Origin: Gemmatimonadota bacterium
GTDB lineage: Bacteria > Gemmatimonadota > Gemmatimonadetes > Gemmatimonadales > Gemmatimonadaceae
Length of the DNA stretch: 64,000 bases
NCBI GenBank assembly: GCA_046732835.1
Contig: JBKPNY010000122.1
Location: 14,004-78,003 of the forward strand
Direction of reading: 5' to 3'
Program-made: the position numbers and the translations under genes
In this document: positions 1 through 64,000 of the stretch, piece by piece
Numbering within the stretch: position 1 is the first letter of the stretch
Layout: every line of letters begins with the position of its first letter
The notes under the pieces: model-generated
Databases searched by the model: none
What the model saw: only the letters and a program-made list of their open reading frames with translations
What the model was told of the DNA's origin: nothing

Positions 1-1
1 C

Positions 2-1399
2 GGAAACCTCGCGCACCGCCTGATCGGCGGGAGCTTCGTAGCGACCACATCGGCTGGTTTCTCCCAAGGCCGTCGTCAGACGAATCTCGTCAACAACATC
101 GGCCGCGGTGTGTTCCCCGGAGTCACCTCGATCGGCTCCGCGGTGCAGCAGTTCATCCTTCAGACACAGGACATAGCGAAGGATTTCAGCATCTACGGCC
201 AGGAAGAATTCCTGACACTTGGTGAGCGCCTTTTCCTGACCGGTGGTATAAACGCCGAGCGCACGAGTAACAACGGCGACGACGCGAAGTTCTACACGTA
301 TCCGAAAGCATCCGCGTCATATCGTGTACCTGACATCATCCCGCGTGTCTCTGAGCTCAAGCTGCGTCTCGCCTGGGGCAAGGCAGGGAATCAGCCGACG
401 GCCGGTAAGTATACGCTTCTCACACAGCTCTTTGATGAAGGACGCGGTGGCAACCGCGCGTCTACGATCAAAGGCCTCCCGGGAATCAAGCCTGAGACTG
501 CTACCGAGCTCGAAGGCGGTGTCGACCTTCAGGCATTCAATGGACGCGTCACCTTCTCGGCGACTCAGTTCCGCAAGTCGATTTCCGACCTTCTTCTTAC
601 TGCTGCGCTTGCACCATCCACCGGATTTACCACTCAGTGGATCAACGGCGGCAAGATTGTCAACAATGGAACAGAGCTCGAGCTGGGACTGACTCCAATT
701 TCGCGAGGAAGACTTTCCTGGATATCGCACACAACCTTCTCTCGCGTGAAGGGTAAGGTTACGGAGCTTCCAGTCCCAGGCTTCATTTCGGGCCCCGGAT
801 CGTTCGGAAGTCGCTTCGGCAACGGATTTATCGAGAAGGGTCAGTCTCCTTCAGTCATTCAGGCCGTGAACAGCTGCACTGAGCTCTCCGCCAACGGCAC
901 GTGCGCGGTGCAGAATCGAGTTCTCGAGTTCGTTGGAGATGCATTGCCCGATTTCACTATGGGCTTCAATAACGACATCACCCTTGGACCGGTCGTATTC
1001 TCGACGCTCGTTGACTGGAGAAAGGGCGGACTAGGCGTCAACCTCACGAACAACTACTTCGACGGCGGATTGCTCGCCGATACCGCGGTTGGAAATGCGC
1101 GGCTTCGTGGCTTTGCCGCGGGGAAGGCCGTATACATCGAGCCAACCGGTTTCGTGAAACTTCGCGAAGCACGTCTCGCTTATGAAATGCCGGCTTCGTT
1201 TGTAAGCCGAGTCTTCAACGGCCGCGCGCAATCTGCACGGATCGAGCTGACGGGGCGTAATCTCCTGACGTCGACGAAATACACGGGCCTCGATCCAGAG
1301 GTGTCAAACTTCGGGAACGGCGCACTCGGAAGGATTCAGGATGTAACCCCGTATCCGCCGTCGCGAACGTTCTACTTTGCCATCAACACAACCTTCTAG
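2..1399 (+). CDS. SusC/RagA-type TonB-dependent outer-membrane transporter, C-terminal barrel part (5' end lies outside the window)
   Basis: The frame is open from the window edge, with no stop from nt 2 to the TAG at 1397-1399. The GTG at 110 offered by the ORF track is therefore internal. The protein ends ...RTFYFAINTTF (terminal Phe of OM barrels). It carries the motif LTGRNLLTSTKYTGLDPEV, which recurs in the three complete SusC-like genes here (IGRNLYTWTNYSGFDPEV, VGRNLKTWTDFRGFDPES, AGRNLHTWTKYTGFDPEV). A SusD-like gene follows 20 nt later. Confidence 0.85.
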   Translation, partial: GNLAHRLIGGSFVATTSAGFSQGRRQTNLVNNIGRGVFPGVTSIGSAVQQFILQTQDIAKDFSIYGQEEFLTLGERLFLTGGINAERTSNNGDDAKFYTYPKASASYRVPDIIPRVSELKLRLAWGKAGNQPTAGKYTLLTQLFDEGRGGNRASTIKGLPGIKPETATELEGGVDLQAFNGRVTFSATQFRKSISDLLLTAALAPSTGFTTQWINGGKIVNNGTELELGLTPISRGRLSWISHTTFSRVKGKVTELPVPGFISGPGSFGSRFGNGFIEKGQSPSVIQAVNSCTELSANGTCAVQNRVLEFVGDALPDFTMGFNNDITLGPVVFSTLVDWRKGGLGVNLTNNYFDGGLLADTAVGNARLRGFAAGKAVYIEPTGFVKLREARLAYEMPASFVSRVFNGRAQSARIELTGRNLLTSTKYTGLDPEVSNFGNGALGRIQDVTPYPPSRTFYFAINTTF

Positions 1400-1418
1400 A
1401 CATCGAGTGATCACACAC

Positions 1419-2846
1419 ATGAAGAAATACACCATACTTGCAGTCTCGCTTGCCGGTTTTGTGGCGGCGGGCTGCAAGGACAGCACAGGTGTGTTGCCGC
1501 TGGATAATGCGCGCATCGAAGAGGTTACCGGCAAGCCACTGGTTCGCAGTACTCTGCAATTTCTTGCGACTGGAGTACTTGCTCAGGATCGCTCCGGTGT
1601 AGTCGGCACACCTACATACATTGTTCTTGCGAGCATATTTGGCCGCGACGCAATCAGATTGGATGCCTCCGAACCTCGCTACGTGGGTGAGACCCTGGCG
1701 ACCAATCCTGATCCGGGAAGCTTTGCAGGCGGCGGCGGATTTGCTGGATTCTACACCGCGATCAGAGCAGCCAACACCGTCATCAAGGTTCTCCCCGGTG
1801 CGGCTGAGGGCGAGTTTACTGATCAAGAGAAAGCGGCGACTACAGGTTTCATGAGAACCATGAAGGCGCTGGACTATATGCGTGTCATCGAGCTTCGTGA
1901 CACCGTCGGTGTGCCGATTCAGGCTGACGACAACGACACCCTTACGCCGGTGATGTGCAAGACGCCGGTACTGGCATATATCGCGTCGCTCCTCGATAGC
2001 GCGAATGCCGATTTCACATCGGCTGGCGCGTCGACGAAACTGCCGTTCGTGCTCCCGACCGGGTTCACCACGTTCGGGCGCGATTATTCGGTAGTCAGCA
2101 ACCTTGTTCTTTTCAATCGCGCTCTGAAGGGAAAGAACGATGTATATCGCGCGATCGACCGGAAGACGAAGCAAACTGCGCGAGCTACGGACGCAATTGC
2201 TGAGCTGACACAGGCACTTGGCGGTGCCGCCCCCGGAGCGGTTCCGGGGACGCAGTTTAACACTGGCGTCTGGTACAAGTTTGTTGCCGGTGGATCTGAA
2301 GCGACTCCCAACAATCGATCTGATTCGCGACTAGGTCTCAATACGATGGTTCGTGACAGCGTACTCTCGACCGACACACGCAAGTCAAAAATTATTTCAC
2401 GTTCGACGCTTTCGGGTCAGGGCCTGCTTAACCCGACGAACGTGACGTGCCTCGGCTGCACTGCTACGTCGGCGAATCAGGAAGCACCACTCGCACTGCT
2501 GCGTGACGAAGAGCTGGTACTTCTTCGTGCGCAGGCGTACATCGAAGCAGGAAATCTGGCGGCGGCAACTGCTGACTTGAACTCGGTGCACACCTTCTAC
2601 GGCAATCCAGCGTACCCGGTTTTCGCCACAAAGGATGCTGCAATCACCGCCGTGCTTTATGACAAGCGTTACTCATTCCTGTTGGAAGGTCCACGCCGTC
2701 TCGTCGATCTCCGCGAATACGGCCGTTTGAACCCGACGTATTTCCGCAAGGAGACTGCGACAGATCCGTACAATGCAGCCTTCCCGCTGCCGCGTGCGGA
2801 ACTGAATGCTCGGGGATTGCAGAACAATCCGCAGTGCACCAATTGA
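1419..2846 (+). CDS. SusD/RagB-type nutrient-binding outer-membrane lipoprotein
   Basis: The ATG at 1419 gives MKKYTILAVSLAGFVAAGC (signal peptide plus lipobox Cys). The ORF-track start at 1377 would overlap the SusC stop. The C-terminal region (EELVLLRAQAYIEAGNLAAATADLNSV) resembles the SusD/RagB helical pattern, and the gene sits directly after a SusC-like gene. Confidence 0.75.
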   Translation: MKKYTILAVSLAGFVAAGCKDSTGVLPLDNARIEEVTGKPLVRSTLQFLATGVLAQDRSGVVGTPTYIVLASIFGRDAIRLDASEPRYVGETLATNPDPGSFAGGGGFAGFYTAIRAANTVIKVLPGAAEGEFTDQEKAATTGFMRTMKALDYMRVIELRDTVGVPIQADDNDTLTPVMCKTPVLAYIASLLDSANADFTSAGASTKLPFVLPTGFTTFGRDYSVVSNLVLFNRALKGKNDVYRAIDRKTKQTARATDAIAELTQALGGAAPGAVPGTQFNTGVWYKFVAGGSEATPNNRSDSRLGLNTMVRDSVLSTDTRKSKIISRSTLSGQGLLNPTNVTCLGCTATSANQEAPLALLRDEELVLLRAQAYIEAGNLAAATADLNSVHTFYGNPAYPVFATKDAAITAVLYDKRYSFLLEGPRRLVDLREYGRLNPTYFRKETATDPYNAAFPLPRAELNARGLQNNPQCTN

Positions 2847-2861
2847 TCGATTAAGTGCAGG

Positions 2862-2894
2862 AACGGCCCCGGATTTCCGGGGCCGTTTTTGTTT
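2862..2894 (+). terminator. Rho-independent terminator after SusCD pair 1
   Basis: Perfect 11-bp GC-rich stem aacggccccgg / ccggggccgtt with loop attt (2862-2887), followed by tttttgttt. Confidence 0.85.
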
Positions 2895-2978
2895 AGCGGA
2901 CCAGTTGATGGAAAGTGCTATCTAGCGCGGGTCATAGACGGTGTACAATTTCGAAGAGATCTTTGATTGGAGCGGATC

Positions 2979-3377
2979 ATGAGATGCCTCCAGACAGTCG
3001 CGATTGCATCAGTGTTTTTTTTCACGGCATGCGCCGGACAGAAGAGTTCTGGCCCGGGCATTCCGATAGAGCGCGATGTTATAACAGCAGACGAGATCGA
3101 GGCATCAAAGACGGAGAGCACCGCTTCGGCCTACGATGTTGTCAAGCGTCTGAGAGGCAACTTCCTGAGTTATCGTGGGCGTACAAGTCTGAAGAACACG
3201 TCGTCCCCTGATCCGACAGTGTATCTGGACGATCAAGCATATGGCCCAATCGCATCTCTGAGAAACATTCCAGCATCCCAAGTTGCGTATATCCGACTCT
3301 ACCGATCATGGGAGGCGGCGACCAAGTTCGGCATGGGAAACATGGGCGGGGTCATCGCGGTTGCAACTAAGCAGTAG
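2979..3377 (+). CDS. Small stand-alone TonB-receptor Plug-domain lipoprotein (no beta-barrel), paralog P1
   Basis: The ATG at 2979 is preceded by ggag. The N-terminus is MRCLQTVAIASVFFFTAC (lipobox). The body follows the Plug pattern: VITADEIE...AYDVVKRLRGNF...VYLDDQ...IPASQVAYIRLY...GGVIAVATK. At only about 132 aa there is no room for a barrel. Confidence 0.6.
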   Translation: MRCLQTVAIASVFFFTACAGQKSSGPGIPIERDVITADEIEASKTESTASAYDVVKRLRGNFLSYRGRTSLKNTSSPDPTVYLDDQAYGPIASLRNIPASQVAYIRLYRSWEAATKFGMGNMGGVIAVATKQ

Positions 3378-3517
3378 CGCGCTTCACAAACAGCAGGGTT
3401 GTAAAGTTGCGGACACGACCCTACTTTTTTCAATTGCCTGACGGAACGCTTTCACATCGCTAACCGAGAGCCGGTCTATGCGATGCGAAGCACATGCCTT
3501 TGCGGGAGCTCGTCCCT

Positions 3518-4216
3518 ATGAACCTACGCAGTCTACTCCGTACTTCCACAGTGTTGCTCGCGGCCGCAACGATGGCATGCGAGAAGGACGATCCAGTTTC
3601 GATCGCTCCTGAACAGCGTTTCACAGTCACACCTCTTTTCACCGGTATCGACCTCGGCGGCACTGAGCAGCTCACCGCGCAGATCGGCTCGAACCCTGTT
3701 CCAGTAACCTGGGAGAGCAGCGACCCGACGGTCGCCACTGTCGATGCCAACGGACTGGTGACCTCCCTCAAGGTTGGTTTCACCGCCGTCACAGCAACCC
3801 AGGTAGCCAATCCGTCGCAGAAGATCTCGGCCAACATCACCGTTCAGCCGGTAGTGCCGAGCACTCTGCTGCAGAACAATGTTCCGCTTGTCGTCTCCAG
3901 CAATGGAGCATTCCTGAGCCTTGCCCTGTATCGCATTTCGGTGCCAGCGGGCAAGACAAAGCTCACCGTCACAACATCTGGTCCGATCGACAAGGACCTG
4001 GATCTGCTCGTTAGAAAGGGAGCAGCACCAACCACGAATAACAGTACATTCGCTGTTACGGCTGACTGCTATTCCGGCGGTCTGAACACCAACGAGTCCT
4101 GCACCTTCCCGGATGCTGCCAAGCAGATCCCAGCTGCAAGCAAGGGCACGTACTACATCGGACTCTGGCTTTTCGATCAGTATTCTGGCGTAACACTGAC
4201 GGCCAAGTACGAATAA
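3518..4216 (+). CDS. Lipoprotein with a bacterial Ig-like (Big_2) domain and a pre-peptidase C-terminal (PPC)-like domain
   Basis: The ATG at 3518 gives MNLRSLLRTSTVLLAAATMAC (lipobox). VTWESSDPTVATVDANGLVTSLKVGFTAVTA is a classic Big_2 motif. The C-terminal part (YRISVPAGKTKLTVTTSGPIDKDLDLLVRKG...GTYYIGLWLFDQYSGVTLTAKY) matches the PPC pattern. Confidence 0.6.
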   Translation: MNLRSLLRTSTVLLAAATMACEKDDPVSIAPEQRFTVTPLFTGIDLGGTEQLTAQIGSNPVPVTWESSDPTVATVDANGLVTSLKVGFTAVTATQVANPSQKISANITVQPVVPSTLLQNNVPLVVSSNGAFLSLALYRISVPAGKTKLTVTTSGPIDKDLDLLVRKGAAPTTNNSTFAVTADCYSGGLNTNESCTFPDAAKQIPAASKGTYYIGLWLFDQYSGVTLTAKYE

Positions 4217-4252
4217 AAAGAGGTAGCAGAACGCAAGAGACCTGAAAACGAG

Positions 4253-4283
4253 AAACCCTCCGGATAACCGGAGGGTTTTTTGT
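4253..4283. terminator. Terminator hairpin between convergent genes (inner hairpin of a nested structure)
   Basis: Perfect 11-bp stem aaaccctccgg / ccggagggttt with loop ataa, followed by a T run. It lies between the stop at 4216 (+) and the stop at 4354 (-). It is enclosed by an 18-bp outer inverted repeat (4221-4239 / 4291-4308). Confidence 0.8.
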
Positions 4284-4353
4284 TCCGACACTCTGCGTTC
4301 TGCTACCTCTTGCGTGTTGGCGCGAATGCGCGCCAACCTCTGTTAACCTCTTA

Positions 4354-4872
4354 TTAGCCCTTTCTAAGGTTAGCGCAGGTCATCACGTCCGAGATCTGCG
4401 TTCCCGATCCCCAGTAGATGTTCACGTGATAGGTGCCGTTGTCCGGCAGCTCGAGCGACATCTCTCCATCCAGCTGTCCGCGTCCGTTGTTCCCAACCTC
4501 GATGACAGGGAATCGCTCGACGCCAACAAGTGGGAGCGAGCCCGTTCCGCAGCGGCCGGGGAGGACTGCCCAGTTCAGTGATGCCGCGCTCGACAGTGGA
4601 GTTGAGACCTGGATCGAAATTGCGGTGCGCGCCATTCCCTTCGAGGAGAGACGCACGCTGCCGAAAGCCTTGTTCTGTCCAGTGGGTCCGAGTCCACCCG
4701 AATTCTGCTGCATGGGCTGAAGGGCGCCCGACCATACTACCGGGCCGGCCGAGGCCGAGGTCGATACGCTCGCGGTGGGCACGCTAGCCGCAGAATCAGT
4801 AACAGGCTTTGACGAAGCGCACGCGGCGACTGCGGCGACGGATGCCGGCAAGCACAGAAGTCTGAGTCTCAT
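4354..4872 (-). CDS. Hypothetical lipoprotein
   Basis: The ATG at 4872 gives MRLRLLCLPASVAAVAAC (lipobox). This is followed by a Ser/Ala-rich linker and a roughly 120-aa domain that I do not recognise. The ORF-track start at 4914 adds 14 unlikely residues. Confidence 0.5.
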   Translation of the reverse strand: MRLRLLCLPASVAAVAACASSKPVTDSAASVPTASVSTSASAGPVVWSGALQPMQQNSGGLGPTGQNKAFGSVRLSSKGMARTAISIQVSTPLSSAASLNWAVLPGRCGTGSLPLVGVERFPVIEVGNNGRGQLDGEMSLELPDNGTYHVNIYWGSGTQISDVMTCANLRKG

Positions 4873-5056
4873 TGGAGTCCTTATTGAGATGTTGGCGGAA
4901 AAAAGTTCGCGCATTCTCGAACACGGTTAGCATGCGGAAGTTCCACTGTCAATGCAACGGCCTCGGCCGGGAAACCATTCCACAGCTGAAACGTATCAAA
5001 CATCAGGATGCGTTCGTTCTTGACGGTGCCATGTACCCGCATCATTACTTAATCCA

Positions 5057-6184
5057 ATGACAGCACGCGCGGTATTGTCGGCAGCATTTCTCCTCTCCAC
5101 GATCTCTCTTGTGCCCGTGAATGCTTTCGCGCAGGCGCGCGGCACGATCACGGGAACTGTGCGCGATTCTGCCGGTGCGATTGCCTTCGCCGAGATTTCG
5201 ATGGTGGGCACCGATGCAACAGTCATGACGGATGAAACCGGGCGCTTCCGCTTTACTGGAGTTCCTTTCGGCTCCGTCGAATTGAAGGCGCGCCGCATCG
5301 GTTACACTCCTGCAACTCAGACAATACAGTTCGCGAAAGGCACTGATCCAGTCATTGAGATTCTCATGTCGGCCGCGCCTGGCTACCTGCCTGCAGTCGA
5401 AGTTCACGAGCCGCGCCAGGTTTACGATTCTAGACTGCAGGGCTTCAAGGACAGAAGCACCAAAGGCGTTGGTTATTTCATAACTCGCGAGCGACTCGAC
5501 AAGCTGAACTCATTCCGTATGGTCGACGTCATTCGCGACATCCCGGGAGTCCGCATTCGCACTCTCCGGGGCGGCGGAAATACCCTTACGCTTCGCGGCG
5601 CACAATGTCCGCCGCTGCTTTTCGTCGATGGGAACCCGGCAGGCGCGGGAGCAGTCGACCTCGAGATGTTCGACCTCGGAATGGTCGAAGGAATCGAAGT
5701 CTATTCAGGTCTTGCGAGCCTGCCCCCCGAGTTTGTCACTGCACGCGGTATCGACAGGTGCGGCGTGATTGCGATCTGGTCCAAGCCGTACCGGCCAAAG
5801 CCGAAAAAAGTCATGGCAAACCTGACTCCGAAATCGCCGGCACTGGACAGCATTTTCAATGCGATGTCCATCTTTACCGTGGATCAGGTCGACACGCCTG
5901 CATCGCTAATCGCGGGGTCTGCGATTCCGCAATATCCGGATTCCCTCTGGCGCCAGGGAATTGCGGGAAAGGTTGTGATCGAGCTTGTCGTGAATGGAGA
6001 CGGCAACCTGGATCCGGCGTCGGTCAATCTCGTTTCCTCTACACATCAGCTTTTCACTGACGCGGTTCAGCAGTCCCTGGCGACGGCTAAGTTCAAGGCG
6101 GCCACCCTGAGATCGCGTCCGGTCCGACAGATTCTGCAGGTCCCGTTTGTCTTCAAGGCCGAGAAAGTCTCTCAGAATCACTGA
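5057..6184 (+). CDS. Secreted fusion protein: carboxypeptidase-regulatory-like domain + TonB-receptor Plug domain + TonB C-terminal domain (no barrel, no TonB membrane anchor), paralog F1
   Basis: - Signal peptide ...LVPVNAFA/QA.
- GTITGTVRDSAG...TDETGRFRFTGVPFGSVELKARRIGY is a CarboxypepD_reg-like fold motif.
- GYFITRERLDKLNSFRMVDVIRDIPGVRIRT...LLFVDGNP...VEGIEVYSG...GVIAIWSK is the Plug pattern.
- The C-terminus PQYPDSLWRQGIAGKVVIELVVNGDGNLDPASVNLVSSTHQLFTDAVQQSLATAKFKAATLRSRPVRQILQVPFVF is the TonB_C pattern. Confidence 0.65.
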   Translation: MTARAVLSAAFLLSTISLVPVNAFAQARGTITGTVRDSAGAIAFAEISMVGTDATVMTDETGRFRFTGVPFGSVELKARRIGYTPATQTIQFAKGTDPVIEILMSAAPGYLPAVEVHEPRQVYDSRLQGFKDRSTKGVGYFITRERLDKLNSFRMVDVIRDIPGVRIRTLRGGGNTLTLRGAQCPPLLFVDGNPAGAGAVDLEMFDLGMVEGIEVYSGLASLPPEFVTARGIDRCGVIAIWSKPYRPKPKKVMANLTPKSPALDSIFNAMSIFTVDQVDTPASLIAGSAIPQYPDSLWRQGIAGKVVIELVVNGDGNLDPASVNLVSSTHQLFTDAVQQSLATAKFKAATLRSRPVRQILQVPFVFKAEKVSQNH

Positions 6185-6412
6185 GCTGCGACAGCCGTTC
6201 GCCGATCTCTAACGGCCGTTCGCCGAAAACTTTGCAAGTTCTGCCAACAATTGAGCTTGCGGGCTTTTGTACCCCCGTACATTTTTCTGACACATTCCTT
6301 GCCGCAAGGCAATAACACGAATTCGCAATTCTGACCGGACTCCCAGCCGGTGGAATGGCGAGCTCGATGTTTTTGCTGTTTACGGCATCTCAGTTTCCAC
6401 GGGAGGATCGGC

Positions 6413-9400
6413 ATGAAAAAGGTTCGTAAGAGTCTTGCCGCACTTTCGCGCACCGCGCTGTTTCTGGGGCTGTTTGGAGCCTCGAGCGCACTGGCGCAAA
6501 ATGCGGTCATCACAGGTAAGATCACCAACGAGCAGGGGCAGCCGGTTGTAGGTGCCAACGTTGGCCTTCTCAACATGGGACTAGGCACAACGGCAAACTC
6601 GAATGGTGTGTACACGATCACTGTGCCCGACGACCGCGCGAGCGGCCAGCAGGCAACGCTGACCGTGCGTTTCATCGGTATGTCCCCAATCAGCCGCATC
6701 ATCCGCCTTACCCCGGGAAGCCAGAACATCGACTTCGCGATGAAGGCAGATCCGTTCCGCCTCGATGAAGTCGTCGTCACCGGCGTGAGCGCAGCAACAG
6801 AGCAGAAGAAGCTGACAGTTTCAGTTGCACACGTTGGCGAAGAGCAGCTCAAGCAGGTTCCTGCTTCATCACCTGTCGCAGCGCTCGCTGGAAAGGTCGC
6901 CGGCGCCAAGATCAACATCGGCTCGGGTAACCCGGGTGCCGCACCGACGATCCGCCTTCGCGGCTCGACGAACCTCGGCATCGGAAACTCGACTCCGGTC
7001 ATCATCGTCGACGGTGTTCTCACTCAGAACTCGATCGCCGACATCGATGCCAACGACATCGAGTCGGTCGAAGTTCTGAAGGGTGCCGCAGGCGCTTCGT
7101 TCTACGGCTCCGATGCCGCGAACGGTGTCATCAACATCACGACCAAGCGCGGCAAGAACCTGCCGGAAGACAAAGTGTCGTTCATGATCCGCTCGGAATA
7201 CGGCACGTCGTCACTTCAGAAATACATTCCGCTGGCTCACGACAATTTCTGGGAGCTCAATCCGGACGGAAGCATCCGCCTCGATGCAACCGGCGGCCGC
7301 GTGGTCAAGGCTGATCACTTTGCGGACAATCCTTATGCGACAACAGGCCCGAACGCCTGGCGCAACCAGCTCAAGGAATGGTCGAAGAACGGCGAGTTCA
7401 TCTCGGGCAACATTCAGCTCGGAATGCGTCACGGATCGACCAACTTCAACACGTCGTACACCTCCGATCACAATGCCGGTGTTCTGCCCCTTACCAAGGG
7501 TCAGTATCGTCAGAACATCCGCCTGAACGTCGATCAGGGACTGGGCGACAAGCTCGACTTCTCGTCGAGCATCACCTACGGCGTGAACAGAAACGACTAC
7601 GATCCAACTGATTCACAGTCGTGGTTCAACTTCATGCAGATGCCGCCCGACCTGGATCTGCGAAACCCGAATGGCAATGACACGGTAGCCTTCTTCCCGA
7701 AGCTTCCGACCACCAATTCGCCGAGCGCACGCGAGAACCCGCTCTACATTCTCGCGAACAATGACTTCCAGCTCCGCCGTGAGCGCATCATCGGCTCGCT
7801 GTCCGGCCGCTGGCGTCCGACCGACTGGCTCCGCGTCGAAACATCGTATGGCACGGACCGTCTCAATCGTCGCGAAAAGGATTACGATCGCCGTGGCTCA
7901 CTGGGAGAAGGCGGTCAGGCAATCCCTGGTAACATCAGCCAGTTCACGCTCAACAACGTTTCCGACAACGCGACTGTTAACGCTACGATCACCAAGCGAG
8001 TGGGCGAGCTTAACACCACGCTGCGCGGCGCGTACCTGTACGAGCAGAGCCGGAACGACAACTTCTTCGTATCGGGCACACGCTTCAACGTGACCGACGT
8101 TCCGGATCTTGGCGCACTCGATCCGACTCAGCTTGCAACGACGTCGCAGATCGAGATCGCACGCTCGAGCAACTACCTCGGCTCGGCGTCACTTGATTTC
8201 CGTGATCGCTATCTGGTCGACGGACTTGTTCGCAGCGACGGATCTTCACTGTTCGGTGAAGACGCTCGCCGCAACACGTTCTACAGAATCTCCGGTGCGT
8301 ATCGTATCGGCGAGGATCTGAAGATTCCTGGCGTGCAGGAGCTCAAGGTGCGCGCAGCTCGTGGAACCGCGGGACTCCGTCCCAACTTCCTCGATCAGTA
8401 CGAGTACTATACCGTCTCTGGTGGACAGATCTCGAAGACCCAGCTTGGAAACAAGAGCCTCAAGCCTGCAATCCAGACTGAGGACGAGTTCGGTCTCAAC
8501 GCTTCGTTTGCTCATCGCTTCGACCTCGAAGTCGTGCAGGCGAACCGCCTCACCAAGGGCGCTTTCCTCAACATCCCGCTGTCACTCGCGGCCTCCGGCG
8601 GATTCTCGTCGCAGGTTCAGAACGCGGCAGATGTGGAGGGAAAAACAACAGAGCTTTCGCTCAACACGCGCGTGTTCAGCCGTCCTGATTTCAGCTATGA
8701 CTTCACGCTGACGGGCGACCACACAACGCAGAAGATCAACAAGCTCGGCCGCGCTCCGTTCCGCGTGAACGCCGGTGGCCAGAGCCAGGACGTGTTCTAC
8801 TACAAGGAAGGCGAGAACCTCGGCGTGATCTACGGACAGCGTCTTGTCCGCACGTTCGCTGAGCTCAAGGACAACCCGGCGAACGCGAACGCAGTCGAGT
8901 CCGACTACGTCGTCAATCCGCTTGGACTCCTTGTAAAGGCAAGCACCCGTGGTCTCCCAACCGAGCGCCCGATTGTTTACACGGCGCCTGATGGCCAGAC
9001 AACGGTCAAGATTGGAGACGTGAATCCCAAGTTCAACTTTGGATTCGCGAACAACATCCGCTTCAAGGGCTTCGGTGTGTACGCACTGCTCGACGGCCAG
9101 CACGGCGGCGACGTGTACAACTTCACCAAGCAGTGGATGTTCCAGGATCTCCGTCACGGCGATTCCGACATGGCAGGCAAGCCGCAGGATCAGAAGATCG
9201 CGATGGACTTCTTCTCAGCGGGACTCTACAACGGTCTCGTTGCCAGCGACTACTTCGTCGAGGATGGTTCGTACGTGAAGCTCCGCGAGCTTTCGGTCAG
9301 CTACACGCTTGGCCAGAAGATGCTGGCGCAGACGGGCCTCGGCCGTATCACGAGCGGTGTCAAGCTCGCGCTCATCGGTCGCAACCTGTACACCTGGACC

Positions 9401-9517
9401 AATTACAGCGGCTTCGATCCAGAAGTTACGTCGGGCAACGACTTCAACTTCCGTATTGACGGCTTCCGTTATCCAAACTTCCGCACCGTTACCGGTCAGG
9501 TCGAGATCAGCTTCTGA
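6413..9517 (+). CDS. SusC/RagA-type TonB-dependent outer-membrane transporter (pair 2)
   Basis: The ATG at 6413 is preceded by gggagga and gives MKKVRKSLAALSRTALFLGLFGASSALA/QN. The protein has an N-terminal carboxypeptidase-regulatory-like domain, the TonB-box-like DEVVVTG, a Plug domain (VLKGAAGASFYGSDAANGVINITTKRG), a roughly 800-aa barrel and a terminal ...VEISF. Confidence 0.9.
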   Translation: MKKVRKSLAALSRTALFLGLFGASSALAQNAVITGKITNEQGQPVVGANVGLLNMGLGTTANSNGVYTITVPDDRASGQQATLTVRFIGMSPISRIIRLTPGSQNIDFAMKADPFRLDEVVVTGVSAATEQKKLTVSVAHVGEEQLKQVPASSPVAALAGKVAGAKINIGSGNPGAAPTIRLRGSTNLGIGNSTPVIIVDGVLTQNSIADIDANDIESVEVLKGAAGASFYGSDAANGVINITTKRGKNLPEDKVSFMIRSEYGTSSLQKYIPLAHDNFWELNPDGSIRLDATGGRVVKADHFADNPYATTGPNAWRNQLKEWSKNGEFISGNIQLGMRHGSTNFNTSYTSDHNAGVLPLTKGQYRQNIRLNVDQGLGDKLDFSSSITYGVNRNDYDPTDSQSWFNFMQMPPDLDLRNPNGNDTVAFFPKLPTTNSPSARENPLYILANNDFQLRRERIIGSLSGRWRPTDWLRVETSYGTDRLNRREKDYDRRGSLGEGGQAIPGNISQFTLNNVSDNATVNATITKRVGELNTTLRGAYLYEQSRNDNFFVSGTRFNVTDVPDLGALDPTQLATTSQIEIARSSNYLGSASLDFRDRYLVDGLVRSDGSSLFGEDARRNTFYRISGAYRIGEDLKIPGVQELKVRAARGTAGLRPNFLDQYEYYTVSGGQISKTQLGNKSLKPAIQTEDEFGLNASFAHRFDLEVVQANRLTKGAFLNIPLSLAASGGFSSQVQNAADVEGKTTELSLNTRVFSRPDFSYDFTLTGDHTTQKINKLGRAPFRVNAGGQSQDVFYYKEGENLGVIYGQRLVRTFAELKDNPANANAVESDYVVNPLGLLVKASTRGLPTERPIVYTAPDGQTTVKIGDVNPKFNFGFANNIRFKGFGVYALLDGQHGGDVYNFTKQWMFQDLRHGDSDMAGKPQDQKIAMDFFSAGLYNGLVASDYFVEDGSYVKLRELSVSYTLGQKMLAQTGLGRITSGVKLALIGRNLYTWTNYSGFDPEVTSGNDFNFRIDGFRYPNFRTVTGQVEISF

Positions 9518-9549
9518 TCTCGGCCCTGACGGGGGACTAATAACTCAAA

Positions 9550-11109
9550 ATGAGACCAATGAAAAAATTCCTTTCAGTCGCGAGTGCGGCGGCTCTTCTT
9601 CTCGGAAGCGCCTGCAACAATCTCGACGTAACCAATCCGAACAATCCGGATGTGGCGCGCGCACTGGCGTCACCCGAGGACGTGAAGAACATCGCGATCT
9701 CGACCATGAACTCGTGGTATCTCACGAGCACATACGTTGAGCCATACATCTCGATGTGCGTTACCGCGGATGCCTGCTCGGGCAACTTCGGAAACTTCGG
9801 CATGAGGTTCAACAACCTCGAGCCGCGCATTCCTTACGGCAACAACTCGGCAGGTGCTGATCGCACAGTCACCGAGTCGCCGTGGAACTTCAACTATCAG
9901 ACCTTGGGTGCAGCGAACGATGCCCTCCGTGCTTTTGCGGCAGGTATCAGCCTCGAGACTCCATCTGAGACGGCAAAGTTCAAATCGATCGCGCAGTTCA
10001 CGCAGGCCGCATCGATGATGAACCTTGCTCTCATCTTCGACAGAGCATTCGTCGTCGACGAGACCTTCGATGCAACCGCTGGTCCGCCGGAGCTCAAGCC
10101 TTACACCGAGGTTTCAGCAGCGGCTGCGGCAATGTTCGAAAAGACCATCGCCGACCTGAATGGTCAGAACGTGACGTACGATCCAACGGTGATTCCTACT
10201 ACCGTTGCGCTGACGTCGAGCAGACTTCAGCGGCTGTCGAACACGATGGAAGCGCTTCTCCTTGCCTACACCCCGCGTAAGGCTGCGGAAGTTGCCAGTG
10301 TAGACTGGGCGAAAGTTGCTTCGCTCGCCGACAAGGGAATCGGAACCGGCTCAGCCGGCGCTCCGTTCGACTTCATCGTGCAGGGTGACAACAACGTCTG
10401 GTACTCCTACATCGCGTTCTACGAAGATGAGAAGTCCTGGGTTTACGTTGACCAGCGCCTGATCCACAGAATGGACCCGAGCATTCCTGAGAAGTTCACC
10501 GGGACGATCGTTCCGCGCGGTACTTCACCTGATGCCAGGTACCTCTCGGATTACGGCTTCCAGAGCCCGGTCGTCGGAGATCCGAGCCGTGGTATTTACA
10601 TGCAGAGTCCGTTCTGGCACTCGCGTTATGTTGGACACGCGCGCCTTTCGGCGACTGCAGCCAGAACACCGGTACCTTACCTCCTCGCGGCAGAGAGCGA
10701 TCTCGTTCGCGCAGAGGCGTTGATCCGCAAGGCGGGACCTGATCTCGCAACTGCGGCAACACTCATCAACAACACCAGAGTGACGCGTGGTCACCTTCCT
10801 CCTGCTACCGCAGCGGAAGGAGCTACAACACTCCTGAGCTACATCGATTACGAGCGCGAGATCGAGCTGCACGCGACGAGCGGATTCACGCTCTTCCAGC
10901 GCAGACACGTCGACGGACTGCAGCCTGGCACGTACCGCCACCTGCCGATTCCGGCGAAGGAGCTCGAGACGCTTGCACTGCCGATCTACACCTTCGGTGG
11001 TGTTGGCAGCCCGGATCAGAACATACTGCTTCCTGATGGAACGCTGAGTGCACTTCGCTCGGCGCCGAAGCTTTCGAGAGCCCCGCTGTCTGAGGCAATC
11101 GAGCGCTAA
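9550..11109 (+). CDS. SusD/RagB-type outer-membrane lipoprotein (pair 2)
   Basis: The N-terminus is MRPMKKFLSVASAAALLLGSAC (lipobox); the start may be 9550 or 9559. The C-terminal part has AESDLVRAEALIRK...LINNTRVTRG, a SusD-like pattern. The gene starts 33 nt after the SusC stop. Confidence 0.75.
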   Translation: MRPMKKFLSVASAAALLLGSACNNLDVTNPNNPDVARALASPEDVKNIAISTMNSWYLTSTYVEPYISMCVTADACSGNFGNFGMRFNNLEPRIPYGNNSAGADRTVTESPWNFNYQTLGAANDALRAFAAGISLETPSETAKFKSIAQFTQAASMMNLALIFDRAFVVDETFDATAGPPELKPYTEVSAAAAAMFEKTIADLNGQNVTYDPTVIPTTVALTSSRLQRLSNTMEALLLAYTPRKAAEVASVDWAKVASLADKGIGTGSAGAPFDFIVQGDNNVWYSYIAFYEDEKSWVYVDQRLIHRMDPSIPEKFTGTIVPRGTSPDARYLSDYGFQSPVVGDPSRGIYMQSPFWHSRYVGHARLSATAARTPVPYLLAAESDLVRAEALIRKAGPDLATAATLINNTRVTRGHLPPATAAEGATTLLSYIDYEREIELHATSGFTLFQRRHVDGLQPGTYRHLPIPAKELETLALPIYTFGGVGSPDQNILLPDGTLSALRSAPKLSRAPLSEAIER

Positions 11110-11129
11110 GAATTCTTAGCGGAAGTAAG

Positions 11130-11168
11130 ATCGGGCGGATCCTCACTGGATCCGCCCGATTTTTTTCT
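11130..11168. terminator. Bidirectional terminator between SusD (pair 2) and metG
   Basis: Perfect 13-bp stem atcgggcggatcc / ggatccgcccgat with loop tcact, followed by tttttt. The T run abuts the metG stop codon on the other strand. Confidence 0.85.
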
Positions 11169-12780
11169 AGGTCTCTTTAGGAAAAAGTGGCGTTGATTTG
11201 GAAACGCGCCATCCCGCTGCGGTCAAACTGCTCAGCGCAGCGAATCTCTGATCATGCACGCTTCCGGGTGCGCCGAGCATTCGCCACAGCTCCTCGCATT
11301 TTGCGGGCATGAATGGCGCGAGACACACCGCCTGAATTGCAATCTCGCGCGCGAGTGATCCCAGCGTGCGATCCAGCTCTTTGTCATTCGCCGAATCTTT
11401 CGCGAGTTTCCACGGGGCCTGACGATCGACGAATTCGTTCGCGCGCGAGATCATCTTCCACACCGACTGCAGCGCGAGATGGAGCAGGTATCCTTCGCTC
11501 CCATCCATGGCGCGATGATATGCGCCGAGCGCAGCAGTAGTTGTTTCGTCGAGATCCCTGTCCGTTCCTTCGGGAATCACTCCAGCGCGATATCGCTCGA
11601 TCATCGAGACCGTTCGACTCGCGAGATTTCCGAACGCATTTGCGAGGTCCGCATTGTACCGCTCCTCGAAACGCTCCCACGCAAAGCTTCCGTCTGCATC
11701 GAATGGAACTTCGCGCAGAAGGAAATAGCGAAATGCATCGGTACCGTAGCGATTGATCGCTTCATCGATGTCGAGTCGAACGCCCGCCGACTTGCTGAAG
11801 CGCTCGCCTCCAAGCAGCACGAATCCGTGCGCCCACACTCTTCCCGGCAGCTCCAGACCAGCGGCCATGAGCATTGCCGGCCAGATGATCGAATGGAATC
11901 GCGTGATGTCCTTTCCGATTACGTGCAGGTCGGCAGGCCAGCGATTCGTGAATCCTTCAGCGGGATAGCCAGTCGCGGTGAGATAGTTTGGAAGAGCGTC
12001 AAACCACACGTACGTGGTTTGTGTTTCTCCATTCCCCGATGGACGCGGGAAGGGAACTCCCCACGAAAACCGCGAGCGGCTGGCGGAAATATCCTCGAGA
12101 CCCTGGTCGAGCAGAGCGAGCATTTCGTTTCGCCTGCTTTTTGGACCAAGGAAATTCTCTTCGGTCAGAAGCTGTCTGAGCCGATCGGTATAGGCGGATA
12201 GTCTGAAGAACCAGTTCTTCTCCGCGACCCACTGCAGCGTGCGTGTAGGATGAAGCACGCACTTGCCCTGTATGATCTCGTTGTCGTTCTTGAACGATTC
12301 ACATCCTACGCAGTACCAGCCTTCGTATTCCTTTTCGTAGAAGTCGTCAGGTGAATTCTCGAAGATCTGCTCGATCAGCGCGCGCACTCCAGCGTGGTGA
12401 TCGAGAGAAGTGGTTCTGATGAACTGATCGTTCGAGATGGACAGCTTCTTCCACATCGATTGAAAGCGCTCAGCGGTTTGATCGACGAGCGCCTTTGGCG
12501 TTATGCCGCGGTCCTGCGCTTCGGTCGCGACTTTCTGGCCGTGCTCATCCATGCCTACGAGAAAGTGCACGGTATCGCCGCAGAGCCGGCGATATCGCGC
12601 TATGGCATCAGCGCCGATCTTCTCGAATGCATGACCGAGATGAGGATCGCCGTTGGCATAGTCGATTGCGGTTGTGATGTAGAAGCGCGGCACTTCAGCG
12701 CTCGCCCTCGCCACCGCCTCTTCCGCGGCGTCCGCCGCGTCGTCCGCGCCGCCGGCGTGCGCCAGAATCATCGCGGTCAC
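11167..12780 (-). CDS. metG: Methionine--tRNA ligase
   Basis: FYITTAIDYANGDPHLGHAFEKI contains the HIGH-type motif and RFSKSAG is the KMSKS-type motif. The overall MetRS pattern includes the WYCVGCESF knuckle. The start is uncertain: ATG 12780 overlaps the upstream gene by 86 nt, whereas an in-frame GTG at 12693 lies 1 nt after that gene's TGA and just before ...PRFYITT. Confidence 0.9.
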   Translation of the reverse strand: MTAMILAHAGGADDAADAAEEAVARASAEVPRFYITTAIDYANGDPHLGHAFEKIGADAIARYRRLCGDTVHFLVGMDEHGQKVATEAQDRGITPKALVDQTAERFQSMWKKLSISNDQFIRTTSLDHHAGVRALIEQIFENSPDDFYEKEYEGWYCVGCESFKNDNEIIQGKCVLHPTRTLQWVAEKNWFFRLSAYTDRLRQLLTEENFLGPKSRRNEMLALLDQGLEDISASRSRFSWGVPFPRPSGNGETQTTYVWFDALPNYLTATGYPAEGFTNRWPADLHVIGKDITRFHSIIWPAMLMAAGLELPGRVWAHGFVLLGGERFSKSAGVRLDIDEAINRYGTDAFRYFLLREVPFDADGSFAWERFEERYNADLANAFGNLASRTVSMIERYRAGVIPEGTDRDLDETTTAALGAYHRAMDGSEGYLLHLALQSVWKMISRANEFVDRQAPWKLAKDSANDKELDRTLGSLAREIAIQAVCLAPFMPAKCEELWRMLGAPGSVHDQRFAALSSLTAAGWRVSKSTPLFPKET

Positions 12781-13819
12781 CAGCGCGCGTCGCCTCGGAG
12801 CTGCCGTTTCCGTTTTCGTTCTCGCTCCCGTTGCCTGTCGCGACTGGGTCTCCAGCCGACTCCATGACGATCGTCTCGCGGATCAGTGGCAGCTCGTGCT
12901 CGGTGGTGTACATCAGCTCAGGTGATATCTCGAACGCCGCCTCAGTGGTTTCTTCTTCGACGGCGTCATTCGGAGGGATCTTTCCTCCCGCTTGAGCGAC
13001 CTCGCGATTGAAATCGTTCAGCGATAAAGTGCGTGCTTCGCCTTCGCTCGACTTGAGCGCAACGCGTTCGCGAAAGATGTCGATCGTGAGAATCTTCTCT
13101 TCGCCTTTCGACGTGACCACGACTTTCCCTTCTTTCGGAAAGCGTTTTCTCGACTGCACATAGAATTCATGCTCGTAACGAAGACAGCACATGAGTCGGC
13201 CGCAGGCACCGGAGATCTGAGCGGGATTGAGCGAAAGCCGCTGATCCTTGGCGACGCCAAGATTTACAGGGCGCAGCTCAGGCAGCCACGATGCCGAGCA
13301 ATACTGGCGGCCGCAGCGTCCGATTCCGTCGAGCCGCTTTGCCTCGTCGCGAACACCGATCTGCTTGAGCTCGATGCGCGTGCGAAAAAGTGAAGCGAGA
13401 TCGCGCACGAGATTTCTGAAATCAACGCGCTTTTCGGCGGTAAAGTAGAACGTCAGCTTCTTCTTGTCCCACTGCCATTCGGCATCAGTGAGCTTCATCG
13501 CGAGGCTGTTAGCGCGAACGCGCTCCATCGCTTTTCGCCGCGCGTCTTCGTTCTGCTTTGAAAGCTCGGTTGCGGTCGCCTTGTCTTTCGCAGTTGCGAG
13601 GCGGAGCGCTTTTCTCGTAGGCGCGCTGTTTCCGCACCCATGCGAGCAGCCGCCGTTTCTCACCTGCGCGAGCTCGCCAAGCGAATGGACGTAACCCAGA
13701 TCCTCCCCTCGATCGACGTCGACTATGACAGCCGATTTGACTGCGGGTGGATCAGGATAGTCCCAGAGAAAAAATTCCTTTCTATTGCCTCGAAAGGCGA
13801 CTTCCACTAAATGAGCCAT
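12695..13819 (-). CDS. PSP1 C-terminal domain protein (YaaT/RicT-like) with an Arg/Gly-rich tail
   Basis: FYFTAEKRVDFRNLVRDLASLFRTRIELKQIGVRDEAKRLDGIGRCGRQYCSASWL and GACGRLMCCLRYEHEFY are hallmark PSP1/YaaT motifs. The likely start is ATG 13819 (MAHLVEVAFRGN...). The tail is ...RRRRGRRGGRRGRGGGEGER. Confidence 0.8.
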   Translation of the reverse strand: MAHLVEVAFRGNRKEFFLWDYPDPPAVKSAVIVDVDRGEDLGYVHSLGELAQVRNGGCSHGCGNSAPTRKALRLATAKDKATATELSKQNEDARRKAMERVRANSLAMKLTDAEWQWDKKKLTFYFTAEKRVDFRNLVRDLASLFRTRIELKQIGVRDEAKRLDGIGRCGRQYCSASWLPELRPVNLGVAKDQRLSLNPAQISGACGRLMCCLRYEHEFYVQSRKRFPKEGKVVVTSKGEEKILTIDIFRERVALKSSEGEARTLSLNDFNREVAQAGGKIPPNDAVEEETTEAAFEISPELMYTTEHELPLIRETIVMESAGDPVATGNGSENENGNGSSEATRAGDRDDSGARRRRGRRGGRRGRGGGEGER

Positions 13820-13846
13820 ATAATAAATCTTGGGGACGCCAGACAC

Positions 13847-13918
13847 CGGTCGACGGTCGCCGGTCTCCGGTCTCCGGCGTCCGGCGTCCGGCGTCCGGTG
13901 TCCGGTGTCCGGTGTCCG
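13847..13918. repeat. Tandem heptanucleotide array (about 10 units of CGGNNTC) in the accA/PSP1 spacer
   Basis: Read directly on the + strand: cggtcga, cggtcgc, cggtctc x2, cggcgtc x3, cggtgtc x3. The variants occur in homogeneous blocks. The array lies between the accA stop (13921) and the PSP1-like start (13819). Confidence 0.9.
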
Positions 13919-13920
13919 TT

Positions 13921-14892
13921 CTATTCAGACCATTGCCCCAGTCGGAGGAATTTCTGACGCCGCCGGCGAACCAGCTTTTCGGGGCGCAGCTTGCGCAGCT
14001 CCTCGAGATGCCGATTGAGCGTCTCCTGTAATACCCTCGCCGTCGTAGCGTGATCGGTATGAGCACCGCCGGGAGGTTCCGGCACTATCTCATCGATCAC
14101 ACGCAGCTCGAACAGATCCGGTGCCGTGATTCTCAGCGCCGATGCCGCTTTCTCACGCATTTCCGGACTCTTTCCATCCTTCCATAGAATAGTAGCGCAG
14201 CCTTCGACCGAGATCACCGAGTACACAGCGTTTTCCAGCATCAGAACGCGATCGGCAACTCCGAGGGCCAGCGCTCCACCAGATCCACCCTCGCCAATGA
14301 CCGTGGCGATAATTGGGACAGTCAGCTGGCTCATCTCGAGAAGATTGCGCGCGATCGCCTCCGACTGCCCGCGCTCTTCAGCGCCAATTCCCGCCCATGC
14401 CCCCATAGTATCGATGAAAGTGATCACCGGGACATGGAATTTTTCCGCGAGCTTCATGAGCCGCAGCGCTTTTCGGTAACCCTCAGGATGCGGCATGCCG
14501 AAGTTGCGCTTGAGGAGCTCCTTGGTGTCGCGCCCGCGCTGATGGCCGATGACCATCACCGTTTCTCCATCGAGTCGCGCCCAGCCGGCAATGATCGCAG
14601 GGTCATCGCGGAATGCGCGATCACCATGCAGCTCTATGAAATCTGTGAAAACCAGATCGATCAGCTCTGACGTGAACGGGCGCTTCGGGCTACGTGCAAC
14701 CTGCACCCGCTGAAACGGCGTGAGATTGCGGTAGATCTCCTCGCGCAGCTCGGCAAGCTTCTTCTCGAGCGGTGCGATTTCATCCGCGACGTTCATCTGT
14801 CTTTCACCGGCGAGCCGCTTGAGCTCGTCGATCTGCCTCTCCAGCTCTACGATCGGTTTTTCGAAATCCAGCGATTGAGTGGATGTCGCCAA
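13921..14892 (-). CDS. accA: Acetyl-CoA carboxylase carboxyltransferase subunit alpha
   Basis: [21 protein letters not shown]..., [59 protein letters not shown] and [13 protein letters not shown] form the canonical AccA pattern. The TTG start at 14892 directly abuts the dnaE stop. Confidence 0.9.
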
Positions 14893-17800
14893 CTATCTGC
14901 TCCCGCGTTGCAGGCGCACCGAGTCGTTCCCGAGAAGCGAGCGCAGCTCGCCAAGGGCGGTCGAATTGACCGCCAGGGTCAAACTGCGGGAACGCAGGGT
15001 CGCCCGCAACCCGTTACCATCTGAGTATTCCACTTCCAGAGGCACCGTCCCGGGATACGCCTCGACGATGGATTTGAGCTCACGCATGGTCTCAGGCATT
15101 CGCGACGGGTCTTTCCTCAGCGTGATGGAGATCATCACCTGACCATTGGCCCTGAGCTCGGTAAGCTTCTGAACCGAATCGACGACAAATGACGGATTCT
15201 CCGCATCCTGATCGCGGCGGCCGTAGGCTCCGCGCATCAGCACCGGAACATCCGTCTTCATGAATTCGGCAAGAGCTGACCATTTCTCCGGAAACACCAT
15301 CACTTCGCACGAGCCCGAAAAATCCTCGATGGTGAGACGCGCATACTCTGCACCAGTGCGCTTGCTGAGCTGGCGCTTGACAGCTGTTACAACAACACAC
15401 AACGCCATCTGCTCGGGACTCCACTTGCCAAGGTCCGCGACTTTGTGAGTCGCGAACAGCTCGCATTCCGTTGTAAAGGGCTCGAGCGGATGTCCTGAAG
15501 TGTAAAAACCGAGAATCTCTTTTTCGCGCGCGAGCCTGATCGATTCCGTCCACGGTGCAATGTTCGGCAGTGTGTGCTGCACGTGCGAATGACCGGCATC
15601 GGAGGAGGGCGATCCAAACATCGACACCTGTCCTGAAGCGATCTCTTCCTGCTTGAGCGACGCCTCGTTGATCGCAGCATCGAGCACAGTCATGTACTGC
15701 GCGCGGTGTCCGCCCAGACTGTCGAGCGCACCCGATTGAATCAGCGCTTCGAATACTCTCTTGTTGCACACGCGAAGATCCACACGCTCGGCAAGATCGA
15801 AGATCGACTTGATCGGAGATTTTTCTTTCGCCGCGAGAATGGAATCGATAGCCGACTTGCCGACGTTCCTGATTCCACCAAGTCCAAATCGAATTCTCTT
15901 GTCAGCGACAACCGTGAACTTGTACCCTGATTCGTTTACGTCCGGAGGAAGTATCTCGATACCGAGCTCGCGCGCTTCGTTGATGTACTTCACGACGCTG
16001 TCGGTATCTCCGATCATCGCTGACATCAGCGCAGCCATGAAGTCGGCTGGGTGATGGCGCTTGAGCCACGCGGTGTGATACGAGATAATCGAGTACGCGA
16101 CCGAGTGCGACTTGTTGAATCCATAGCGGCCGAACGTCTCGATCTGTCCCGAGATGTCCTCGATGATCCTCCGATCGTATCCGCGTGCGATTGCCTTGCT
16201 GACAAATTTTCCGAGCTCAGCGCGAATCAGCTCCGGATCTTTCTTGCCTACCGCTTTTCGCAGCACGTCAGCTTCGGAGAGCGAAATGCCCGCGAGCTTC
16301 TGCGCAATGCGCATCACCTGCTCCTGATAGGTGATGACGCCGTACGTTGTGCTGAGAATTTCCTCCAGCTCAGGCAACGCGTAGGTGACGGGCTCTTCGC
16401 CCTTCTTGCGACGGATGTAGACCTTGTGCATTCCCGCGTCGAGCGGGCCGGGCCGCATCAACGCATTCGATGCGACGAGATCGTCGAAACGGTCTGCGCG
16501 CATGCTGCGCACCATGTCTGTCGCGAGCGGCGACTCGAACTGAAACACTCCGGCAGTTTTTCCTGCGCGCAGCATGCGAAATGTTTCTTCATCATCGAGC
16601 GGAAGTGCGTCGAGATCAGGTGCGCTTCCCGTACGCGACTTAATCGACGCGAGTGCATCCTTGATGATCGTGAGCGTCGTGAGGCCGAGGAAATCCATCT
16701 TCAGCATTCCGGCCTTCTCTAGCGCGTTCATGTCGTATTGCGTTACGACAATAGAATCTTCTCGATCGGCACCCGCGCCCTTTGAGCTCTGAGTGCACAC
16801 CGGTACGTACTCGTCGAGCGGACCGGGCGCGATTACAACTCCTGCTGCGTGCACTCCTGCGTGACGAGACAGGCCTTCGAGGGAGATCGCGTAATCGAGC
16901 AGCGTGCGATAGCGCTCATCGTCGCGATACAGTTTTTTGACTTCCGGAACTCTGTCGATCGCTTCCTGAACAGTGAGCGAGAAGTTCGGCATGTTCGGAA
17001 TCAGCTTCGCCAGCGCATCTGTCTCCGCCGGAGTGAAGCCCAGCGTGCGCCCGACATCTTTCACTGCCGCACGCGACTTGAGCGTTCCGAAGGTGATGAT
17101 CTGTCCTACTGAATCACGTCCGTATTTCTCGCGCACATAGTCGATCACTTCGCCGCGCCGCTCGAAATCGAAGTCGACGTCGATGTCCGGCATCGAGATG
17201 CGCTCAGGATTCAGGAAGCGCTCGAACAGCAGGTCGAACGTGAGTGGACAGATATCGGTGATGCGGAGACAGTATGCGACCAGCGAGCCTGCCGCCGATC
17301 CACGACCCGGTCCGACAGGAATTCCCTTCGCGCGCGCTGCAGCGATGAAATCAGCAACGATCAGGAAGTATCCGGCGTATCCCGTTTTCGTGATAACGTC
17401 GAGCTCGTACTTGAGCCGCTCCTGAACTTCATTCGACAACTCTGCACCGTAGCGCTCGTGCGCGCCCTTTTCCGCCAGAGTTACGAGAAGCTCGTTCTCG
17501 GTCTTTACGTCTGGTGGAAGCGGAAACGCAGGAACCTGATACTGTTTCGATAGTTTTACTCCCGCTTCTTCTCCGATCCTGAGCGTGTTCTCGATTACAT
17601 CAGGCCGATCAGGAAATGAGCTTCGTATCTCGTCGACGTTCTTGAAGTACAATCCTTCGTCGTACCGCATGCGATCGGTGGACGTGTAATCCTTGCCGAG
17701 TCCGATGCAGAGAAGAATGTCGTGAGAGTCGTGATCTTCGCGGCGAAGGAAATGCGCGTCATTCGTTGCGACGACTGGAAGGCTCAGCTCCGAAGCGAGC

Positions 17801-18372
17801 TTCAGCACGCGACGGTTCAGCTCGGCTTGTCCTTCAGAGTTGTGGGCTTGTACTTCGAGGTAGTAATTGTCCCTGAAGACATCGGCATACCACGACGCCG
17901 CCTCGCGCGCTCCTTCCCAGTTGTCGCGGAGAAGATTGGAGGCAACTTCACCTGCCATGCACGCCGAGCTTACAATCAGACCTTCGTTGTATTTCGCGAG
18001 CAGCTCGCGGTCGACGCGCGGGCGCGAATAGAAACCTTCCGTGTACGCGAGCGACGAAAGCTTCACGAGATTTCGATAACCGATCTCGTTCTTTGCAAGA
18101 ACTACCAGATGGAAGTACGGCTTTCTGTTGCCCTCGCGCTCTTTGGTGCGGCGGTCACCGGGCGCGACATAAGCTTCCATACCCAGAAGGGGACGGATGC
18201 CGGCTTTATGAGCTTTTTCCTGGAATTCCCAGGCGCAGTGCATGTTGCCGTGATCGGTGATCGCAAGAGCGGGCTGCTCGAATTCGAGCGCCCGCTCGAT
18301 CAGGTCATCGATCCTGTTTGCGCCGTCGAGAAGGGAATATTCGGTATGACAGTGAAGATGAACGAAGGACAC
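14893..18372 (-). CDS. dnaE: DNA polymerase III subunit alpha
   Basis: MSFVHLHCHTEYSLLDGA is the PHP domain start. The protein is 1159 aa with the DnaE pattern throughout (GYFLIVADFI..., PDIDVDF, FNKSHSVAYS). Confidence 0.95.
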   Translation of the reverse strand: MSFVHLHCHTEYSLLDGANRIDDLIERALEFEQPALAITDHGNMHCAWEFQEKAHKAGIRPLLGMEAYVAPGDRRTKEREGNRKPYFHLVVLAKNEIGYRNLVKLSSLAYTEGFYSRPRVDRELLAKYNEGLIVSSACMAGEVASNLLRDNWEGAREAASWYADVFRDNYYLEVQAHNSEGQAELNRRVLKLASELSLPVVATNDAHFLRREDHDSHDILLCIGLGKDYTSTDRMRYDEGLYFKNVDEIRSSFPDRPDVIENTLRIGEEAGVKLSKQYQVPAFPLPPDVKTENELLVTLAEKGAHERYGAELSNEVQERLKYELDVITKTGYAGYFLIVADFIAAARAKGIPVGPGRGSAAGSLVAYCLRITDICPLTFDLLFERFLNPERISMPDIDVDFDFERRGEVIDYVREKYGRDSVGQIITFGTLKSRAAVKDVGRTLGFTPAETDALAKLIPNMPNFSLTVQEAIDRVPEVKKLYRDDERYRTLLDYAISLEGLSRHAGVHAAGVVIAPGPLDEYVPVCTQSSKGAGADREDSIVVTQYDMNALEKAGMLKMDFLGLTTLTIIKDALASIKSRTGSAPDLDALPLDDEETFRMLRAGKTAGVFQFESPLATDMVRSMRADRFDDLVASNALMRPGPLDAGMHKVYIRRKKGEEPVTYALPELEEILSTTYGVITYQEQVMRIAQKLAGISLSEADVLRKAVGKKDPELIRAELGKFVSKAIARGYDRRIIEDISGQIETFGRYGFNKSHSVAYSIISYHTAWLKRHHPADFMAALMSAMIGDTDSVVKYINEARELGIEILPPDVNESGYKFTVVADKRIRFGLGGIRNVGKSAIDSILAAKEKSPIKSIFDLAERVDLRVCNKRVFEALIQSGALDSLGGHRAQYMTVLDAAINEASLKQEEIASGQVSMFGSPSSDAGHSHVQHTLPNIAPWTESIRLAREKEILGFYTSGHPLEPFTTECELFATHKVADLGKWSPEQMALCVVVTAVKRQLSKRTGAEYARLTIEDFSGSCEVMVFPEKWSALAEFMKTDVPVLMRGAYGRRDQDAENPSFVVDSVQKLTELRANGQVMISITLRKDPSRMPETMRELKSIVEAYPGTVPLEVEYSDGNGLRATLRSRSLTLAVNSTALGELRSLLGNDSVRLQRGSR

Positions 18373-18397
18373 ATCTCATTATAACGCTGAACGGCAG

Positions 18398-18814
18398 TCA
18401 GCGTGTGTACAGCACTATTGCACCTGAAATTGGATCGCTGCCGATGTCTGACAGCACTACTGAAGCCCTGGAAGCCGACAGCCATTCCATGCGCTTGATC
18501 CCTGATGAGCTCAGGCTTCGCAGCGTTTCAGTTCCGCCGAGCTTGTTTCCGTCGAGGTAAACGAGCGTCACCTGATTGCGTGATGTGCCGCCGCCAATCG
18601 ACCCTGTTGCGCCTGCGCGCAGCCAGTGCGGCCGCAGACGGTAGATCAGGTCGTACACATTGTTCGACGGCGTCTGCGCGATTTCAACGCTCGTCACTTT
18701 ATCTGACGACGATTCACTTACGTTTGGCTTGGCGCCTCCACTCGACGACGCGCATGCTGCTGACATGAGCGCTCCTCCAGAGAGCGCGATGCTGAGTACC
18801 AGGCGACCTTTCAT
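18398..18814 (-). CDS. Small stand-alone TonB-receptor Plug-domain lipoprotein, paralog P2
   Basis: The N-terminus is MKGRLVLSIALSGGALMSAAC (lipobox). The Plug-like body is VTSVEIAQTPSNNVYDLIYRLRPHWL...LVYLDGNKLGG...IKRMEWLSA...GAIVLYTR. The gene lies 25 nt upstream of dnaE on the same strand and is divergent from the F2 fusion gene. Confidence 0.55.
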   Translation of the reverse strand: MKGRLVLSIALSGGALMSAACASSSGGAKPNVSESSSDKVTSVEIAQTPSNNVYDLIYRLRPHWLRAGATGSIGGGTSRNQVTLVYLDGNKLGGTETLRSLSSSGIKRMEWLSASRASVVLSDIGSDPISGAIVLYTR

Positions 18815-18944
18815 GAGTTTCCCCCTGCCGGACCAGAAGCGGTTTGCGTTCTCGGGAATCTGTGCGAGACCATACTATACGGAAAGATCGCATTGTGTGC
18901 CGATGTACCCTCCGCTATGCTTTCGTGAAAGGGACCGCATTGCC

Positions 18945-20099
18945 ATGACCTCAATGCTTTCTGTATCGCTCGCACAGACACTGCGCAAAGCGCTCGGCTG
19001 TGCTGCGGTCTGGCTCGCCGTATTCGCCGTTGATTTGCAGGCGCAGGCGTTCGGCGTGGTGTCCGGTGTGGTAACGGATTTCGCCGGCGCGCCGATTTCC
19101 AGCGCGGAGATCGTGATTGCCGGATTAGGGATTACTTCGCGAACAGACGACCTGGGTCGATTCCGCATCAGCTCGCCGATTGGTCTCGTCACGCTCAGCG
19201 CTCGTCGCATGGGATTTGAGCCCGCGACACGACAGGTTCAACTGGGTGGATCCAGTGAAGTGACCAATGTCGCGATCCAGCTCAAATCACTGCCGAGCGT
19301 TCTCAAGCCTGTGGTTGTGACAACGAACAAGATCGACTACACAGGAAGGCTCGCCGGTTATTACCACCGGCTCGAGAGCAGGAACGTCGGTTATTTCATC
19401 ACGAGGGATGAAATCGACAAGCAGAATCCGCGAACCATCACGCAGCTCCTTACTCACATACCGGCGATCAACGCCACGAAAATGAGATCGGGTGGGGGTG
19501 GCGTGCGAATGCGGGGACGTCAGTGCTGGCCACTGGTGTGGCTCGATGGACTGCAGATGGGTGCGGGAGAAGTCGATCTGGATGCGTTCCCGCCATCGTC
19601 TATTCAGGGGATCGAGATTTACCTCGGTTCGACAACAGCGCCCATTCGATACATGGCCAATCGCGACCAGTCGAGTTGTGGAACCATACTATTGTGGTCG
19701 CGTGGTCCCGATACGGATCCGGTTACCAGGCCTCGCCAGCAGCGGTTCGATCTGGAGCGGATGGTTGCGTCGCTCACAGTGTATACCGCCGATCAGGTGG
19801 ACAAACCGGCTTTGCCCGCGCCGCATTCTCAAACGAATGTGGATTATCCCCCGGCGATTTTTGCTGACGGACAGGGGGGGTCCGTGGTTGCGGAGTTCGT
19901 TGTCGACTCGGCAGGGCGCGTGGAGGAGGGAACTTTTGGGATTGTTTCGTCAACCCACCCTCTCCTGAGCGATGCGGTGAGACGGGCAGTCGAGGGAAGT
20001 ATCTACATCCCCGCGCAGCTCAAAGGTTCGCCCGTGCGTCAGGTGGTGGTGCAGCCGTTCTCATTCCCGCCAAGGCTGAAGAAAAAATCCCGCGGGTAA
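18945..20099 (+). CDS. Secreted fusion protein: carboxypeptidase-regulatory-like + Plug + TonB C-terminal domain, paralog F2
   Basis: The likely start is ATG 18945 (MTSMLSVSLAQTLRKALGCAAVWLAVFAVDLQAQA); the ORF-track start 18660 overlaps the divergent gene. The protein is colinear with F1: VSGVVTDFAG...DDLGRFRI, then GYFITRDEIDKQNPRTITQLLTHIPAI...VWLDGLQMG...IQGIEIYLG...GTILLWSR, then the C-terminal DYPPAIFADGQGGSVVAEFVVDSAGRVEEGTFGIVSSTHPLLSDAVRRAV...GSPVRQVVVQPFSF (TonB_C pattern). Confidence 0.65.
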   Translation: MTSMLSVSLAQTLRKALGCAAVWLAVFAVDLQAQAFGVVSGVVTDFAGAPISSAEIVIAGLGITSRTDDLGRFRISSPIGLVTLSARRMGFEPATRQVQLGGSSEVTNVAIQLKSLPSVLKPVVVTTNKIDYTGRLAGYYHRLESRNVGYFITRDEIDKQNPRTITQLLTHIPAINATKMRSGGGGVRMRGRQCWPLVWLDGLQMGAGEVDLDAFPPSSIQGIEIYLGSTTAPIRYMANRDQSSCGTILLWSRGPDTDPVTRPRQQRFDLERMVASLTVYTADQVDKPALPAPHSQTNVDYPPAIFADGQGGSVVAEFVVDSAGRVEEGTFGIVSSTHPLLSDAVRRAVEGSIYIPAQLKGSPVRQVVVQPFSFPPRLKKKSRG

Positions 20100-20231
20100 G
20101 CCCGGCGCCCCGCAAGATTTGCTTGCGGATTCACAACTTCCTTACATATTAGCGTAAATAAATGACCCTTCACCACGCTTCCCCTGAACCCAGGTGAAAG
20201 CGCGGTGATCGCTATTCGTGAGCCTTGTACT

Positions 20232-20247
20232 AGTCACGCGCGTGACT
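20232..20247. promoter_or_regulatory. Perfect 16-bp palindrome (candidate operator) in the leader of SusC pair 3
   Basis: agtcacgc|gcgtgact is a perfect palindrome, about 205 nt upstream of the SusC start at 20454. About one such palindrome is expected by chance per 64 kb, so only the intergenic position lends it support. Confidence 0.25.
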
Positions 20248-20453
20248 GACCGCACGTGTTTGCAGTTTTTCGTCTGAAAGTTTGGACGTCAGCAAGCGTG
20301 AAAAGGTTCCATCCGAATTTTCTACTTCTCAGAAAGGAGGGTCATCCCACAAACCCAGACTACTTGGTGTGCACAGCCCGGCCGGATACCGGCACAGTGG
20401 CGAAGTAAGCGAAGGGAAATCGGTAGTATCTCGCAAACCCCATTGAGGTACGT

Positions 20454-23400
20454 ATGAAGAAACTACTCCGTCCAACGAAGGTCCTCCTTCTGATTGCCGC
20501 TGCGCTCGCCGGTGTGTCACCGGCAGTTGCGCAAAGCCAGGGGGCGGTAATTTCCGGACGAGTGATGTCGGAGCAGGGACAGCCACTCGTCGGCGCAAAC
20601 GTCTACATCAACGACCTGAACATTTCGGTCGGCACTTCGCAGTCGGGCGCGTACACACTCAACATTCCGCAGGCACGTCTGAATGGTCAGACTGTGAACC
20701 TGCGTGTTCGCGCGATTGGTTATCAGCCGCAAACCCGGCAGATCGCGCTCACGGCTGGCTCGGTCAGCGTAAACTTCGACCTCCGCCGCGACGTCACGCA
20801 GCTTGGTGAAGTCGTCGTGACGGGCGTTGCGACTGCAACGGAGGCGATCAAGCTGCCGTTCACTGTCGCGCGTATCGACACCACGCTGATGCCCGTGTCG
20901 GGCTCGAATCCGATCTCGCAGCTGCAGGGAAAGATTCCTGGCGCGATGATTGTCGCGTCGTCCGGCCGCCCTGGCACAGCACCTTCAATCGTTCTGCGCG
21001 GACCCGTTTCGCTGGACGCTACGGGTCGCAGCCAGCAGCCACTGTATCTGCTCGACGGCGTTCCGCTTCAGGGTGGACTTCCTGACATCAACCCCGGCGA
21101 CATCGAGAACGTCGAAGTCGTGAAGGGCGCAGCCGCCGCATCGCTCTACGGTGCACGCGCTGGCGCCGGCGTCATCAACATCACCACGAAGAGTGGAAGG
21201 AATGCGCCACCCGGCCTTCGCTTTGGAGTGCGCAGCGAAGTCGGCGCAGGCGATATCGAGCACCAGTTCCCGCTCGCTACCCGCACAGCAATGAGTCTCG
21301 CCCCCGGCGGACAGCTCTACTGCAGCACCGAAGTCGTCGGTGGCTCGAGGTGTGGACGTTACATCAACTGGGATTCAGAAGTTCAGCGAATCAACAACAA
21401 CGGCGAGGATTTCTCCGGATCACCGCAGAACTTCCTGACCGAGGCGAGCCTCGCAGCAGCGCCGAACTACGACGCGATGAGCGGCTCATTTGTCATCAAT
21501 CGTTATTCGTCGCTCCGGGATCCGGTCGCACAGCTCGTCACGCCTTCGGTCTACGCGAACTCGAACATGGACATTCGCGGAAAGGTCAATAACACCGGCG
21601 TGTTTGCAAGCCTTGGCAACCTCACACAGCAGGGTGCGATCCAGGGAATGGGTGGGTTCGTGAGGAACTCCGCTCGACTGAACATCGATCAGCGTTTTGG
21701 TGACCGTATCAGCACCAACATCAACAGCTTCTACAGCCAGAGCGCGGATCACGGTTCGAATCTCGAGGCTGAGGGCGCCGGTTCAACGAGTCCCTTCTTC
21801 ACGATCACGCGCGCGCCGTATGTCGCTGACATCGAAGCTCGGGATAATCTTGGCCGAATCGTCGTGCGTCATAACCCGACAGCGCAAGGGGTGCAGAACT
21901 TCAACCCGCTGTACGCGGCGTTCTATAACAGGCGTACTGACAGAAGCACCCGCTTTGTCGGCGGTGCGAGCTCGAAGTACACCCCGCTCGACTGGCTCAA
22001 CCTCGAAGCAAATGTCGGCTACGATCGATCGACCGGCATCTTCACTCAACAGCGTGACCGCGGCTGGCGTGTCACTGCGTCGAACCCGACAACTTCTGCC
22101 GGGTTCATTCAGAACGGAAGCACTGACAACGAGCAGCTTACAACGGGCTTGAGTGCAACTGCGACGCACACCTTCCTCAGCGACCTCAACGCAACACTCA
22201 CAGGTCGATATATCTACGGAGATCAAACACTTCGTACCCAGGATTTGCAGGGTGTTGACCTGGTCGTCGCGGGCCTCGAAACCGCGGACGCCGCCACGAA
22301 GAACTTTGCGATTGGGTCCGGCGTGCAGAAAATCCGCGACATGGGTTACTTCCTTGGCGCCGATTTCGATTTAAAGGATCGCTATGTTCTGAACGGGCTG
22401 GTCCGTCGCGACGGAAGCTCGCTCTTCGGATCAGGTAACCGCTGGCAGACATTCGGCCGTGTTGCGGCAGCGTGGATTACTTCACGTGAGCCATGGTGGC
22501 CGGCACCGGATGCGTTGAGCCTGTTCAAGCTCCGTGCATCACGTGGATCGACCGGTCAGCGTCCGCGCTTCAGCGCACAGTATGAAACGTTCACCATTGG
22601 AACCGGTGGAACCTTGAACCCCGCGTTCCTTGGCAACAAGAATCTCAAGCCTGAGATCAACACCGAAACCGAGCTCGGAACCGATCTCGAGTTCTTCCAT
22701 CGCATTGGCCTCAACATCTCGTACGCGAAGGCTGTCGTCGACGATCAGATTCTTCCAGTTCGTGCTTCGACTGCGACGGGATTTCAGCAGCAGTGGCTTA
22801 ACGCCGGTGAGATTACGAACAAGACGTGGGAAGGAACACTTACTGTCCCGGTCATCCAGCGTCGCAACTTCAGCTGGACAAGTCGCCTGATCTACGATCA
22901 GACGCGTTCGGTCATCACAAGACTCGATGTCCCTGACTTCACGGGCGACATCACAGCCGGCAACGCGTTCACCGTCTTCAAGTTCCGCGAGGGCGAGAAG
23001 ATCGGCACGATGTACGGCGCCACATTCATTCGTAACTGCTCGCAGCTCCCTGCTGCGTTTGCATCACAGTGCTCGATGAGTGCGGGGGATCTCAGCTCAG
23101 CGTATCGTCCGAATGACGAGGGATACATCGTCTGGGTTGGTCAGGGCAACCTGCCATCCGAAGGCGTGACGAAAAACCTCTGGCGCTCGCAGATTCCGCT
23201 CGGTCAGGGACCATACGGCAACCGAGTCAACTGGGGCATGCCGATCGTGCAGCGCGACGAATCCACCGGCAACGTTTCCAACGTCGCCGTCGGCAACGGA
23301 CTTCCCAAGTATCACTGGGGCCTTTCGCAGAGCGTCGATATCGGCCGGTTCAACATCTACGGATTGCTCGACGCAGCGCACGGTCAGAAGCTCTTCAATA

Positions 23401-23834
23401 TTCAGGAGGCATGGTCTCTCGCCGACCTGCAGAGCGGTGTCGTGAATCAGGAAGGCAAGAGCGTCGAGAGCGCGAAGCCGATTGGATACTACTGGCGTCA
23501 GGGACCGTCGCTGTCACCGACGGCTGGCTCAACTGCCGGCATCGGCGGCTTCTACGACCTGCTTGGACCGAACAGCTACAACATGCAGGACGCAAGCTAC
23601 GTCAAGCTGCGTGAAGCATCGGTCAACGTCAGGCTCGGCGCAATTGGTGGAACCGGCGACTGGAAAGTCGGCGTCGTTGGCAGAAATCTGAAGACGTGGA
23701 CTGACTTCCGCGGCTTCGACCCCGAGTCCGGCAACACGACGGGAGCATTCAACTCCGCCGCGTTGACGGGTGTTGCAGGCTACCGCTATCCGAAGATGCG
23801 GACCTACACAGTACAGGTTTCCACTTCGTTCTAA
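20454..23834 (+). CDS. SusC/RagA-type TonB-dependent outer-membrane transporter (pair 3)
   Basis: The ATG is preceded by gaggt. The signal peptide is MKKLLRPTKVLLLIAAALAGVSPAVA/QS. The protein has a carboxypeptidase-regulatory-like domain, GEVVVTG, a Plug domain (VVKGAAAASLYGARAGAGVINITTKSG), a long barrel and a terminal ...VQVSTSF. Confidence 0.9.
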   Translation: MKKLLRPTKVLLLIAAALAGVSPAVAQSQGAVISGRVMSEQGQPLVGANVYINDLNISVGTSQSGAYTLNIPQARLNGQTVNLRVRAIGYQPQTRQIALTAGSVSVNFDLRRDVTQLGEVVVTGVATATEAIKLPFTVARIDTTLMPVSGSNPISQLQGKIPGAMIVASSGRPGTAPSIVLRGPVSLDATGRSQQPLYLLDGVPLQGGLPDINPGDIENVEVVKGAAAASLYGARAGAGVINITTKSGRNAPPGLRFGVRSEVGAGDIEHQFPLATRTAMSLAPGGQLYCSTEVVGGSRCGRYINWDSEVQRINNNGEDFSGSPQNFLTEASLAAAPNYDAMSGSFVINRYSSLRDPVAQLVTPSVYANSNMDIRGKVNNTGVFASLGNLTQQGAIQGMGGFVRNSARLNIDQRFGDRISTNINSFYSQSADHGSNLEAEGAGSTSPFFTITRAPYVADIEARDNLGRIVVRHNPTAQGVQNFNPLYAAFYNRRTDRSTRFVGGASSKYTPLDWLNLEANVGYDRSTGIFTQQRDRGWRVTASNPTTSAGFIQNGSTDNEQLTTGLSATATHTFLSDLNATLTGRYIYGDQTLRTQDLQGVDLVVAGLETADAATKNFAIGSGVQKIRDMGYFLGADFDLKDRYVLNGLVRRDGSSLFGSGNRWQTFGRVAAAWITSREPWWPAPDALSLFKLRASRGSTGQRPRFSAQYETFTIGTGGTLNPAFLGNKNLKPEINTETELGTDLEFFHRIGLNISYAKAVVDDQILPVRASTATGFQQQWLNAGEITNKTWEGTLTVPVIQRRNFSWTSRLIYDQTRSVITRLDVPDFTGDITAGNAFTVFKFREGEKIGTMYGATFIRNCSQLPAAFASQCSMSAGDLSSAYRPNDEGYIVWVGQGNLPSEGVTKNLWRSQIPLGQGPYGNRVNWGMPIVQRDESTGNVSNVAVGNGLPKYHWGLSQSVDIGRFNIYGLLDAAHGQKLFNIQEAWSLADLQSGVVNQEGKSVESAKPIGYYWRQGPSLSPTAGSTAGIGGFYDLLGPNSYNMQDASYVKLREASVNVRLGAIGGTGDWKVGVVGRNLKTWTDFRGFDPESGNTTGAFNSAALTGVAGYRYPKMRTYTVQVSTSF

Positions 23835-23905
23835 AAAAAAGGAATGACATCGGCGGGCAGCCCGTGAGTGATCACGGACTGCCTCGCCTAACCCTTAATG
23901 AATCA

Positions 23906-25582
23906 ATGAGGCTTTTGATGCGTCACCGAACGAAAGTTCAACTCATATCTGCTGCGGTATTGAGTGCGTCGATGGCGATTGTCGCGTGTACCGACAATCC
24001 GCTCGACGTCAGGAACCAGCAGAACCCGGACGTCTCGAAGGTTTATGGAAGTCCCAAGGACGTCGAGACGATCGTATCGAAATTGTTCCAGCAGCTGTGG
24101 AACGCTCAGCAGGCAAACACCGGAATCGGTGTACAGACTATGGTAATGTCGTTCGAGAGTCACTCCGCACTCGCGAACTTCGGACTTGGAGCTCGCGCTG
24201 CAATTCCGCGCGGTCTGATCAGCAATGCGCTTGGCAACGCCAACCAGACCGAGAACTTCAACGACTTCGACGGGCTGCAGAGAAATGCGCGCAGCGCGGC
24301 AAATGCAATCGCCGCGATCTACGCCTTCAACGCTGCTTCACCGGCACAATCGATCGGGTCCCCGGCGCGCGATGTCAGAGCGAAGGCATTTGGCTACTTT
24401 GAGCTCGGATATGCGCTAGGGAACGTGGCGCTGATCTACGATTCGGCGTCCATCATTCTACCCAGTACTCCAAACGGGGAAATCCCCGCTCTCTCTGCGG
24501 CGAAGGACGTGATGGCCGCGGCGCTGCAGATGATGGACTCGGCTCTGGCTTATGCGGTCTCGCCGGACGTTGCGAACGGTAGCAATGGTTTCCCGATTCC
24601 TGGTGGATGGGTTTCAGGACCGGACCTGCCAGCAGCATCGTTCATCAAGCTTGTTCGCTCGTACAAGGCGCGGTTCCGTGCAAACGTTTCCCGCACGCCG
24701 GCCGATCGCGTTGCGGTTAACTGGGATGCGGTCATCGCTGATACGCAGAACGGTATTACCGCTGACTTCATAGTCAACGCCGATGCGACCCTCGGATGGG
24801 CGCTCGGCTGGCGCAGCCAGCTTGGCGTAGATGCAACGTGGAGCCAGATGACTCCGATGATTCTTGGAATGGCCGACACCACGCTGGCGTACGATGCCTG
24901 GCTCGCGGCTCCGCTCGACAAGCGCACACCGTTCCTTCTTCGCACGCCTGACAAGCGGTTCCCATCCGGTGAGACGCGTGCAATTCAGTCAGCAATTCAG
25001 GGATCAAGCCGCGCGGGCACACCAGCGGGCTCGATTCTTTATTTCATCAATCGCCCGTCGGGAGACGACAAGGTCGCCGAGCCGTGGGGGACGTGGTGGT
25101 ATGACAACTGGCGCTTCTGGGGTCCCAGAGCGGCCGGCGGCAACGGACCCGTAACCGCTTTCTCGGTTGCAGAAAACGACCTGCTCCAGGCCGAAGGCCA
25201 ATATCGCAAGGGCAACGTCGCTGCGACGACTGCGCTCATCGACAAGACTCGCGTTCGCGCAGGTCTGCCGGCGCTTTCGGGTGTCGTGACGACTCTTACG
25301 GGCACGGTACCAGGTGGAAGTGCCTGCGTGCCGCGCGTTCCGCAGGCGCCAGGCTACACATCAACTGCCTGCGGCAGTCTTCTCGAGGCATTGAAGTGGG
25401 AGAAGAGAGTAGAGACGTCATTCACCGGATACGCGCAGTGGTGGCTGGATTCGCGGGGCTGGGGTGATCTCGTGGAAGGCACAGCCCTCGAGTGGGCGGT
25501 TCCATGGCAGGAGCTGTTCGCGCGACTTGGTGACACCTACACGAACACTTTAAGGGCCGCAAAGGGCACTTACGGTCTTTAG
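23906..25582 (+). CDS. SusD/RagB-type outer-membrane lipoprotein (pair 3)
   Basis: MRLLMRHRTKVQLISAAVLSASMAIVAC carries the lipobox; ATG 23906 or 23918 is possible, and the GTG 23864 of the ORF track is less likely. The C-terminal part has ENDLLQAEGQYRKGNVAATTALIDKTRVRAGLP, a SusD-like pattern. Confidence 0.7.
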   Translation: MRLLMRHRTKVQLISAAVLSASMAIVACTDNPLDVRNQQNPDVSKVYGSPKDVETIVSKLFQQLWNAQQANTGIGVQTMVMSFESHSALANFGLGARAAIPRGLISNALGNANQTENFNDFDGLQRNARSAANAIAAIYAFNAASPAQSIGSPARDVRAKAFGYFELGYALGNVALIYDSASIILPSTPNGEIPALSAAKDVMAAALQMMDSALAYAVSPDVANGSNGFPIPGGWVSGPDLPAASFIKLVRSYKARFRANVSRTPADRVAVNWDAVIADTQNGITADFIVNADATLGWALGWRSQLGVDATWSQMTPMILGMADTTLAYDAWLAAPLDKRTPFLLRTPDKRFPSGETRAIQSAIQGSSRAGTPAGSILYFINRPSGDDKVAEPWGTWWYDNWRFWGPRAAGGNGPVTAFSVAENDLLQAEGQYRKGNVAATTALIDKTRVRAGLPALSGVVTTLTGTVPGGSACVPRVPQAPGYTSTACGSLLEALKWEKRVETSFTGYAQWWLDSRGWGDLVEGTALEWAVPWQELFARLGDTYTNTLRAAKGTYGL

Positions 25583-25590
25583 GAATAGTC

Positions 25591-26055
25591 GTGAGAAGTT
25601 CGAAGATTCTGCGAGCATGCGTGTTGAGTTTTCTGACCGGCGTATCCACGGCGTGTTATGTCTACACGCCCGTGGCGTCGCCACCCGCGCAGGGATCGCA
25701 GCTGCGGCTGGATTTGAACGACCGGGGTCGAGTTGGCCTCGGAGGACAGATCGGGGCTTCGGGAAGTGCAGTCGAGGGACTGCTGCAACCCGGTCCCGAT
25801 TCGATCTTCACTCTGAAAGTTGTTTCTGTGAGTTACCTGAATGGGCAGCGGAATCAGTGGACGGGAGAACCACTCTCGGTTTCACGCGATTTCGTGCGGG
25901 ACGTGAGAACGCGTCAATTCTCAAAGACCCGGACTGCCTTGACGGTGGGATCGATCGCTGCGGCCGCGGTGGCTTTCATCGTGACCCGCGGTCTGGTTGG
26001 AAGCGGGTCAGCCGGAAAGGATGGGGGCAACCCTCCGCCGGGCGGGGAGTCATGA
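25591..26055 (+). CDS. Hypothetical lipoprotein with a C-terminal hydrophobic helix
   Basis: The GTG start lies 9 nt after the SusD stop. The N-terminus is MRSSKILRACVLSFLTGVSTAC (lipobox). A C-terminal segment TALTVGSIAAAAVAFIVT is followed by a Gly/Pro tail. I recognise no family. Confidence 0.5.
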   Translation: MRSSKILRACVLSFLTGVSTACYVYTPVASPPAQGSQLRLDLNDRGRVGLGGQIGASGSAVEGLLQPGPDSIFTLKVVSVSYLNGQRNQWTGEPLSVSRDFVRDVRTRQFSKTRTALTVGSIAAAAVAFIVTRGLVGSGSAGKDGGNPPPGGES

Positions 26056-26126
26056 AAAAACTCCTTCACTCAGGTTCTCGCAGCTCGTCAATAACACTAT
26101 CAACGTCATTTTCTGGAGTTTCCATA

Positions 26127-26933
26127 ATGCGTTTCTCTCGTCTCGTACTGCTCAGCGTTGTTGTGGGTATCGCAGCGGCCTGCGAGAGCGATAAGGTCAC
26201 CACGCCGAGCACGCCTCCGCATTCGGATCTGCGTTTCATAAGCGCAGTCGCCGACACGGGCGCTGTAGATATTCGGTTTGTCGACCAGCTCGATCTCTCG
26301 CCGTTCGCGAACACTCTCGCATTCAGAGCATCGTCGTTCACGGGATATCAACCGGCCGAAGCAAAGGCCCGCCATCTCCGCGTTTTTCCGACGAGCCTGA
26401 ACATTGCCATCACGCAGCAGGTTCTACTCGACACCACCATCACGATCCCTGAGGGGCAGCGAATCACTTTACTGCTCACCGGCCCGTCGAGAACGGCAGG
26501 GCAGCTCAAGTTCATAATGATCAATGACGACGCAGCTGCGCCGGCAGCCAATCAGATCAGCGTCAGAACTGTGAACGCTTCAACGGGTGCAATTTCGGCG
26601 TTCCTTGTCGACACTACGACATCTGCTGTGGCGGGTACGCCGACATTCGACAACGTCGCCAGCTACACTGCGAGCGCTTACGTTGGGCGCGCAACCGGTA
26701 AGGCGGCCGTTCGATTTACCGATGTAGGCACACTCACGGTTAATGCGTCGCAGAATGGCCCACTGGCACCGGCTGCCATTGTCGGCGCATTGCCTGCCGC
26801 CGGACTGACATCATCCGGAACGGTTTTCTCGGTTTATTACTTCCCGAAAGCTCGCGCCGGATCAGTCTCGGCTCCCGGCGCAGTGTGGTTCGTCGATCGC
26901 AACCCCTGCGATGGACCTTGCACCAGCAACTAG
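26127..26933 (+). CDS. DUF4397-like lipoprotein
   Basis: MRFSRLVLLSVVVGIAAAC carries the lipobox. The repeated pattern LRFISAVADTGAVDIRFVD... / ISVRTVNASTGAISAFLVD... is typical of DUF4397. An alternative start is ATG 26052, which overlaps the previous stop as ATGA. The 25617 start of the ORF track is a frame artefact. Confidence 0.55.
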   Translation: MRFSRLVLLSVVVGIAAACESDKVTTPSTPPHSDLRFISAVADTGAVDIRFVDQLDLSPFANTLAFRASSFTGYQPAEAKARHLRVFPTSLNIAITQQVLLDTTITIPEGQRITLLLTGPSRTAGQLKFIMINDDAAAPAANQISVRTVNASTGAISAFLVDTTTSAVAGTPTFDNVASYTASAYVGRATGKAAVRFTDVGTLTVNASQNGPLAPAAIVGALPAAGLTSSGTVFSVYYFPKARAGSVSAPGAVWFVDRNPCDGPCTSN

Positions 26934-26950
26934 TCTAAGGGTCTAACTCG

Positions 26951-26991
26951 AACGCGCTCCCTGCTCACGCGGGGGGCGCGTTTTAGTTTTT
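26951..26991 (+). terminator. Rho-independent terminator after the SusC-SusD-lipoprotein-DUF4397 operon
   Basis: GC-rich imperfect hairpin aacgcgctccc...gggggcgcgtt followed by ttttagttttt. Confidence 0.65.
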
Positions 26992-26995
26992 GAGC

Positions 26996-28081
26996 ATGAG
27001 AATCCGCAAAAGAATCTGGGCGGGCATCGCGCTCGTGCTTGTCGCCGCGATCATTCTTTCCCCCACCGGTTGCTACCTCAGTCGCGGCGCGTGGGAGGAA
27101 GGAAAGATTCTGGCGCGTCGCCAGCCTATCGCGGACCTTGTCGCAAGCAAGCGCACAGATCCGGTTGTGAGACGCAAGCTCGCAATCGTTCTCGCGGCGA
27201 GGCAGTACGCGAAGGATTCGATTCGCCTCAAGACGGAAGAAAGCTTCACCACTTACTCGCAGCTCGACCGGGATACTCTCGTCCTCGTTCTCTCGGCTGC
27301 ATACCGTGACAAGCTCGAGGCTTACACGTGGTGGTTCCCGATTGTCGGACGTGTTCCGTACAAGGGATTCTTCGATTTCGACGATGCGAAAAAAGCGGCG
27401 AAATCGTTATACGATGAAGGATACGATGTTGCGTTGAGGCCGTCTTCTGCATTCAGCACGCTTGGGTGGTTCAATGATCCGCTCACGAGCACCACACTTT
27501 CGCGCGACAGTCTCGACCTGGTGAACACGGTCATTCACGAGGTGACTCATAACACGTTCTACGCACCGGGGCAGGCTGTCTTCAACGAATCCTTCGCCAG
27601 CTTCGTGGGAGCAAGAGGGGCGGCGGCATTCTTTCTGTCACGTGGTCAGCCAGAGGCTGCAGCGCACGTCGACGCTGAATGGGAAGACGACAAAGTGCTC
27701 GGAGATTTCTGGACCCGGCTCGCTGCGTCACTCGACTCGGCGTATGGTGAGCACCCGGACAGCAAGCCCGCGAGAATCGAAGCGCGAGATACGGTTTATG
27801 CGCGAGCGCGCCGAACGCTTGTAAGTGACATCGGGCCCATGCTCAAGACAATCAGTCCGTTTTACGTACAGCGTGTGCCGCTCGATAACGCGTCGCTTCT
27901 TGCGAGGCGGGTTTACGCAAAGGATCTGGACTTGTTCGATCAGGTCTTCGCGCGCGAGGGAAGGAACCTGCGCCGAACCATCGGCAGGGTTATCGCGCTC
28001 GCCAAATCGGACAAAAAAAATCCGTACGGCGCGCTGCGGCGCTGGCTCGGGTTGCCACTTGAGCCGTCCGCCGCTCATTAG
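26996..28081 (+). CDS. Predicted zinc aminopeptidase (COG4324 / 'Aminopep' family-like)
   Basis: There is an N-terminal membrane anchor or signal (IWAGIALVLVAAIILSPTGC). WWFPIVGRVPYKGFFD, AFSTLGWFNDPL and the HExxH motif VIHEVTHNTF match my memory of this family. Confidence 0.55.
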   Translation: MRIRKRIWAGIALVLVAAIILSPTGCYLSRGAWEEGKILARRQPIADLVASKRTDPVVRRKLAIVLAARQYAKDSIRLKTEESFTTYSQLDRDTLVLVLSAAYRDKLEAYTWWFPIVGRVPYKGFFDFDDAKKAAKSLYDEGYDVALRPSSAFSTLGWFNDPLTSTTLSRDSLDLVNTVIHEVTHNTFYAPGQAVFNESFASFVGARGAAAFFLSRGQPEAAAHVDAEWEDDKVLGDFWTRLAASLDSAYGEHPDSKPARIEARDTVYARARRTLVSDIGPMLKTISPFYVQRVPLDNASLLARRVYAKDLDLFDQVFAREGRNLRRTIGRVIALAKSDKKNPYGALRRWLGLPLEPSAAH

Positions 28082-28424
28082 GATACACTTACCGTACCCT
28101 TTCCTTACAATCTCTTGACGAATTGGCGCGAGTAAGCAATCTTCGCGCTAACTAAGCGGGTCTGCTACCTCTCCGGTCGGTTTCGTTTGTCGGAGGTTGG
28201 GACCAGCCGCATGCTGTTGCGCCGACACGGGTCGTAGCGTGACAGTCGGGTAGCAGGGGACATCAAATAGTCCTCGCCCGCCTAGCAGAGGGGCTGTTGC
28301 CGCACGCTGGGATTCTCACAAAACCGAACCACACTCTCGCCTTAAAAGCGGCGCTTTGCCGTTGTTATGGGACGCCAGACAAATCGCCGGCGCCAGTATC
28401 CATGCACCCGTGTGAGGAGGAAAC

Positions 28425-31400
28425 ATGCGCAAAAGCAAGTTTGGACTGAGGGCTCTCTCCCTGTTTTGGCTGATGGTTCTCGCGGTGATGATGGCAGCGC
28501 CGTCGGCAAAGGCTCAAACAGCCGCCATCAACGGTCGGGTGGTTGATGCCGTGTCGGGCTCACCTATTAATGGAGCTCAGGTCTTGATCGTCGGGACCAC
28601 TCGGGGAGCAGCAGCTGGCAACGACGGCCGGTTTCGAATCGCTGGAGTAAGGGCGGGGACGTACCAGCTGCGGGTCGCGAGGATCGGCTACAAAGCGGTG
28701 ACGCAAACTGTCACGCTCGGCGGGACTGACCTCAGTGGAATCGAATTCTCACTCGCCCCTGTCGCTGTAACACTCGATCAGGTAGTGACCACGGCCACTG
28801 GCGAAACCACTCGCAAGCGTGAGCAGGGAAATGTGGTCGGGACTCTGACGCCGGAGCCGGCGAAGCTGGCGTCTGCGGGAAACGTGACGCAGCTGCTCAC
28901 CGGACGGATCCCCGGCCTCGATGTAGCTACCACCGGCGGAACGATCGGCTCGAGTGCAAGGCTTCGCATCCGTGGCGCCAGCTCTCTCTCACTGTCGAAT
29001 GATCCTTTGCTGATTATCGATGGAATTCGCGTCGACAACAGCTCCGCATCATCGACAATTGGCGTGGGTGGCCAGACGCCGTCGCGATTCAATGACATCA
29101 ACTCGGAAGACATCGAGAAAGTCGATGTCCTAAAGGGTCCGGCTGCAGGGGCACTTTACGGGACTGCTGCGGCCAATGGTGTTATTCAGATCACGACCAA
29201 GCGGGGCCGCGTGGGTAAGACGCGATTCACGGCGTTCAGCGAGTATGGCACGATCAAGGATCACACGAAGTTCCCCTTGAATTTTGCGCAAATCGGAAGA
29301 ACGACAGCTGGCGCACGCACGACGAATTGCAATCTCGATAACCAGACCCGGAATCTCTGCACGCCTTTGCTGGATTCGCTGGTGAGCTACAGCCCGCTGG
29401 TTTCATATAACCCATTCATTACAGGACAACGCGACGCATTCGGATTGAGCGCCATCGGCGGAAACGATCGGGTCACGTACTATGTCGGTGGGAACTATGA
29501 TCGGCAGCAGGGTGTGTTCGACGCGAACAACGATCAGCGCGCAGGCGGACGCCTGAACCTGAGTGCGCAGCTGCGCGACAACTGGGACATACAGATTGGA
29601 AGCAACTACCTGGCCGATCACCTCAGGCTTCCGCAGAACGACAACAACATTCTCGGAATCGTCTCGTCGGGAATACTGGGCAGCGCGTTTGACGATTCGA
29701 TACCGGGTAAGGCATGTCCGGCTCCTGGATGTTCGCACGGCTATTTGAATGGACAGATTCCGCAGGTGCTCGAGAGAGTCTGGTTCACGCGGCAGGACAT
29801 TCAGCGGTTCCAGAACAACATCACGAGCAACTATCAGCCGCTGCGCTGGTTAAGGGCGACGGGAACATTCGGCCTCGATTATCTGGGCAGACATGACAAC
29901 GAGATAATTCCTCCAGCTTCTGTTTTCTTCGGTGCGTTGCCTGATGGCCAGAGATCGTCCAACCCTTACTCGATCTACACCTACACTGCGCAGGGCAACC
30001 TCGTAGGGACATGGACGCCCTTGCCGGCGATTTCGTCGACGACAACGGCCGGCTTTGGATTCACGAAGGCGCTGGTTCGCGGAACGCAGGCGTTCGGCGC
30101 GAAGCTTTTGGGCGGAACCTCCTCGCTTGCAGGTGCGACCGCGCGCTTTGCAGTCAACGAGGTGAACACGGACAACAAGACTCTTGGATACTTCGCATCG
30201 GAGGAAATTGGCTGGCGGGATCGCGTTTTCGTCAACGGTGCCCTAAGAAACGACAAAAACAGCGCGTTCGGCCAGGACTTCGGCTCCATCACCTATCCCT
30301 CGGTTGGTGCATCGTGGGTGGTCAGTGAAGAAGGGTTCTTCCCGAAAACCGACGTTGTAACATCGCTGAGACTTCGCGCAGCGAACGGCCGGTCGGGAAG
30401 ACAGCCGAACTTCCGTGACGCTATCACGTTCTTCAATGCGACTACGGTAACGGTGAGCAACGCCGACGTCCCGGGGATCGCAATCGGTGGAACGGGCAAC
30501 ATCGCGCTGAAGCCGGAGCGTTCGACCGAAACAGAGTTTGGCGCCGATCTGGGTCTCATCAAGCATCGCGTGAATTTCGAATACACGCACTACAGCAAGA
30601 AGACGAACGATCTGCTTATCGCTGTTCCGCTTCCACCGTCTCTCGGTCTCAGCACCAGCCAGTTCCAGAACCTGGGCGAAGTGACCAACAAGGGCAATGA
30701 ATTCACTCTCGACGCGAACGTCATCGATACTGATCCGATTTCCTTCAGGCTCATTGGCACGGCATCGAGCAATTCCAACAAGCTGATTTCGATGGGACTC
30801 ATTCCCGGATCGACGACACCGGTTCCGCCCATCACGGTCAACACGCAGCAGAAGCACGTCGCCGGGTTCCCGCTTGGCAGCTACTGGCAGAAGTCGATCA
30901 CTTTCGCGGACGCCAACAACGACTCGATTATCGCGCGCAGCGAGATCAAGCTAAGTGACACCGCAGTTTATCTCGGTAACCCGCTGCCGAAGCGGGAGAT
31001 GTCGATCTCGCCCACCGTAACCGTAATGAAATATCTCAGAGTTTCGGCGCTGATCGACCGGAAAACCGGATACAAGCTCTTCAACAACACGCGCCGCTTC
31101 CACTGCAGCTTCAGCACGTGCGAGGAGTCGTTTGTTAAGCAGCGCTCGCTTGCGGATCAGGCGGCGGCTGTCGCAATCGCGTTGGGCACAGATGCGGGAT
31201 ACATCGAGGACGCGGACTTCACCAAGCTGCGTGAGATGTCATTTACAATTCTCGCACCCGAGGCGTTCGCGCATCGGCTGGGCCTGCAGAATCTCGACTT
31301 CACGATTGCAGGAAGAAACCTGCACACGTGGACGAAGTACACCGGCTTCGATCCTGAAGTGAATTCCGTGGCGGGCTCGAACTTCAGCACGTCGGAATTT

Positions 31401-31454
31401 CTCACGCTCCCGCCCTCACGAACGTGGACGGGTCGCATCAACGTCACCTTTTAA
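28425..31454 (+). CDS. SusC/RagA-type TonB-dependent outer-membrane transporter (pair 4)
   Basis: The ATG is preceded by gaggagg. The signal peptide is ...MMAAPSAKA/QT. The protein has a carboxypeptidase-regulatory-like domain (INGRVVDAVSGSPINGAQV...NDGRFRIAGVRAGTYQLRVARIGY), a Plug domain (VLKGPAAGALYGTAAANGVIQITTKRG), a barrel and a terminal ...GRINVTF. Confidence 0.9.
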   Translation: MRKSKFGLRALSLFWLMVLAVMMAAPSAKAQTAAINGRVVDAVSGSPINGAQVLIVGTTRGAAAGNDGRFRIAGVRAGTYQLRVARIGYKAVTQTVTLGGTDLSGIEFSLAPVAVTLDQVVTTATGETTRKREQGNVVGTLTPEPAKLASAGNVTQLLTGRIPGLDVATTGGTIGSSARLRIRGASSLSLSNDPLLIIDGIRVDNSSASSTIGVGGQTPSRFNDINSEDIEKVDVLKGPAAGALYGTAAANGVIQITTKRGRVGKTRFTAFSEYGTIKDHTKFPLNFAQIGRTTAGARTTNCNLDNQTRNLCTPLLDSLVSYSPLVSYNPFITGQRDAFGLSAIGGNDRVTYYVGGNYDRQQGVFDANNDQRAGGRLNLSAQLRDNWDIQIGSNYLADHLRLPQNDNNILGIVSSGILGSAFDDSIPGKACPAPGCSHGYLNGQIPQVLERVWFTRQDIQRFQNNITSNYQPLRWLRATGTFGLDYLGRHDNEIIPPASVFFGALPDGQRSSNPYSIYTYTAQGNLVGTWTPLPAISSTTTAGFGFTKALVRGTQAFGAKLLGGTSSLAGATARFAVNEVNTDNKTLGYFASEEIGWRDRVFVNGALRNDKNSAFGQDFGSITYPSVGASWVVSEEGFFPKTDVVTSLRLRAANGRSGRQPNFRDAITFFNATTVTVSNADVPGIAIGGTGNIALKPERSTETEFGADLGLIKHRVNFEYTHYSKKTNDLLIAVPLPPSLGLSTSQFQNLGEVTNKGNEFTLDANVIDTDPISFRLIGTASSNSNKLISMGLIPGSTTPVPPITVNTQQKHVAGFPLGSYWQKSITFADANNDSIIARSEIKLSDTAVYLGNPLPKREMSISPTVTVMKYLRVSALIDRKTGYKLFNNTRRFHCSFSTCEESFVKQRSLADQAAAVAIALGTDAGYIEDADFTKLREMSFTILAPEAFAHRLGLQNLDFTIAGRNLHTWTKYTGFDPEVNSVAGSNFSTSEFLTLPPSRTWTGRINVTF

Positions 31455-31471
31455 CCGTACCGACGGAGGCA

Positions 31472-32893
31472 ATGATGACAAGAACATATTTCGCCCGTCG
31501 GCGCACGGGCTTCGTCTCACTCGCGGTCTTCGCCGCGCTCACCACAGTGACGTCGTGTGACAGTAAAGAGATCCTCAGCGTTACTGACCCGGATGTTGCG
31601 AGACCGGCTTCACTGGATGATCGATCGGCGCTGCCCGCACTTCGCGCTGGCGCAATCGGCTCCTTCGGCACCGCCTTCAACGGGCAGAATTCCGACGAAG
31701 AACAGGTGCATTTGTCTGCTTCACTTGGAGACGAGTTCATCAACACCGAAACTTTCCCCACACGCATCGAGTTCGATCAAAGAGCCCAGACAATCGGCAA
31801 CACGAGCCTTGTAGGAACGTTCCTCGATCTCAATCGCGCGCGTGGTCTGGCGCAACGCTCTATTGCCGGAATTCAGAAGCTCGCTATCAACTCGGCTGAC
31901 AGTGCTGGGTTACCTGAGGTGCTGGCGCTCAATGGCCTGGCGTATGTTCTCTTTGCGGAGAACTATTGTGGCGCAGTTCCCCTCAGCGTAGTGAACGATG
32001 ATGGCTCGTTTACTTACGGTGCCGCACTTACGACGGTCCAGCAGCTCGACAGCGCAACCTCGAAGTTCAACCAGGCACTGGCGGTGCAGGGAGCCAATCT
32101 TACGTCGGCTTTCAAGCAGCTCGCTCAGATTGGCAAGGGGCGCGCGTTGCTCGATAAGGGTGATTACGCCGGCGCCGCCGCTGCCGTCGCCGGTGTGTCT
32201 ACGACGTTCCAGTACATCTACCAGCACTCGGAGACAACGGGCGCTCAGAACAACGGAACATGGGCACTCACCACCAACGTCGGCCGTTTCGGAGTGGCGG
32301 ATCGGAAAGGCGGAAATGGACTTCCTTACCAGACGGATGGAGATACCAAGAACGCCGGCTTCGATCCGCGCGTCGCAAATGCCATTCGCCCGAACAATGG
32401 CGGTCGCGGATTCGATAATGGAATTCCCGGTGGTGAGTTCCAGTTCGTGCAACAGAAGTATCCAATCCGTGCAGCTCCCTCGATCATTGCTGATGGCGTT
32501 GAGGCGCGACTGATCGAAGCGGAAGCCGCACTTCAGACCAATCCTGACGCTGCACTGGTGATACTCAACGCCTTGAGAAGCAACTCAGCTCTCCTGGCAC
32601 TGCGGGGGTATGCCGCCAATTCACTTCCGCCGCTCACACTGCAGGCGACCAAGGCCGCTCAGGTCGACCAGTTATTCAAGGAGAGGGCGTACTGGTTGTT
32701 CCTGACGTCTCACCGGCTTGGTGATATGCGGCGATTGATTCGTCAATACAACAGGCCAGCCAATACCGTTTTTCCGACGGGTGCTTACTTCAAAGGCGGT
32801 ACGTACGGAACTGATGTGAGCTCGCCCGTGCCACAGCGGGAACAGAACAACCCGAGCTACGATCCGTCTGCCTGCAAGCTCGATCAGGCGTAG
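31472..32893 (+). CDS. SusD/RagB-type outer-membrane lipoprotein (pair 4)
   Basis: The ATG at 31472 is preceded by ggagg and gives MMTRTYFARRRTGFVSLAVFAALTTVTSC (lipobox). VEARLIEAEAAL...LNALRSN is a SusD-like pattern. The 31424 start of the ORF track overlaps the SusC end. Confidence 0.7.
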   Translation: MMTRTYFARRRTGFVSLAVFAALTTVTSCDSKEILSVTDPDVARPASLDDRSALPALRAGAIGSFGTAFNGQNSDEEQVHLSASLGDEFINTETFPTRIEFDQRAQTIGNTSLVGTFLDLNRARGLAQRSIAGIQKLAINSADSAGLPEVLALNGLAYVLFAENYCGAVPLSVVNDDGSFTYGAALTTVQQLDSATSKFNQALAVQGANLTSAFKQLAQIGKGRALLDKGDYAGAAAAVAGVSTTFQYIYQHSETTGAQNNGTWALTTNVGRFGVADRKGGNGLPYQTDGDTKNAGFDPRVANAIRPNNGGRGFDNGIPGGEFQFVQQKYPIRAAPSIIADGVEARLIEAEAALQTNPDAALVILNALRSNSALLALRGYAANSLPPLTLQATKAAQVDQLFKERAYWLFLTSHRLGDMRRLIRQYNRPANTVFPTGAYFKGGTYGTDVSSPVPQREQNNPSYDPSACKLDQA

Positions 32894-32909
32894 GCCGACT
32901 CCGGACAGG

Positions 32910-32946
32910 AAGGGCGCCCGCTGCCTGGGCGCCCTTTTTTCTTTTG
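32910..32946. terminator. Bidirectional terminator between SusD (pair 4) and the P3 gene
   Basis: Stem aagggcgccc / gggcgccctt with loop gctgcct, followed by ttttcttttg. It lies between convergent stops at 32893 and 32949. Confidence 0.8.
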
Positions 32947-32948
32947 AG

Positions 32949-33395
32949 TCAGTGTGAGCGGGAATAGATGTAGATCACGCCGGCCGATGCGTTGGTTCCT
33001 TCCTTGTTCGTCCCGCGACTACCGCCTTGTATTTCGATCCTGTCTATGGATCCAGGCGGCATTGTTTGCAGCAGCTCCAGTGTATTGAGTCTGGTTCCGT
33101 CCAGAAGAACGAGCGCCTGTTCGGAGCTTCCCACCGAGATGCTGCTTTTTCCACGGTGACCGGTAATTGAGATAGCGCGTCCAGACTTGTCTTCCAGATA
33201 GCTGTAGCGTGGAACGAGATGTCGAAGAAGATCCCAGACATTCGCTGCGTGGTCGGAATCGATCTTGTCGCCGGTTATCAGCTCATCGCCGTAGCCGTTC
33301 CTGCTACCGACGGCAGGAGTTCGCGGCGACGAGGCACAGGCTGCTGCCGCGAGCAGAATAGCTGCAAGCCGAACGGCATGCCGCACTCGACGCAT
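32949..33395 (-). CDS. Small stand-alone TonB-receptor Plug-domain lipoprotein, paralog P3
   Basis: The N-terminus is MRRVRHAVRLAAILLAAAAC (lipobox). The Plug-like body is LITGDKIDSDHAANVWDLLRHLVP...LVLLDGTRLNTLELLQTMPPGSIDRIEIQGG...AGVIYIYSR. Confidence 0.55.
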   Translation of the reverse strand: MRRVRHAVRLAAILLAAAACASSPRTPAVGSRNGYGDELITGDKIDSDHAANVWDLLRHLVPRYSYLEDKSGRAISITGHRGKSSISVGSSEQALVLLDGTRLNTLELLQTMPPGSIDRIEIQGGSRGTNKEGTNASAGVIYIYSRSH

Positions 33396-33442
33396 TTGCC
33401 TCCCGAAGTTGCACCAATAATATGAGTGTGTCCGGTATGTCG

Positions 33443-35524
33443 CTATGTTCCGAAACGTCCTCGCAGTAGTGCCCTCAAGTCGAGCAGAGGAGAAGGGGAT
33501 TCAGCGGGCTTCTGCGGTTCAGGAGCACCGACGGCAATTCTCTCCATTCTGTCGCGCACGCCGCGATCTATGAATCGTGACAGCTGATCGAGTGTGTACT
33601 CCGACCCGCGTCTCGTTGAATACGCGTTGAGTGGATAGGTGACGCTCAAGTAATTCTTTGCGCGCGTCATTGCGACGTACATGAGACGCCTCTCCTCATC
33701 AGTCTCTTCGTCGCTGTTGAGACATCGGGCTGATGGAAACCATCCATCGACTGCCCAGATCACGAACACCGCTTCCCATTCTTTTCCTTTTGCAGAGTGC
33801 GCGGTGCTCAGGACGAGACAGTCTTCATCTTCTTTTGATGATCCGCCGGGAAGATCCTGAGATGCCTGAGGTGGCTCTAGTGCCAGTGCCGACAGGAAAG
33901 TAGCGCGATCGGGATATCCGGCAGCAATCACCTGCAGCTGATCGAGATCGGCGATGCGCGGCTCGGGCTTGTCGTATTTCTCACGAAGAATGTTGTCGTA
34001 CAGCATGCGCACGCGTGAGATGTCGGCCGTAACCTTAGCTTGATCTGTGGAGACACCGGAGCGCAGATCATCGAGAAGTCCAACTAGCGCCTGATGTGCT
34101 CCGCGCGCCCGTGCGGGAGGAGTGTAGCGTCCAAACGCGTACGAATCCCAGGCTGCGCTCGCCATCGATTCGATCGCAGACCGTGCAGTCGAATCTCCAA
34201 TTCCAGGCAGAAGCAGAAGGATGCGGTACCAGCTCACTTCATCCCGCGGATTTTCCAGAATCCTCAGGAACGCCAGCACATCCTTCACGTGCGCCGCTTC
34301 GAGGAATTTGAGACCGCCCCATTTCTCGAATGGAATCTTTCGATTCGTCAGCTCGATCTCGAGATCCGCCGACATGTAGCCGGCTCGAAACAGCACCGAG
34401 ATCTCCCGCAGTGGAATTCCTTCCTCGTGAAGCTCGAGAATTCGATCGACTACGAACTGCGTCTGCTGCTGTTCATCCCGCGCTGACACGAGCCACGGCC
34501 TTTCACCGCCGACTCGCTCGGTCCAGAGATTCTTTGTGAACCTCTCGCTTGCGCGCGAGATCATTGTATTTGTCGCGTCGAGAATTTCCGGAGTCGATCG
34601 ATAGTTCTGCTCGAGAGTGACGATCGTCGCGCCCTCGAACTGCTTCGGGAAGCCGAGGATGTTGCGGAAGTTCGCGCCGCGAAAGGAATAGATGCTCTGT
34701 GCATCATCGCCAACGACGCTCAAGTTCGCATGCGTGCGACACATTCCGCGAAGTATGCGAGCCTGGAGAACGTTGGTGTCCTGATACTCGTCCACCAGAA
34801 TGTGGTCGTAGAGTCCTGAGATCTTTGCCGCGAGCTCGGGCGATGCCTCGAGCATCAATGCCCAGAAAAGAAGGAGATCATCGTAGTCGACGAGATTTCT
34901 TTCCTGCTTTCTCGCGGTGTAGTCTGCGAAGATCTTTCCGAAATCCTCGAGATACTCGATGAACTGCGGATACTCGTCACGGATTATGTCGTCGACAGTG
35001 AATCCGGTGTTGATGTGGCGCGAGTAGACGTACTGCAGCGTCTCCTTCTTCGGAAACCGCTTTGATTTCTGGGCATAGCCAAGCTGTGATCGCGACAGCT
35101 GCATCAGATCGGCAGCGTCTCCCTGGTCCATGATCGTGAAATCTTTTGCGAGTCCAGCCGCGGGACCAAATCTTCGAAGCAGCCGATGCGCTGTGGCGTG
35201 AAATGTTCCGCCATGGACTTTTCGACTTGTTGCCCCGACCAGCTTCTCCGCGCGGCCAAGCATTTCCTGCGCTGCGCGCCTGGTGAAGGTCAGCAGAAGA
35301 ATTCGCTCGGGTTTGATCCCTTTTTCGATAAGATGGGCGACCCGATAGACGAGTGTGCGCGTCTTGCCGGTGCCTGCTCCGGCGATGATGAGAAGCGGAC
35401 CGTCTTCGTGAGTTGCCGCTGCTGCCTGCTGGGGATTCAGCTCGGCTGCGAAGTCTCGCTTTTGGGCGGGATCAACAATCCTTTCCCGGGCTGGATAGAC
35501 CCGGGTTTCGGCTGCTTCGGTCAT
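33443..35524 (-). CDS. uvrD: ATP-dependent DNA helicase, UvrD/PcrA/Rep family
   Basis: LNPQQAAAATHEDGPLLIIAGAGTGKTRTLVYRVAHLI contains the Walker A motif. ILVDEYQDTN, VGDDAQSIYSFRGA, YRS, TAHSAKGKEWEAVF and MYVAMTRAK are the SF1 UvrD motifs in the canonical order. Confidence 0.9.
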   Translation of the reverse strand: MTEAAETRVYPARERIVDPAQKRDFAAELNPQQAAAATHEDGPLLIIAGAGTGKTRTLVYRVAHLIEKGIKPERILLLTFTRRAAQEMLGRAEKLVGATSRKVHGGTFHATAHRLLRRFGPAAGLAKDFTIMDQGDAADLMQLSRSQLGYAQKSKRFPKKETLQYVYSRHINTGFTVDDIIRDEYPQFIEYLEDFGKIFADYTARKQERNLVDYDDLLLFWALMLEASPELAAKISGLYDHILVDEYQDTNVLQARILRGMCRTHANLSVVGDDAQSIYSFRGANFRNILGFPKQFEGATIVTLEQNYRSTPEILDATNTMISRASERFTKNLWTERVGGERPWLVSARDEQQQTQFVVDRILELHEEGIPLREISVLFRAGYMSADLEIELTNRKIPFEKWGGLKFLEAAHVKDVLAFLRILENPRDEVSWYRILLLLPGIGDSTARSAIESMASAAWDSYAFGRYTPPARARGAHQALVGLLDDLRSGVSTDQAKVTADISRVRMLYDNILREKYDKPEPRIADLDQLQVIAAGYPDRATFLSALALEPPQASQDLPGGSSKEDEDCLVLSTAHSAKGKEWEAVFVIWAVDGWFPSARCLNSDEETDEERRLMYVAMTRAKNYLSVTYPLNAYSTRRGSEYTLDQLSRFIDRGVRDRMERIAVGAPEPQKPAESPSPLLDLRALLRGRFGT

Positions 35525-35573
35525 CTCGGTTGAATATATGCTCGGTTCCCGAAAACTTCCCGAACCTTTTTCA

Positions 35574-35732
35574 CTGCGGACAACAGCAACTGAACTCCGC
35601 GGCCGGCGTCCCGGTGAACGCCGCCCGCATACCGCTAATGACGGTTGAGTTGAATGTTTTTTCTGGTTGAGCTGGAAGCGGGAAGCGTTAAGCGGGTCGC
35701 TGGCCGCGGAGTTCAGTTGCTTTTGTCCGCAG
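35574..35732. repeat. 31-bp inverted repeat (30/31 matches) with a 97-bp spacer, spanning the lipB stop and the uvrD upstream region
   Basis: The left arm is ctgcggacaacagcaactgaactccgcggcc (35574-35604). The right arm is ggccgcggagttcagttgcttttgtccgcag (35702-35732). The reverse complement of the right arm differs from the left arm at one position. The right arm includes the last 6 codons and the stop of lipB. Confidence 0.9.
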
Positions 35733-36414
35733 TCAACGAGCCAAGACTTTCGACCGTTACCTCAGCAACAGGAAGTCCGAAAACCGCCCCGAGATGCTGA
35801 GCCGCCATCGAAGCCACTGAATCGAAATCGACAGCCGATCCAGTTTCCTTCGCAATCGAAGTCATCTCGACGCCGACTATCCCGCACGGAACGATTAGAT
35901 CGAAATAAGACAAATCGGTCGAGACGTTCAGAGCAAATCCGTGCCAGGTGACCCAGTCACGAGCATGAACTCCAATCGATGCGATCTTGCGGCCACGCGT
36001 CCAGACTCCGGTGTATCCCGTGGATCTCTCTCCGGGAATCCCATATTCACCGATAACCCTGATGATTGCTTCCTCGACTGATCTCAGGTACCAGTGCAGA
36101 TCCTGCTTGTGACGCTTGAGATCGAACACCGGATAGCCTACCAGCTGTCCCGGACCATGAAATGTCACGTCTCCGCCGCGCTCGACCTCGAAGAGCTCGA
36201 CGCCGCGCGAACGAAGAAAATCGGGACTCGAAATGAGATTCTTCTGCTTGGATGAGCGGCCAAGCGTTACGACCGGAGGATGCTCGACAAGAAGCAGAAC
36301 ATCCTCCGGGATCGCGCCTGTTATCCGCTGCCGCGCCACCTCACGCTGAAGCTCGAGACACTCCTCGTAGCTCATTCGGCCGAGTCGCACGACCCACATC
36401 TCGCGCTCAGCCAT
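35713..36414 (-). CDS. lipB: Lipoyl(octanoyl) transferase
   Basis: LLLVEHPPVVTLGR, RGGDVTFHGPGQLVGYP and the ASIGV...H motifs give the LipB pattern. It is the last gene of the PDH/lipoate operon. Confidence 0.85.
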   Translation of the reverse strand: MAEREMWVVRLGRMSYEECLELQREVARQRITGAIPEDVLLLVEHPPVVTLGRSSKQKNLISSPDFLRSRGVELFEVERGGDVTFHGPGQLVGYPVFDLKRHKQDLHWYLRSVEEAIIRVIGEYGIPGERSTGYTGVWTRGRKIASIGVHARDWVTWHGFALNVSTDLSYFDLIVPCGIVGVEMTSIAKETGSAVDFDSVASMAAQHLGAVFGLPVAEVTVESLGSLTADKSN

Positions 36415-36419
36415 GAGAC

Positions 36420-37823
36420 CTAGATGTGGAGCACTCTGCCCAGCGAATCGAGGCAGGCTTCAGCAACAGCTTCGGAAAGAGTCGGGTGCGCGTGAATTGC
36501 GAGGTCGACTTCTTCGACGGTGAACTCGTTCTCCCGCGCGACCGCCAGCTCATGCAGCAGCTCGGTTGCATGCGATCCAATGATGTGCGCGCCGAGGATC
36601 TCGCCGTACTTCGCGTCGCGAATGATTTTCACGAAGCCTTCGGTCTCACCTGACGTGCGCGCGCGTCCGTTAGCGGAGAAGGGAAATCGTCCAACCTTGT
36701 AATCCAGCTTCTTTTCCTTGCACTGCGCTTCGGTGAGCCCGATCGACGCAACTTCAGGATGACAGTAAGTGGCGTTCGGAATGTTTCCGTAGTTCACCGG
36801 GTGTGCATGCTGTCCTGCGAGAAGCTCGGCGAACACTACGCCTTCGCGCGATCCCTTGTGCGCGAGCATCGGTGGGCCGGCAACGTCGCCGATTGCGTAG
36901 ATGCCTTTCGTCGATGTCTCCATCCGCTCGTTGATCTTGATGAAACCGCGATCTGTGAGCTGAACGCCCTGCTCCTTGAGCCCGATGTCCTCGACGTTCG
37001 GTGCGCGGCCGGCTGCGACAAGAACCTTCTCGACTTCGAGATCGGTTTTCTTTCCGCCAGCGTCGATTGTCATGCTGACGGAATTCTTTCCGACTTTCAC
37101 GTTGCCGATCTTTGCGCCCGCAATCACGTCGATTTTTCTCTTCTTGAACGCTTTCGTCAGCTCCGCGGAGCAATCGGCATCTTCAAGAGGGAGAATAGAG
37201 GGAGCGACGTCGATGAGTGTGACCTGAGTTCCGAACGCCGCGAACACGTCGGCAAATTCGCAGCCGACTGCGCCTGCTCCGACGACAGCCATCGTCTTTG
37301 GTGCCTTGTCGAGTATGAGAACATCGTCCGACGACAAGACTGTTGTCTTGTTGAGCTCGAGACCCGCCTGCGGAAGTCCCTTCACGCGCGAGCCTGTTGA
37401 AATCACAACGGCTTTCTTCGCGTCATGTTTTTCTTCCTTCCCATCTTCGAGCTTGACCGAAACGGAATTCTTCCCGGTGAGCTTCGCCGTTCCCTTGATG
37501 GTGGTGACTTTGTGCTTCTTGAAAAGAAATCCAACGCCTTTTGAGTTCTGCTCACTCACCGCACGCGATCGCTTCATCGCGACGCCGTAGTCGTAGCTCG
37601 TCTCGCCGACATTCACGCCAAAATCCTTTGCCTTCTTCACTTTCTCGGCGAGCGATGCAGACTCGAGCAGCGCCTTTGCCGGAATGCATCCCCACAGCAC
37701 GCACGTTCCGCCAAGACCGTCACGCTCTACCACCGCGACTGACATTCCAAGCTGTGCCGCTCTTATTGCGCCGACGTACCCGGCAGGGCCGCCGCCTATG
37801 AAGATCACATCGAACGATGCCAT
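36420..37823 (-). CDS. lpdA: Dihydrolipoyl dehydrogenase (E3)
   Basis: FIGGGPAGYVGAIRAAQLG is the FAD-binding motif and GGTCVLWGCIPAKALL is the redox-active CxxxxC. A second dinucleotide fold (VVGAGAVGCEFA) and the C-terminal HAHPTLSEA interface motif are present. The ATG shares one base with the E2 stop (TAATG). Confidence 0.9.
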   Translation of the reverse strand: MASFDVIFIGGGPAGYVGAIRAAQLGMSVAVVERDGLGGTCVLWGCIPAKALLESASLAEKVKKAKDFGVNVGETSYDYGVAMKRSRAVSEQNSKGVGFLFKKHKVTTIKGTAKLTGKNSVSVKLEDGKEEKHDAKKAVVISTGSRVKGLPQAGLELNKTTVLSSDDVLILDKAPKTMAVVGAGAVGCEFADVFAAFGTQVTLIDVAPSILPLEDADCSAELTKAFKKRKIDVIAGAKIGNVKVGKNSVSMTIDAGGKKTDLEVEKVLVAAGRAPNVEDIGLKEQGVQLTDRGFIKINERMETSTKGIYAIGDVAGPPMLAHKGSREGVVFAELLAGQHAHPVNYGNIPNATYCHPEVASIGLTEAQCKEKKLDYKVGRFPFSANGRARTSGETEGFVKIIRDAKYGEILGAHIIGSHATELLHELAVARENEFTVEEVDLAIHAHPTLSEAVAEACLDSLGRVLHI

Positions 37824-39169
37824 TAGACCATTAAGAGGAGAGGATTTTCAAAGAAGAGCTTCACCGTCTGCAGGAACTTTGCGCCGGTAGCACCGTCGAT
37901 CACACGGTGATCGCAGCTCATCGTCACGCGCATGCGCTGGCGCACCTGAATCTCGCCGTCGACAACTACCGCCTTTGGCTCAACTCCACCGATTGCGAGC
38001 AATCCGGCTTCAGGCGGATTGATGATTCCTGTGAACTGGTCGATGCCAAACATTCCGAGATTCGAGACGGAGAATGTCGAGCCTGTGTACTGCTCGGGTG
38101 TGAGCTTGCGTTGCCGCGCGAGTCCGGCGAGGGCTTTCGATTCGGCAGAGATCTGGCCAATCGTCTTGCGATCTGCGTCGAAGATCACCGGCGTGATGAG
38201 TCCATCCGGAATTGCGACCGCCATGCCGACGTGCACACGATTGAAATAGCGGATATGATCGCCGAGCCAGTGCGCATTTGATTCGGGATGTTCGGAGAGA
38301 GCGTTGGCGACAGCTTTGATCACAATGTCGTTGAAGCTGATTTTGTATTCGTCGCCGAGCTCCTTCAGCTCGTTTCTCAATGAAGCTGCTTTCTCCGCAT
38401 CGAACTCTGCAGTGAGATAGAACGTCGGCACCGGGCCGATCGATTCGCCCAGGCGCCTTGCGATTGTTTTGCGAATCTGCGAGAGCGCAATGTCCTGATA
38501 GTCGCCATCACGAGTGATGAAACGCTGCGGCGCTTCTTTCGCCGGCTTTGCTGCAGCAGCTGCGGGAGCTTGAGCTGCAGGTGCCTGCTTAGGCGCGTTC
38601 TCGATGTCTTTCTTTACGATCCGTCCGCCTGGACCGGAGCCCTGAAGGCGCGACAGCTCGATCCCGCGCTCTGATGCAAGTCTGCGCGCGAGCGGTGAAG
38701 ATCTTGGCCGTCGTCCATCGGTTGGTGCTGCCGCCGGTGGCGGCGCCGGAGGTGGAGGCGGCGCAGCGGCGGCGGGAGCTGGTGGTGGTGGCGCGGCCGG
38801 TGCTGGAGCGGGGGCCGCCTGAGCTGGCGCTGGAGCCGGAGCTGCAGCGCCCGCAGGGACAGCCGCTGCTTCAGCCGCAGCGGGCTGCGCTGCAGGAGCC
38901 GCGTTTCCAACAATCGCGTCTACATTCTCGTCCGCCGATCCGATAACCGCCAGGAGTGTTCCCACCGGAGATGAGTCACCTTCATTGGCGATACGCTTTC
39001 GTATTATCCCATCGCCACGGGCAACCAGCTCCATCACGGCCTTGTCCGTCTCGACTTCAGCGAGAACGTCACCGCTTTTTACCTGGTCGCCTTCGTTCTT
39101 CAGCCATTTGACAAGGCGCCCTTCCTCCATCGTCGGAGAGAGCGCCTCCATTACAACCTTGGTCGCCAT
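37823..39169 (-). CDS. pdhC: Dihydrolipoamide acetyltransferase (E2) of a pyruvate-dehydrogenase-type complex
   Basis: The N-terminal lipoyl domain (EVETDKAVMEL) is followed by a long Ala/Pro linker, a peripheral-subunit-binding domain (SPLARRLASERGIELSRLQGSGPGGRIVKKDI) and a catalytic domain with DHRVIDG. Confidence 0.85.
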   Translation of the reverse strand: MATKVVMEALSPTMEEGRLVKWLKNEGDQVKSGDVLAEVETDKAVMELVARGDGIIRKRIANEGDSSPVGTLLAVIGSADENVDAIVGNAAPAAQPAAAEAAAVPAGAAAPAPAPAQAAPAPAPAAPPPPAPAAAAPPPPPAPPPAAAPTDGRRPRSSPLARRLASERGIELSRLQGSGPGGRIVKKDIENAPKQAPAAQAPAAAAAKPAKEAPQRFITRDGDYQDIALSQIRKTIARRLGESIGPVPTFYLTAEFDAEKAASLRNELKELGDEYKISFNDIVIKAVANALSEHPESNAHWLGDHIRYFNRVHVGMAVAIPDGLITPVIFDADRKTIGQISAESKALAGLARQRKLTPEQYTGSTFSVSNLGMFGIDQFTGIINPPEAGLLAIGGVEPKAVVVDGEIQVRQRMRVTMSCDHRVIDGATGAKFLQTVKLFFENPLLLMV

Positions 39170-39176
39170 TTATCTC

Positions 39177-40157
39177 TTAGCCGAGGTACATGACTTTTTT
39201 CACTGCTGCAATTGCCTTGGGAGCATCTGCTTTCGCTGCCTTCTCGAGATTCTTTGCGTAAGGCATCGGTGCGTCAGCCTGATGCACACGAATCACAGGC
39301 GCGTCGAGATCGTCGAAGCATTCACGCTGAATGAAGTCGACTACCTGCGCTCCCATTCCGCAGATCTCCCAGCCCTCTTCGAGTACGACTGCGCGATTCG
39401 TTTTCTGAACCGACTGCGCAATCGCCTCGACGTCGATCGGACGAACGGTCCGCAGATCGACGACGTCGACCTTGATGTTCTCCTTCGCAAGCTGATCAGC
39501 AACCTGCAGCGCAACGAGAACCATCTTGCCGTGCGTGATGATCGAGCAGTCACTGCCTTCGCGCTTGAGCTCTGCCTTGCCTATTGGAATCGTGATATCA
39601 CCATCGGGCACTTCGCCCTTGGTGTTGTACAGCATTTCTCCCTCGAGAAATACAATCGGATTGTCGTCGCGGATCGCTGACTTGAGCAGTCCCTTTGCGT
39701 CAGCCGGCGTTCCCGGCGTTATGACCTTGAGTCCGGGAATGTGGGCGAGCCACGATTCCCACGCCTGTGAGTGCTGCGCGGAAAGCTGCAGCGCAGATCC
39801 GTTTGGTCCGCGAAAGACCATCGGCATGGGAAACTGACCGCCCGACATGTAAAGCATTTTCGCTGCGGCATTCACGACCTGATCGAGTGCGAGCAGCGCG
39901 AAGTTCCACGTCATGAACTCGATGATTGGTCTCAACCCGACCATCGCCGAGCCGACGCCAACTCCGGCGAATCCGAGCTCTGTGATGGGCGTGTCGACGA
40001 TTCGCATTGGACCGAATTCGTCGAGAAGTCCCTTCGACACTTTGTACGCGCCGTTGTACTGTGCGACTTCCTCGCCCATGAGAAAGACGCGGTCGTCGCG
40101 AGTGATCTCTTCGCGCAGAGCCTGGTTCAGCGCGTCACGGTAGGTAATTACTGCCAT
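39177..40157 (-). CDS. pdhB: Pyruvate dehydrogenase E1 component, beta subunit
   Basis: The ATG at 40157 gives MAVITYRDALNQALREEITRDDRVFLMGEEV..., the canonical E1-beta N-terminus. The ORF-track start 40238 would overlap pdhA. Confidence 0.85.
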   Translation of the reverse strand: MAVITYRDALNQALREEITRDDRVFLMGEEVAQYNGAYKVSKGLLDEFGPMRIVDTPITELGFAGVGVGSAMVGLRPIIEFMTWNFALLALDQVVNAAAKMLYMSGGQFPMPMVFRGPNGSALQLSAQHSQAWESWLAHIPGLKVITPGTPADAKGLLKSAIRDDNPIVFLEGEMLYNTKGEVPDGDITIPIGKAELKREGSDCSIITHGKMVLVALQVADQLAKENIKVDVVDLRTVRPIDVEAIAQSVQKTNRAVVLEEGWEICGMGAQVVDFIQRECFDDLDAPVIRVHQADAPMPYAKNLEKAAKADAPKAIAAVKKVMYLG

Positions 40158-40159
40158 GA

Positions 40160-41218
40160 TCAGCTCGTTGTGTCGACGAGGATGTCCTTCATGAGCTCTT
40201 CGATTGGAGGCTCCGGGCTCGCATCTGCAAAATCCCACGCGTCCTGGCAGATCGCTTTCACCTCTTCGTCGAGCTTCGCGAACTCACCGTCGGAAAGCTG
40301 GCCCTCCGAGCGCATCAGATCATGCAGCAGGATAATCGGATCGCGCTTCATGCTGTCCTCCAGCTCTTCCTTCGAGCGATACGTTCCGCTGGCAGCATCG
40401 GACATCGAGTGACCCATGAAGCGGAACGTGCGCATCTCGATGAGCGTCGGCCGCGATTCCTTTCGCGCGCGATCGATTGCGCGTCCCATCGCGTCGCGAA
40501 CAGCAAACACATCCTGCGCGTCGACAGACTCGCCATCCATGCGATACGCTGCAGCGCGCGCTTTCACATCTTCGTTCGCTGTCGCGCGTGAGATAGCGGT
40601 ACCCATTCCGTAGCGATTGTTCTCGATCACGAATACCGCGGGAAGATTCCACAGCGAAGCCATGTTCAGCGCTTCGTGGAACGCGCCGATGTTCACCGCA
40701 GCTTCACCAAAGAAGCACACACATACCTGGTCGCCCTTTCTGTATTTGATTGCCCACGCGACGCCGGCTGCAAGAGGAATGTGTCCTCCTACAATCCCAT
40801 GGCCGCCGAGGAATCCAAGACTCTTGTCGAAAAGGTGCATCGATCCGCCCTTTCCTTTCGAGCATCCGTCGATGCGACCGAACAGCTCCGCCATCACTGA
40901 GCGCGGCGTCATTCCACGCGCAAGCGCCTGACCGTGATCGCGATACGACGTCACGATGTAGTCATCTGCACGCAGCAGTGAGCACGTGCCTGACGAGATC
41001 GCTTCCTGCCCGATGTAGAGATGGCAGAATCCGCCGATTTTGCCGAGCGCGTACGCTTCCGCGCACCGCTCTTCGAACCGGCGCTGAAGCAGCATCGATC
41101 GCAGCAGATCTTTTCTCAGCGCCACTTCGTCTGAAGCAGCCTCGGGAGACTCACCGTTTTTCTTGTTCGACATGCCTCGCTTTGATTTGCGCGCTTCGCC
41201 GCTCATTACCTCAGTCAT
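40160..41218 (-). CDS. pdhA: Pyruvate dehydrogenase E1 component, alpha subunit
   Basis: GFCHLYIGQEAISSG, YRDHG, GKGGSMHLF, GGHGIVGGHIPLAAG and VIENNRYGMGT give the mitochondrial/alpha-proteobacterial-type PDH E1-alpha pattern. The ATG at 41218 overlaps the lipA stop as ATGA; later ATGs at 41206 and 41173 are also possible. Confidence 0.85.
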   Translation of the reverse strand: MTEVMSGEARKSKRGMSNKKNGESPEAASDEVALRKDLLRSMLLQRRFEERCAEAYALGKIGGFCHLYIGQEAISSGTCSLLRADDYIVTSYRDHGQALARGMTPRSVMAELFGRIDGCSKGKGGSMHLFDKSLGFLGGHGIVGGHIPLAAGVAWAIKYRKGDQVCVCFFGEAAVNIGAFHEALNMASLWNLPAVFVIENNRYGMGTAISRATANEDVKARAAAYRMDGESVDAQDVFAVRDAMGRAIDRARKESRPTLIEMRTFRFMGHSMSDAASGTYRSKEELEDSMKRDPIILLHDLMRSEGQLSDGEFAKLDEEVKAICQDAWDFADASPEPPIEELMKDILVDTTS

Positions 41219-42123
41219 ACGCCTGCCGCCTGAACCTGCTCCCACGCGTGATACGAGGAGCGAACGAGAGGGCCGGACTCCACGTGACGGAAGCCCATTT
41301 CCATTCCGACTTCATACAGATAACGAAATTCTTCGGGCGTGTAATATCGATCCAGCGCGATGTGATTGTTTGAAGGTCTCAAGTACTGGCCAAGAGTGAG
41401 AATGTCGACGTCGACTTCGCGCAGGTCACGCATTACTGCGATGACTTCCTCGATTGTCTCACCCATTCCAACTATGATGCCCGTCTTGGTCGGAATCTCC
41501 GGCGCAACGCGTTTGGCGAAGCGGAAAATCTCCATTACGCGCGGATACCGACCGCCCGGACGGGCTTTCTTGTAAAGTCTCGGCACCGTTTCCGTGTTGT
41601 GATTGTAAATCTCCGGCTCCGCCTCGAGAACAGCTCTGATGCTGTCTTCGTTTCCCTGGAAATCGGGGACGAGCACCTCAACGGAACACCCCGGAACTCG
41701 CGCGTGAATCTGTCTGATCGTCTCGGCAAAGATGTATGCGCCGAAATCAGGCAGATCGTCGCGATCCACCGACGTAATCACCGCATGCTGCAGCCGCATC
41801 TCGGCAATTGCCTGCGCAACGCGATCCGGCTCCTCGATGTCGTACTTCGGGGGGCGGCCATGCGCGACAGCACAGTATGCGCAGTTCCTCGTGCAGACAT
41901 CGCCGAGGATCATGAACGTCGCGGTGCCATGCTCCCAGCACTCGCCAACGTTAGGGCAGTGGGCCTCCTCGCACACCGAATGGAGGTCCAGCTCGCGCAT
42001 CATCTGCTTGAGGCGCAAATAATTGGGTCCGCCAGGCGCTTTCACCTTGAGCCACGAGGGTTTGCGCTCGGGCAGGGGGGCAACGCGATGGCGACCCATG
42101 ATCTGGTATAGCACTTCGCTCAT
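41215..42123 (-). CDS. lipA: Lipoyl synthase
   Basis: CEEAHCPNVGECW is the auxiliary cluster motif and CTRNCAYC is the radical-SAM CxxxCxxC motif. The overall LipA pattern is present. Confidence 0.9.
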   Translation of the reverse strand: MSEVLYQIMGRHRVAPLPERKPSWLKVKAPGGPNYLRLKQMMRELDLHSVCEEAHCPNVGECWEHGTATFMILGDVCTRNCAYCAVAHGRPPKYDIEEPDRVAQAIAEMRLQHAVITSVDRDDLPDFGAYIFAETIRQIHARVPGCSVEVLVPDFQGNEDSIRAVLEAEPEIYNHNTETVPRLYKKARPGGRYPRVMEIFRFAKRVAPEIPTKTGIIVGMGETIEEVIAVMRDLREVDVDILTLGQYLRPSNNHIALDRYYTPEEFRYLYEVGMEMGFRHVESGPLVRSSYHAWEQVQAAGV

Positions 42124-42142
42124 GTGTCAGGGGGAATCTAGC

Positions 42143-43210
42143 CTAGAACCGCCCTGGTCGGAATTGAGACAGGTCATGCGCGGGTGATTCTCCAACCGCC
42201 AGCGCTGCAACGGTTTCCCCGGTCAAGGGCGCCATGAGAATGCCATTCCGCGAATGTCCAACCGCGTAGATCAAATGATCCGCTTCCGGATCCTTTCCGA
42301 TGATTGGAAGCATGTCGGGCGTGATCGGCCTCAAGCCCGCCCATTCATCCGTCACCGGGGAAATCGCGAGTGCGGGAGCTATCTCTTCAGCGGCGGATTT
42401 GACCTTGGCGAGACCTTCCGGTGTCGTACTCGAGTCGAATCCGACTTCCTCCATCGTACTTCCGGCGACGATGGTCCCGGACGCCCTCGGGACCAGATAA
42501 CCGCGCGGTCCGTATGTCACGTGCCGAAGTCCGATTGTTTTGTACGACACGAGCTGGCCGCGGCAGGGAGTAACTGCTGAAATCCCCGTCACTCCCTCGA
42601 TGGATGGACCCCATGCACCTGCGGCGACTACCACCGTTGCTGCATCGAGCGTCTGCCCTGAGGCGAGCGTCACTGTCGCATCCTGACGCGAAACGCTGAC
42701 TGCAGGCGATGCAAATCGCGAAACAATCGGCGTGTCGTCGATCAGCGCTTCCAGGGCGTCCATCAGGATCACGTTGTCGACAGCACCATCATCCGGATTG
42801 AACACTGCGCCAAGTGCGTGACCCAGCGTCGGCTCCATCTCGACCAGCTCGTTTCGCTCGAGCCAGCTGCTGGTCTCCGGCGCAGTCTTTCTGAGTCCTT
42901 TCACTCCACGAGAAGTCAAAGCAACCTGAAGAATCCCCAGTCGGTTGAGCGGGACTCGAACGCCGATATCGTCGGCGAGAGACTCGAGGAAGTCGGGATA
43001 GAAGTCACGTGCCGCGATCGCAAAATCATGAGCGGGACCGTCAGACTGCTCGACCGACGGCGCCAGCATTCCCGCGGCTGCGCGCGAGGCCTCGCCAGCG
43101 CGGTGCTCACCAATCAGGGCGACAATCTGCCCCTTCCTTGCCAAGGCGTTTGCGACGCAGAGTCCAACCACACCTGCGCCTACTACAATTGTGTCTGCCG
43201 CTCTTCTCAA
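42143..43210 (-). CDS. FAD-dependent oxidoreductase, DAO family (ThiO-like glycine oxidase candidate)
   Basis: IVVGAGVVGLCVANALARKG is a dinucleotide-binding motif and the C-terminal GHSRNGILMAPLTGE resembles the ThiO signature. The substrate cannot be assigned from sequence. Confidence 0.55.
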   Translation of the reverse strand: MRRAADTIVVGAGVVGLCVANALARKGQIVALIGEHRAGEASRAAAGMLAPSVEQSDGPAHDFAIAARDFYPDFLESLADDIGVRVPLNRLGILQVALTSRGVKGLRKTAPETSSWLERNELVEMEPTLGHALGAVFNPDDGAVDNVILMDALEALIDDTPIVSRFASPAVSVSRQDATVTLASGQTLDAATVVVAAGAWGPSIEGVTGISAVTPCRGQLVSYKTIGLRHVTYGPRGYLVPRASGTIVAGSTMEEVGFDSSTTPEGLAKVKSAAEEIAPALAISPVTDEWAGLRPITPDMLPIIGKDPEADHLIYAVGHSRNGILMAPLTGETVAALAVGESPAHDLSQFRPGRF

Positions 43211-43276
43211 TCCTGAAACCCCGGTGAACCAGGACTCGTAGTTAGCGCATCAACCGTTCTACTGGAGAATGTGAGC

Positions 43277-43510
43277 ATGCTGCGCACGATAATAATGACT
43301 GGCGTAATGGTGATGCTCGGCATCTTTGCGCTTGGATTCGTCTTCAAGATTTTCGGCGGCCTGATCGCGCTCACGTTCCTGCTCTTGGGCTTTGCGGTAA
43401 AGGCACTGATCGTCGGTGGAATCGCTTACCTCGCGATCCGGATCGTATCTCCCGATACGGCGGCGCGTCTGAGGGGAAAGTTCTCGGGTAATTCACTCGA
43501 TAAATACTAA
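43277..43510 (+). CDS. Small hypothetical membrane protein (2-3 predicted TM helices)
   Basis: MLRTIIMTGVMVMLGIFALGFVFKIFGGLIALTFLLLGFAVKALIVGGIAYLAIRIV is strongly hydrophobic. The start could be GTG 43271 or ATG 43277. I recognise no family. Confidence 0.4.
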   Translation: MLRTIIMTGVMVMLGIFALGFVFKIFGGLIALTFLLLGFAVKALIVGGIAYLAIRIVSPDTAARLRGKFSGNSLDKY

Positions 43511-43540
43511 GTGCCTGGGGCTGAATGCCGACCAGGTAAT

Positions 43541-43643
43541 GGTAAAAACCGGCTGAGTTAAAGAGTAAGCAGTTTTCAGTACTGGGTACTCAGTACTGAG
43601 TGACTGAAAACTTCTTACTCTTTTAACTCAGCGGGTTTTTACC
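43541..43643. repeat. 103-nt AT-rich near-perfect palindromic hairpin element
   Basis: The left arm is ggtaaaaaccggctgagttaaagagtaagcagttttcagt. The right arm is actgaaaacttcttactcttttaactcagcgggtttttacc. They give about 40 paired positions with two mismatches and one 1-nt bulge, and the 22-nt centre is built from agtact-type palindromes. GC content by hand count is about 41 percent. Confidence 0.85.
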
Positions 43644-43837
43644 GATTGCCCCGCTCAGGAAGGGGACCATGATTTCATGGTGCCCTGTTATTTCGTAGCC
43701 TTTGCCGCCGGCATTCGTTGGACGGTCAGGTTGGGGGCAATCGTCAGCAGGCGGCGACGCAAACTCCTCCGTCCCAACCTTGTCCGGCCGTCTCTCGACA
43801 GGAACTGTCCTCACCCTGGACAGATCCGCTTCTGGAA

Positions 43838-44656
43838 TTAGTCGCGGGTCGTTTGACCCGTCGGAGGGGTGTAGGATTTCAGGTAGAGATTGAGGGATCC
43901 GAACGACAGTTTCGATTTGACCTGCAGTAGGATGCGCGAAGAGTCATCAGAGAGCCAGACCTCAGCCTGTCCCTTCTCGGAAAAAATTCCCTTGGTCTTG
44001 ATGATCGGCTGAACCACAATCGCGTTGTACGTCCCCGCCGGAACAGTCACACGCTCCTTGCGCAGCACTCTAAGCCGCACCGGGTTCCGATCCGGAATGA
44101 AATAGCGGTGGAACTCGTATGACTGGCCAACCACCAGCGGAATTGTTCTCACGAAATAAAGAAAGGCGCCTTCGTCGAGCGGCGCCTCGACTGTTTTCTT
44201 CGTTGTAGTCTTCTGTCGAGTGCGCTCGATGTAAGTGCCGCGCTCGGGAATTATCTCGTAGCTCTGAGTTCGATCGCGCGTGCCCTCTTCGATCTGCCGG
44301 TTGAACAGCAGCGAATTCATCGTGCGAGTGTCGATCCAGCTCTCGTACACATCGTTCACGCGATAGAAGAAAGTGCCGCCCTGCACGTTGAATGCGATGT
44401 GCCATGCGTCCCTGCCGCGAACGTTGTCCAGGCCCACAACCGCCAGCGATCCATTGCCGACCCGCACGGCACCGAAGCGCACTTCGAACGTGGACTTCTC
44501 ACCGGCGCCGAACGGAACGTCGAGCGCATCGTGCGAAAGTGTCGCGCGCGATGTCGGCAGGACGTCGGCAAGCCACGATCGCTCCTGCGCAGCCGCGAAA
44601 CCCGCTGTGAGCAGTACGAGGGAGAACAGCGCTCCCTTGATCGCAGACAATCTCAC
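43838..44656 (-). CDS. DUF3108-like secreted protein
   Basis: The GTG at 44656 overlaps the upstream stop as GTGA and gives (M)RLSAIKGALFSLVLLTAGFAAA/QE, a signal peptide. The body (FEVRFGAVRVGNGSL..., AWHIAFNVQGG..., YNAIVVQPIIKTKGIFSEKGQAEVWLSDDSSRILLQVKSKLSFGSLNLYLKSY) matches my memory of DUF3108. Confidence 0.5.
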   Translation of the reverse strand: MRLSAIKGALFSLVLLTAGFAAAQERSWLADVLPTSRATLSHDALDVPFGAGEKSTFEVRFGAVRVGNGSLAVVGLDNVRGRDAWHIAFNVQGGTFFYRVNDVYESWIDTRTMNSLLFNRQIEEGTRDRTQSYEIIPERGTYIERTRQKTTTKKTVEAPLDEGAFLYFVRTIPLVVGQSYEFHRYFIPDRNPVRLRVLRKERVTVPAGTYNAIVVQPIIKTKGIFSEKGQAEVWLSDDSSRILLQVKSKLSFGSLNLYLKSYTPPTGQTTRD

Positions 44657-45414
44657 GACGTTGCTCGCTGCGGCTGCGGAACTGCGATGCGCTTGCCGCG
44701 CACGGTTTTCCCGAATCGATACAGGGTCATCGCATCGGCGAACGGCCGGATGCGTGATGGACGCACTCGCAAATCGTAGCGCGACGCGAGCTCGACACGC
44801 TCTATTCTGCGAGCGAGAGGCATTGCCGCGAGCAGAAGCTCGAGATTTCCTGCCCATCCGTCAGTTGTCGCAAGCGGCTTTTCGGGCGACGACTTGATCA
44901 GATCGCGAATGAGCGAAATGCGATAAAGCCTGAACGACGAAAACGGATCCGACAGCTCATTAGACGCACCCGAAAAGCGCATGGCCCAGGGGGCCAGCTG
45001 TCGCAACCTTCTCACTTCAGCGGGCTCATTTCCGGCAGCGCGTTCGCCAACGACGATATCAGCACCGCCCTCGAACCGCTTGATCAGCTCAGGCAGCAGC
45101 TCAGGTTGATCAGTGAAGTCGCCCTGCATCATCACCATTGCATCGCGTCGGGGATACTTCGTACGCCTGGAGGCTTCGCGGGCGAGCGCGTTCAGCGCAT
45201 GGGCGTGTCCTTTCCGCTTCTCCCCGCGCAGCACCGTGAGCGGCGCGATATCGGCATAAGGCGCCAGGATCTCGGACGTATCGTCAGTGCTCCCGTCATC
45301 GTACACGAGAATCTCGTACTCGCGCGAATAGCTCTGGAACACCTTTCGGATGCGCCACAGCAGGACGCCAATTGTCGTCCCTTCATTGAATGACGGAATG
45401 CAGATGTAGATCAA
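44653..45414 (-). CDS. Glycosyltransferase family 2 (polyprenyl-phosphate sugar synthase-like)
   Basis: The pattern is MIYICIPSFNEGTTIG...YEILVYDDGSTDDTSEIL, followed by a DxD-like region. This is a GT-A fold signature. Confidence 0.7.
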   Translation of the reverse strand: MIYICIPSFNEGTTIGVLLWRIRKVFQSYSREYEILVYDDGSTDDTSEILAPYADIAPLTVLRGEKRKGHAHALNALAREASRRTKYPRRDAMVMMQGDFTDQPELLPELIKRFEGGADIVVGERAAGNEPAEVRRLRQLAPWAMRFSGASNELSDPFSSFRLYRISLIRDLIKSSPEKPLATTDGWAGNLELLLAAMPLARRIERVELASRYDLRVRPSRIRPFADAMTLYRFGKTVRGKRIAVPQPQRATS

Positions 45415-45494
45415 ATTCGGTTCTCTTGCTGGACCAGTGGCCGGCGGACAGGGCTGATTTGCCTCGCAAGATAGACGACCCTGGAAGACGAACG

Positions 45495-46559
45495 CTACCC
45501 TGAAAGCACCTCGTTATACACCGCCTCGGTTCCTTTGGTCATTTCTGCGGCATCGAAGGTTTTCGCGCGATCGATTGCGCCCTGTCCGAGGCGCTCGCGA
45601 AGACTGGCGTCGCCGGCAAGGCGCGTTGCGGCTGCAGCAAATCCCTTTACATCGCCAGCAGGGACCAAAATGCCGCTCACATCGTTCTCAATGACCTCGG
45701 GCAGCCCTCCCGTTGCGAATGCGAGAGGAGTAACGCCAAGCGACATCGCATCGATCACCGAAGTGCCAAGACCCTCCGCTTTCGATGGATGCCACAGCAT
45801 GTCGAGTCCTTTGATCGCCGGGTCTATGTCATCCACAAATCCGGCGGAGTGAACTACTAATCCGCCGGTTTCCTGCATTGTTCCCTGCGAGCCCCCAAGC
45901 AGAATCACACGGGTTCGCTTCCTCGAATCGGCTGGCATCGCACTCCCGATCGAAGCAAGCAGATCGATTCCTTTTTCCGCTGTCATCGCTCCAACAACGC
46001 CGGCTATCACTGTATCAGAATCCCAGCGCAGCTCGGCTCTCCAGTCGCGGGGCGTTACAGGATCCGGCCTTGTCGCGATTCCCGAATGAACGACTGAGAT
46101 TCTCGAGCCGTCGATTCCACCCGCCGTCATTGCCTGCTTCACGGCGCGTGAGATCGCAATGAATCGCGATACACGATGACCGTACTTGACGCGCACTGAT
46201 CGGGGAGCAAATGGAACCCGACGTGTCACAACGAGAGGCATCTCGTTGCGGCCAAGCATAGCGATCATTGCGAGTGCGTGAGATCTAGCGTCGTGCGCGT
46301 GAACGAGGTCCACTCCCCACGCTCTCATGCGTGCGCGGATTCTTCGAGCGGCGCGCACGTCCCAGTCGGCCGCCATCGGAATTGCAGCGACGGCCAGGCC
46401 AGCGGCTCTCGCTTTTTCAACGAGAGGTGAGCCGGGAGATCCGATTAGAAGCTGTTCGTGTCCCCTTTCTTTCAAGCCGAGCGCGAGGAGAAGAACCTGC
46501 CTTTGACCTCCTCGCCAGCTCGCTCCGGAATCGAGATGCAGGATCCTTAGCCGCTTCAC
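45495..46559 (-). CDS. Glycosyltransferase family 4 (GT-B fold)
   Basis: The GTG start overlaps the upstream stop (GTGA). RILHLDSGASWRGGQRQVLLLALGL is at the N-terminus and the C-terminal region has the EGLGTSVIDAMSLGVTPLAFATGGLPEVI E-x7-E motif. Confidence 0.7.
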   Translation of the reverse strand: MKRLRILHLDSGASWRGGQRQVLLLALGLKERGHEQLLIGSPGSPLVEKARAAGLAVAAIPMAADWDVRAARRIRARMRAWGVDLVHAHDARSHALAMIAMLGRNEMPLVVTRRVPFAPRSVRVKYGHRVSRFIAISRAVKQAMTAGGIDGSRISVVHSGIATRPDPVTPRDWRAELRWDSDTVIAGVVGAMTAEKGIDLLASIGSAMPADSRKRTRVILLGGSQGTMQETGGLVVHSAGFVDDIDPAIKGLDMLWHPSKAEGLGTSVIDAMSLGVTPLAFATGGLPEVIENDVSGILVPAGDVKGFAAAATRLAGDASLRERLGQGAIDRAKTFDAAEMTKGTEAVYNEVLSG

Positions 46560-47332
46560 CCCTCGGCGAGTTTATCCGCGAATGCTTTGAAGAGGCCGCG
46601 ATCCCATGGTTCTGGTGAATCGTTCATTTCTTCCGGATGCCACTGCACCGCCATCACCCACCAGTCGTCTGACTCGGACTCCAGCCCTTCAACGATTCCA
46701 TCGGGTGCGCGTGCCGTCACTTTGAGGCCGCGCGCGACATCGCGAACGCTCTGGTGATGCAGTGAATTCACGCTGATGTGCGTAGCACCGATTGCATCGG
46801 CAATCAGCGAGCCCTCATCGATCGCTACATCATGAACTCTCGCTGCCCGATCCTCTCTCGAGTCATGCCCGAGCGCGTCTGGAACTTCGGACGGAATGTC
46901 CTGAATCAGCGTGCCGCCAAGGGCGACGTTCAGCAGCTGCGGTCCGCGGCAGATTGCGAGGAGGGGAAGGCGCCGCTCCCGCGCCGCCTTGACCAGGGCG
47001 ATCTCCGTCCGGTCTCGCTCGAGATTGGAAACCCCGCACTCGGAACTCCGGGGTTGTCCATAAAGCGACGGCTCTACATCTTCGCCGCCTGTAAGGAGAA
47101 GACCGTCGACTCGATCAAGTATGAGGTTTACGGAATCTTCGCTCGCGAGTGGTGGTACAACCACTGGTACGATGCCTGCACTTTCGAGGGCGGCGACGTA
47201 TGCATTGTTGAGCCTTACACGATGCGGCCCATTCTGAAAGTCCGAAGTTGCCGATACTGCGACAACAGCGCCTGAAGCGGGGGAACGAGTTGATCGAGAG
47301 CCGGGAACACTCTGAGCAAGTACGGATGACAC
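46556..47332 (-). CDS. Class I glutamine amidotransferase-like hydrolase (peptidase C26 / PuuD family)
   Basis: LLTGGEDVEPSLYG, LLAICRGPQLLNVALGGTL (nucleophile Cys), SLHHQSV and VQWHPE are present. The start is uncertain: GTG 47332 leaves a 1-nt gap to the divergent gene, so a downstream start is likely. Confidence 0.7.
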   Translation of the reverse strand: MSSVLAQSVPGSRSTRSPASGAVVAVSATSDFQNGPHRVRLNNAYVAALESAGIVPVVVPPLASEDSVNLILDRVDGLLLTGGEDVEPSLYGQPRSSECGVSNLERDRTEIALVKAARERRLPLLAICRGPQLLNVALGGTLIQDIPSEVPDALGHDSREDRAARVHDVAIDEGSLIADAIGATHISVNSLHHQSVRDVARGLKVTARAPDGIVEGLESESDDWWVMAVQWHPEEMNDSPEPWDRGLFKAFADKLAEG

Positions 47333-47333
47333 G

Positions 47334-49070
47334 TTGAGATCTCTCGGATTTGGATTGACGATCCTGCCCGCGACAATGATTGTCGCGGTGAATGCTCAGG
47401 CTCAAAGTCTGAACGGCACGCCTGTGCCGTGCAAGGGCCAGATCATCAGCCGGATAGAAGTCAGCTCGCGTCCGCCATTTGAATCGCGTGGGACGGGTCT
47501 TCAGCGCCGCATGGTCAGGCAGCTCACGCGGCTTCACTCCACTACGAATCCCAACGTCATTACACGCTTCCTGGCGCTCAGGCCGGGAATGGCGTGCAGC
47601 GAGCTGAGGCGACTCGAGTCGGAAAGAATTCTTCGTGCGCAGCCATATCTTGCAGATGCCACCGTTGCGGTGCTTCCAGATGATGCCGGCGGAGTTTATC
47701 TCGCAGTCACAACGACTGACGAAATCTCCATCGTGCTTGGAGGAAATGGATCGGGAGGTACGCCATACCTGAGAGGATTCCGATTCGGCGAAGAGAATCT
47801 GATGGGTGAGGCAACTTCGGTCGTCGGTCAATGGCGCTACAGCGAAAACTTCCGTGACAACTTCAACGCTGAAGTCATCGACTACCAGTTTCTCGGACGA
47901 CCGTATCAGCTGCGCCTCAGCGGAGCGCGCAACGAGCTCGGCGGGAACTGGGCGTTCGAGCTCAGTCATCCATTTCTCACGGATTTGCAGCGCATTTCAT
48001 GGCGTACGACTGCCGGCTCGCGCGAAGAATATCGGTCCTTTCGAAAAGAACGAGACGAAAATGACCTTACGCGGCCTGCAGTTCTTCTGCAGCGCTCGTA
48101 CGCTGATGTCGGTGGTGTAGTTCGCGTCGGACCACCGGGAAGACTTGCGCTCATTGGTGCATCGCTCTCTTTCGAAGACGAGATGCCCGAGTCGTTTCCA
48201 ACCCGAATCGGTATTGGCACAGTTGAACGTGACACGGCTGCAGAGCTGCAGCAGCGCTACTCGCGAAGGCGCGTAACGCGAGTCAACGCGCTCGCAGGAT
48301 TGCGCCATATCGATTATCTGCGCGTCACGGGCCTCGAGACTCTCGATGGAACGCAGGACGTTCGTCGTGGGTTCGAGCTCGCGACGGTACTCGGGCGCGG
48401 AATGGGAATGTGGGGCGGTAACAATCAGGATCTTTTCGCGTCGGCAAATCTTTACGCCGGAGGCGGCAGCCCAAGATTATTCAAAGTTCTCGAGGGTACC
48501 ATCGAAGGACGCCATGACGATGGCGCAGCGGGCTGGGACGGCGTGCTCGGCGCAGGAAGACTGGCGAGTTATTTCAAGGCGACGCCACGCCACACGTTGT
48601 TCGGTGCTGCAGAATTCAGCGGAGGATGGGAGCAGAGAATTCCATTTCAGGTGACGTTCTCTGACAAGGATGGAGGCCCGCGCGGTTATCGGGATTCGTG
48701 GCTTGGGGGCGGTGAGAGAGTTGTAGTTCGACTCGAGGACCGAATTTATCTCGGACATCTCAAGCAGTTTGCCACAGTCGGCGTCGCGCCTTTCATGGAC
48801 GTCGGAAAACTCTGGGCGGGCGACGTTCCGTTCGGTGTAAACAGCACCCTCAATCCGTCGATCGGAATTTCTCTGCTCGCATCAGTCCCGCCGCGTTCTC
48901 AGAGAATGTGGCGCCTGGACGTGATGTACCCACTCAATCGTGACACCGGAGCGAAGCTGAAAGTCCGGCTCTTCAGCCGCGAGTTCTCATCGATATTCTG
49001 GAAAGAGCCGGGAGACGTAAATCGGAATCGCGAGAGATCGATTCCGACTTCCGTCTTCAATTGGCCCTAG
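47334..49070 (+). CDS. Omp85/BamA-superfamily outer-membrane protein (single POTRA-like region + barrel)
   Basis: There is an N-terminal signal (…AVNAQA/QS). The POTRA-like segment is ISRIEVSSRP...VITRFLALRPGMACSELRRLESERILRAQPYLADATV. The long C-terminal region alternates beta-strand-like sequence. The start could be TTG 47334 or ATG 47376. The assignment is tentative. Confidence 0.45.
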   Translation: MRSLGFGLTILPATMIVAVNAQAQSLNGTPVPCKGQIISRIEVSSRPPFESRGTGLQRRMVRQLTRLHSTTNPNVITRFLALRPGMACSELRRLESERILRAQPYLADATVAVLPDDAGGVYLAVTTTDEISIVLGGNGSGGTPYLRGFRFGEENLMGEATSVVGQWRYSENFRDNFNAEVIDYQFLGRPYQLRLSGARNELGGNWAFELSHPFLTDLQRISWRTTAGSREEYRSFRKERDENDLTRPAVLLQRSYADVGGVVRVGPPGRLALIGASLSFEDEMPESFPTRIGIGTVERDTAAELQQRYSRRRVTRVNALAGLRHIDYLRVTGLETLDGTQDVRRGFELATVLGRGMGMWGGNNQDLFASANLYAGGGSPRLFKVLEGTIEGRHDDGAAGWDGVLGAGRLASYFKATPRHTLFGAAEFSGGWEQRIPFQVTFSDKDGGPRGYRDSWLGGGERVVVRLEDRIYLGHLKQFATVGVAPFMDVGKLWAGDVPFGVNSTLNPSIGISLLASVPPRSQRMWRLDVMYPLNRDTGAKLKVRLFSREFSSIFWKEPGDVNRNRERSIPTSVFNWP

Positions 49071-50686
49071 TGGACTCTTGCTGCTCCGCCGCCTGACGCC
49101 ATCATCTTCCGAATCGGAATGATCAGCAGTGCGATCACCGCGGCAGCAACCATCAGCGAAAGCGTCGTCGTAGTGAACAGCTGCGGCATTTGATCCAGCT
49201 TTTCAGGATCGACATGTCCGCCAACTCGTCCGCCAATCAGGTTGCCAAGTGCTGATGCGAGGAACCAGATGCCCATCATCTGACTGACGTAGCGTCGCGG
49301 AGCGAGCTTGGTCATCGACGAAAGACCGACCGGACTCAGGCATAGCTCACCAATCGACTGGAAGAAGTAACTGCCTACGAGCCACCATGGCGATACGAGT
49401 GCCTTGCCGCCGCTGGCGACAACCGCGTTCGCGGCGAAGATCATGATCACGAAGCCAATGCCGGCGAGGAAGAGACCGAGCGCAAACTTCGAAGGGCTCG
49501 AGAGATCGACCCCGCGCTTTGCCATCCCTACCCACAAGGACGCGAACAGCGGCGCAAAGATGATGATCATCAGCGGATTCACTGACTGGAACCACGTTGC
49601 CGGAATCGTGAAGCCCCCAAGCTGCCTGTCGGTGAAGTCACGCGCAAAGAGATTCAGTGATGTGGGTGCCTGCTCGAAAGCTGACCAGAAGATTGCAGCG
49701 AACGCGAAGAGCACAATGATCACTGCAACGCGCTTTTTTTCCGTGCCGCTCAGATTGCCGAATGCGTAGACGACCAGGAAGAACACAACCGCCATGCCCA
49801 CCAGGACATAGGTCATGTACTTCGCAATGGCCGGTGGACTGAATGTGAGCGTCCCCGTTGCGCCAAGTACGAATAGCAGCGCGACAATGCCGAGAAGCGT
49901 GAAGATCGCCGTCTTTACATTCCTTTCCTGGCGAGCCTGAGCTGCAGGATCGGCGAGTCTCGTCGGCATCGTTCCAATAGGGCCGAGAGTTTTCTTTGCA
50001 CGCAGTCCATACATCGTCAGGCCGAGCAGCATTGCAACGCCTGCCGCACCCATTCCGACATGCCAGTCGACCTGCTCGCCGAGATATCCCGTCACCATCT
50101 GTCCAATGAGTGAGCCGACGTTGATTCCCATGTAGAATATCGAGAATCCTGCATCGCGGCGCGCACCGCCTTCCGGATACAGATCGCCGACGATCGCGGA
50201 AATGTTCGGCTTGAGAAGACCGGTTCCAAGAACGATGAGAATGAGTCCAAGGAAGAAAGGAATCTTCCCTCCGCCGGAACCCGCGAGGCCTGACAACCCA
50301 ATCGAGATATGTCCCGCCGAGATCAGGCAGGCACCGATGAAAATCGCGCGTCGCAATCCAAGGAGACGGTCTGCAACCCAGCCACCGGGAAGCGACATGA
50401 GATACACAAAGGCAGCGTAGATACCGACGATTGCCGATGCGGTTGTGCGATCGAATCCGTAACCGCCATTCACGATTGTCGCGGACATGAACAGCACGAG
50501 CAGCGGCCGCAGTCCGTAGTAGGAGAATCGCTCCCACATCTCCGTGAAAAAGAGCGTCGCCAGTCCGCTCGGATGTCCAAAGAACCCGCGGTTCTTTGTC
50601 CATTGTTCCAGCCCTGTGGGGGCGTCTGTCGACACTACTGTGGCTTCGGGCTGATCGAACACCGACTTGTCCGTTGTCATAGTCAT
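49067..50686 (-). CDS. Proton-dependent oligopeptide transporter (POT/PTR2 family, DtpT-like)
   Basis: [31 protein letters not shown] is the PTR2 signature. There are about 14 hydrophobic segments. The ATG overlaps the upstream ABC ATPase stop as ATGA. Confidence 0.85.
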
Positions 50687-51777
50687 TGGGCGCCTTCAGG
50701 GGTGTTGGTTATTTGCCTTTCAGTCTGCTGTACCACGGGAAAGTATTTCTCGGGCGGATTAGTGCCACCCGCAGCCTGCTGTTCTTGCCACGTTATGACA
50801 GTAGGAGGCTGCTTGATACACGCAGCAAGGTGCTGAGGTGCCTTCTCCTCGAGAGGCGGATTGATTTTCGCGCACGCTGCATCCTTCGCGGGATGATGAC
50901 ATCGCGGATGAAACACACATCCCGACGGAGGATTCGCTGGTGAAGGAACATCGCCTTCCAGAAGTATCCGCTGCTTGTCGATCGTTGGATCTGCAACCGG
51001 CACTGCCGACAGGAGAGCCTGTGTATACGGCATTGTAGGCTCACGATAAAGGTCTGAACCTTTCGCAAGCTCCACGATTTTTCCGAGATACATCACTGCG
51101 ACTCTGTCCGACATGTGCTTCACGACTGACAGATCGTGTGCAATGAACAGGTAAGTCAGACCACGTTCTTTCTGCAGATCGCGCAGCAGGTTGATAACCT
51201 GCGCCTGCACTGACACGTCGAGAGCAGAGACGGGTTCGTCGCAGACAATGAATCGCGGCTCGACTGCTAGCGCACGTGCAATTCCAATTCTTTGTCTTTG
51301 TCCGCCGGAGAATTCGTGAGGATATCGATTCGCATACTCCTTTCTCAGGCCGACTTCCTCGAGAAGGCGGTCGACTCTCTTGTCTGCCTCACCGCCTTCG
51401 GCAAGCCGGTGAATCGTTATGCCCTCACGAATCGCGGCGCCCACAGTCATCCGTGGATTGAGCGACGAGACTGGATCCTGGAAGATGATCTGCATCTCGC
51501 GACGAACTGCGCGCAGCTCGCCGGGATTCAGGGCGAGGACATCGCGACCGGCAAACTTCACTTCGCCGGATGTTGGCTCGATAAGCCGGAGAATTGCGCG
51601 ACCCGTAGTTGTCTTGCCGCACCCTGATTCACCAACGAGGGAAAGCGTTTCGCCCGGCATGATGTCGAACGATACGTCGTGCACAGCGCGCACTTCGCCC
51701 ACCTTGCGCGCAAATACACCCTGGGTGATCGGAAAAACTTTCCGGAGATTTCTTACCTGGAGGAGCGGCTCAGTCAC
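50683..51777 (-). CDS. Peptide ABC transporter ATP-binding protein (OppF/DppF type)
   Basis: The protein has Walker [10 protein letters not shown], the signature [15 protein letters not shown], Walker [13 protein letters not shown] and a C-terminal oligopeptide-transporter extension. Confidence 0.85.
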
Positions 51778-52802
51778 AGTGTAGCTCCCACCTGCTCGAC
51801 AATTGGAAGATGCGGATGCGCTCTTCGCTCCGGCTCGATCGCGAGATGACAGCGCGAAGTGTGGCCTTCAGCGATTTGATACAGAGGTGGATGCTCGCGC
51901 TCGCATAATTCCCACGAGTACGGGCATCTATCGCGGAATCTGCAGCCCGATGGCCACGCCGTTGGAGGAGGAACCGTTCCCGGAATGACGTTGAGTCTCT
52001 CGCGCGACTCGGTGATCTGAGGCATCGCGTTCATCAATCCTTCTGTATAGGGGTGATGCGCCGACGCGAACAGAGTTTCGACTGAAGCCTCTTCGACAAT
52101 CTCACCCCCATACATCACGAGCACTCGTGTCGCAGTCTCGGCAATAACGCCAAGATCATGCGTGATCATCAGGATGGAAGTTCCCAATCGCTTTTGCAGA
52201 TCGACCAGAAGCTCCAGAATCTGCGCCTGAATCGTGACGTCAAGCGCAGTCGTTGGCTCATCTGCAATCACCAGCGCGGGATTCATTATCAGCGCCATCG
52301 CTATCAGCACGCGCTGTCGCATTCCGCCCGACAATTGATGCGGATATTGCTTTGCTCTTTCCTCAGGTGATGGAATGCCCGTGAGCGTCAGCATTTCGAC
52401 GGCGCGGTTCCATGCATCCTTGCGGGATCCGTTTCCATGAACGCGCACGACTTCCGCTACCTGATCGCCCACGGTGAAAACAGGATTCAAGGCGGACATC
52501 GGCTCCTGGAAAATCATCGAGATGCGATTGCCTCTTACCTGGCGCATGCCGGCGTCATCGAGCGTGACGAGATCTTTTCCTTCGAAAAGAATCCGGCTTC
52601 CATCTTCGATTCTTCCCGGCGGTTGTATCAGACGCAGTATCGAGAGCGCTGTTACTGATTTCCCGCAACCGGATTCGCCGACGATTCCAAGTGTCTCGCT
52701 GGGATTGACGACGAATGAAACCCCATCGACCGAGCGCGCAACCGCTGTCGGAGTGTGGAAATACGTGCGGAGATTTTCGACTGAGAGAAGCGGGTCTGTC
52801 AT
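51774..52802 (-). CDS. Peptide ABC transporter ATP-binding protein (OppD/DppD type)
   Basis: The protein has Walker [10 protein letters not shown], the signature [15 protein letters not shown] and Walker [13 protein letters not shown]. It overlaps both neighbours by 4 nt. Confidence 0.85.
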
Positions 52803-53632
52803 CGCCGGTTCAATTGTCTTGGACTGAGTGCTCTCAAAAGGCCATCACCTAGAACGTTGAACGCCAGAACTATCAGAACGAGTGCCAGCGCCGGGAATAA
52901 CCAGATCCACCAATTCGTTGTTATTTGCTCGGAGCCTTCCTGAATCATGCTTCCCCAGCTTGGTGTCGGGATACTGAGGCCGATACCAAGCCACGACAGA
53001 CCCGATTCCAGCATTATGATTTGACCCAGTCCGAGTGTTGCTGCCACGACCACCGGCGTAATGACGCCGGGAAGAATATGCCGGACCAGAATTCGTGTTT
53101 GCGTTGCGCCGAGCGCGCGCGCAGATGTCACGAAATCCTGTGACTTCAACGCAAGAACCTGACCCCTGACGAGTCGCGCCAATCCATACCAGCCTGTGCT
53201 CCCTAGAATGACAATGAATCCTTTGAGCTCGATGTTCTCCCAGGTGGCGAATATGACGATCAGGACGAGAAGTCGAGGAATCGCAAGTAATGTGTCGAGA
53301 ACACGCTCGAGAACGCTTGCTGTCAGTCCACTTGAATACCCCGCGATTGCTCCGTAGGCGGTTCCTACTGTGATGCTGACAAGGGTAGCGAACACAGCGA
53401 GCGACAGTGACAGTCTTCCGCCGTAAAGCAGTCGGCTCAGAATATCACGGCTCATGCTGTCGGTTCCCATCAGGTGAAAGAGTGACGGAGCCGCATACTT
53501 CAGATTGACAATGTCTGGCGTGTATCGCGGGTCGTATGGTGCGATTAATGGCGCCATCAGGCACGGAATCGCAATCGCGGCGATAACGATCGCGGCGAGA
53601 ACCATTGAACGGTCACGCCGAAACCAGCTCAT
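52799..53632 (-). CDS. Peptide ABC transporter permease (OppC/DppC type)
   Basis: The ATG at 53632 gives [35 protein letters not shown], the typical OppC N-terminus. An EAA-like loop ([18 protein letters not shown]) is present. The 53791 start of the ORF track overlaps the oppB-type gene. Confidence 0.8.
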
Positions 53633-53666
53633 GCCAATACGAGCGGCACTGCTCAAGTACAGGGTA

Positions 53667-54638
53667 TCAACTATCACTGCGGAGTCTTGGATCGAGCCAT
53701 CGATATAAAACGTCCGCGGCGATGCTGCCCATGACAACGAAGGCACTTGCGAAGATGACAGCTGTTGTGAGCAAAGGGTAATCACGGCCACTGATTGCCT
53801 TGACTATCAGACTTCCCATACCGGGCCACGAGAAAATCGTTTCGACGAAGACGGCGCCAGTGAAAAGAGCAGGGAATGCGACACCGAGCAGCGTCACAAC
53901 GGGAAGGAGTGAGTTACGCAACGCATGACGTGTCACCAGCCGGGATTCACTCACGCCCTTTGCTCGCGCCGTAACAATAAACTCCGAAGGCAAAGTGTCG
54001 AGAAGCGCGGCTCGCTGATGTCGCGCAATCAGCGGGAAGTACAGCAAAGCGAGCGTCAGCGCGGGCACGAACAGATGCTCGAGTCGATCGACGATCTGTG
54101 CAGCCGGATCCATATAATCGTAATACCTGACATCGATCGATCCACCGGGCGGAAACCCGAACCAGAACACAAATGCCAGCAGCATCAATCGCGCGAACAA
54201 AAAGTCTGGTACCGAGAAGAACGCGAGGGAGATTCCGCCGAGGATTTTGTCCGCTCGTTTTCCCACGCTGCGAGCCTGCACAACTGCTACGGTCATTCCC
54301 AGTAGAAATCCACCCGTCAGTCCGAACGTCATGAGAACGAGCGTGTAAGGAAATGCGTCGGCTAGCGCATTCTTTACCGGTCGCTGAAACGCTGTTGAGA
54401 ATCCCAGGTCTCCGTGAGAGACACTCGAGACGAATCGAAAAAACTGCTCGACGAGGGGTAGGTCGAGTCCGTAGACGTGGCGCCAGTTGTCGCGAACTGC
54501 TTCCGTAACGTAAGGATTCTCCATCGCACTGCTAAATGGATCGCCGGGTGCGGCATGCAGCAAAGCAAAGACAATCGTCGCAACAAGAATGACGACTACG
54601 ATTCCCTGGATTAAGCGGCGAACAATGAATGCCGCCAC
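53667..54638 (-). CDS. Peptide ABC transporter permease (OppB/DppB type)
   Basis: MAAFIVRRLIQGIVVVILVATIVFALLHAAPGDP is the canonical OppB/DppB N-terminus. The EAA loop is TARAKGVSESRLVTRHALRNSLLP. Confidence 0.85.
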   Translation of the reverse strand: MAAFIVRRLIQGIVVVILVATIVFALLHAAPGDPFSSAMENPYVTEAVRDNWRHVYGLDLPLVEQFFRFVSSVSHGDLGFSTAFQRPVKNALADAFPYTLVLMTFGLTGGFLLGMTVAVVQARSVGKRADKILGGISLAFFSVPDFLFARLMLLAFVFWFGFPPGGSIDVRYYDYMDPAAQIVDRLEHLFVPALTLALLYFPLIARHQRAALLDTLPSEFIVTARAKGVSESRLVTRHALRNSLLPVVTLLGVAFPALFTGAVFVETIFSWPGMGSLIVKAISGRDYPLLTTAVIFASAFVVMGSIAADVLYRWLDPRLRSDS

Positions 54639-54641
54639 GAA

Positions 54642-63836: not shown

Positions 63837-64000
63837 ATGATTACAGCGATCGTCCTCATCAAAGCCGAGCCACGGCTTATTCCGCAATGCGCGACCCGTC
63901 TTGCTGGTATCGAGGGAGTGTCGCAGGTCTTCTCGGTTTCCGGAGAATGGGACCTCGTCGCGATGATCGAGGTGACCGACTACGAGGGAGTCGCGACCGT
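63837..64000 (+). CDS. Lrp/AsnC ligand-binding (RAM) domain protein, 3' end outside the window
   Basis: This ORF is not in the ORF track because no stop is reached. The ATG at 63837 gives MITAIVLIKAEPRLIPQCATRLAGIEGVSQVFSVSGEWDLVAMIEVTDYEGVAT, which matches the AsnC-type effector-domain pattern without a preceding HTH. Confidence 0.5.
   Translation, partial: MITAIVLIKAEPRLIPQCATRLAGIEGVSQVFSVSGEWDLVAMIEVTDYEGVAT

Follow-up and report, generated by a model that had tools for sequence, protein, structure and literature searches.

A Barrel-Less Fusion of SusC-Like N-Terminal Domains and a TonB C-Terminal Domain in Gemmatimonadota, Most Likely an Accessory of SusCD Transporters

Introduction

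TonB is coupled to ExbB and ExbD through an uncleaved N-terminal helix that carries an SxxxH…L…S (SHLS) motif, and dedicated TonB paralogs exist, HasB being one of them. In several respects these transducers resemble the protein described here, a product of a soil bacterium of the Gemmatimonadaceae that we call PT1 and that belongs to a larger PT family. TonB transducers including HasB also end in a TonB C-terminal domain (TonB_C; PF03544/TIGR01352) with a PxYP motif and a terminal pairing β-strand, they also have a short Pro/Lys-rich segment ahead of this domain, and TonB paralogs such as HasB can likewise have one particular TonB-dependent transporter (TBDT) as their genomic neighbor. However, PT proteins have neither the uncleaved transmembrane helix with its SHLS motif nor the long proline spacer of TonB, and exbBD genes are absent from the PT neighborhoods surveyed; they begin with a cleavable-type signal peptide that is followed by an N-terminal extension (NTE) and a Plug core of SusC origin.

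The N-terminus of the SusC/RagA transporters (BT1763, 8aa4/9gbc) is homologous to and collinear with aa 15–230 of PT1, up to the GVIxIxTK strand. In contrast to SusC/RagA, PT proteins lack the 22-strand barrel and the last part of the plug, their TonB-box-like strand is degenerate (LxxVxV compared with EVVVTG), and they possess an inserted conserved helix, two invariant cysteines that SusCs lack, and the C-terminal TonB_C. TolB of the Tol-Pal system is, as PT is predicted to be, a soluble periplasmic protein with a signal peptide, a strand motif of the kind recognized by TonB/TolA, and an outer-membrane partner on which it acts, and domain III of TolA, which resembles TonB_C, binds the "TolA box" at its N-terminus; TolB is a β-propeller, however, without sequence or fold kinship to PT and without a TolA/TonB_C domain.

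Two further systems are instructive with regard to function. Anchor-less TonB fragments consist of a TonB C-terminal domain that is free in the periplasm and unconnected to ExbBD, as that of PT is predicted to be, so that competition at the TonB box is to be expected. Such fragments are competitive inhibitors of energy transduction, and a peptide of the TonB box has likewise shown promise for inhibition (bioRxiv 10.1101/2022.09.26.509584). These fragments are artificial or degradation products, whereas PT is a conserved natural gene with extra domains and a dedicated genomic partner. The STN domain of FecA- and FoxA-type transporters, as is predicted for the domains of PT, is periplasmic and lies beside a TonB box, which it can occlude, thereby regulating the access of TonB; in FecA the signaling domain blocks the transporter's own TonB box until ligand binds (PMC11658791). 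The STN domain differs from PT in its fold (PF07660), in being part of the transporter and in working with an anti-sigma factor; no anti-sigma gene is encoded in the PT neighborhoods surveyed. Thus, the anchor-less fragments provide a precedent for inhibition and the occlusion of the FecA box a precedent for regulation.

Domain Organization of PT1

The PT1 gene lies at 5057..6184 on the forward strand of the window, by which we mean the whole 64,000-nucleotide stretch of DNA that was analyzed, and it encodes a 375-aa fusion of an NTE, a TonB-box-like strand, a Plug core, and a TonB_C. Position 5057 is the first start codon past an in-frame stop in the open reading frame, so a hidden N-terminal extension is impossible. 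The protein begins with a Sec-type signal peptide (aa 1–25, 5057..5131; MTAR, then AVLSAAFLLSTISLVPV, then NAFA/QA, the slash marking the putative cleavage site). This is followed on the same strand by the NTE, a CarboxypepD_reg β-sandwich recognized by PF13620 and Foldseek (aa 28–105, 5138..5371), by a flexible TonB-box-like segment identified through alignment with SusC boxes (aa 107–120, APGYLPAVEVHEPR, 5375..5416), and by a family-specific amphipathic helix (aa 122–136) together with the Plug core (aa 140–245), which occupy 5420..5791 and include C184 (5606–5608) and C235 (5759–5761). A disordered, Pro/Lys-rich linker of ~25 aa (aa 246–270, 5792..5866; KPYRPKPKK…TPKSP at aa 245–262; pLDDT 39–57) then leads to the TonB_C (aa 271–367, 5867..6157), whose motif is PQYP and whose terminal strand reads VRQ…PFVF.

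Several lines of evidence establish that the fusion claimed in the original prediction is real. CarboxypepD_reg matches aa 30–103 (PF13620, E = 2.4e-15), with a further NTE match to PF13715 (E = 2.2e-11), Plug matches aa 140–221 (PF07715, E = 5.2e-11, 43.4 bits compared with a cut-off of 23.9), and TonB_C matches aa 291–367 (PF03544, E = 1.9e-10, 41.5 bits compared with a cut-off of 24.6); the scores of all three domains exceed the curated Pfam cut-offs, and the NCBIfam model tonB_Cterm (TIGR01352) gives 35.2 bits compared with a cut-off of 27.1. Profile searches of PDB sequences match aa 15–230 to SusC/TBDT N-termini (9gbc, E = 1.8e-15, and 8aa4) and the C-terminus to the TonB C-terminal domains 6fip and 6i97_D. 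Foldseek concurs with these matches, relating the NTE to 5aq0 and to the SusC NTE 9hfj and the TonB_C to TonB C-terminal domains, and the architecture is common to the family. Judged by its sequence, PT opens with ~245 residues that have diverged from a copy of the SusC-type N-terminus, the part of the transporter that faces the periplasm.

The 375 residues of PT1 give no Pfam match to PF00593 (TonB_dep_Rec), the 22-stranded β-barrel, which bears out the claim that the protein has no room for a barrel; the model TIGR04056 matched the paralog alone, at profile positions 3–179 of 981 and far under its cut-off. Pfam finds no TonB polyproline domain in PT1, the middle of which is filled by the folded NTE and Plug, and neither an STN (PF07660) nor a FecR-like domain is matched in Pfam or NCBIfam. 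Two of the predicted traits hold in part. There is no long proline spacer, but the short linker is nonetheless Pro/Lys-rich; and the Plug-like module scores above the PF07715 cut-off but comprises the conserved core only, with the match spanning profile positions 10–96 of 107. The last stretch of the PT1 Plug, CGVIAIWSKP, is the counterpart of GVINITTK in the alignment with SusC, and the part of a true plug that follows the core is absent.

In the alignment with SusCs, aa 107–120 of PT1 correspond to L-D-E-V-V-V-T-G. Across the family this strand (L-P-x-V-E-V, or LxxVxV) retains its L/V/V at 88/81/92% and has a dN/dS of 0.07. It is less conserved than the true TonB box of SusC: the boxes of the partner SusCs keep L.EVVVTG, of which the T-G and the central V are missing from PT. 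A helix motif, YDxRLxGFxxR, is present in 111/113 family members. The cysteine pair, predicted to be conserved in the paralog and to form a disulfide, is in fact invariant in all 113 aligned members, the motifs around the two residues are found in 107 and 111 of these, and the mature part contains exactly two cysteines in 109/113. C184 and C235 thus probably form a disulfide, and this bond and the YDxRLxGFxxR helix appear to adapt the Plug core to folding without a barrel. At the C-terminus, PxYP occurs in 104/113 members (PQYP in PT1), and with this motif and the terminal β-strand for TonB-box pairing retained, the TonB_C looks competent.

AlphaFold2 predicts PT1 as three confident domains on flexible linkers, arranged as beads on a string (pTM 0.38–0.42), with pLDDT values of 91–97 in the NTE and 85–93 in the helix and Plug core. 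With either 30 or 113 aligned sequences, the TonB-box-like segment is predicted as non-strand (pLDDT 49–64) and is never docked on the TonB_C of the same chain; deepening the alignment to 113 sequences left the model unchanged (pTM 0.42). These models argue weakly against obligate self-capping of PT1.

Family Conservation and Export

The architecture predicted from PT1 is conserved across >100 clusters at 50% identity, whose members are 365–425 aa long, share the domains as a single full-length match, and all belong to Gemmatimonadota. Over the whole PT1 gene dN/dS is 0.08, indicative of purifying selection, which is strong, and equally so, in the NTE, in the TonB-box-like strand, and in the Plug core. 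The hydrophobic N-terminal stretch varies in sequence and length across the family alignment; it ends in a cleavage-type site, [AGSV]x[AGS]-Q, in 101/113 members, and Q26, which follows this AxA-type site, is invariant or nearly so. Of all parts of PT, only the signal peptide evolves fast (dN/dS 0.30, compared with 0.04–0.09 in the domains), the alignment of PT N-termini reveals no SHLS motif or conserved histidine, and the N-terminal layout of PT1 is that of the SusC N-termini in the same window. The cleavable-type signal peptide of the original prediction is supported by the variable hydrophobic region, the cleavage site, and the elevated dN/dS. We infer that PT is a Sec-exported, soluble periplasmic protein.

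These observations bear on two readings in which PT1 would be nothing new. One is that PT1 is an artifact, either a duplicate of SusC that was cut short or frameshifted or an open reading frame that arose by chance, for which the homology of its N-terminal 230 aa to SusC N-termini might be taken to speak. Yet the family comprises more than 100 clusters of uniform length that match in a single full-length stretch, the dN/dS is low, PT1 ends in a genuine TonB_C rather than in remnants of a barrel, and an intact SusC gene, signal peptide included, comes next. A hidden frameshift, which the original prediction had allowed for, is refuted by the length uniformity of the family and the dN/dS of 0.08, as is a pseudogene, and we consider the likelihood of any artifact to be negligible. 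The other is that PT1 is an ordinary TonB paralog whose hydrophobic stretch stays uncleaved and anchors it in the inner membrane, with folded domains in place of the proline spacer. The stretch is ~17 residues long, the databases label the family "TonB family protein," and the several PT paralogs per genome recall the multiple TonBs of other bacteria. However, the N-terminus is the least conserved part of the protein and is variable in length, it contains no SHLS motif or conserved histidine, it ends in a signal-peptidase motif (AxA/Q) in 101 of the 113 members, it has the same layout as in exported SusCs, and exbBD genes are absent from the window and from the neighborhoods surveyed. We have rejected the anchor based on the variable N-terminus and the cleavage motif, and an ordinary TonB is extremely unlikely.

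Association with SusCD Pairs

Directly downstream of PT1 on the forward strand are SusC1 (6413..9517), a SusC-like TBDT that carries a signal peptide, an NTE, a TonB box (LDEVVVTG), and a Plug of its own, and SusD1 (9550..11109), a SusD-like lipoprotein with a weak SusD_RagB match and conserved synteny. On the other side of PT1, orf186 (4354..4914, reverse strand) encodes a conserved lipoprotein that has no match in Pfam or among PDB sequences and is syntenic with PT1, SusC1, and SusD1 in many loci (tblastn). The forward-strand paralog PT2 (18945..20099) has the same three Pfam domains and 35% identity to PT1, and its partners, SusC2 (20454–23834) and SusD2 (23864–25582), occupy 20454..25582 on the same strand.

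This arrangement recurs. A SusC-like and then a SusD-like gene lie directly downstream of the PT gene on the same strand in 56 of the 72 loci with enough downstream sequence to judge, and orthogroup pairing is strict, with PT1 orthologs beside SusC1 in 44/44 cases and PT2 orthologs beside SusC2 in 12/12. The PT-SusC-SusD order also recurs on independent metagenome contigs. Approximately 20% of family members adjoin no SusC, and neither does a third PT orthogroup, which is found in an unrelated context. Based on the count of loci and the strict pairing, the specific link of PT to the neighboring SusCD pair that had been predicted is upheld, and PT is most likely an accessory dedicated to the SusCD transporter whose genes directly follow. 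ExbB, ExbD, and TonB are absent from the scanned ORFs of the window and from five Pfam-annotated homologous neighborhoods; exbBD genes are often unlinked. The same window and five neighborhoods contain no sigma, anti-sigma, or other sensor genes, and the PT-linked SusCs are without an STN domain (Pfam).

PT genes are accompanied by other barrel-less Plug proteins. Upstream of PT2 lies a mini-Plug lipoprotein (18398..18814, reverse strand) that consists of a lipobox and a Plug core only and is oriented divergently to PT2. It adjoins PT2 orthologs in many loci, and such mini-Plug lipoproteins have at least 620 members with conserved SusCD synteny. A sister architecture has an NTE, a TonB box, and a Plug core without TonB_C. 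Mini-Plugs and these NTE–Plug proteins adjoin other SusCD pairs as well, and every SusCD pair in the window is flanked by genes for barrel-less Plug cores.

Possible Functions of PT

We tentatively favor the hypothesis that PT is a soluble periplasmic accessory of SusC, a competitor for or gatekeeper of the coupling of TonB to one particular transporter. Whenever the partner SusC exposes its TonB box, the TonB_C of PT would bind this box through β-strand addition. Because PT has no membrane anchor to ExbBD it could not pull, and we therefore propose that it would compete with or gate TonB coupling and so serve as a brake or tuner of import, while its SusC-mimicking half may simultaneously engage TonB or the usual recognizer of the NTE. 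The periplasmic location, the binding partner, and the negative sign of the effect are all what we infer. Counting for this hypothesis are the fold, the export signal, the two-cysteine pattern, the competent-looking TonB_C, the dedicated SusC, and the lack of other partner genes nearby. Against it, a pure brake would need the TonB_C alone, which leaves selection on the NTE, the box-like strand, and the Plug core unexplained; some 20% of members are located away from SusC and one orthogroup is in an unrelated context; and the context gives no hint of how a cell would profit from an inhibitor that is constitutively encoded. The sister architecture without TonB_C also counts against it, since this suggests that the Plug-core half has a function of its own for which the gatekeeper model does not account.

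Other functions have to be weighed against this hypothesis. PT could instead relay force like an extension cord, with anchored TonB gripping the NTE and box-like strand of PT and the TonB_C of PT gripping the box of its cognate SusC, so that a generic TonB would be made transporter-specific and PT would be required for import. The polarity of PT fits such a transmission in series, with input at the N-terminus and output at the C-terminus as in TonB, and selection on all modules, including the retention of L..V.V at 81–92% and the dN/dS of 0.07 in this segment, is consistent with it. The one-to-one coinheritance with SusCs resembles that of dedicated TonB paralogs such as HasB, and the NTE has been proposed to give TonB specificity in Bacteroides (PMC7782687; bioRxiv 10.64898/2026.09.16.752182). 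However, a Plug core without a barrel would be expected to unfold before the barrel-supported plug of its partner, and the FepA plug is indeed unfolded in isolation (PMC11658791); the T-G and central V that are invariant in SusC boxes are lost from the PT box, the partner SusCs, whose NTE and TonB box are still canonical, should be able to bind TonB directly, and the relatives without TonB_C cannot relay force. We regard a relay as possible, albeit unlikely. Rather than transmitting or blocking force, PT could be a stable periplasmic subunit or a biogenesis factor of SusCD that binds the TonB box and NTE of SusC during or after assembly and holds or chaperones this flexible periplasmic region or tethers the complex to envelope components, the Plug core being a protein–protein interaction module in common with the mini-Plug lipoproteins. 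The flanking of each SusCD pair in the window by barrel-less Plug-core genes and the at least 620 SusCD-syntenic lipoproteins suggest that Plug cores are associated with SusCD as a module in general, and the phenotype of an NTE deletion in Bacteroides was possibly due to biogenesis according to its authors (PMC7782687). Yet in Bacteroides the SusCD complexes work, and their structures have been solved, with no subunit of this kind (PMC7782687; bioRxiv 10.64898/2026.09.16.752182), and a chaperone would have no obvious need of a TonB_C fold, which makes this role decidedly unlikely. Finally, PT could mediate a periplasmic signal, a version in trans of STN/anti-sigma cell-surface signaling in which its TonB_C would sense box exposure on substrate-loaded SusC and its N-terminal half would then inform a sensor in the inner membrane. 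In TBDTs, an exposed TonB box does indicate that ligand is bound (PMC11658791); the SusCs linked to PT have no STN, and PT has two separable halves on a flexible linker. But we looked for regulator genes in the window and in the five Pfam-annotated neighborhoods, and sigma, anti-sigma, two-component, and other such genes are absent from them; nor does PT have an STN or FecR-like domain, and we consider signaling highly improbable.

If PT is a gatekeeper, the accessory may control the energizing of the importer encoded downstream of it, and even if it merely fine-tunes uptake it would add a new level of regulation to importers of the SusCD type outside Bacteroidota. In the unlikely, if still serious, case that the energy chain depends on PT as a soluble link, TonB-dependent import in these bacteria would pass through three proteins in relay, one of them a periplasmic adaptor specific to its transporter; in a wider sense, the barrel-less Plug-core proteins (PT, NTE–Plug, and mini-Plug lipoproteins) would then make up a hitherto unrecognized class of periplasmic SusCD partners. 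The family challenges the assumptions that TonB acts solely as a membrane-anchored transducer and that Plug domains occur solely inside barrels. It also bears on the role of the SusC NTE, which is still open (PMC7782687; bioRxiv 10.64898/2026.09.16.752182), in that a barrel-free NTE–Plug and a TonB_C are combined in one exported, SusCD-tied protein. PT may thus serve as a natural tool with which to study the binding target of the NTE, periplasmic gating or relay of TonB coupling, and autonomous folding of the Plug core. The family is found in genomes of the Gemmatimonas lineage; since Gemmatimonas has cultured members, genetics and biochemistry of PT may be feasible. A search of the literature, which covered few subscription journals, revealed no description of a Plug and TonB_C fusion or of barrel-less Plug proteins of Gemmatimonadota, and as far as this literature shows PT is a new combination of known parts of the Ton system.

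Sequence Elements around the PT Genes

No Rfam family is found within the window and no terminator-like site between PT1 and SusC1, and counts of promoter- and terminator-like elements in the PT1-SusC1 region are at the level of shuffled controls. The motif TGTACCC, three of whose five matches in the window lie upstream of PT1, SusC1, and PT2, was dropped as it is not among the top 7-mers upstream of 75 PT genes. A -35-like element, TTGACG, is enriched upstream of PT genes (13/75).

Domain Architecture of the PT Proteins

The proteins of the PT family, represented in the window by PT1 (a 375-aa ORF product, 5057..6184, + strand) and its paralog PT2 (18945..20099), are export-type proteins that join a mimic of the SusC N-terminus to a TonB C-terminal domain. 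Three Pfam domains in PT1 exceed the curated cut-offs, namely CarboxypepD_reg (aa 30-103, E 2.4e-15), Plug (aa 140-221, E 5.2e-11, profile positions 10-96 of 107), and TonB_C (aa 291-367, E 1.9e-10); the protein also scores above the cut-off of NCBIfam tonB_Cterm, and PT2 has the same Pfam domains. When a family profile was compared with PDB sequences, aa 15-230 of PT1 matched the N-termini of SusC-like transporters (9gbc, E 1.8e-15; 8aa4; 5t3r) and its C-terminus matched TonB C-terminal domains (6fip, 6i97_D, 2k9k, 1xx3). Foldseek with the PT1 model returned the same three fold classes, including an isolated SusC N-terminal extension (NTE; 9hfj) and a FoxA-bound TonB C-terminal domain. PT1 is followed by a complete SusC-like gene (SusC1, 6413-9517) and a SusD-like gene (SusD1, 9550-11109), and PT2 by SusC2 and SusD2 (20454-25582). 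The original prediction of a barrel-less fusion of NTE, Plug, and TonB_C upstream of a SusCD pair was correct as a description, and its interpretation is supported in part: the cleavable signal is probable, the link to SusCD stands, and a fixed self-cap is not predicted.

Because 5057 is the first start codon possible after the in-frame stop, a hidden N-terminal extension of PT1 is ruled out. The elements TTGACG, 17 nt, and CATTAC directly precede this codon (5020-5057), a position which suggests that the predicted transcript would have a very short leader or none. Of 75 PT genes in other loci, 13 have the sequence CTTGACGG at most 120 nt upstream.

The PT1 N-terminus, MTAR-AVLSAAFLLSTISLVPV-NAFA/QA, is divided into n, h, and c regions like a Sec/SPase I signal. 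The length and sequence of this region differ among family members, 101 of 113 of which close it with [AGSV]x[AGS]-Q, and Q26 is kept in at least 90 % of sequences; the mature protein starts 2-5 residues ahead of the first NTE strand, as do the SusC proteins of the window, and the family alignment contains no conserved His or SHLS-type motif in this region. Given these features, the N-terminus is probably a cleaved signal and not a TonB-type anchor, as had been predicted.

The NTE forms a β-sandwich (aa 28-105, AlphaFold2 pLDDT >90) and is followed by a flexible segment (aa 107-120, …YLPAVEVHEP…) that aligns with the SusC TonB box L-D-E-V-V-V-T-G. Among 57 PT/SusC pairs, the SusC box is conserved as L (100 %)-x-E (64 %)-V (86 %)-V (80 %)-V (88 %)-T (100 %)-G (100 %), and the PT segment keeps only L (88 %)-x-x-V (81 %)-x-V (92 %). 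By sequence, the segment is a partly conserved motif of the β-strand type and no canonical TonB box. A family-specific helix (aa 122-136) carries the motif YDxRLxGFxxR in 111 of 113 members, with R126, L127, G129, and R133 invariant, and has no counterpart at the same position in aligned SusCs. The Plug core (aa 140-245, pLDDT 85-93) ends in the strand RCGVIAIWSKP, aligned with SusC ANGVINITTK; what a true plug has beyond this strand is missing. In isolation, the FepA plug is reportedly unfolded (PMC11658791). In PT, the additional helix together with the invariant Cys pair plausibly turns the Plug core into an autonomous soluble domain, in which C184 and C235 would form a disulfide.

A disordered, Pro/Lys-rich linker (aa 246-270) leads to the TonB_C domain (aa 271-367). 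Its PQYP motif is kept as PxYP in 104 of 113 members, and its terminal strand, VRQ…PFVF, is conserved and lies at the position of the pairing edge of TonB. The PDB matches of the PT profile include solved complexes of TonB with transporters (e.g., 6i97 and 2gsk), in which TonB joins the TonB box by β-strand addition. AlphaFold2 models from 30- and 113-sequence alignments contain three confident PT1 domains in an undefined mutual arrangement (pTM 0.38 and 0.42), and in none of them does the TonB-box-like segment adopt a strand. Therefore, the fixed self-cap that had been proposed, with the protein's own box on its TonB_C, is not predicted.

Distribution and Selective Constraint

A search of 5.8 billion proteins yielded 218 PT matches, nearly all of which are 365-410 aa long and share four Pfam models. 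Where the source name bears an organism, it is Gemmatimonadaceae or Gemmatimonadales, apart from one 'bacterium' and one 'soil metagenome'. The database names, where present, are 'TonB family protein', 'TonB-dependent receptor plug domain-containing protein', or 'hypothetical protein' only. An exhaustive search of 50 %-identity representatives added ~100 further PT clusters with a single full-length match (360-425 aa); the very long matches in this search are unrelated tandem CarboxypepD_reg repeat proteins. PT is specific to the Gemmatimonadota lineage and built from known Ton-system modules.

An alignment of 113 members contains 24 invariant columns, C184 and C235 included, and 109 of these members have exactly two Cys beyond residue 30, which bears out the pair first noticed in PT1 and its paralog. 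Compared with its 86 %-identical ortholog in locus L001, the whole PT1 gene has a dN/dS of 0.08, with values of 0.30 for the signal peptide, 0.09 for the NTE, 0.07 for the TonB-box-like linker, 0.08 for the helix and Plug, and 0.04 for TonB_C. All PT domains are strongly constrained. A frameshifted or decaying SusC copy, in which a normal barrel would be hidden, is excluded by the family-wide length and architecture, the invariant columns, and the dN/dS of 0.08.

Genomic Context

Scanning one genome per GTDB species gave 121 PT-encoding stretches, of which 80 loci were kept; almost all are labeled Gemmatimonadota, Gemmatimonadales, Gemmatimonadaceae, or Gemmatimonas, and three only 'bacterium'. 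Synteny was counted by tblastn of the window proteins against these loci. They hold 83 PT copies, 72 of them with at least 1.5 kb of downstream sequence, and in 56 of the 72 (78 %) a SusC-like gene on the same strand starts 200-750 bp downstream, and a SusD-like gene usually comes next. Pairing is by orthogroup, with a SusC1-type gene after the PT1-type gene in 44 of 44 cases and a SusC2-type gene after the PT2-type gene in 12 of 12, so that the predicted link to the neighboring SusCD is supported and the gene is tied genetically to a specific pair. PT is convergent with a SusCD pair in two more loci, L025 and L080, and a third PT group (L050, L052, L057, L060, and others) has no neighboring SusC. 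Unlike the usual order, L025 has two tandem PT copies (5033-6106, 6924-8009) convergent with the pair.

The PT-SusC-SusD order recurs in five contigs from metagenomes or genomes for which a precomputed Pfam annotation exists, where the variable neighbors include S9 peptidases, tricorn protease, GDSL-type hydrolases, and carbamoyltransferase. Genes for ExbB, ExbD, canonical TonB, and sigma/anti-sigma factors were found neither in these five contigs nor among the scanned window ORFs. A gene for a GDSL_2/SGNH hydrolase of ~600-660 aa is recurrent beside PT-SusCD (L089 8022-10001, L087 8107-9918, L088 16909-18813); in L089 its last annotated base is the first base of the PT gene. The conserved lipoprotein gene orf186 (4354-4914, − strand), whose product is conserved in its C-terminal ~125 aa and has no Pfam or PDB sequence match, keeps its synteny with PT1-SusC1-SusD1 in many loci, where it usually follows SusD and is read from the opposite strand.

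Other Barrel-Less Plug Proteins

Three small mini-Plug genes in the window (2967-3377, +; 18398-18814, −; 32949-33395, −) encode lipoproteins in which a linker of ~20 aa connects the lipobox Cys to a Plug core. The last strand of this core, GxIxIxT[KR], corresponds to the one that closes the PT core. Each adjoins a SusCD pair, and each of the window's four SusCD pairs is adjoined by a PT gene, a mini-Plug gene, or both. A profile search found at least 620 homologs; the best 120 are 119-176 aa long, belong to Gemmatimonadota wherever the source names an organism, and have a lipobox-like motif in 114 cases. Orthologs of the third mini-Plug keep the order aminopeptidase–SusC–SusD–miniPlug–UvrD. 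Automated pipelines mislabel mini-Plugs as 'outer membrane cobalamin receptor'.

NTE–Plug proteins (L063 1782-2558, −, 258 aa; L065 ~3995-4780, −) have a signal peptide, NTE, the canonical-looking box ETVTVTA, the helix, and a Plug core with both Cys, without TonB_C; the matches P0223, P0243, and P0264 are probably further examples. These proteins demonstrate that the NTE–Plug half, predicted to be soluble, also occurs alone. Comparison of the three architectures identifies the Plug core and helix as the common element, to which TonB_C, NTE, and lipid anchor appear to be interchangeable additions.

Possible Function of PT

PT is very probably a secreted, barrel-less accessory dedicated to its SusCD pair. 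As in all that we propose on function, we infer that it is soluble in the periplasm, where its TonB_C would bind the TonB box of the partner SusC. Since PT has no link to ExbBD, it would be unable to energize transport itself. TonB fragments that lack an anchor are competitive inhibitors of energy transduction, and a peptide of the TonB box showed promise as an inhibitor (bioRxiv 10.1101/2022.09.26.509584, section 24). In FecA, regulation by a periplasmic domain that occludes the TonB box is well established (PMC11658791). Based on the inhibition, the occlusion, and the missing ExbBD link, we tentatively favor the hypothesis that PT acts on TonB coupling as a competitor or gatekeeper specific to one transporter. 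The main weakness of this hypothesis is that a brake would need TonB_C only, yet the NTE, box-like strand, and Plug core are equally constrained. Its chief rival is a relay in series, with PT as an extension cord, which fits the polarity of the module order and agrees with proposals that make the NTE the determinant of TonB specificity (PMC7782687; bioRxiv 10.64898/2026.09.16.752182); we consider it rather unlikely, as a Plug core that transmits force without a barrel around it is expected to be mechanically weak and the partner SusCs retain their own canonical NTEs and TonB boxes.

We rank a role as assembly factor or stable subunit somewhat lower still. A signal mediator is improbable; there is no STN domain in PT and no sigma/anti-sigma partner gene in the surveyed PT neighborhoods. 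An ordinary TonB is more improbable again: PT shares one of four listed defining features, the C-terminal domain, and the anchor and spacer are absent, so that despite its database name PT is no TonB; for the fourth feature, linkage to exbBD, the evidence covers the scanned window ORFs and the five annotated contigs, where neither gene was found. Nor is it a transporter, since the NTE and Plug features of SusC-type proteins are present but the barrel is absent. An artefact is scarcely credible. In function, the nearest analogues of PT are engineered periplasmic TonB fragments, the soluble periplasmic protein TolB, which has a TolA-box, and dedicated TonB paralogs such as HasB.

The full-text literature searched, which is incomplete in coverage, holds no description of Plug and TonB_C fusions or barrel-less Plug families, and a targeted search within a 2025 survey of periplasmic force transducers (PMC12204202) found none either. 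To specialists on TonB and SusCD, the architecture of PT would come as a surprise, as would its relatives, the mini-Plug and NTE–Plug proteins, and together they offer a way to approach the function of the NTE.

Surroundings of the SusCD Pairs

The four SusC/SusD-like pairs lie within 33 kb (110-2846, 6413-11109, 20454-25582, 28425-32893) among housekeeping genes (metG, dnaE, accA, uvrD) and not in CAZyme clusters; their SusD-like proteins have a bare match or none to Pfam SusD_RagB. A peptide or protein substrate is plausible because the window is rich in genes for peptide uptake and breakdown, among them those for an Opp-type ABC system, a POT transporter, a C26 peptidase, and an aminopeptidase (46556-56363, 26990-28081), and these surroundings hint that the pairs import peptides rather than glycans. 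The PT-SusCD locus L081 is flanked by S9 peptidases and a tricorn protease (2987-8805, 17414-20911). The block of the second mini-Plug, PT2, SusC2, SusD2, and two small genes, one of them DUF4397 (18398-26933), has dnaE (14893-18372) on one side and the aminopeptidase gene (26990-28081) on the other; as dnaE immediately adjoins the aminopeptidase gene in the relatives L083-L086, the whole block represents an insertion/deletion that distinguishes lineages.

Follow-up and report, generated by a model that had tools for sequence, protein, structure and literature searches.

A conserved Gemmatimonadaceae protein that joins a barrel-less SusC-type N-terminus to a TonB C-terminal domain

A protein combining the N-terminal part of a SusC-type transporter with the C-terminal domain of TonB was found in a soil bacterium of the Gemmatimonadaceae, encoded just upstream of a SusC/RagA-type gene. 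Its gene, fusB, lies in a window of 64,000 nucleotides (the whole stretch of DNA that was analysed), together with a paralog of the same architecture, fusA. fusB carries an export signal and recognisable N-terminal extension (NTE), Plug and TonB C-terminal domains, is conserved within its family and keeps its place beside a SusC module. A tentative reading, which we hold at a little below even chances, is that fusB acts in the periplasm, at the point where TonB box and TonB C-terminal domain meet, as a modulator that tunes energisation of the adjacent SusC. The features are collected in Table 1; the ORF coordinates given for fusB and its divergent neighbour smallB in the earlier note, and the 354-nt gap to the SusC gene at 20454, were correct.

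Table 1. Features at the fusB locus and related features elsewhere in the window
Feature	Position	Strand	Evidence
smallB, 138-aa lipoprotein (predicted), minimal Plug	18398..18814	-	ORF, profile and fold evidence
smallB/fusB divergent intergenic region, 130 nt	18815..18944	.	sequence
fusB, 384 aa, ATG 18945 to stop 20099	18945..20099	+	ORF
fusB signal peptide, aa 1-35	18945..19049	+	basic n-region, hydrophobic core, AQA
fusB NTE, aa 36-113	19050..19283	+	Pfam PF13620
fusB TonB-box-like strand VLKPVVVTT, aa 119-127	19299..19325	+	alignment to adjacent SusC
fusB Plug core, aa 137-258	19353..19718	+	Pfam PF07715
fusB flexible linker, aa 259-279	19719..19781	+	AF2 pLDDT, low conservation
fusB TonB C-terminal domain, aa 280-375	19782..20069	+	Pfam PF03544, TIGR01352
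fusB-to-SusC spacer, 354 nt	20100..20453	.	sequence
SusC/RagA-type TonB-dependent transporter (SusC3)	20454..23834	+	TIGR04056, Pfam NTE and Plug
Divergent SusD-like lipoprotein	23864..25582	+	family profile vs PDB
Small lipoprotein of conserved module	25591..26055	+	position conserved
DUF4397 lipoprotein, last gene of conserved module	26052..26933	+	PF14344 E 3.9e-16
fusA, paralog of fusB, same architecture	5057..6184	+	ORF, Pfam, BLASTP
SusC-like gene, ~170 nt downstream of fusA	6350-9517		adjacency
smallA, small Plug lipoprotein paralog, downstream of SusCD pair 1	2967..3377	+	
smallC, small Plug lipoprotein paralog, convergent with SusCD pair 4	32949..33395	-	

The two fusion proteins had been described as colinear paralogs, and a pairwise alignment bore this out (BLASTP, 375 columns, 35% identity, E 4e-68). 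All of the motifs quoted for them are contained in the alignment, namely GYFITR[DE].[IL]DK, both cysteines, SSTH.L[FL][ST]DAV and PVRQ[IV]. Each protein scores above the Pfam gathering thresholds for CarboxypepD_reg, Plug and TonB_C. Both begin with a signal peptide and a SusC-type NTE, followed by a TonB-box-like strand, a Plug core that contains a conserved cysteine pair, and a TonB C-terminal domain; the barrel is absent from both. No 22-strand barrel was found in fusB, which at 384 aa scores 25.7 bits with TIGR04056 against a cut-off of 368, and PF00593 has no match at the locus. The AF2 model of fusB has a pLDDT of 83.9 and shows three domains as folded and the linker as disordered; its pTM of 0.55 gives no confident domain arrangement, and pLDDT falls to ~69 at the TonB box.

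The N-terminal 260 aa of fusB are colinear with the neighbouring SusC, and the fusB profile matches SusC N-termini in the PDB. In fusB and fusA the hydrophobic segment of the signal peptide contains no His and ends in AQA as in SusC. Of 106 family representatives, 80% or more keep the 'AQ', which lines up with the AQ cleavage region in the neighbouring SusC; the signal peptide of fusB would be cleaved at AQA. The NTE is a carboxypeptidase-regulatory-like beta-sandwich of the Ig/transthyretin type (PF13620, E 2e-12), modelled by AF2 with pLDDT >90, and its Foldseek matches include the SusC NTE 9hfj and carboxypeptidase D domains. In the alignment with the adjacent SusC, the TonB-box-like strand is paired residue by residue with QLGEVVVTG (PVVVT on EVVVT), and 80% or more of the family keep its L..V.V pattern; the TonB box of Bt1763 is DEVVVTG (PMC7782687).

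The Plug core (PF07715, E 5.6e-12) contains a family-specific helix at aa 137-145 and a conserved Cys194/Cys245 pair, and is probably stapled by a disulfide. It is the best-conserved part of the fusB-clade alignment, loop residues included, with the cysteine pair and the motifs invariant. For this region Foldseek returned the plugs of BtuB, Cir and PhuR, and the profile search also matched the BtuB plug in the PDB. The linker that follows has pLDDT <50 at aa 260-273, and only the signal peptide is less conserved. The TonB C-terminal domain was recognised by PF03544 (E 1.4e-7, 32.3 bits, cut-off 24.6) and by TIGR01352 (30.0 bits, cut-off 27.1), and shares 42% identity with a canonical TonB of the same genome (E 6e-20). 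It carries the YP motif, conserved throughout the family, and the last beta-strand VRQVVVQPFSF, and both Foldseek and profile searches match it to the TonB C-terminal domains 6i97_D, 6fip, 2k9k and 2gsk_B.

The claim that the fusion is functional rather than a gene fragment stands on more than 1,000 homologs, which form 152 clusters at 50% identity with E<=1e-30, and on purifying selection: dN/dS against orthologs is 0.10-0.25 for fusB and for smallB, with dS saturated. The architecture is essentially confined to the Gemmatimonadaceae, where ~74 of 151 genomes hold a full-length copy; the complete 4.6-Mb genome G050 of this family carries one. SusC-type genes are present in 149 of the 151 (TIGR04056 scan, ~5 candidates scored per genome), and the present genome has 2 fusions against ~11-14 SusC-like genes. 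SusC3-type transporters were found in 70 of the 151 genomes, many of them without any fusion, including one of the same genus (G133); any role of the fusion is therefore dispensable. Three candidate circularly permuted relatives were discarded, as they proved to be three tandem TonB_C domains with no Plug. Public records label the fusion 'TonB family protein', and a literature search returned no paper on the fusion architecture, on stand-alone plug proteins or on Gemmatimonas SusCD systems.

A SusC-like gene lies directly downstream of fusB in 41 of 42 informative fusB-clade loci, and 34 of the 41 have the module order fusB, SusC, SusD-like gene, small lipoprotein, DUF4397. One fusB subclade has swapped its SusC type and yet kept the adjacency. 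The association with SusC-type transporters proposed in the earlier note thus holds for the fusB lineage. It does not extend to the architecture as a whole: among 20 full-length homologs of other clades (33-41% identity, taken from whole genomes), 19 have no SusC-like gene within ~9 kb, and their genomic contexts vary. A fusA ortholog in another genus (L064) keeps the order fusA, SusC, SusD.

Within the module, SusC3 scores 423 bits with TIGR04056 (cut-off 368) and has a full NTE, TonB box, Plug and barrel. The SusD-like gene has no Pfam or NCBIfam match and its homologs are all annotated 'hypothetical', but its family profile matches SusD structures only in the PDB (best 6z8i_A, E 3.7e-6). 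Most of the 34 module loci have the small lipoprotein, itself without a Pfam match, behind the SusD-like gene, and the DUF4397 gene keeps its position across loci. No glycan-degrading enzyme or dedicated regulator was found in the conserved module, and no periplasmic binding protein or enzyme is among its genes; the next gene here encodes a putative aminopeptidase (PF10023).

In 27 loci smallB stands divergent to fusB, and in 3 more it closes the module at its 3' end, which supports its belonging with fusB. The earlier note had also remarked on the odd position of an envelope gene at the head of a dnaE-accA run. The arrangement is real here, with a 25-nt gap, but dnaE adjoins in only ~14 of 53 loci, so the adjacency is incidental local synteny, and a functional link of the smallB/fusB pair to dnaE was rejected on the same count.

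smallB has a lipobox-like LMSAAC and is predicted to be a lipoprotein; the Cys21 of this motif is invariant in the 59 family sequences, most of which read L/V-[ST]-A-C. After a Ser/Gly tether only a minimal Plug core follows; NTE, TonB box, cysteine pair and barrel are all absent. Its description as a minimal Plug was upheld by family-profile and fold evidence and not by a direct Pfam match, smallB itself having no Pfam or NCBIfam match (none at E<=0.01). When the family profile is compared with that of the fusion family, it falls in register on the Plug region (hhalign probability 73%, E 3e-5), and 7 of the 59 members, smallC among them, match Pfam Plug. Among the paralogs, smallC passes Pfam Plug (34.8 bits, E 2.5e-8, cut-off 23.9), while smallA falls just under it (23.0 bits against 23.9, E 1.2e-4) and is related to smallB by BLASTP (E 2e-6). 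The AF2 model of smallB (pLDDT 73.9) points to a moderate likeness to transporter plugs: its best 50 PDB matches are all plugs of TonB-dependent transporters, the top one being SusC 8aa4_A (E 7.9e-4, TM-score to query ~0.46). All 73 smallB homologs are annotated 'hypothetical protein'.

Both promoters are presumed to lie in the 130-nt spacer between smallB and fusB, where one sigma-70-like site for the minus strand was found at 18903-18874. The 8-mers CTACCATA and ACAATAGT (complements TATGGTAG and ACTATTGT) occur in 11 and 9, respectively, of 28 orthologous divergent spacers, counted with strands collapsed; neither was located as an exact match in the window's own spacer, 18815-18944. Downstream, a 7-bp hairpin directly 3' of the fusB stop and the 354-nt spacer suggest that fusB is transcribed apart from the SusC operon. 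This spacer is long in all 33 orthologous loci (327-549 nt) and poorly conserved in sequence except for a hairpin half-site and the ribosome-binding region. A regulatory RNA in the 354-nt leader was considered and rejected, there being no Rfam match and poor conservation across the 33 spacers.

In the proposed mechanism, fusB would be a Sec-exported, soluble periplasmic protein made up of a copy of the SusC N-terminus (NTE, TonB box and Plug), a flexible linker of ~20 residues and a genuine TonB C-terminal domain. This domain may bind a TonB box by beta-strand addition, either that of the neighbouring SusC or its own in cis, and canonical TonBs may in turn bind the TonB box of fusB. Because both halves of the contact could be engaged in this way, fusB might modulate energisation of the adjacent SusC. 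In the simplest form it would be a competitive brake or gate on that step; alternatively, it might serve as a relay or adaptor. The brake is suggested by analogy with E. coli, where periplasmic TonB C-terminal fragments reportedly inhibit TonB-dependent transport. The co-inherited partner of fusB would be smallB, a minimal plug predicted to be anchored in the outer membrane and lacking a TonB box. Several observations weigh against this reading: 19 of the 20 homologs from other clades do not adjoin a SusC gene, many genomes have SusC3-type modules but no fusion, and the hairpin and spacer point to separate transcription of fusB.

Compared with SusC/RagA transporters (e.g. B. thetaiotaomicron Bt1763, PDB 6ZAZ; NTE 6YTC/9HFJ), fusB shares the AQ-type signal peptide, the NTE, the TonB box directly after it and the Plug core motifs RG, LDG and IEGIE; with the neighbouring SusC it aligns over 222 columns (fusB aa 33-232, 28% identity, E 1e-10). 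It differs in that the TonB_C domain stands where the 22-strand barrel would begin, and in its extra helix after the TonB box and its conserved cysteine pair. With canonical and dedicated TonBs (E. coli TonB, Serratia HasB and the 11 B. thetaiotaomicron homologs) it shares the YP motif and the final beta-strand, and genes of the fusB and fusA clades likewise adjoin a client transporter gene. Unlike those proteins, fusB has no S-x3-H anchor, no proline-rich spacer and no exbBD partner among the nearby genes checked, is predicted to be cleaved and soluble in the periplasm, and carries the TonB box that TonB normally binds. Outside classical TonB, a TonB_C domain is also found in the BlaR1/M56-TonB_C proteins of Bacteroidota. 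In GltG/GltJ of the Myxococcus Agl-Glt gliding machinery a TonB_C-type domain serves as a docking module (PMC11761067). In both cases, as in fusB, the domain presumably grips a beta-strand motif on an outer-membrane partner, but these proteins are membrane-anchored with unrelated N-termini, and none is fused to a transporter plug. Engineered E. coli TonB C-terminal fragments (Howard et al. 2001) resemble fusB, as predicted here, in being periplasmic TonB_C domains without a link to ExbBD; they are laboratory dominant-negative constructs, whereas the fusB gene occurs naturally, is conserved, adds NTE, TonB box and Plug domains and has a specific genomic partner.

Several other explanations were weighed. 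fusB could be a dedicated alternative TonB with an uncleaved anchor, in which NTE and Plug replace the proline-rich spacer and which energises the adjacent SusC itself. The genuine TonB_C domain, the public name and the place directly upstream of a putative client gene agree with this. The genome has four canonical TonBs, each with an S-x3-H membrane anchor (SALTH, SIGLH, SLIFH, SVGIH), one of which adjoins an exbB-exbD-exbD cluster on contig C136; therefore, fusB is probably an accessory and not the motor or the cell's TonB. It lacks the anchor motif of all four and has instead the conserved AQ/AQA cleavage-type site shared with SusC; a folded NTE and Plug occupy the place where its canonical paralogs have Pro/Lys-rich spacers, and neither exbB nor exbD was found among the nearby genes checked in the window and in related loci. 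A TonB box and plug of its own would also be needless for a TonB, and we consider this explanation quite improbable. No better placed is a periplasmic receiver, in which the Plug binds the imported ligand while TonB_C docks on the SusC TonB box, so that the protein would catch cargo emerging from the barrel. Two features speak for such a role: within the fusB clade the Plug core is extremely conserved, loop residues included, and the module has no periplasmic binding protein or enzyme. Isolated plugs also keep weak ligand binding, as reported by Usher et al. 2001 (cited in PMC11658791). Against it, ligand evidence is lacking, in most clades the architecture has no transporter gene nearby, and the small and NTE-Plug relatives have no TonB_C with which to dock.

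A split transporter or plug exchange, with fusB, smallB and their relatives inserting in trans into a plug-less barrel or into SusC once its own plug has been drawn out, is in keeping with the ~14 barrel-less Plug genes of this genome. Such assembly has a precedent of sorts in FhuA, whose plug and barrel reportedly reconstitute in vivo when exported separately (Braun et al. 2003). The adjacent SusC, however, has a full Plug of its own, and a lipid anchor or a TonB_C tail would make it difficult to thread a plug into a barrel. A plug-less TonB-type barrel was sought in the PF00593 and PF07715 inventories of the genome and not found, as the barrels without a Pfam Plug match all carry plug-like sequence between NTE and barrel. 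Insertion in trans is a still fainter prospect than the receiver. That fusB is a decaying SusC remnant, accidentally fused to a TonB fragment and without function, might be argued from the missing barrel and from two related loci (L049, L053) in which the gene is split across reading frames. This is effectively refuted by the >1,000 intact homologs in 152 clusters at 50% identity, the full-length copies in ~74 of 151 family genomes, dN/dS of 0.1-0.25, the invariant cysteine pair and motifs and the conserved synteny.

The preferred reading of fusB as a modulator of SusC energisation can be widened, though we think it unlikely, into a hitherto undescribed layer of control over TonB-dependent import in the periplasm of Gemmatimonadaceae. 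Its components would be barrel-less plugs of three kinds: the minimal plug on a lipid anchor; NTE and TonB box followed by a plug; and these three parts with TonB_C added. The fusion would here be self-latching, its TonB_C holding its own TonB box until handed over to the box of the cognate SusC. Through this handover the pull of the real TonB would be gated or relayed, with the small plug lipoprotein offering a place to dock on the side of the outer membrane.

In isolation, the plugs of model transporters are unfolded, so that barrel-less plug proteins would not be expected from present views of the plug domain. The ~14 genes found here expose a family now annotated 'TonB family protein' or 'hypothetical'. 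In Bacteroides, deletion of the NTE abolishes growth on levan, the substrate of the transporter (PMC7782687). With three small domains, predicted to be soluble, and a defined candidate client, fusB would be a natural and tractable reagent for the allocation of TonB among dozens of transporters and for the role of the SusC NTE. In fusB both partners of the TonB-transporter handshake are covalently joined in one predicted soluble protein, which is under selection and stands beside a specific SusCD module.

The divergent pair of open reading frames, the Plug-TonB_C fusion fusB and the small lipoprotein gene smallB, was recovered at the coordinates given in the earlier note, with start codons 130 nt apart. 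The fusB stop is separated by 354 nt from the SusC-like gene that starts at 20454 (SusC3, of SusCD pair 3), and on the smallB strand dnaE begins 25 nt beyond the stop of smallB. Pairwise alignment of fusB with its paralog fusA (5057-6184, 375 aa) gave 35% identity (E 4e-68) and contained every motif on which the proposed colinearity had been based, confirming it across 375 columns. Both proteins exceed the Pfam gathering scores of CarboxypepD_reg, Plug and TonB_C (the TonB C-terminal domain) and match the NCBIfam TonB C-terminal model; against the full-length SusC model of NCBIfam, fusB scores 25.7 bits (cut-off 368) and fusA is likewise far under.

Coordinates of fusB, smallB and the other barrel-less Plug genes of the genome (C, contig)
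Feature	Location	Strand	Description
fusB	18945-20099	+	ORF from ATG to stop, 384 aa
smallB	18398-18814	-	ORF, 138 aa
Signal peptide	fusB N-terminus		helix in AlphaFold2 model
Beta-sandwich	fusB aa 36-112		AlphaFold2 model
Mixed alpha/beta domain	fusB aa 137-252		AlphaFold2 model
Disordered stretch	fusB aa 260-273		AlphaFold2 model
Alpha/beta domain	fusB aa 280-374		AlphaFold2 model
NTE-Plug protein	C122:5184-5858	-	
NTE-Plug protein	C296:1574-2269	-	
NTE-Plug protein	C2:30285-30983	-	
NTE-Plug protein	C142:45465-46103	-	
NTE-Plug protein	C363:13612-14349	+	
NTE-Plug protein	C402:20882-21601	-	
Small Plug lipoprotein	C22:~10500-10950	-	Pfam E 5.7e-11; motifs IRIRG, ANGVIKITMKK
Two small Plug lipoproteins in tandem	C371:10213-11011	+	

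The AlphaFold2 model of fusB, prepared with 101 homologs as input, has a mean pLDDT of 83.9 and a pTM of 0.55, and all three folded parts find matches in the PDB with Foldseek. The beta-sandwich resembles the SusC-type N-terminal extension (NTE; 9hfj) and the transthyretin-like domains of carboxypeptidase D, the middle domain the plugs of BtuB, Cir and PhuR, and the C-terminal domain the TonB C-terminal domain of the FoxA complex (6i97_D); the fusion-family sequence profile recovers solved structures of the same three groups. The neighbouring SusC is colinear with the first 260 residues of fusB (28% identity, E 1e-10): the alignment opens with the AQ of the signal-peptide cleavage position, crosses the NTE and extends to the plug motifs LDG and IE.IE. 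Within it the TonB box of SusC, LGEVVVT, aligns exactly with LKPVVVT of fusB. The TonB box of Bacteroides Bt1763, DEVVVTG, also comes after an NTE (PMC7782687). Over its last 100 residues fusB shares 42% identity (E 6e-20) with a canonical TonB whose gene lies elsewhere in this genome. Among 106 family representatives at 50% identity, the AQ site, the L..V.V box, both cysteines, and the YP motif and final strand of TonB_C are kept in at least 80%. The SusC colinearity, TonB identity, fold matches and conservation together identify fusB as a SusC N-terminus and a TonB C-terminus in one chain, which thereby holds both sides of the canonical contact between TonB and a transporter.

Four ordinary TonBs, 227-266 aa long, are encoded in the genome (4.2 Mb, 402 contigs). 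Each combines a Pro/Lys-rich spacer with the S-x3-H transmembrane motif, and exbB-exbD-exbD adjoins one of the four genes. Unlike these TonBs, fusB and fusA lack the histidine and the proline-rich spacer; their hydrophobic segment terminates in AQA, as in SusC, and neither has exbBD as a neighbour. These features suggest that the N-terminus of fusB is a cleaved Sec signal and that the mature protein is probably soluble in the periplasm. Bona fide domains of both a TonB and a TonB-dependent transporter are thus present in a protein that was rejected as either: it is not the cell's TonB, having no anchor motif, spacer or exbBD neighbour, and it is not a transporter, having no barrel. At C136:16144-19329, canonical tonB, exbB, exbD and exbD are followed by a gene for a 181-aa Pro/Gly-rich protein with a TonB_C-like end, which may be a second TonB-like gene of that operon. 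The nearest relatives of the fusion's TonB_C in the representative search include three proteins (P0316, P0321 and P0338) of 355-407 aa with an unusual architecture, three tandem TonB_C domains and no Plug.

smallB gave no direct match in Pfam or NCBIfam, and its 73 database relatives are unnamed, about 135 aa long and all from Gemmatimonadaceae. In this family a Cys within a lipobox-like stretch is invariant, and the conserved core reads D.VTS.EI...YDL..RLRP.WL...LVYLDG...L..L....I..M......A......G....GAI...T. hhalign places its profile in register with the fusion family's Plug region (probability 73%, E 3e-5), and Pfam Plug is matched by 7 of 59 members, among them the window paralog smallC (32949-33395, minus strand) with 34.8 bits, over the cut-off. 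The best 50 PDB matches of the AlphaFold2 model (pLDDT 73.9) are transporter plugs only, headed by SusC 8aa4_A (E 7.9e-4). On this combined evidence the smallB core is a minimal plug. Since VTSVEI of smallB aligns to the first plug strand rather than to the TonB box, the protein has no TonB box, and likewise no NTE or Cys pair.

Gene neighbourhoods were compared in 53 loci from species genomes, fetched by fusB-type peptide patterns and so biased toward the fusB clade, with clades assigned by a maximum-likelihood tree and tblastn mapping of neighbours. In the well-supported fusB clade (43 rows), 41 of 42 informative rows have a same-strand SusC-like gene that begins no more than 1.2 kb downstream, after a spacer of 327-549 nt in the 33 of those loci where it was measured (among loci L001-L050). 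The orthologous module of SusC3, SusD-like, small lipoprotein and DUF4397 genes is found in 34 rows, and a subclade of seven precedes another SusC type, ~28% identical to SusC3; adjacency that persisted despite this change of partner argues for function rather than inherited synteny. Other clades were represented by 20 more full-length homologs (33-41% identity) taken straight from whole genomes, 19 of which have no SusC-like gene within ~9 kb and have varied neighbours (M28 peptidase, multicopper oxidase, ThrE, amidohydrolases). The sole exception, the fusA ortholog at locus L064, is followed by orthologs of fusA's SusC and SusD. The proposed SusC association is therefore strong for the fusB and fusA lineages and is not general to the architecture. 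SusC3-type genes (at least 40% identity) occur in 70 of 151 family genomes, many of them, including the same-genus G133, without any fusion, so this type of transporter can do without it.

smallB is divergent from fusB in 27 loci and, in three more distant ones, lies on the plus strand directly 3' of DUF4397. It follows the module rather than dnaE: the pair has dnaE beside it in only ~14 loci, and the place at the head of the dnaE-accA run that the earlier note called odd is local synteny. Two related genomes have a fusB ortholog broken over several reading frames (L053:9899-10997 and L049:5607-6634), read as frameshifts, pseudogenes or long-read assembly errors.

A hairpin comes right after the fusB stop in the 20100-20453 spacer, in which an Rfam search found no known RNA family. 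In orthologous loci this spacer is always long and poorly conserved, except for a hairpin half-site 3' of the stop and a TGAGGTA..ATG ribosome-binding region. The hairpin and the consistently long, variable spacer suggest that fusB and the SusC operon are separate transcription units. Across 28 divergent smallB/fusB spacers (window 18815-18944 and 27 orthologous), the strand-collapsed 8-mers CTACCATA and ACAATAGT, with complements TATGGTAG and ACTATTGT, turn up in 11 and 9 spacers, respectively, and may represent an operator or -10-like promoter elements.

Homologs with the same domain set number more than 1,000, the named ones being 'TonB family protein' of Gemmatimonadaceae, and the representative library holds 152 clusters at E<=1e-30, the majority of 360-430 aa. 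Counted from the listing, ~74 of 151 species-level Gemmatimonadaceae genomes have a full-length copy, and a fusB-type copy (at least 47% identity) occurs in only 8 of the 151 besides its own genome. A phylum-wide sample yielded the fusion in 21 of 201 genomes, 20 of the same family and one of a sister family, and the Plug-TonB_C architecture is a family-level invention.

Pfam Plug has 34 matches in the fusB genome, and ~14 Plug-type genes there have no barrel, several small lipoproteins being detected solely by tblastn or family profile. This set comprises the two fusions, six NTE-Plug proteins and six small Plug lipoproteins, of which the one on C22 has a far more canonical Plug. The NTE-Plug proteins have a signal peptide, 1-3 NTE-like domains, a TonB-box-like strand and a Plug with the fusion's Cys pair, and end ...C-G-x-[IV]-x-[IL]-W-[ST]-[KR] without a TonB_C. 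In related genomes their genes often close SusC-SusD-lipoprotein modules at the 3' end, in convergent orientation (for example L005, L006, L019, L023, L036, and genome G004 at C29). Each of five consecutive SusC/SusD-like pairs on contig C122 has one barrel-less Plug gene alongside, except pair 3, which has two, fusB and smallB. Isolated plugs of model transporters show unfolded behaviour, as PMC11658791 cites from Usher et al. 2001. The conserved Cys pair and an extra helix (aa 137-145) may let barrel-less plugs stand alone.

The SusD-position lipoproteins (23864-25582, 9550-11109, 31424-32893 and 1377-2846) have no Pfam or NCBIfam match, and all 120 of their listed homologs are 'hypothetical'. 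SusD homology was revealed only by a family profile (6z8i_A, E 3.7e-6, C-terminal third), and they represent a divergent SusD lineage outside current models. The DUF4397 gene is followed by a putative aminopeptidase (PF10023, E 9e-87; 26990-28081). With this neighbour and no glycan-degrading enzyme in the conserved module, a peptide substrate for SusCD pair 3 is conceivable.

Mechanistically, the TonB_C of fusB would bind a TonB box, from the adjacent SusC or from fusB itself. The 20-residue linker could be long enough for it to reach its own box, as both plug ends leave on the same face, and that box would also be open to each of the genome's four real TonBs. In the simplest case the outcome would be competitive braking or gating of energisation, the effect that artificial periplasmic TonB fragments have in E. 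coli. A role for fusB as a modulator of energisation is tentatively preferred, with confidence somewhat short of even; a relay or adaptor role is the alternative. The close likeness of its C-terminus to canonical TonB might point to a membrane-anchored alternative TonB, an unlikely reading for a protein with the AQA end and without the S-x3-H anchor. Reception of cargo beside SusC is judged no more probable, and a plug acting in trans is a slimmer prospect still. fusB as a remnant is scarcely credible, since it is conserved and under purifying selection (dN/dS 0.1-0.25); together with the adjacency kept through the SusC swap, this upholds the view of the earlier note that the architecture is functional and no gene fragment.

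No literature on the Plug-TonB_C architecture or on stand-alone plug proteins was found. New here are the clade structure of the fusion family and the bounds of its SusC association, the conserved six-gene module, the evidence for smallB as a plug and partner, the wider barrel-less plug family, and the confinement of the architecture to a single bacterial family. fusB is a conserved, exported protein that carries both halves of the TonB-transporter contact, and its place at the front of a SusCD module is fixed in this lineage, where a minimal plug lipoprotein is its partner.
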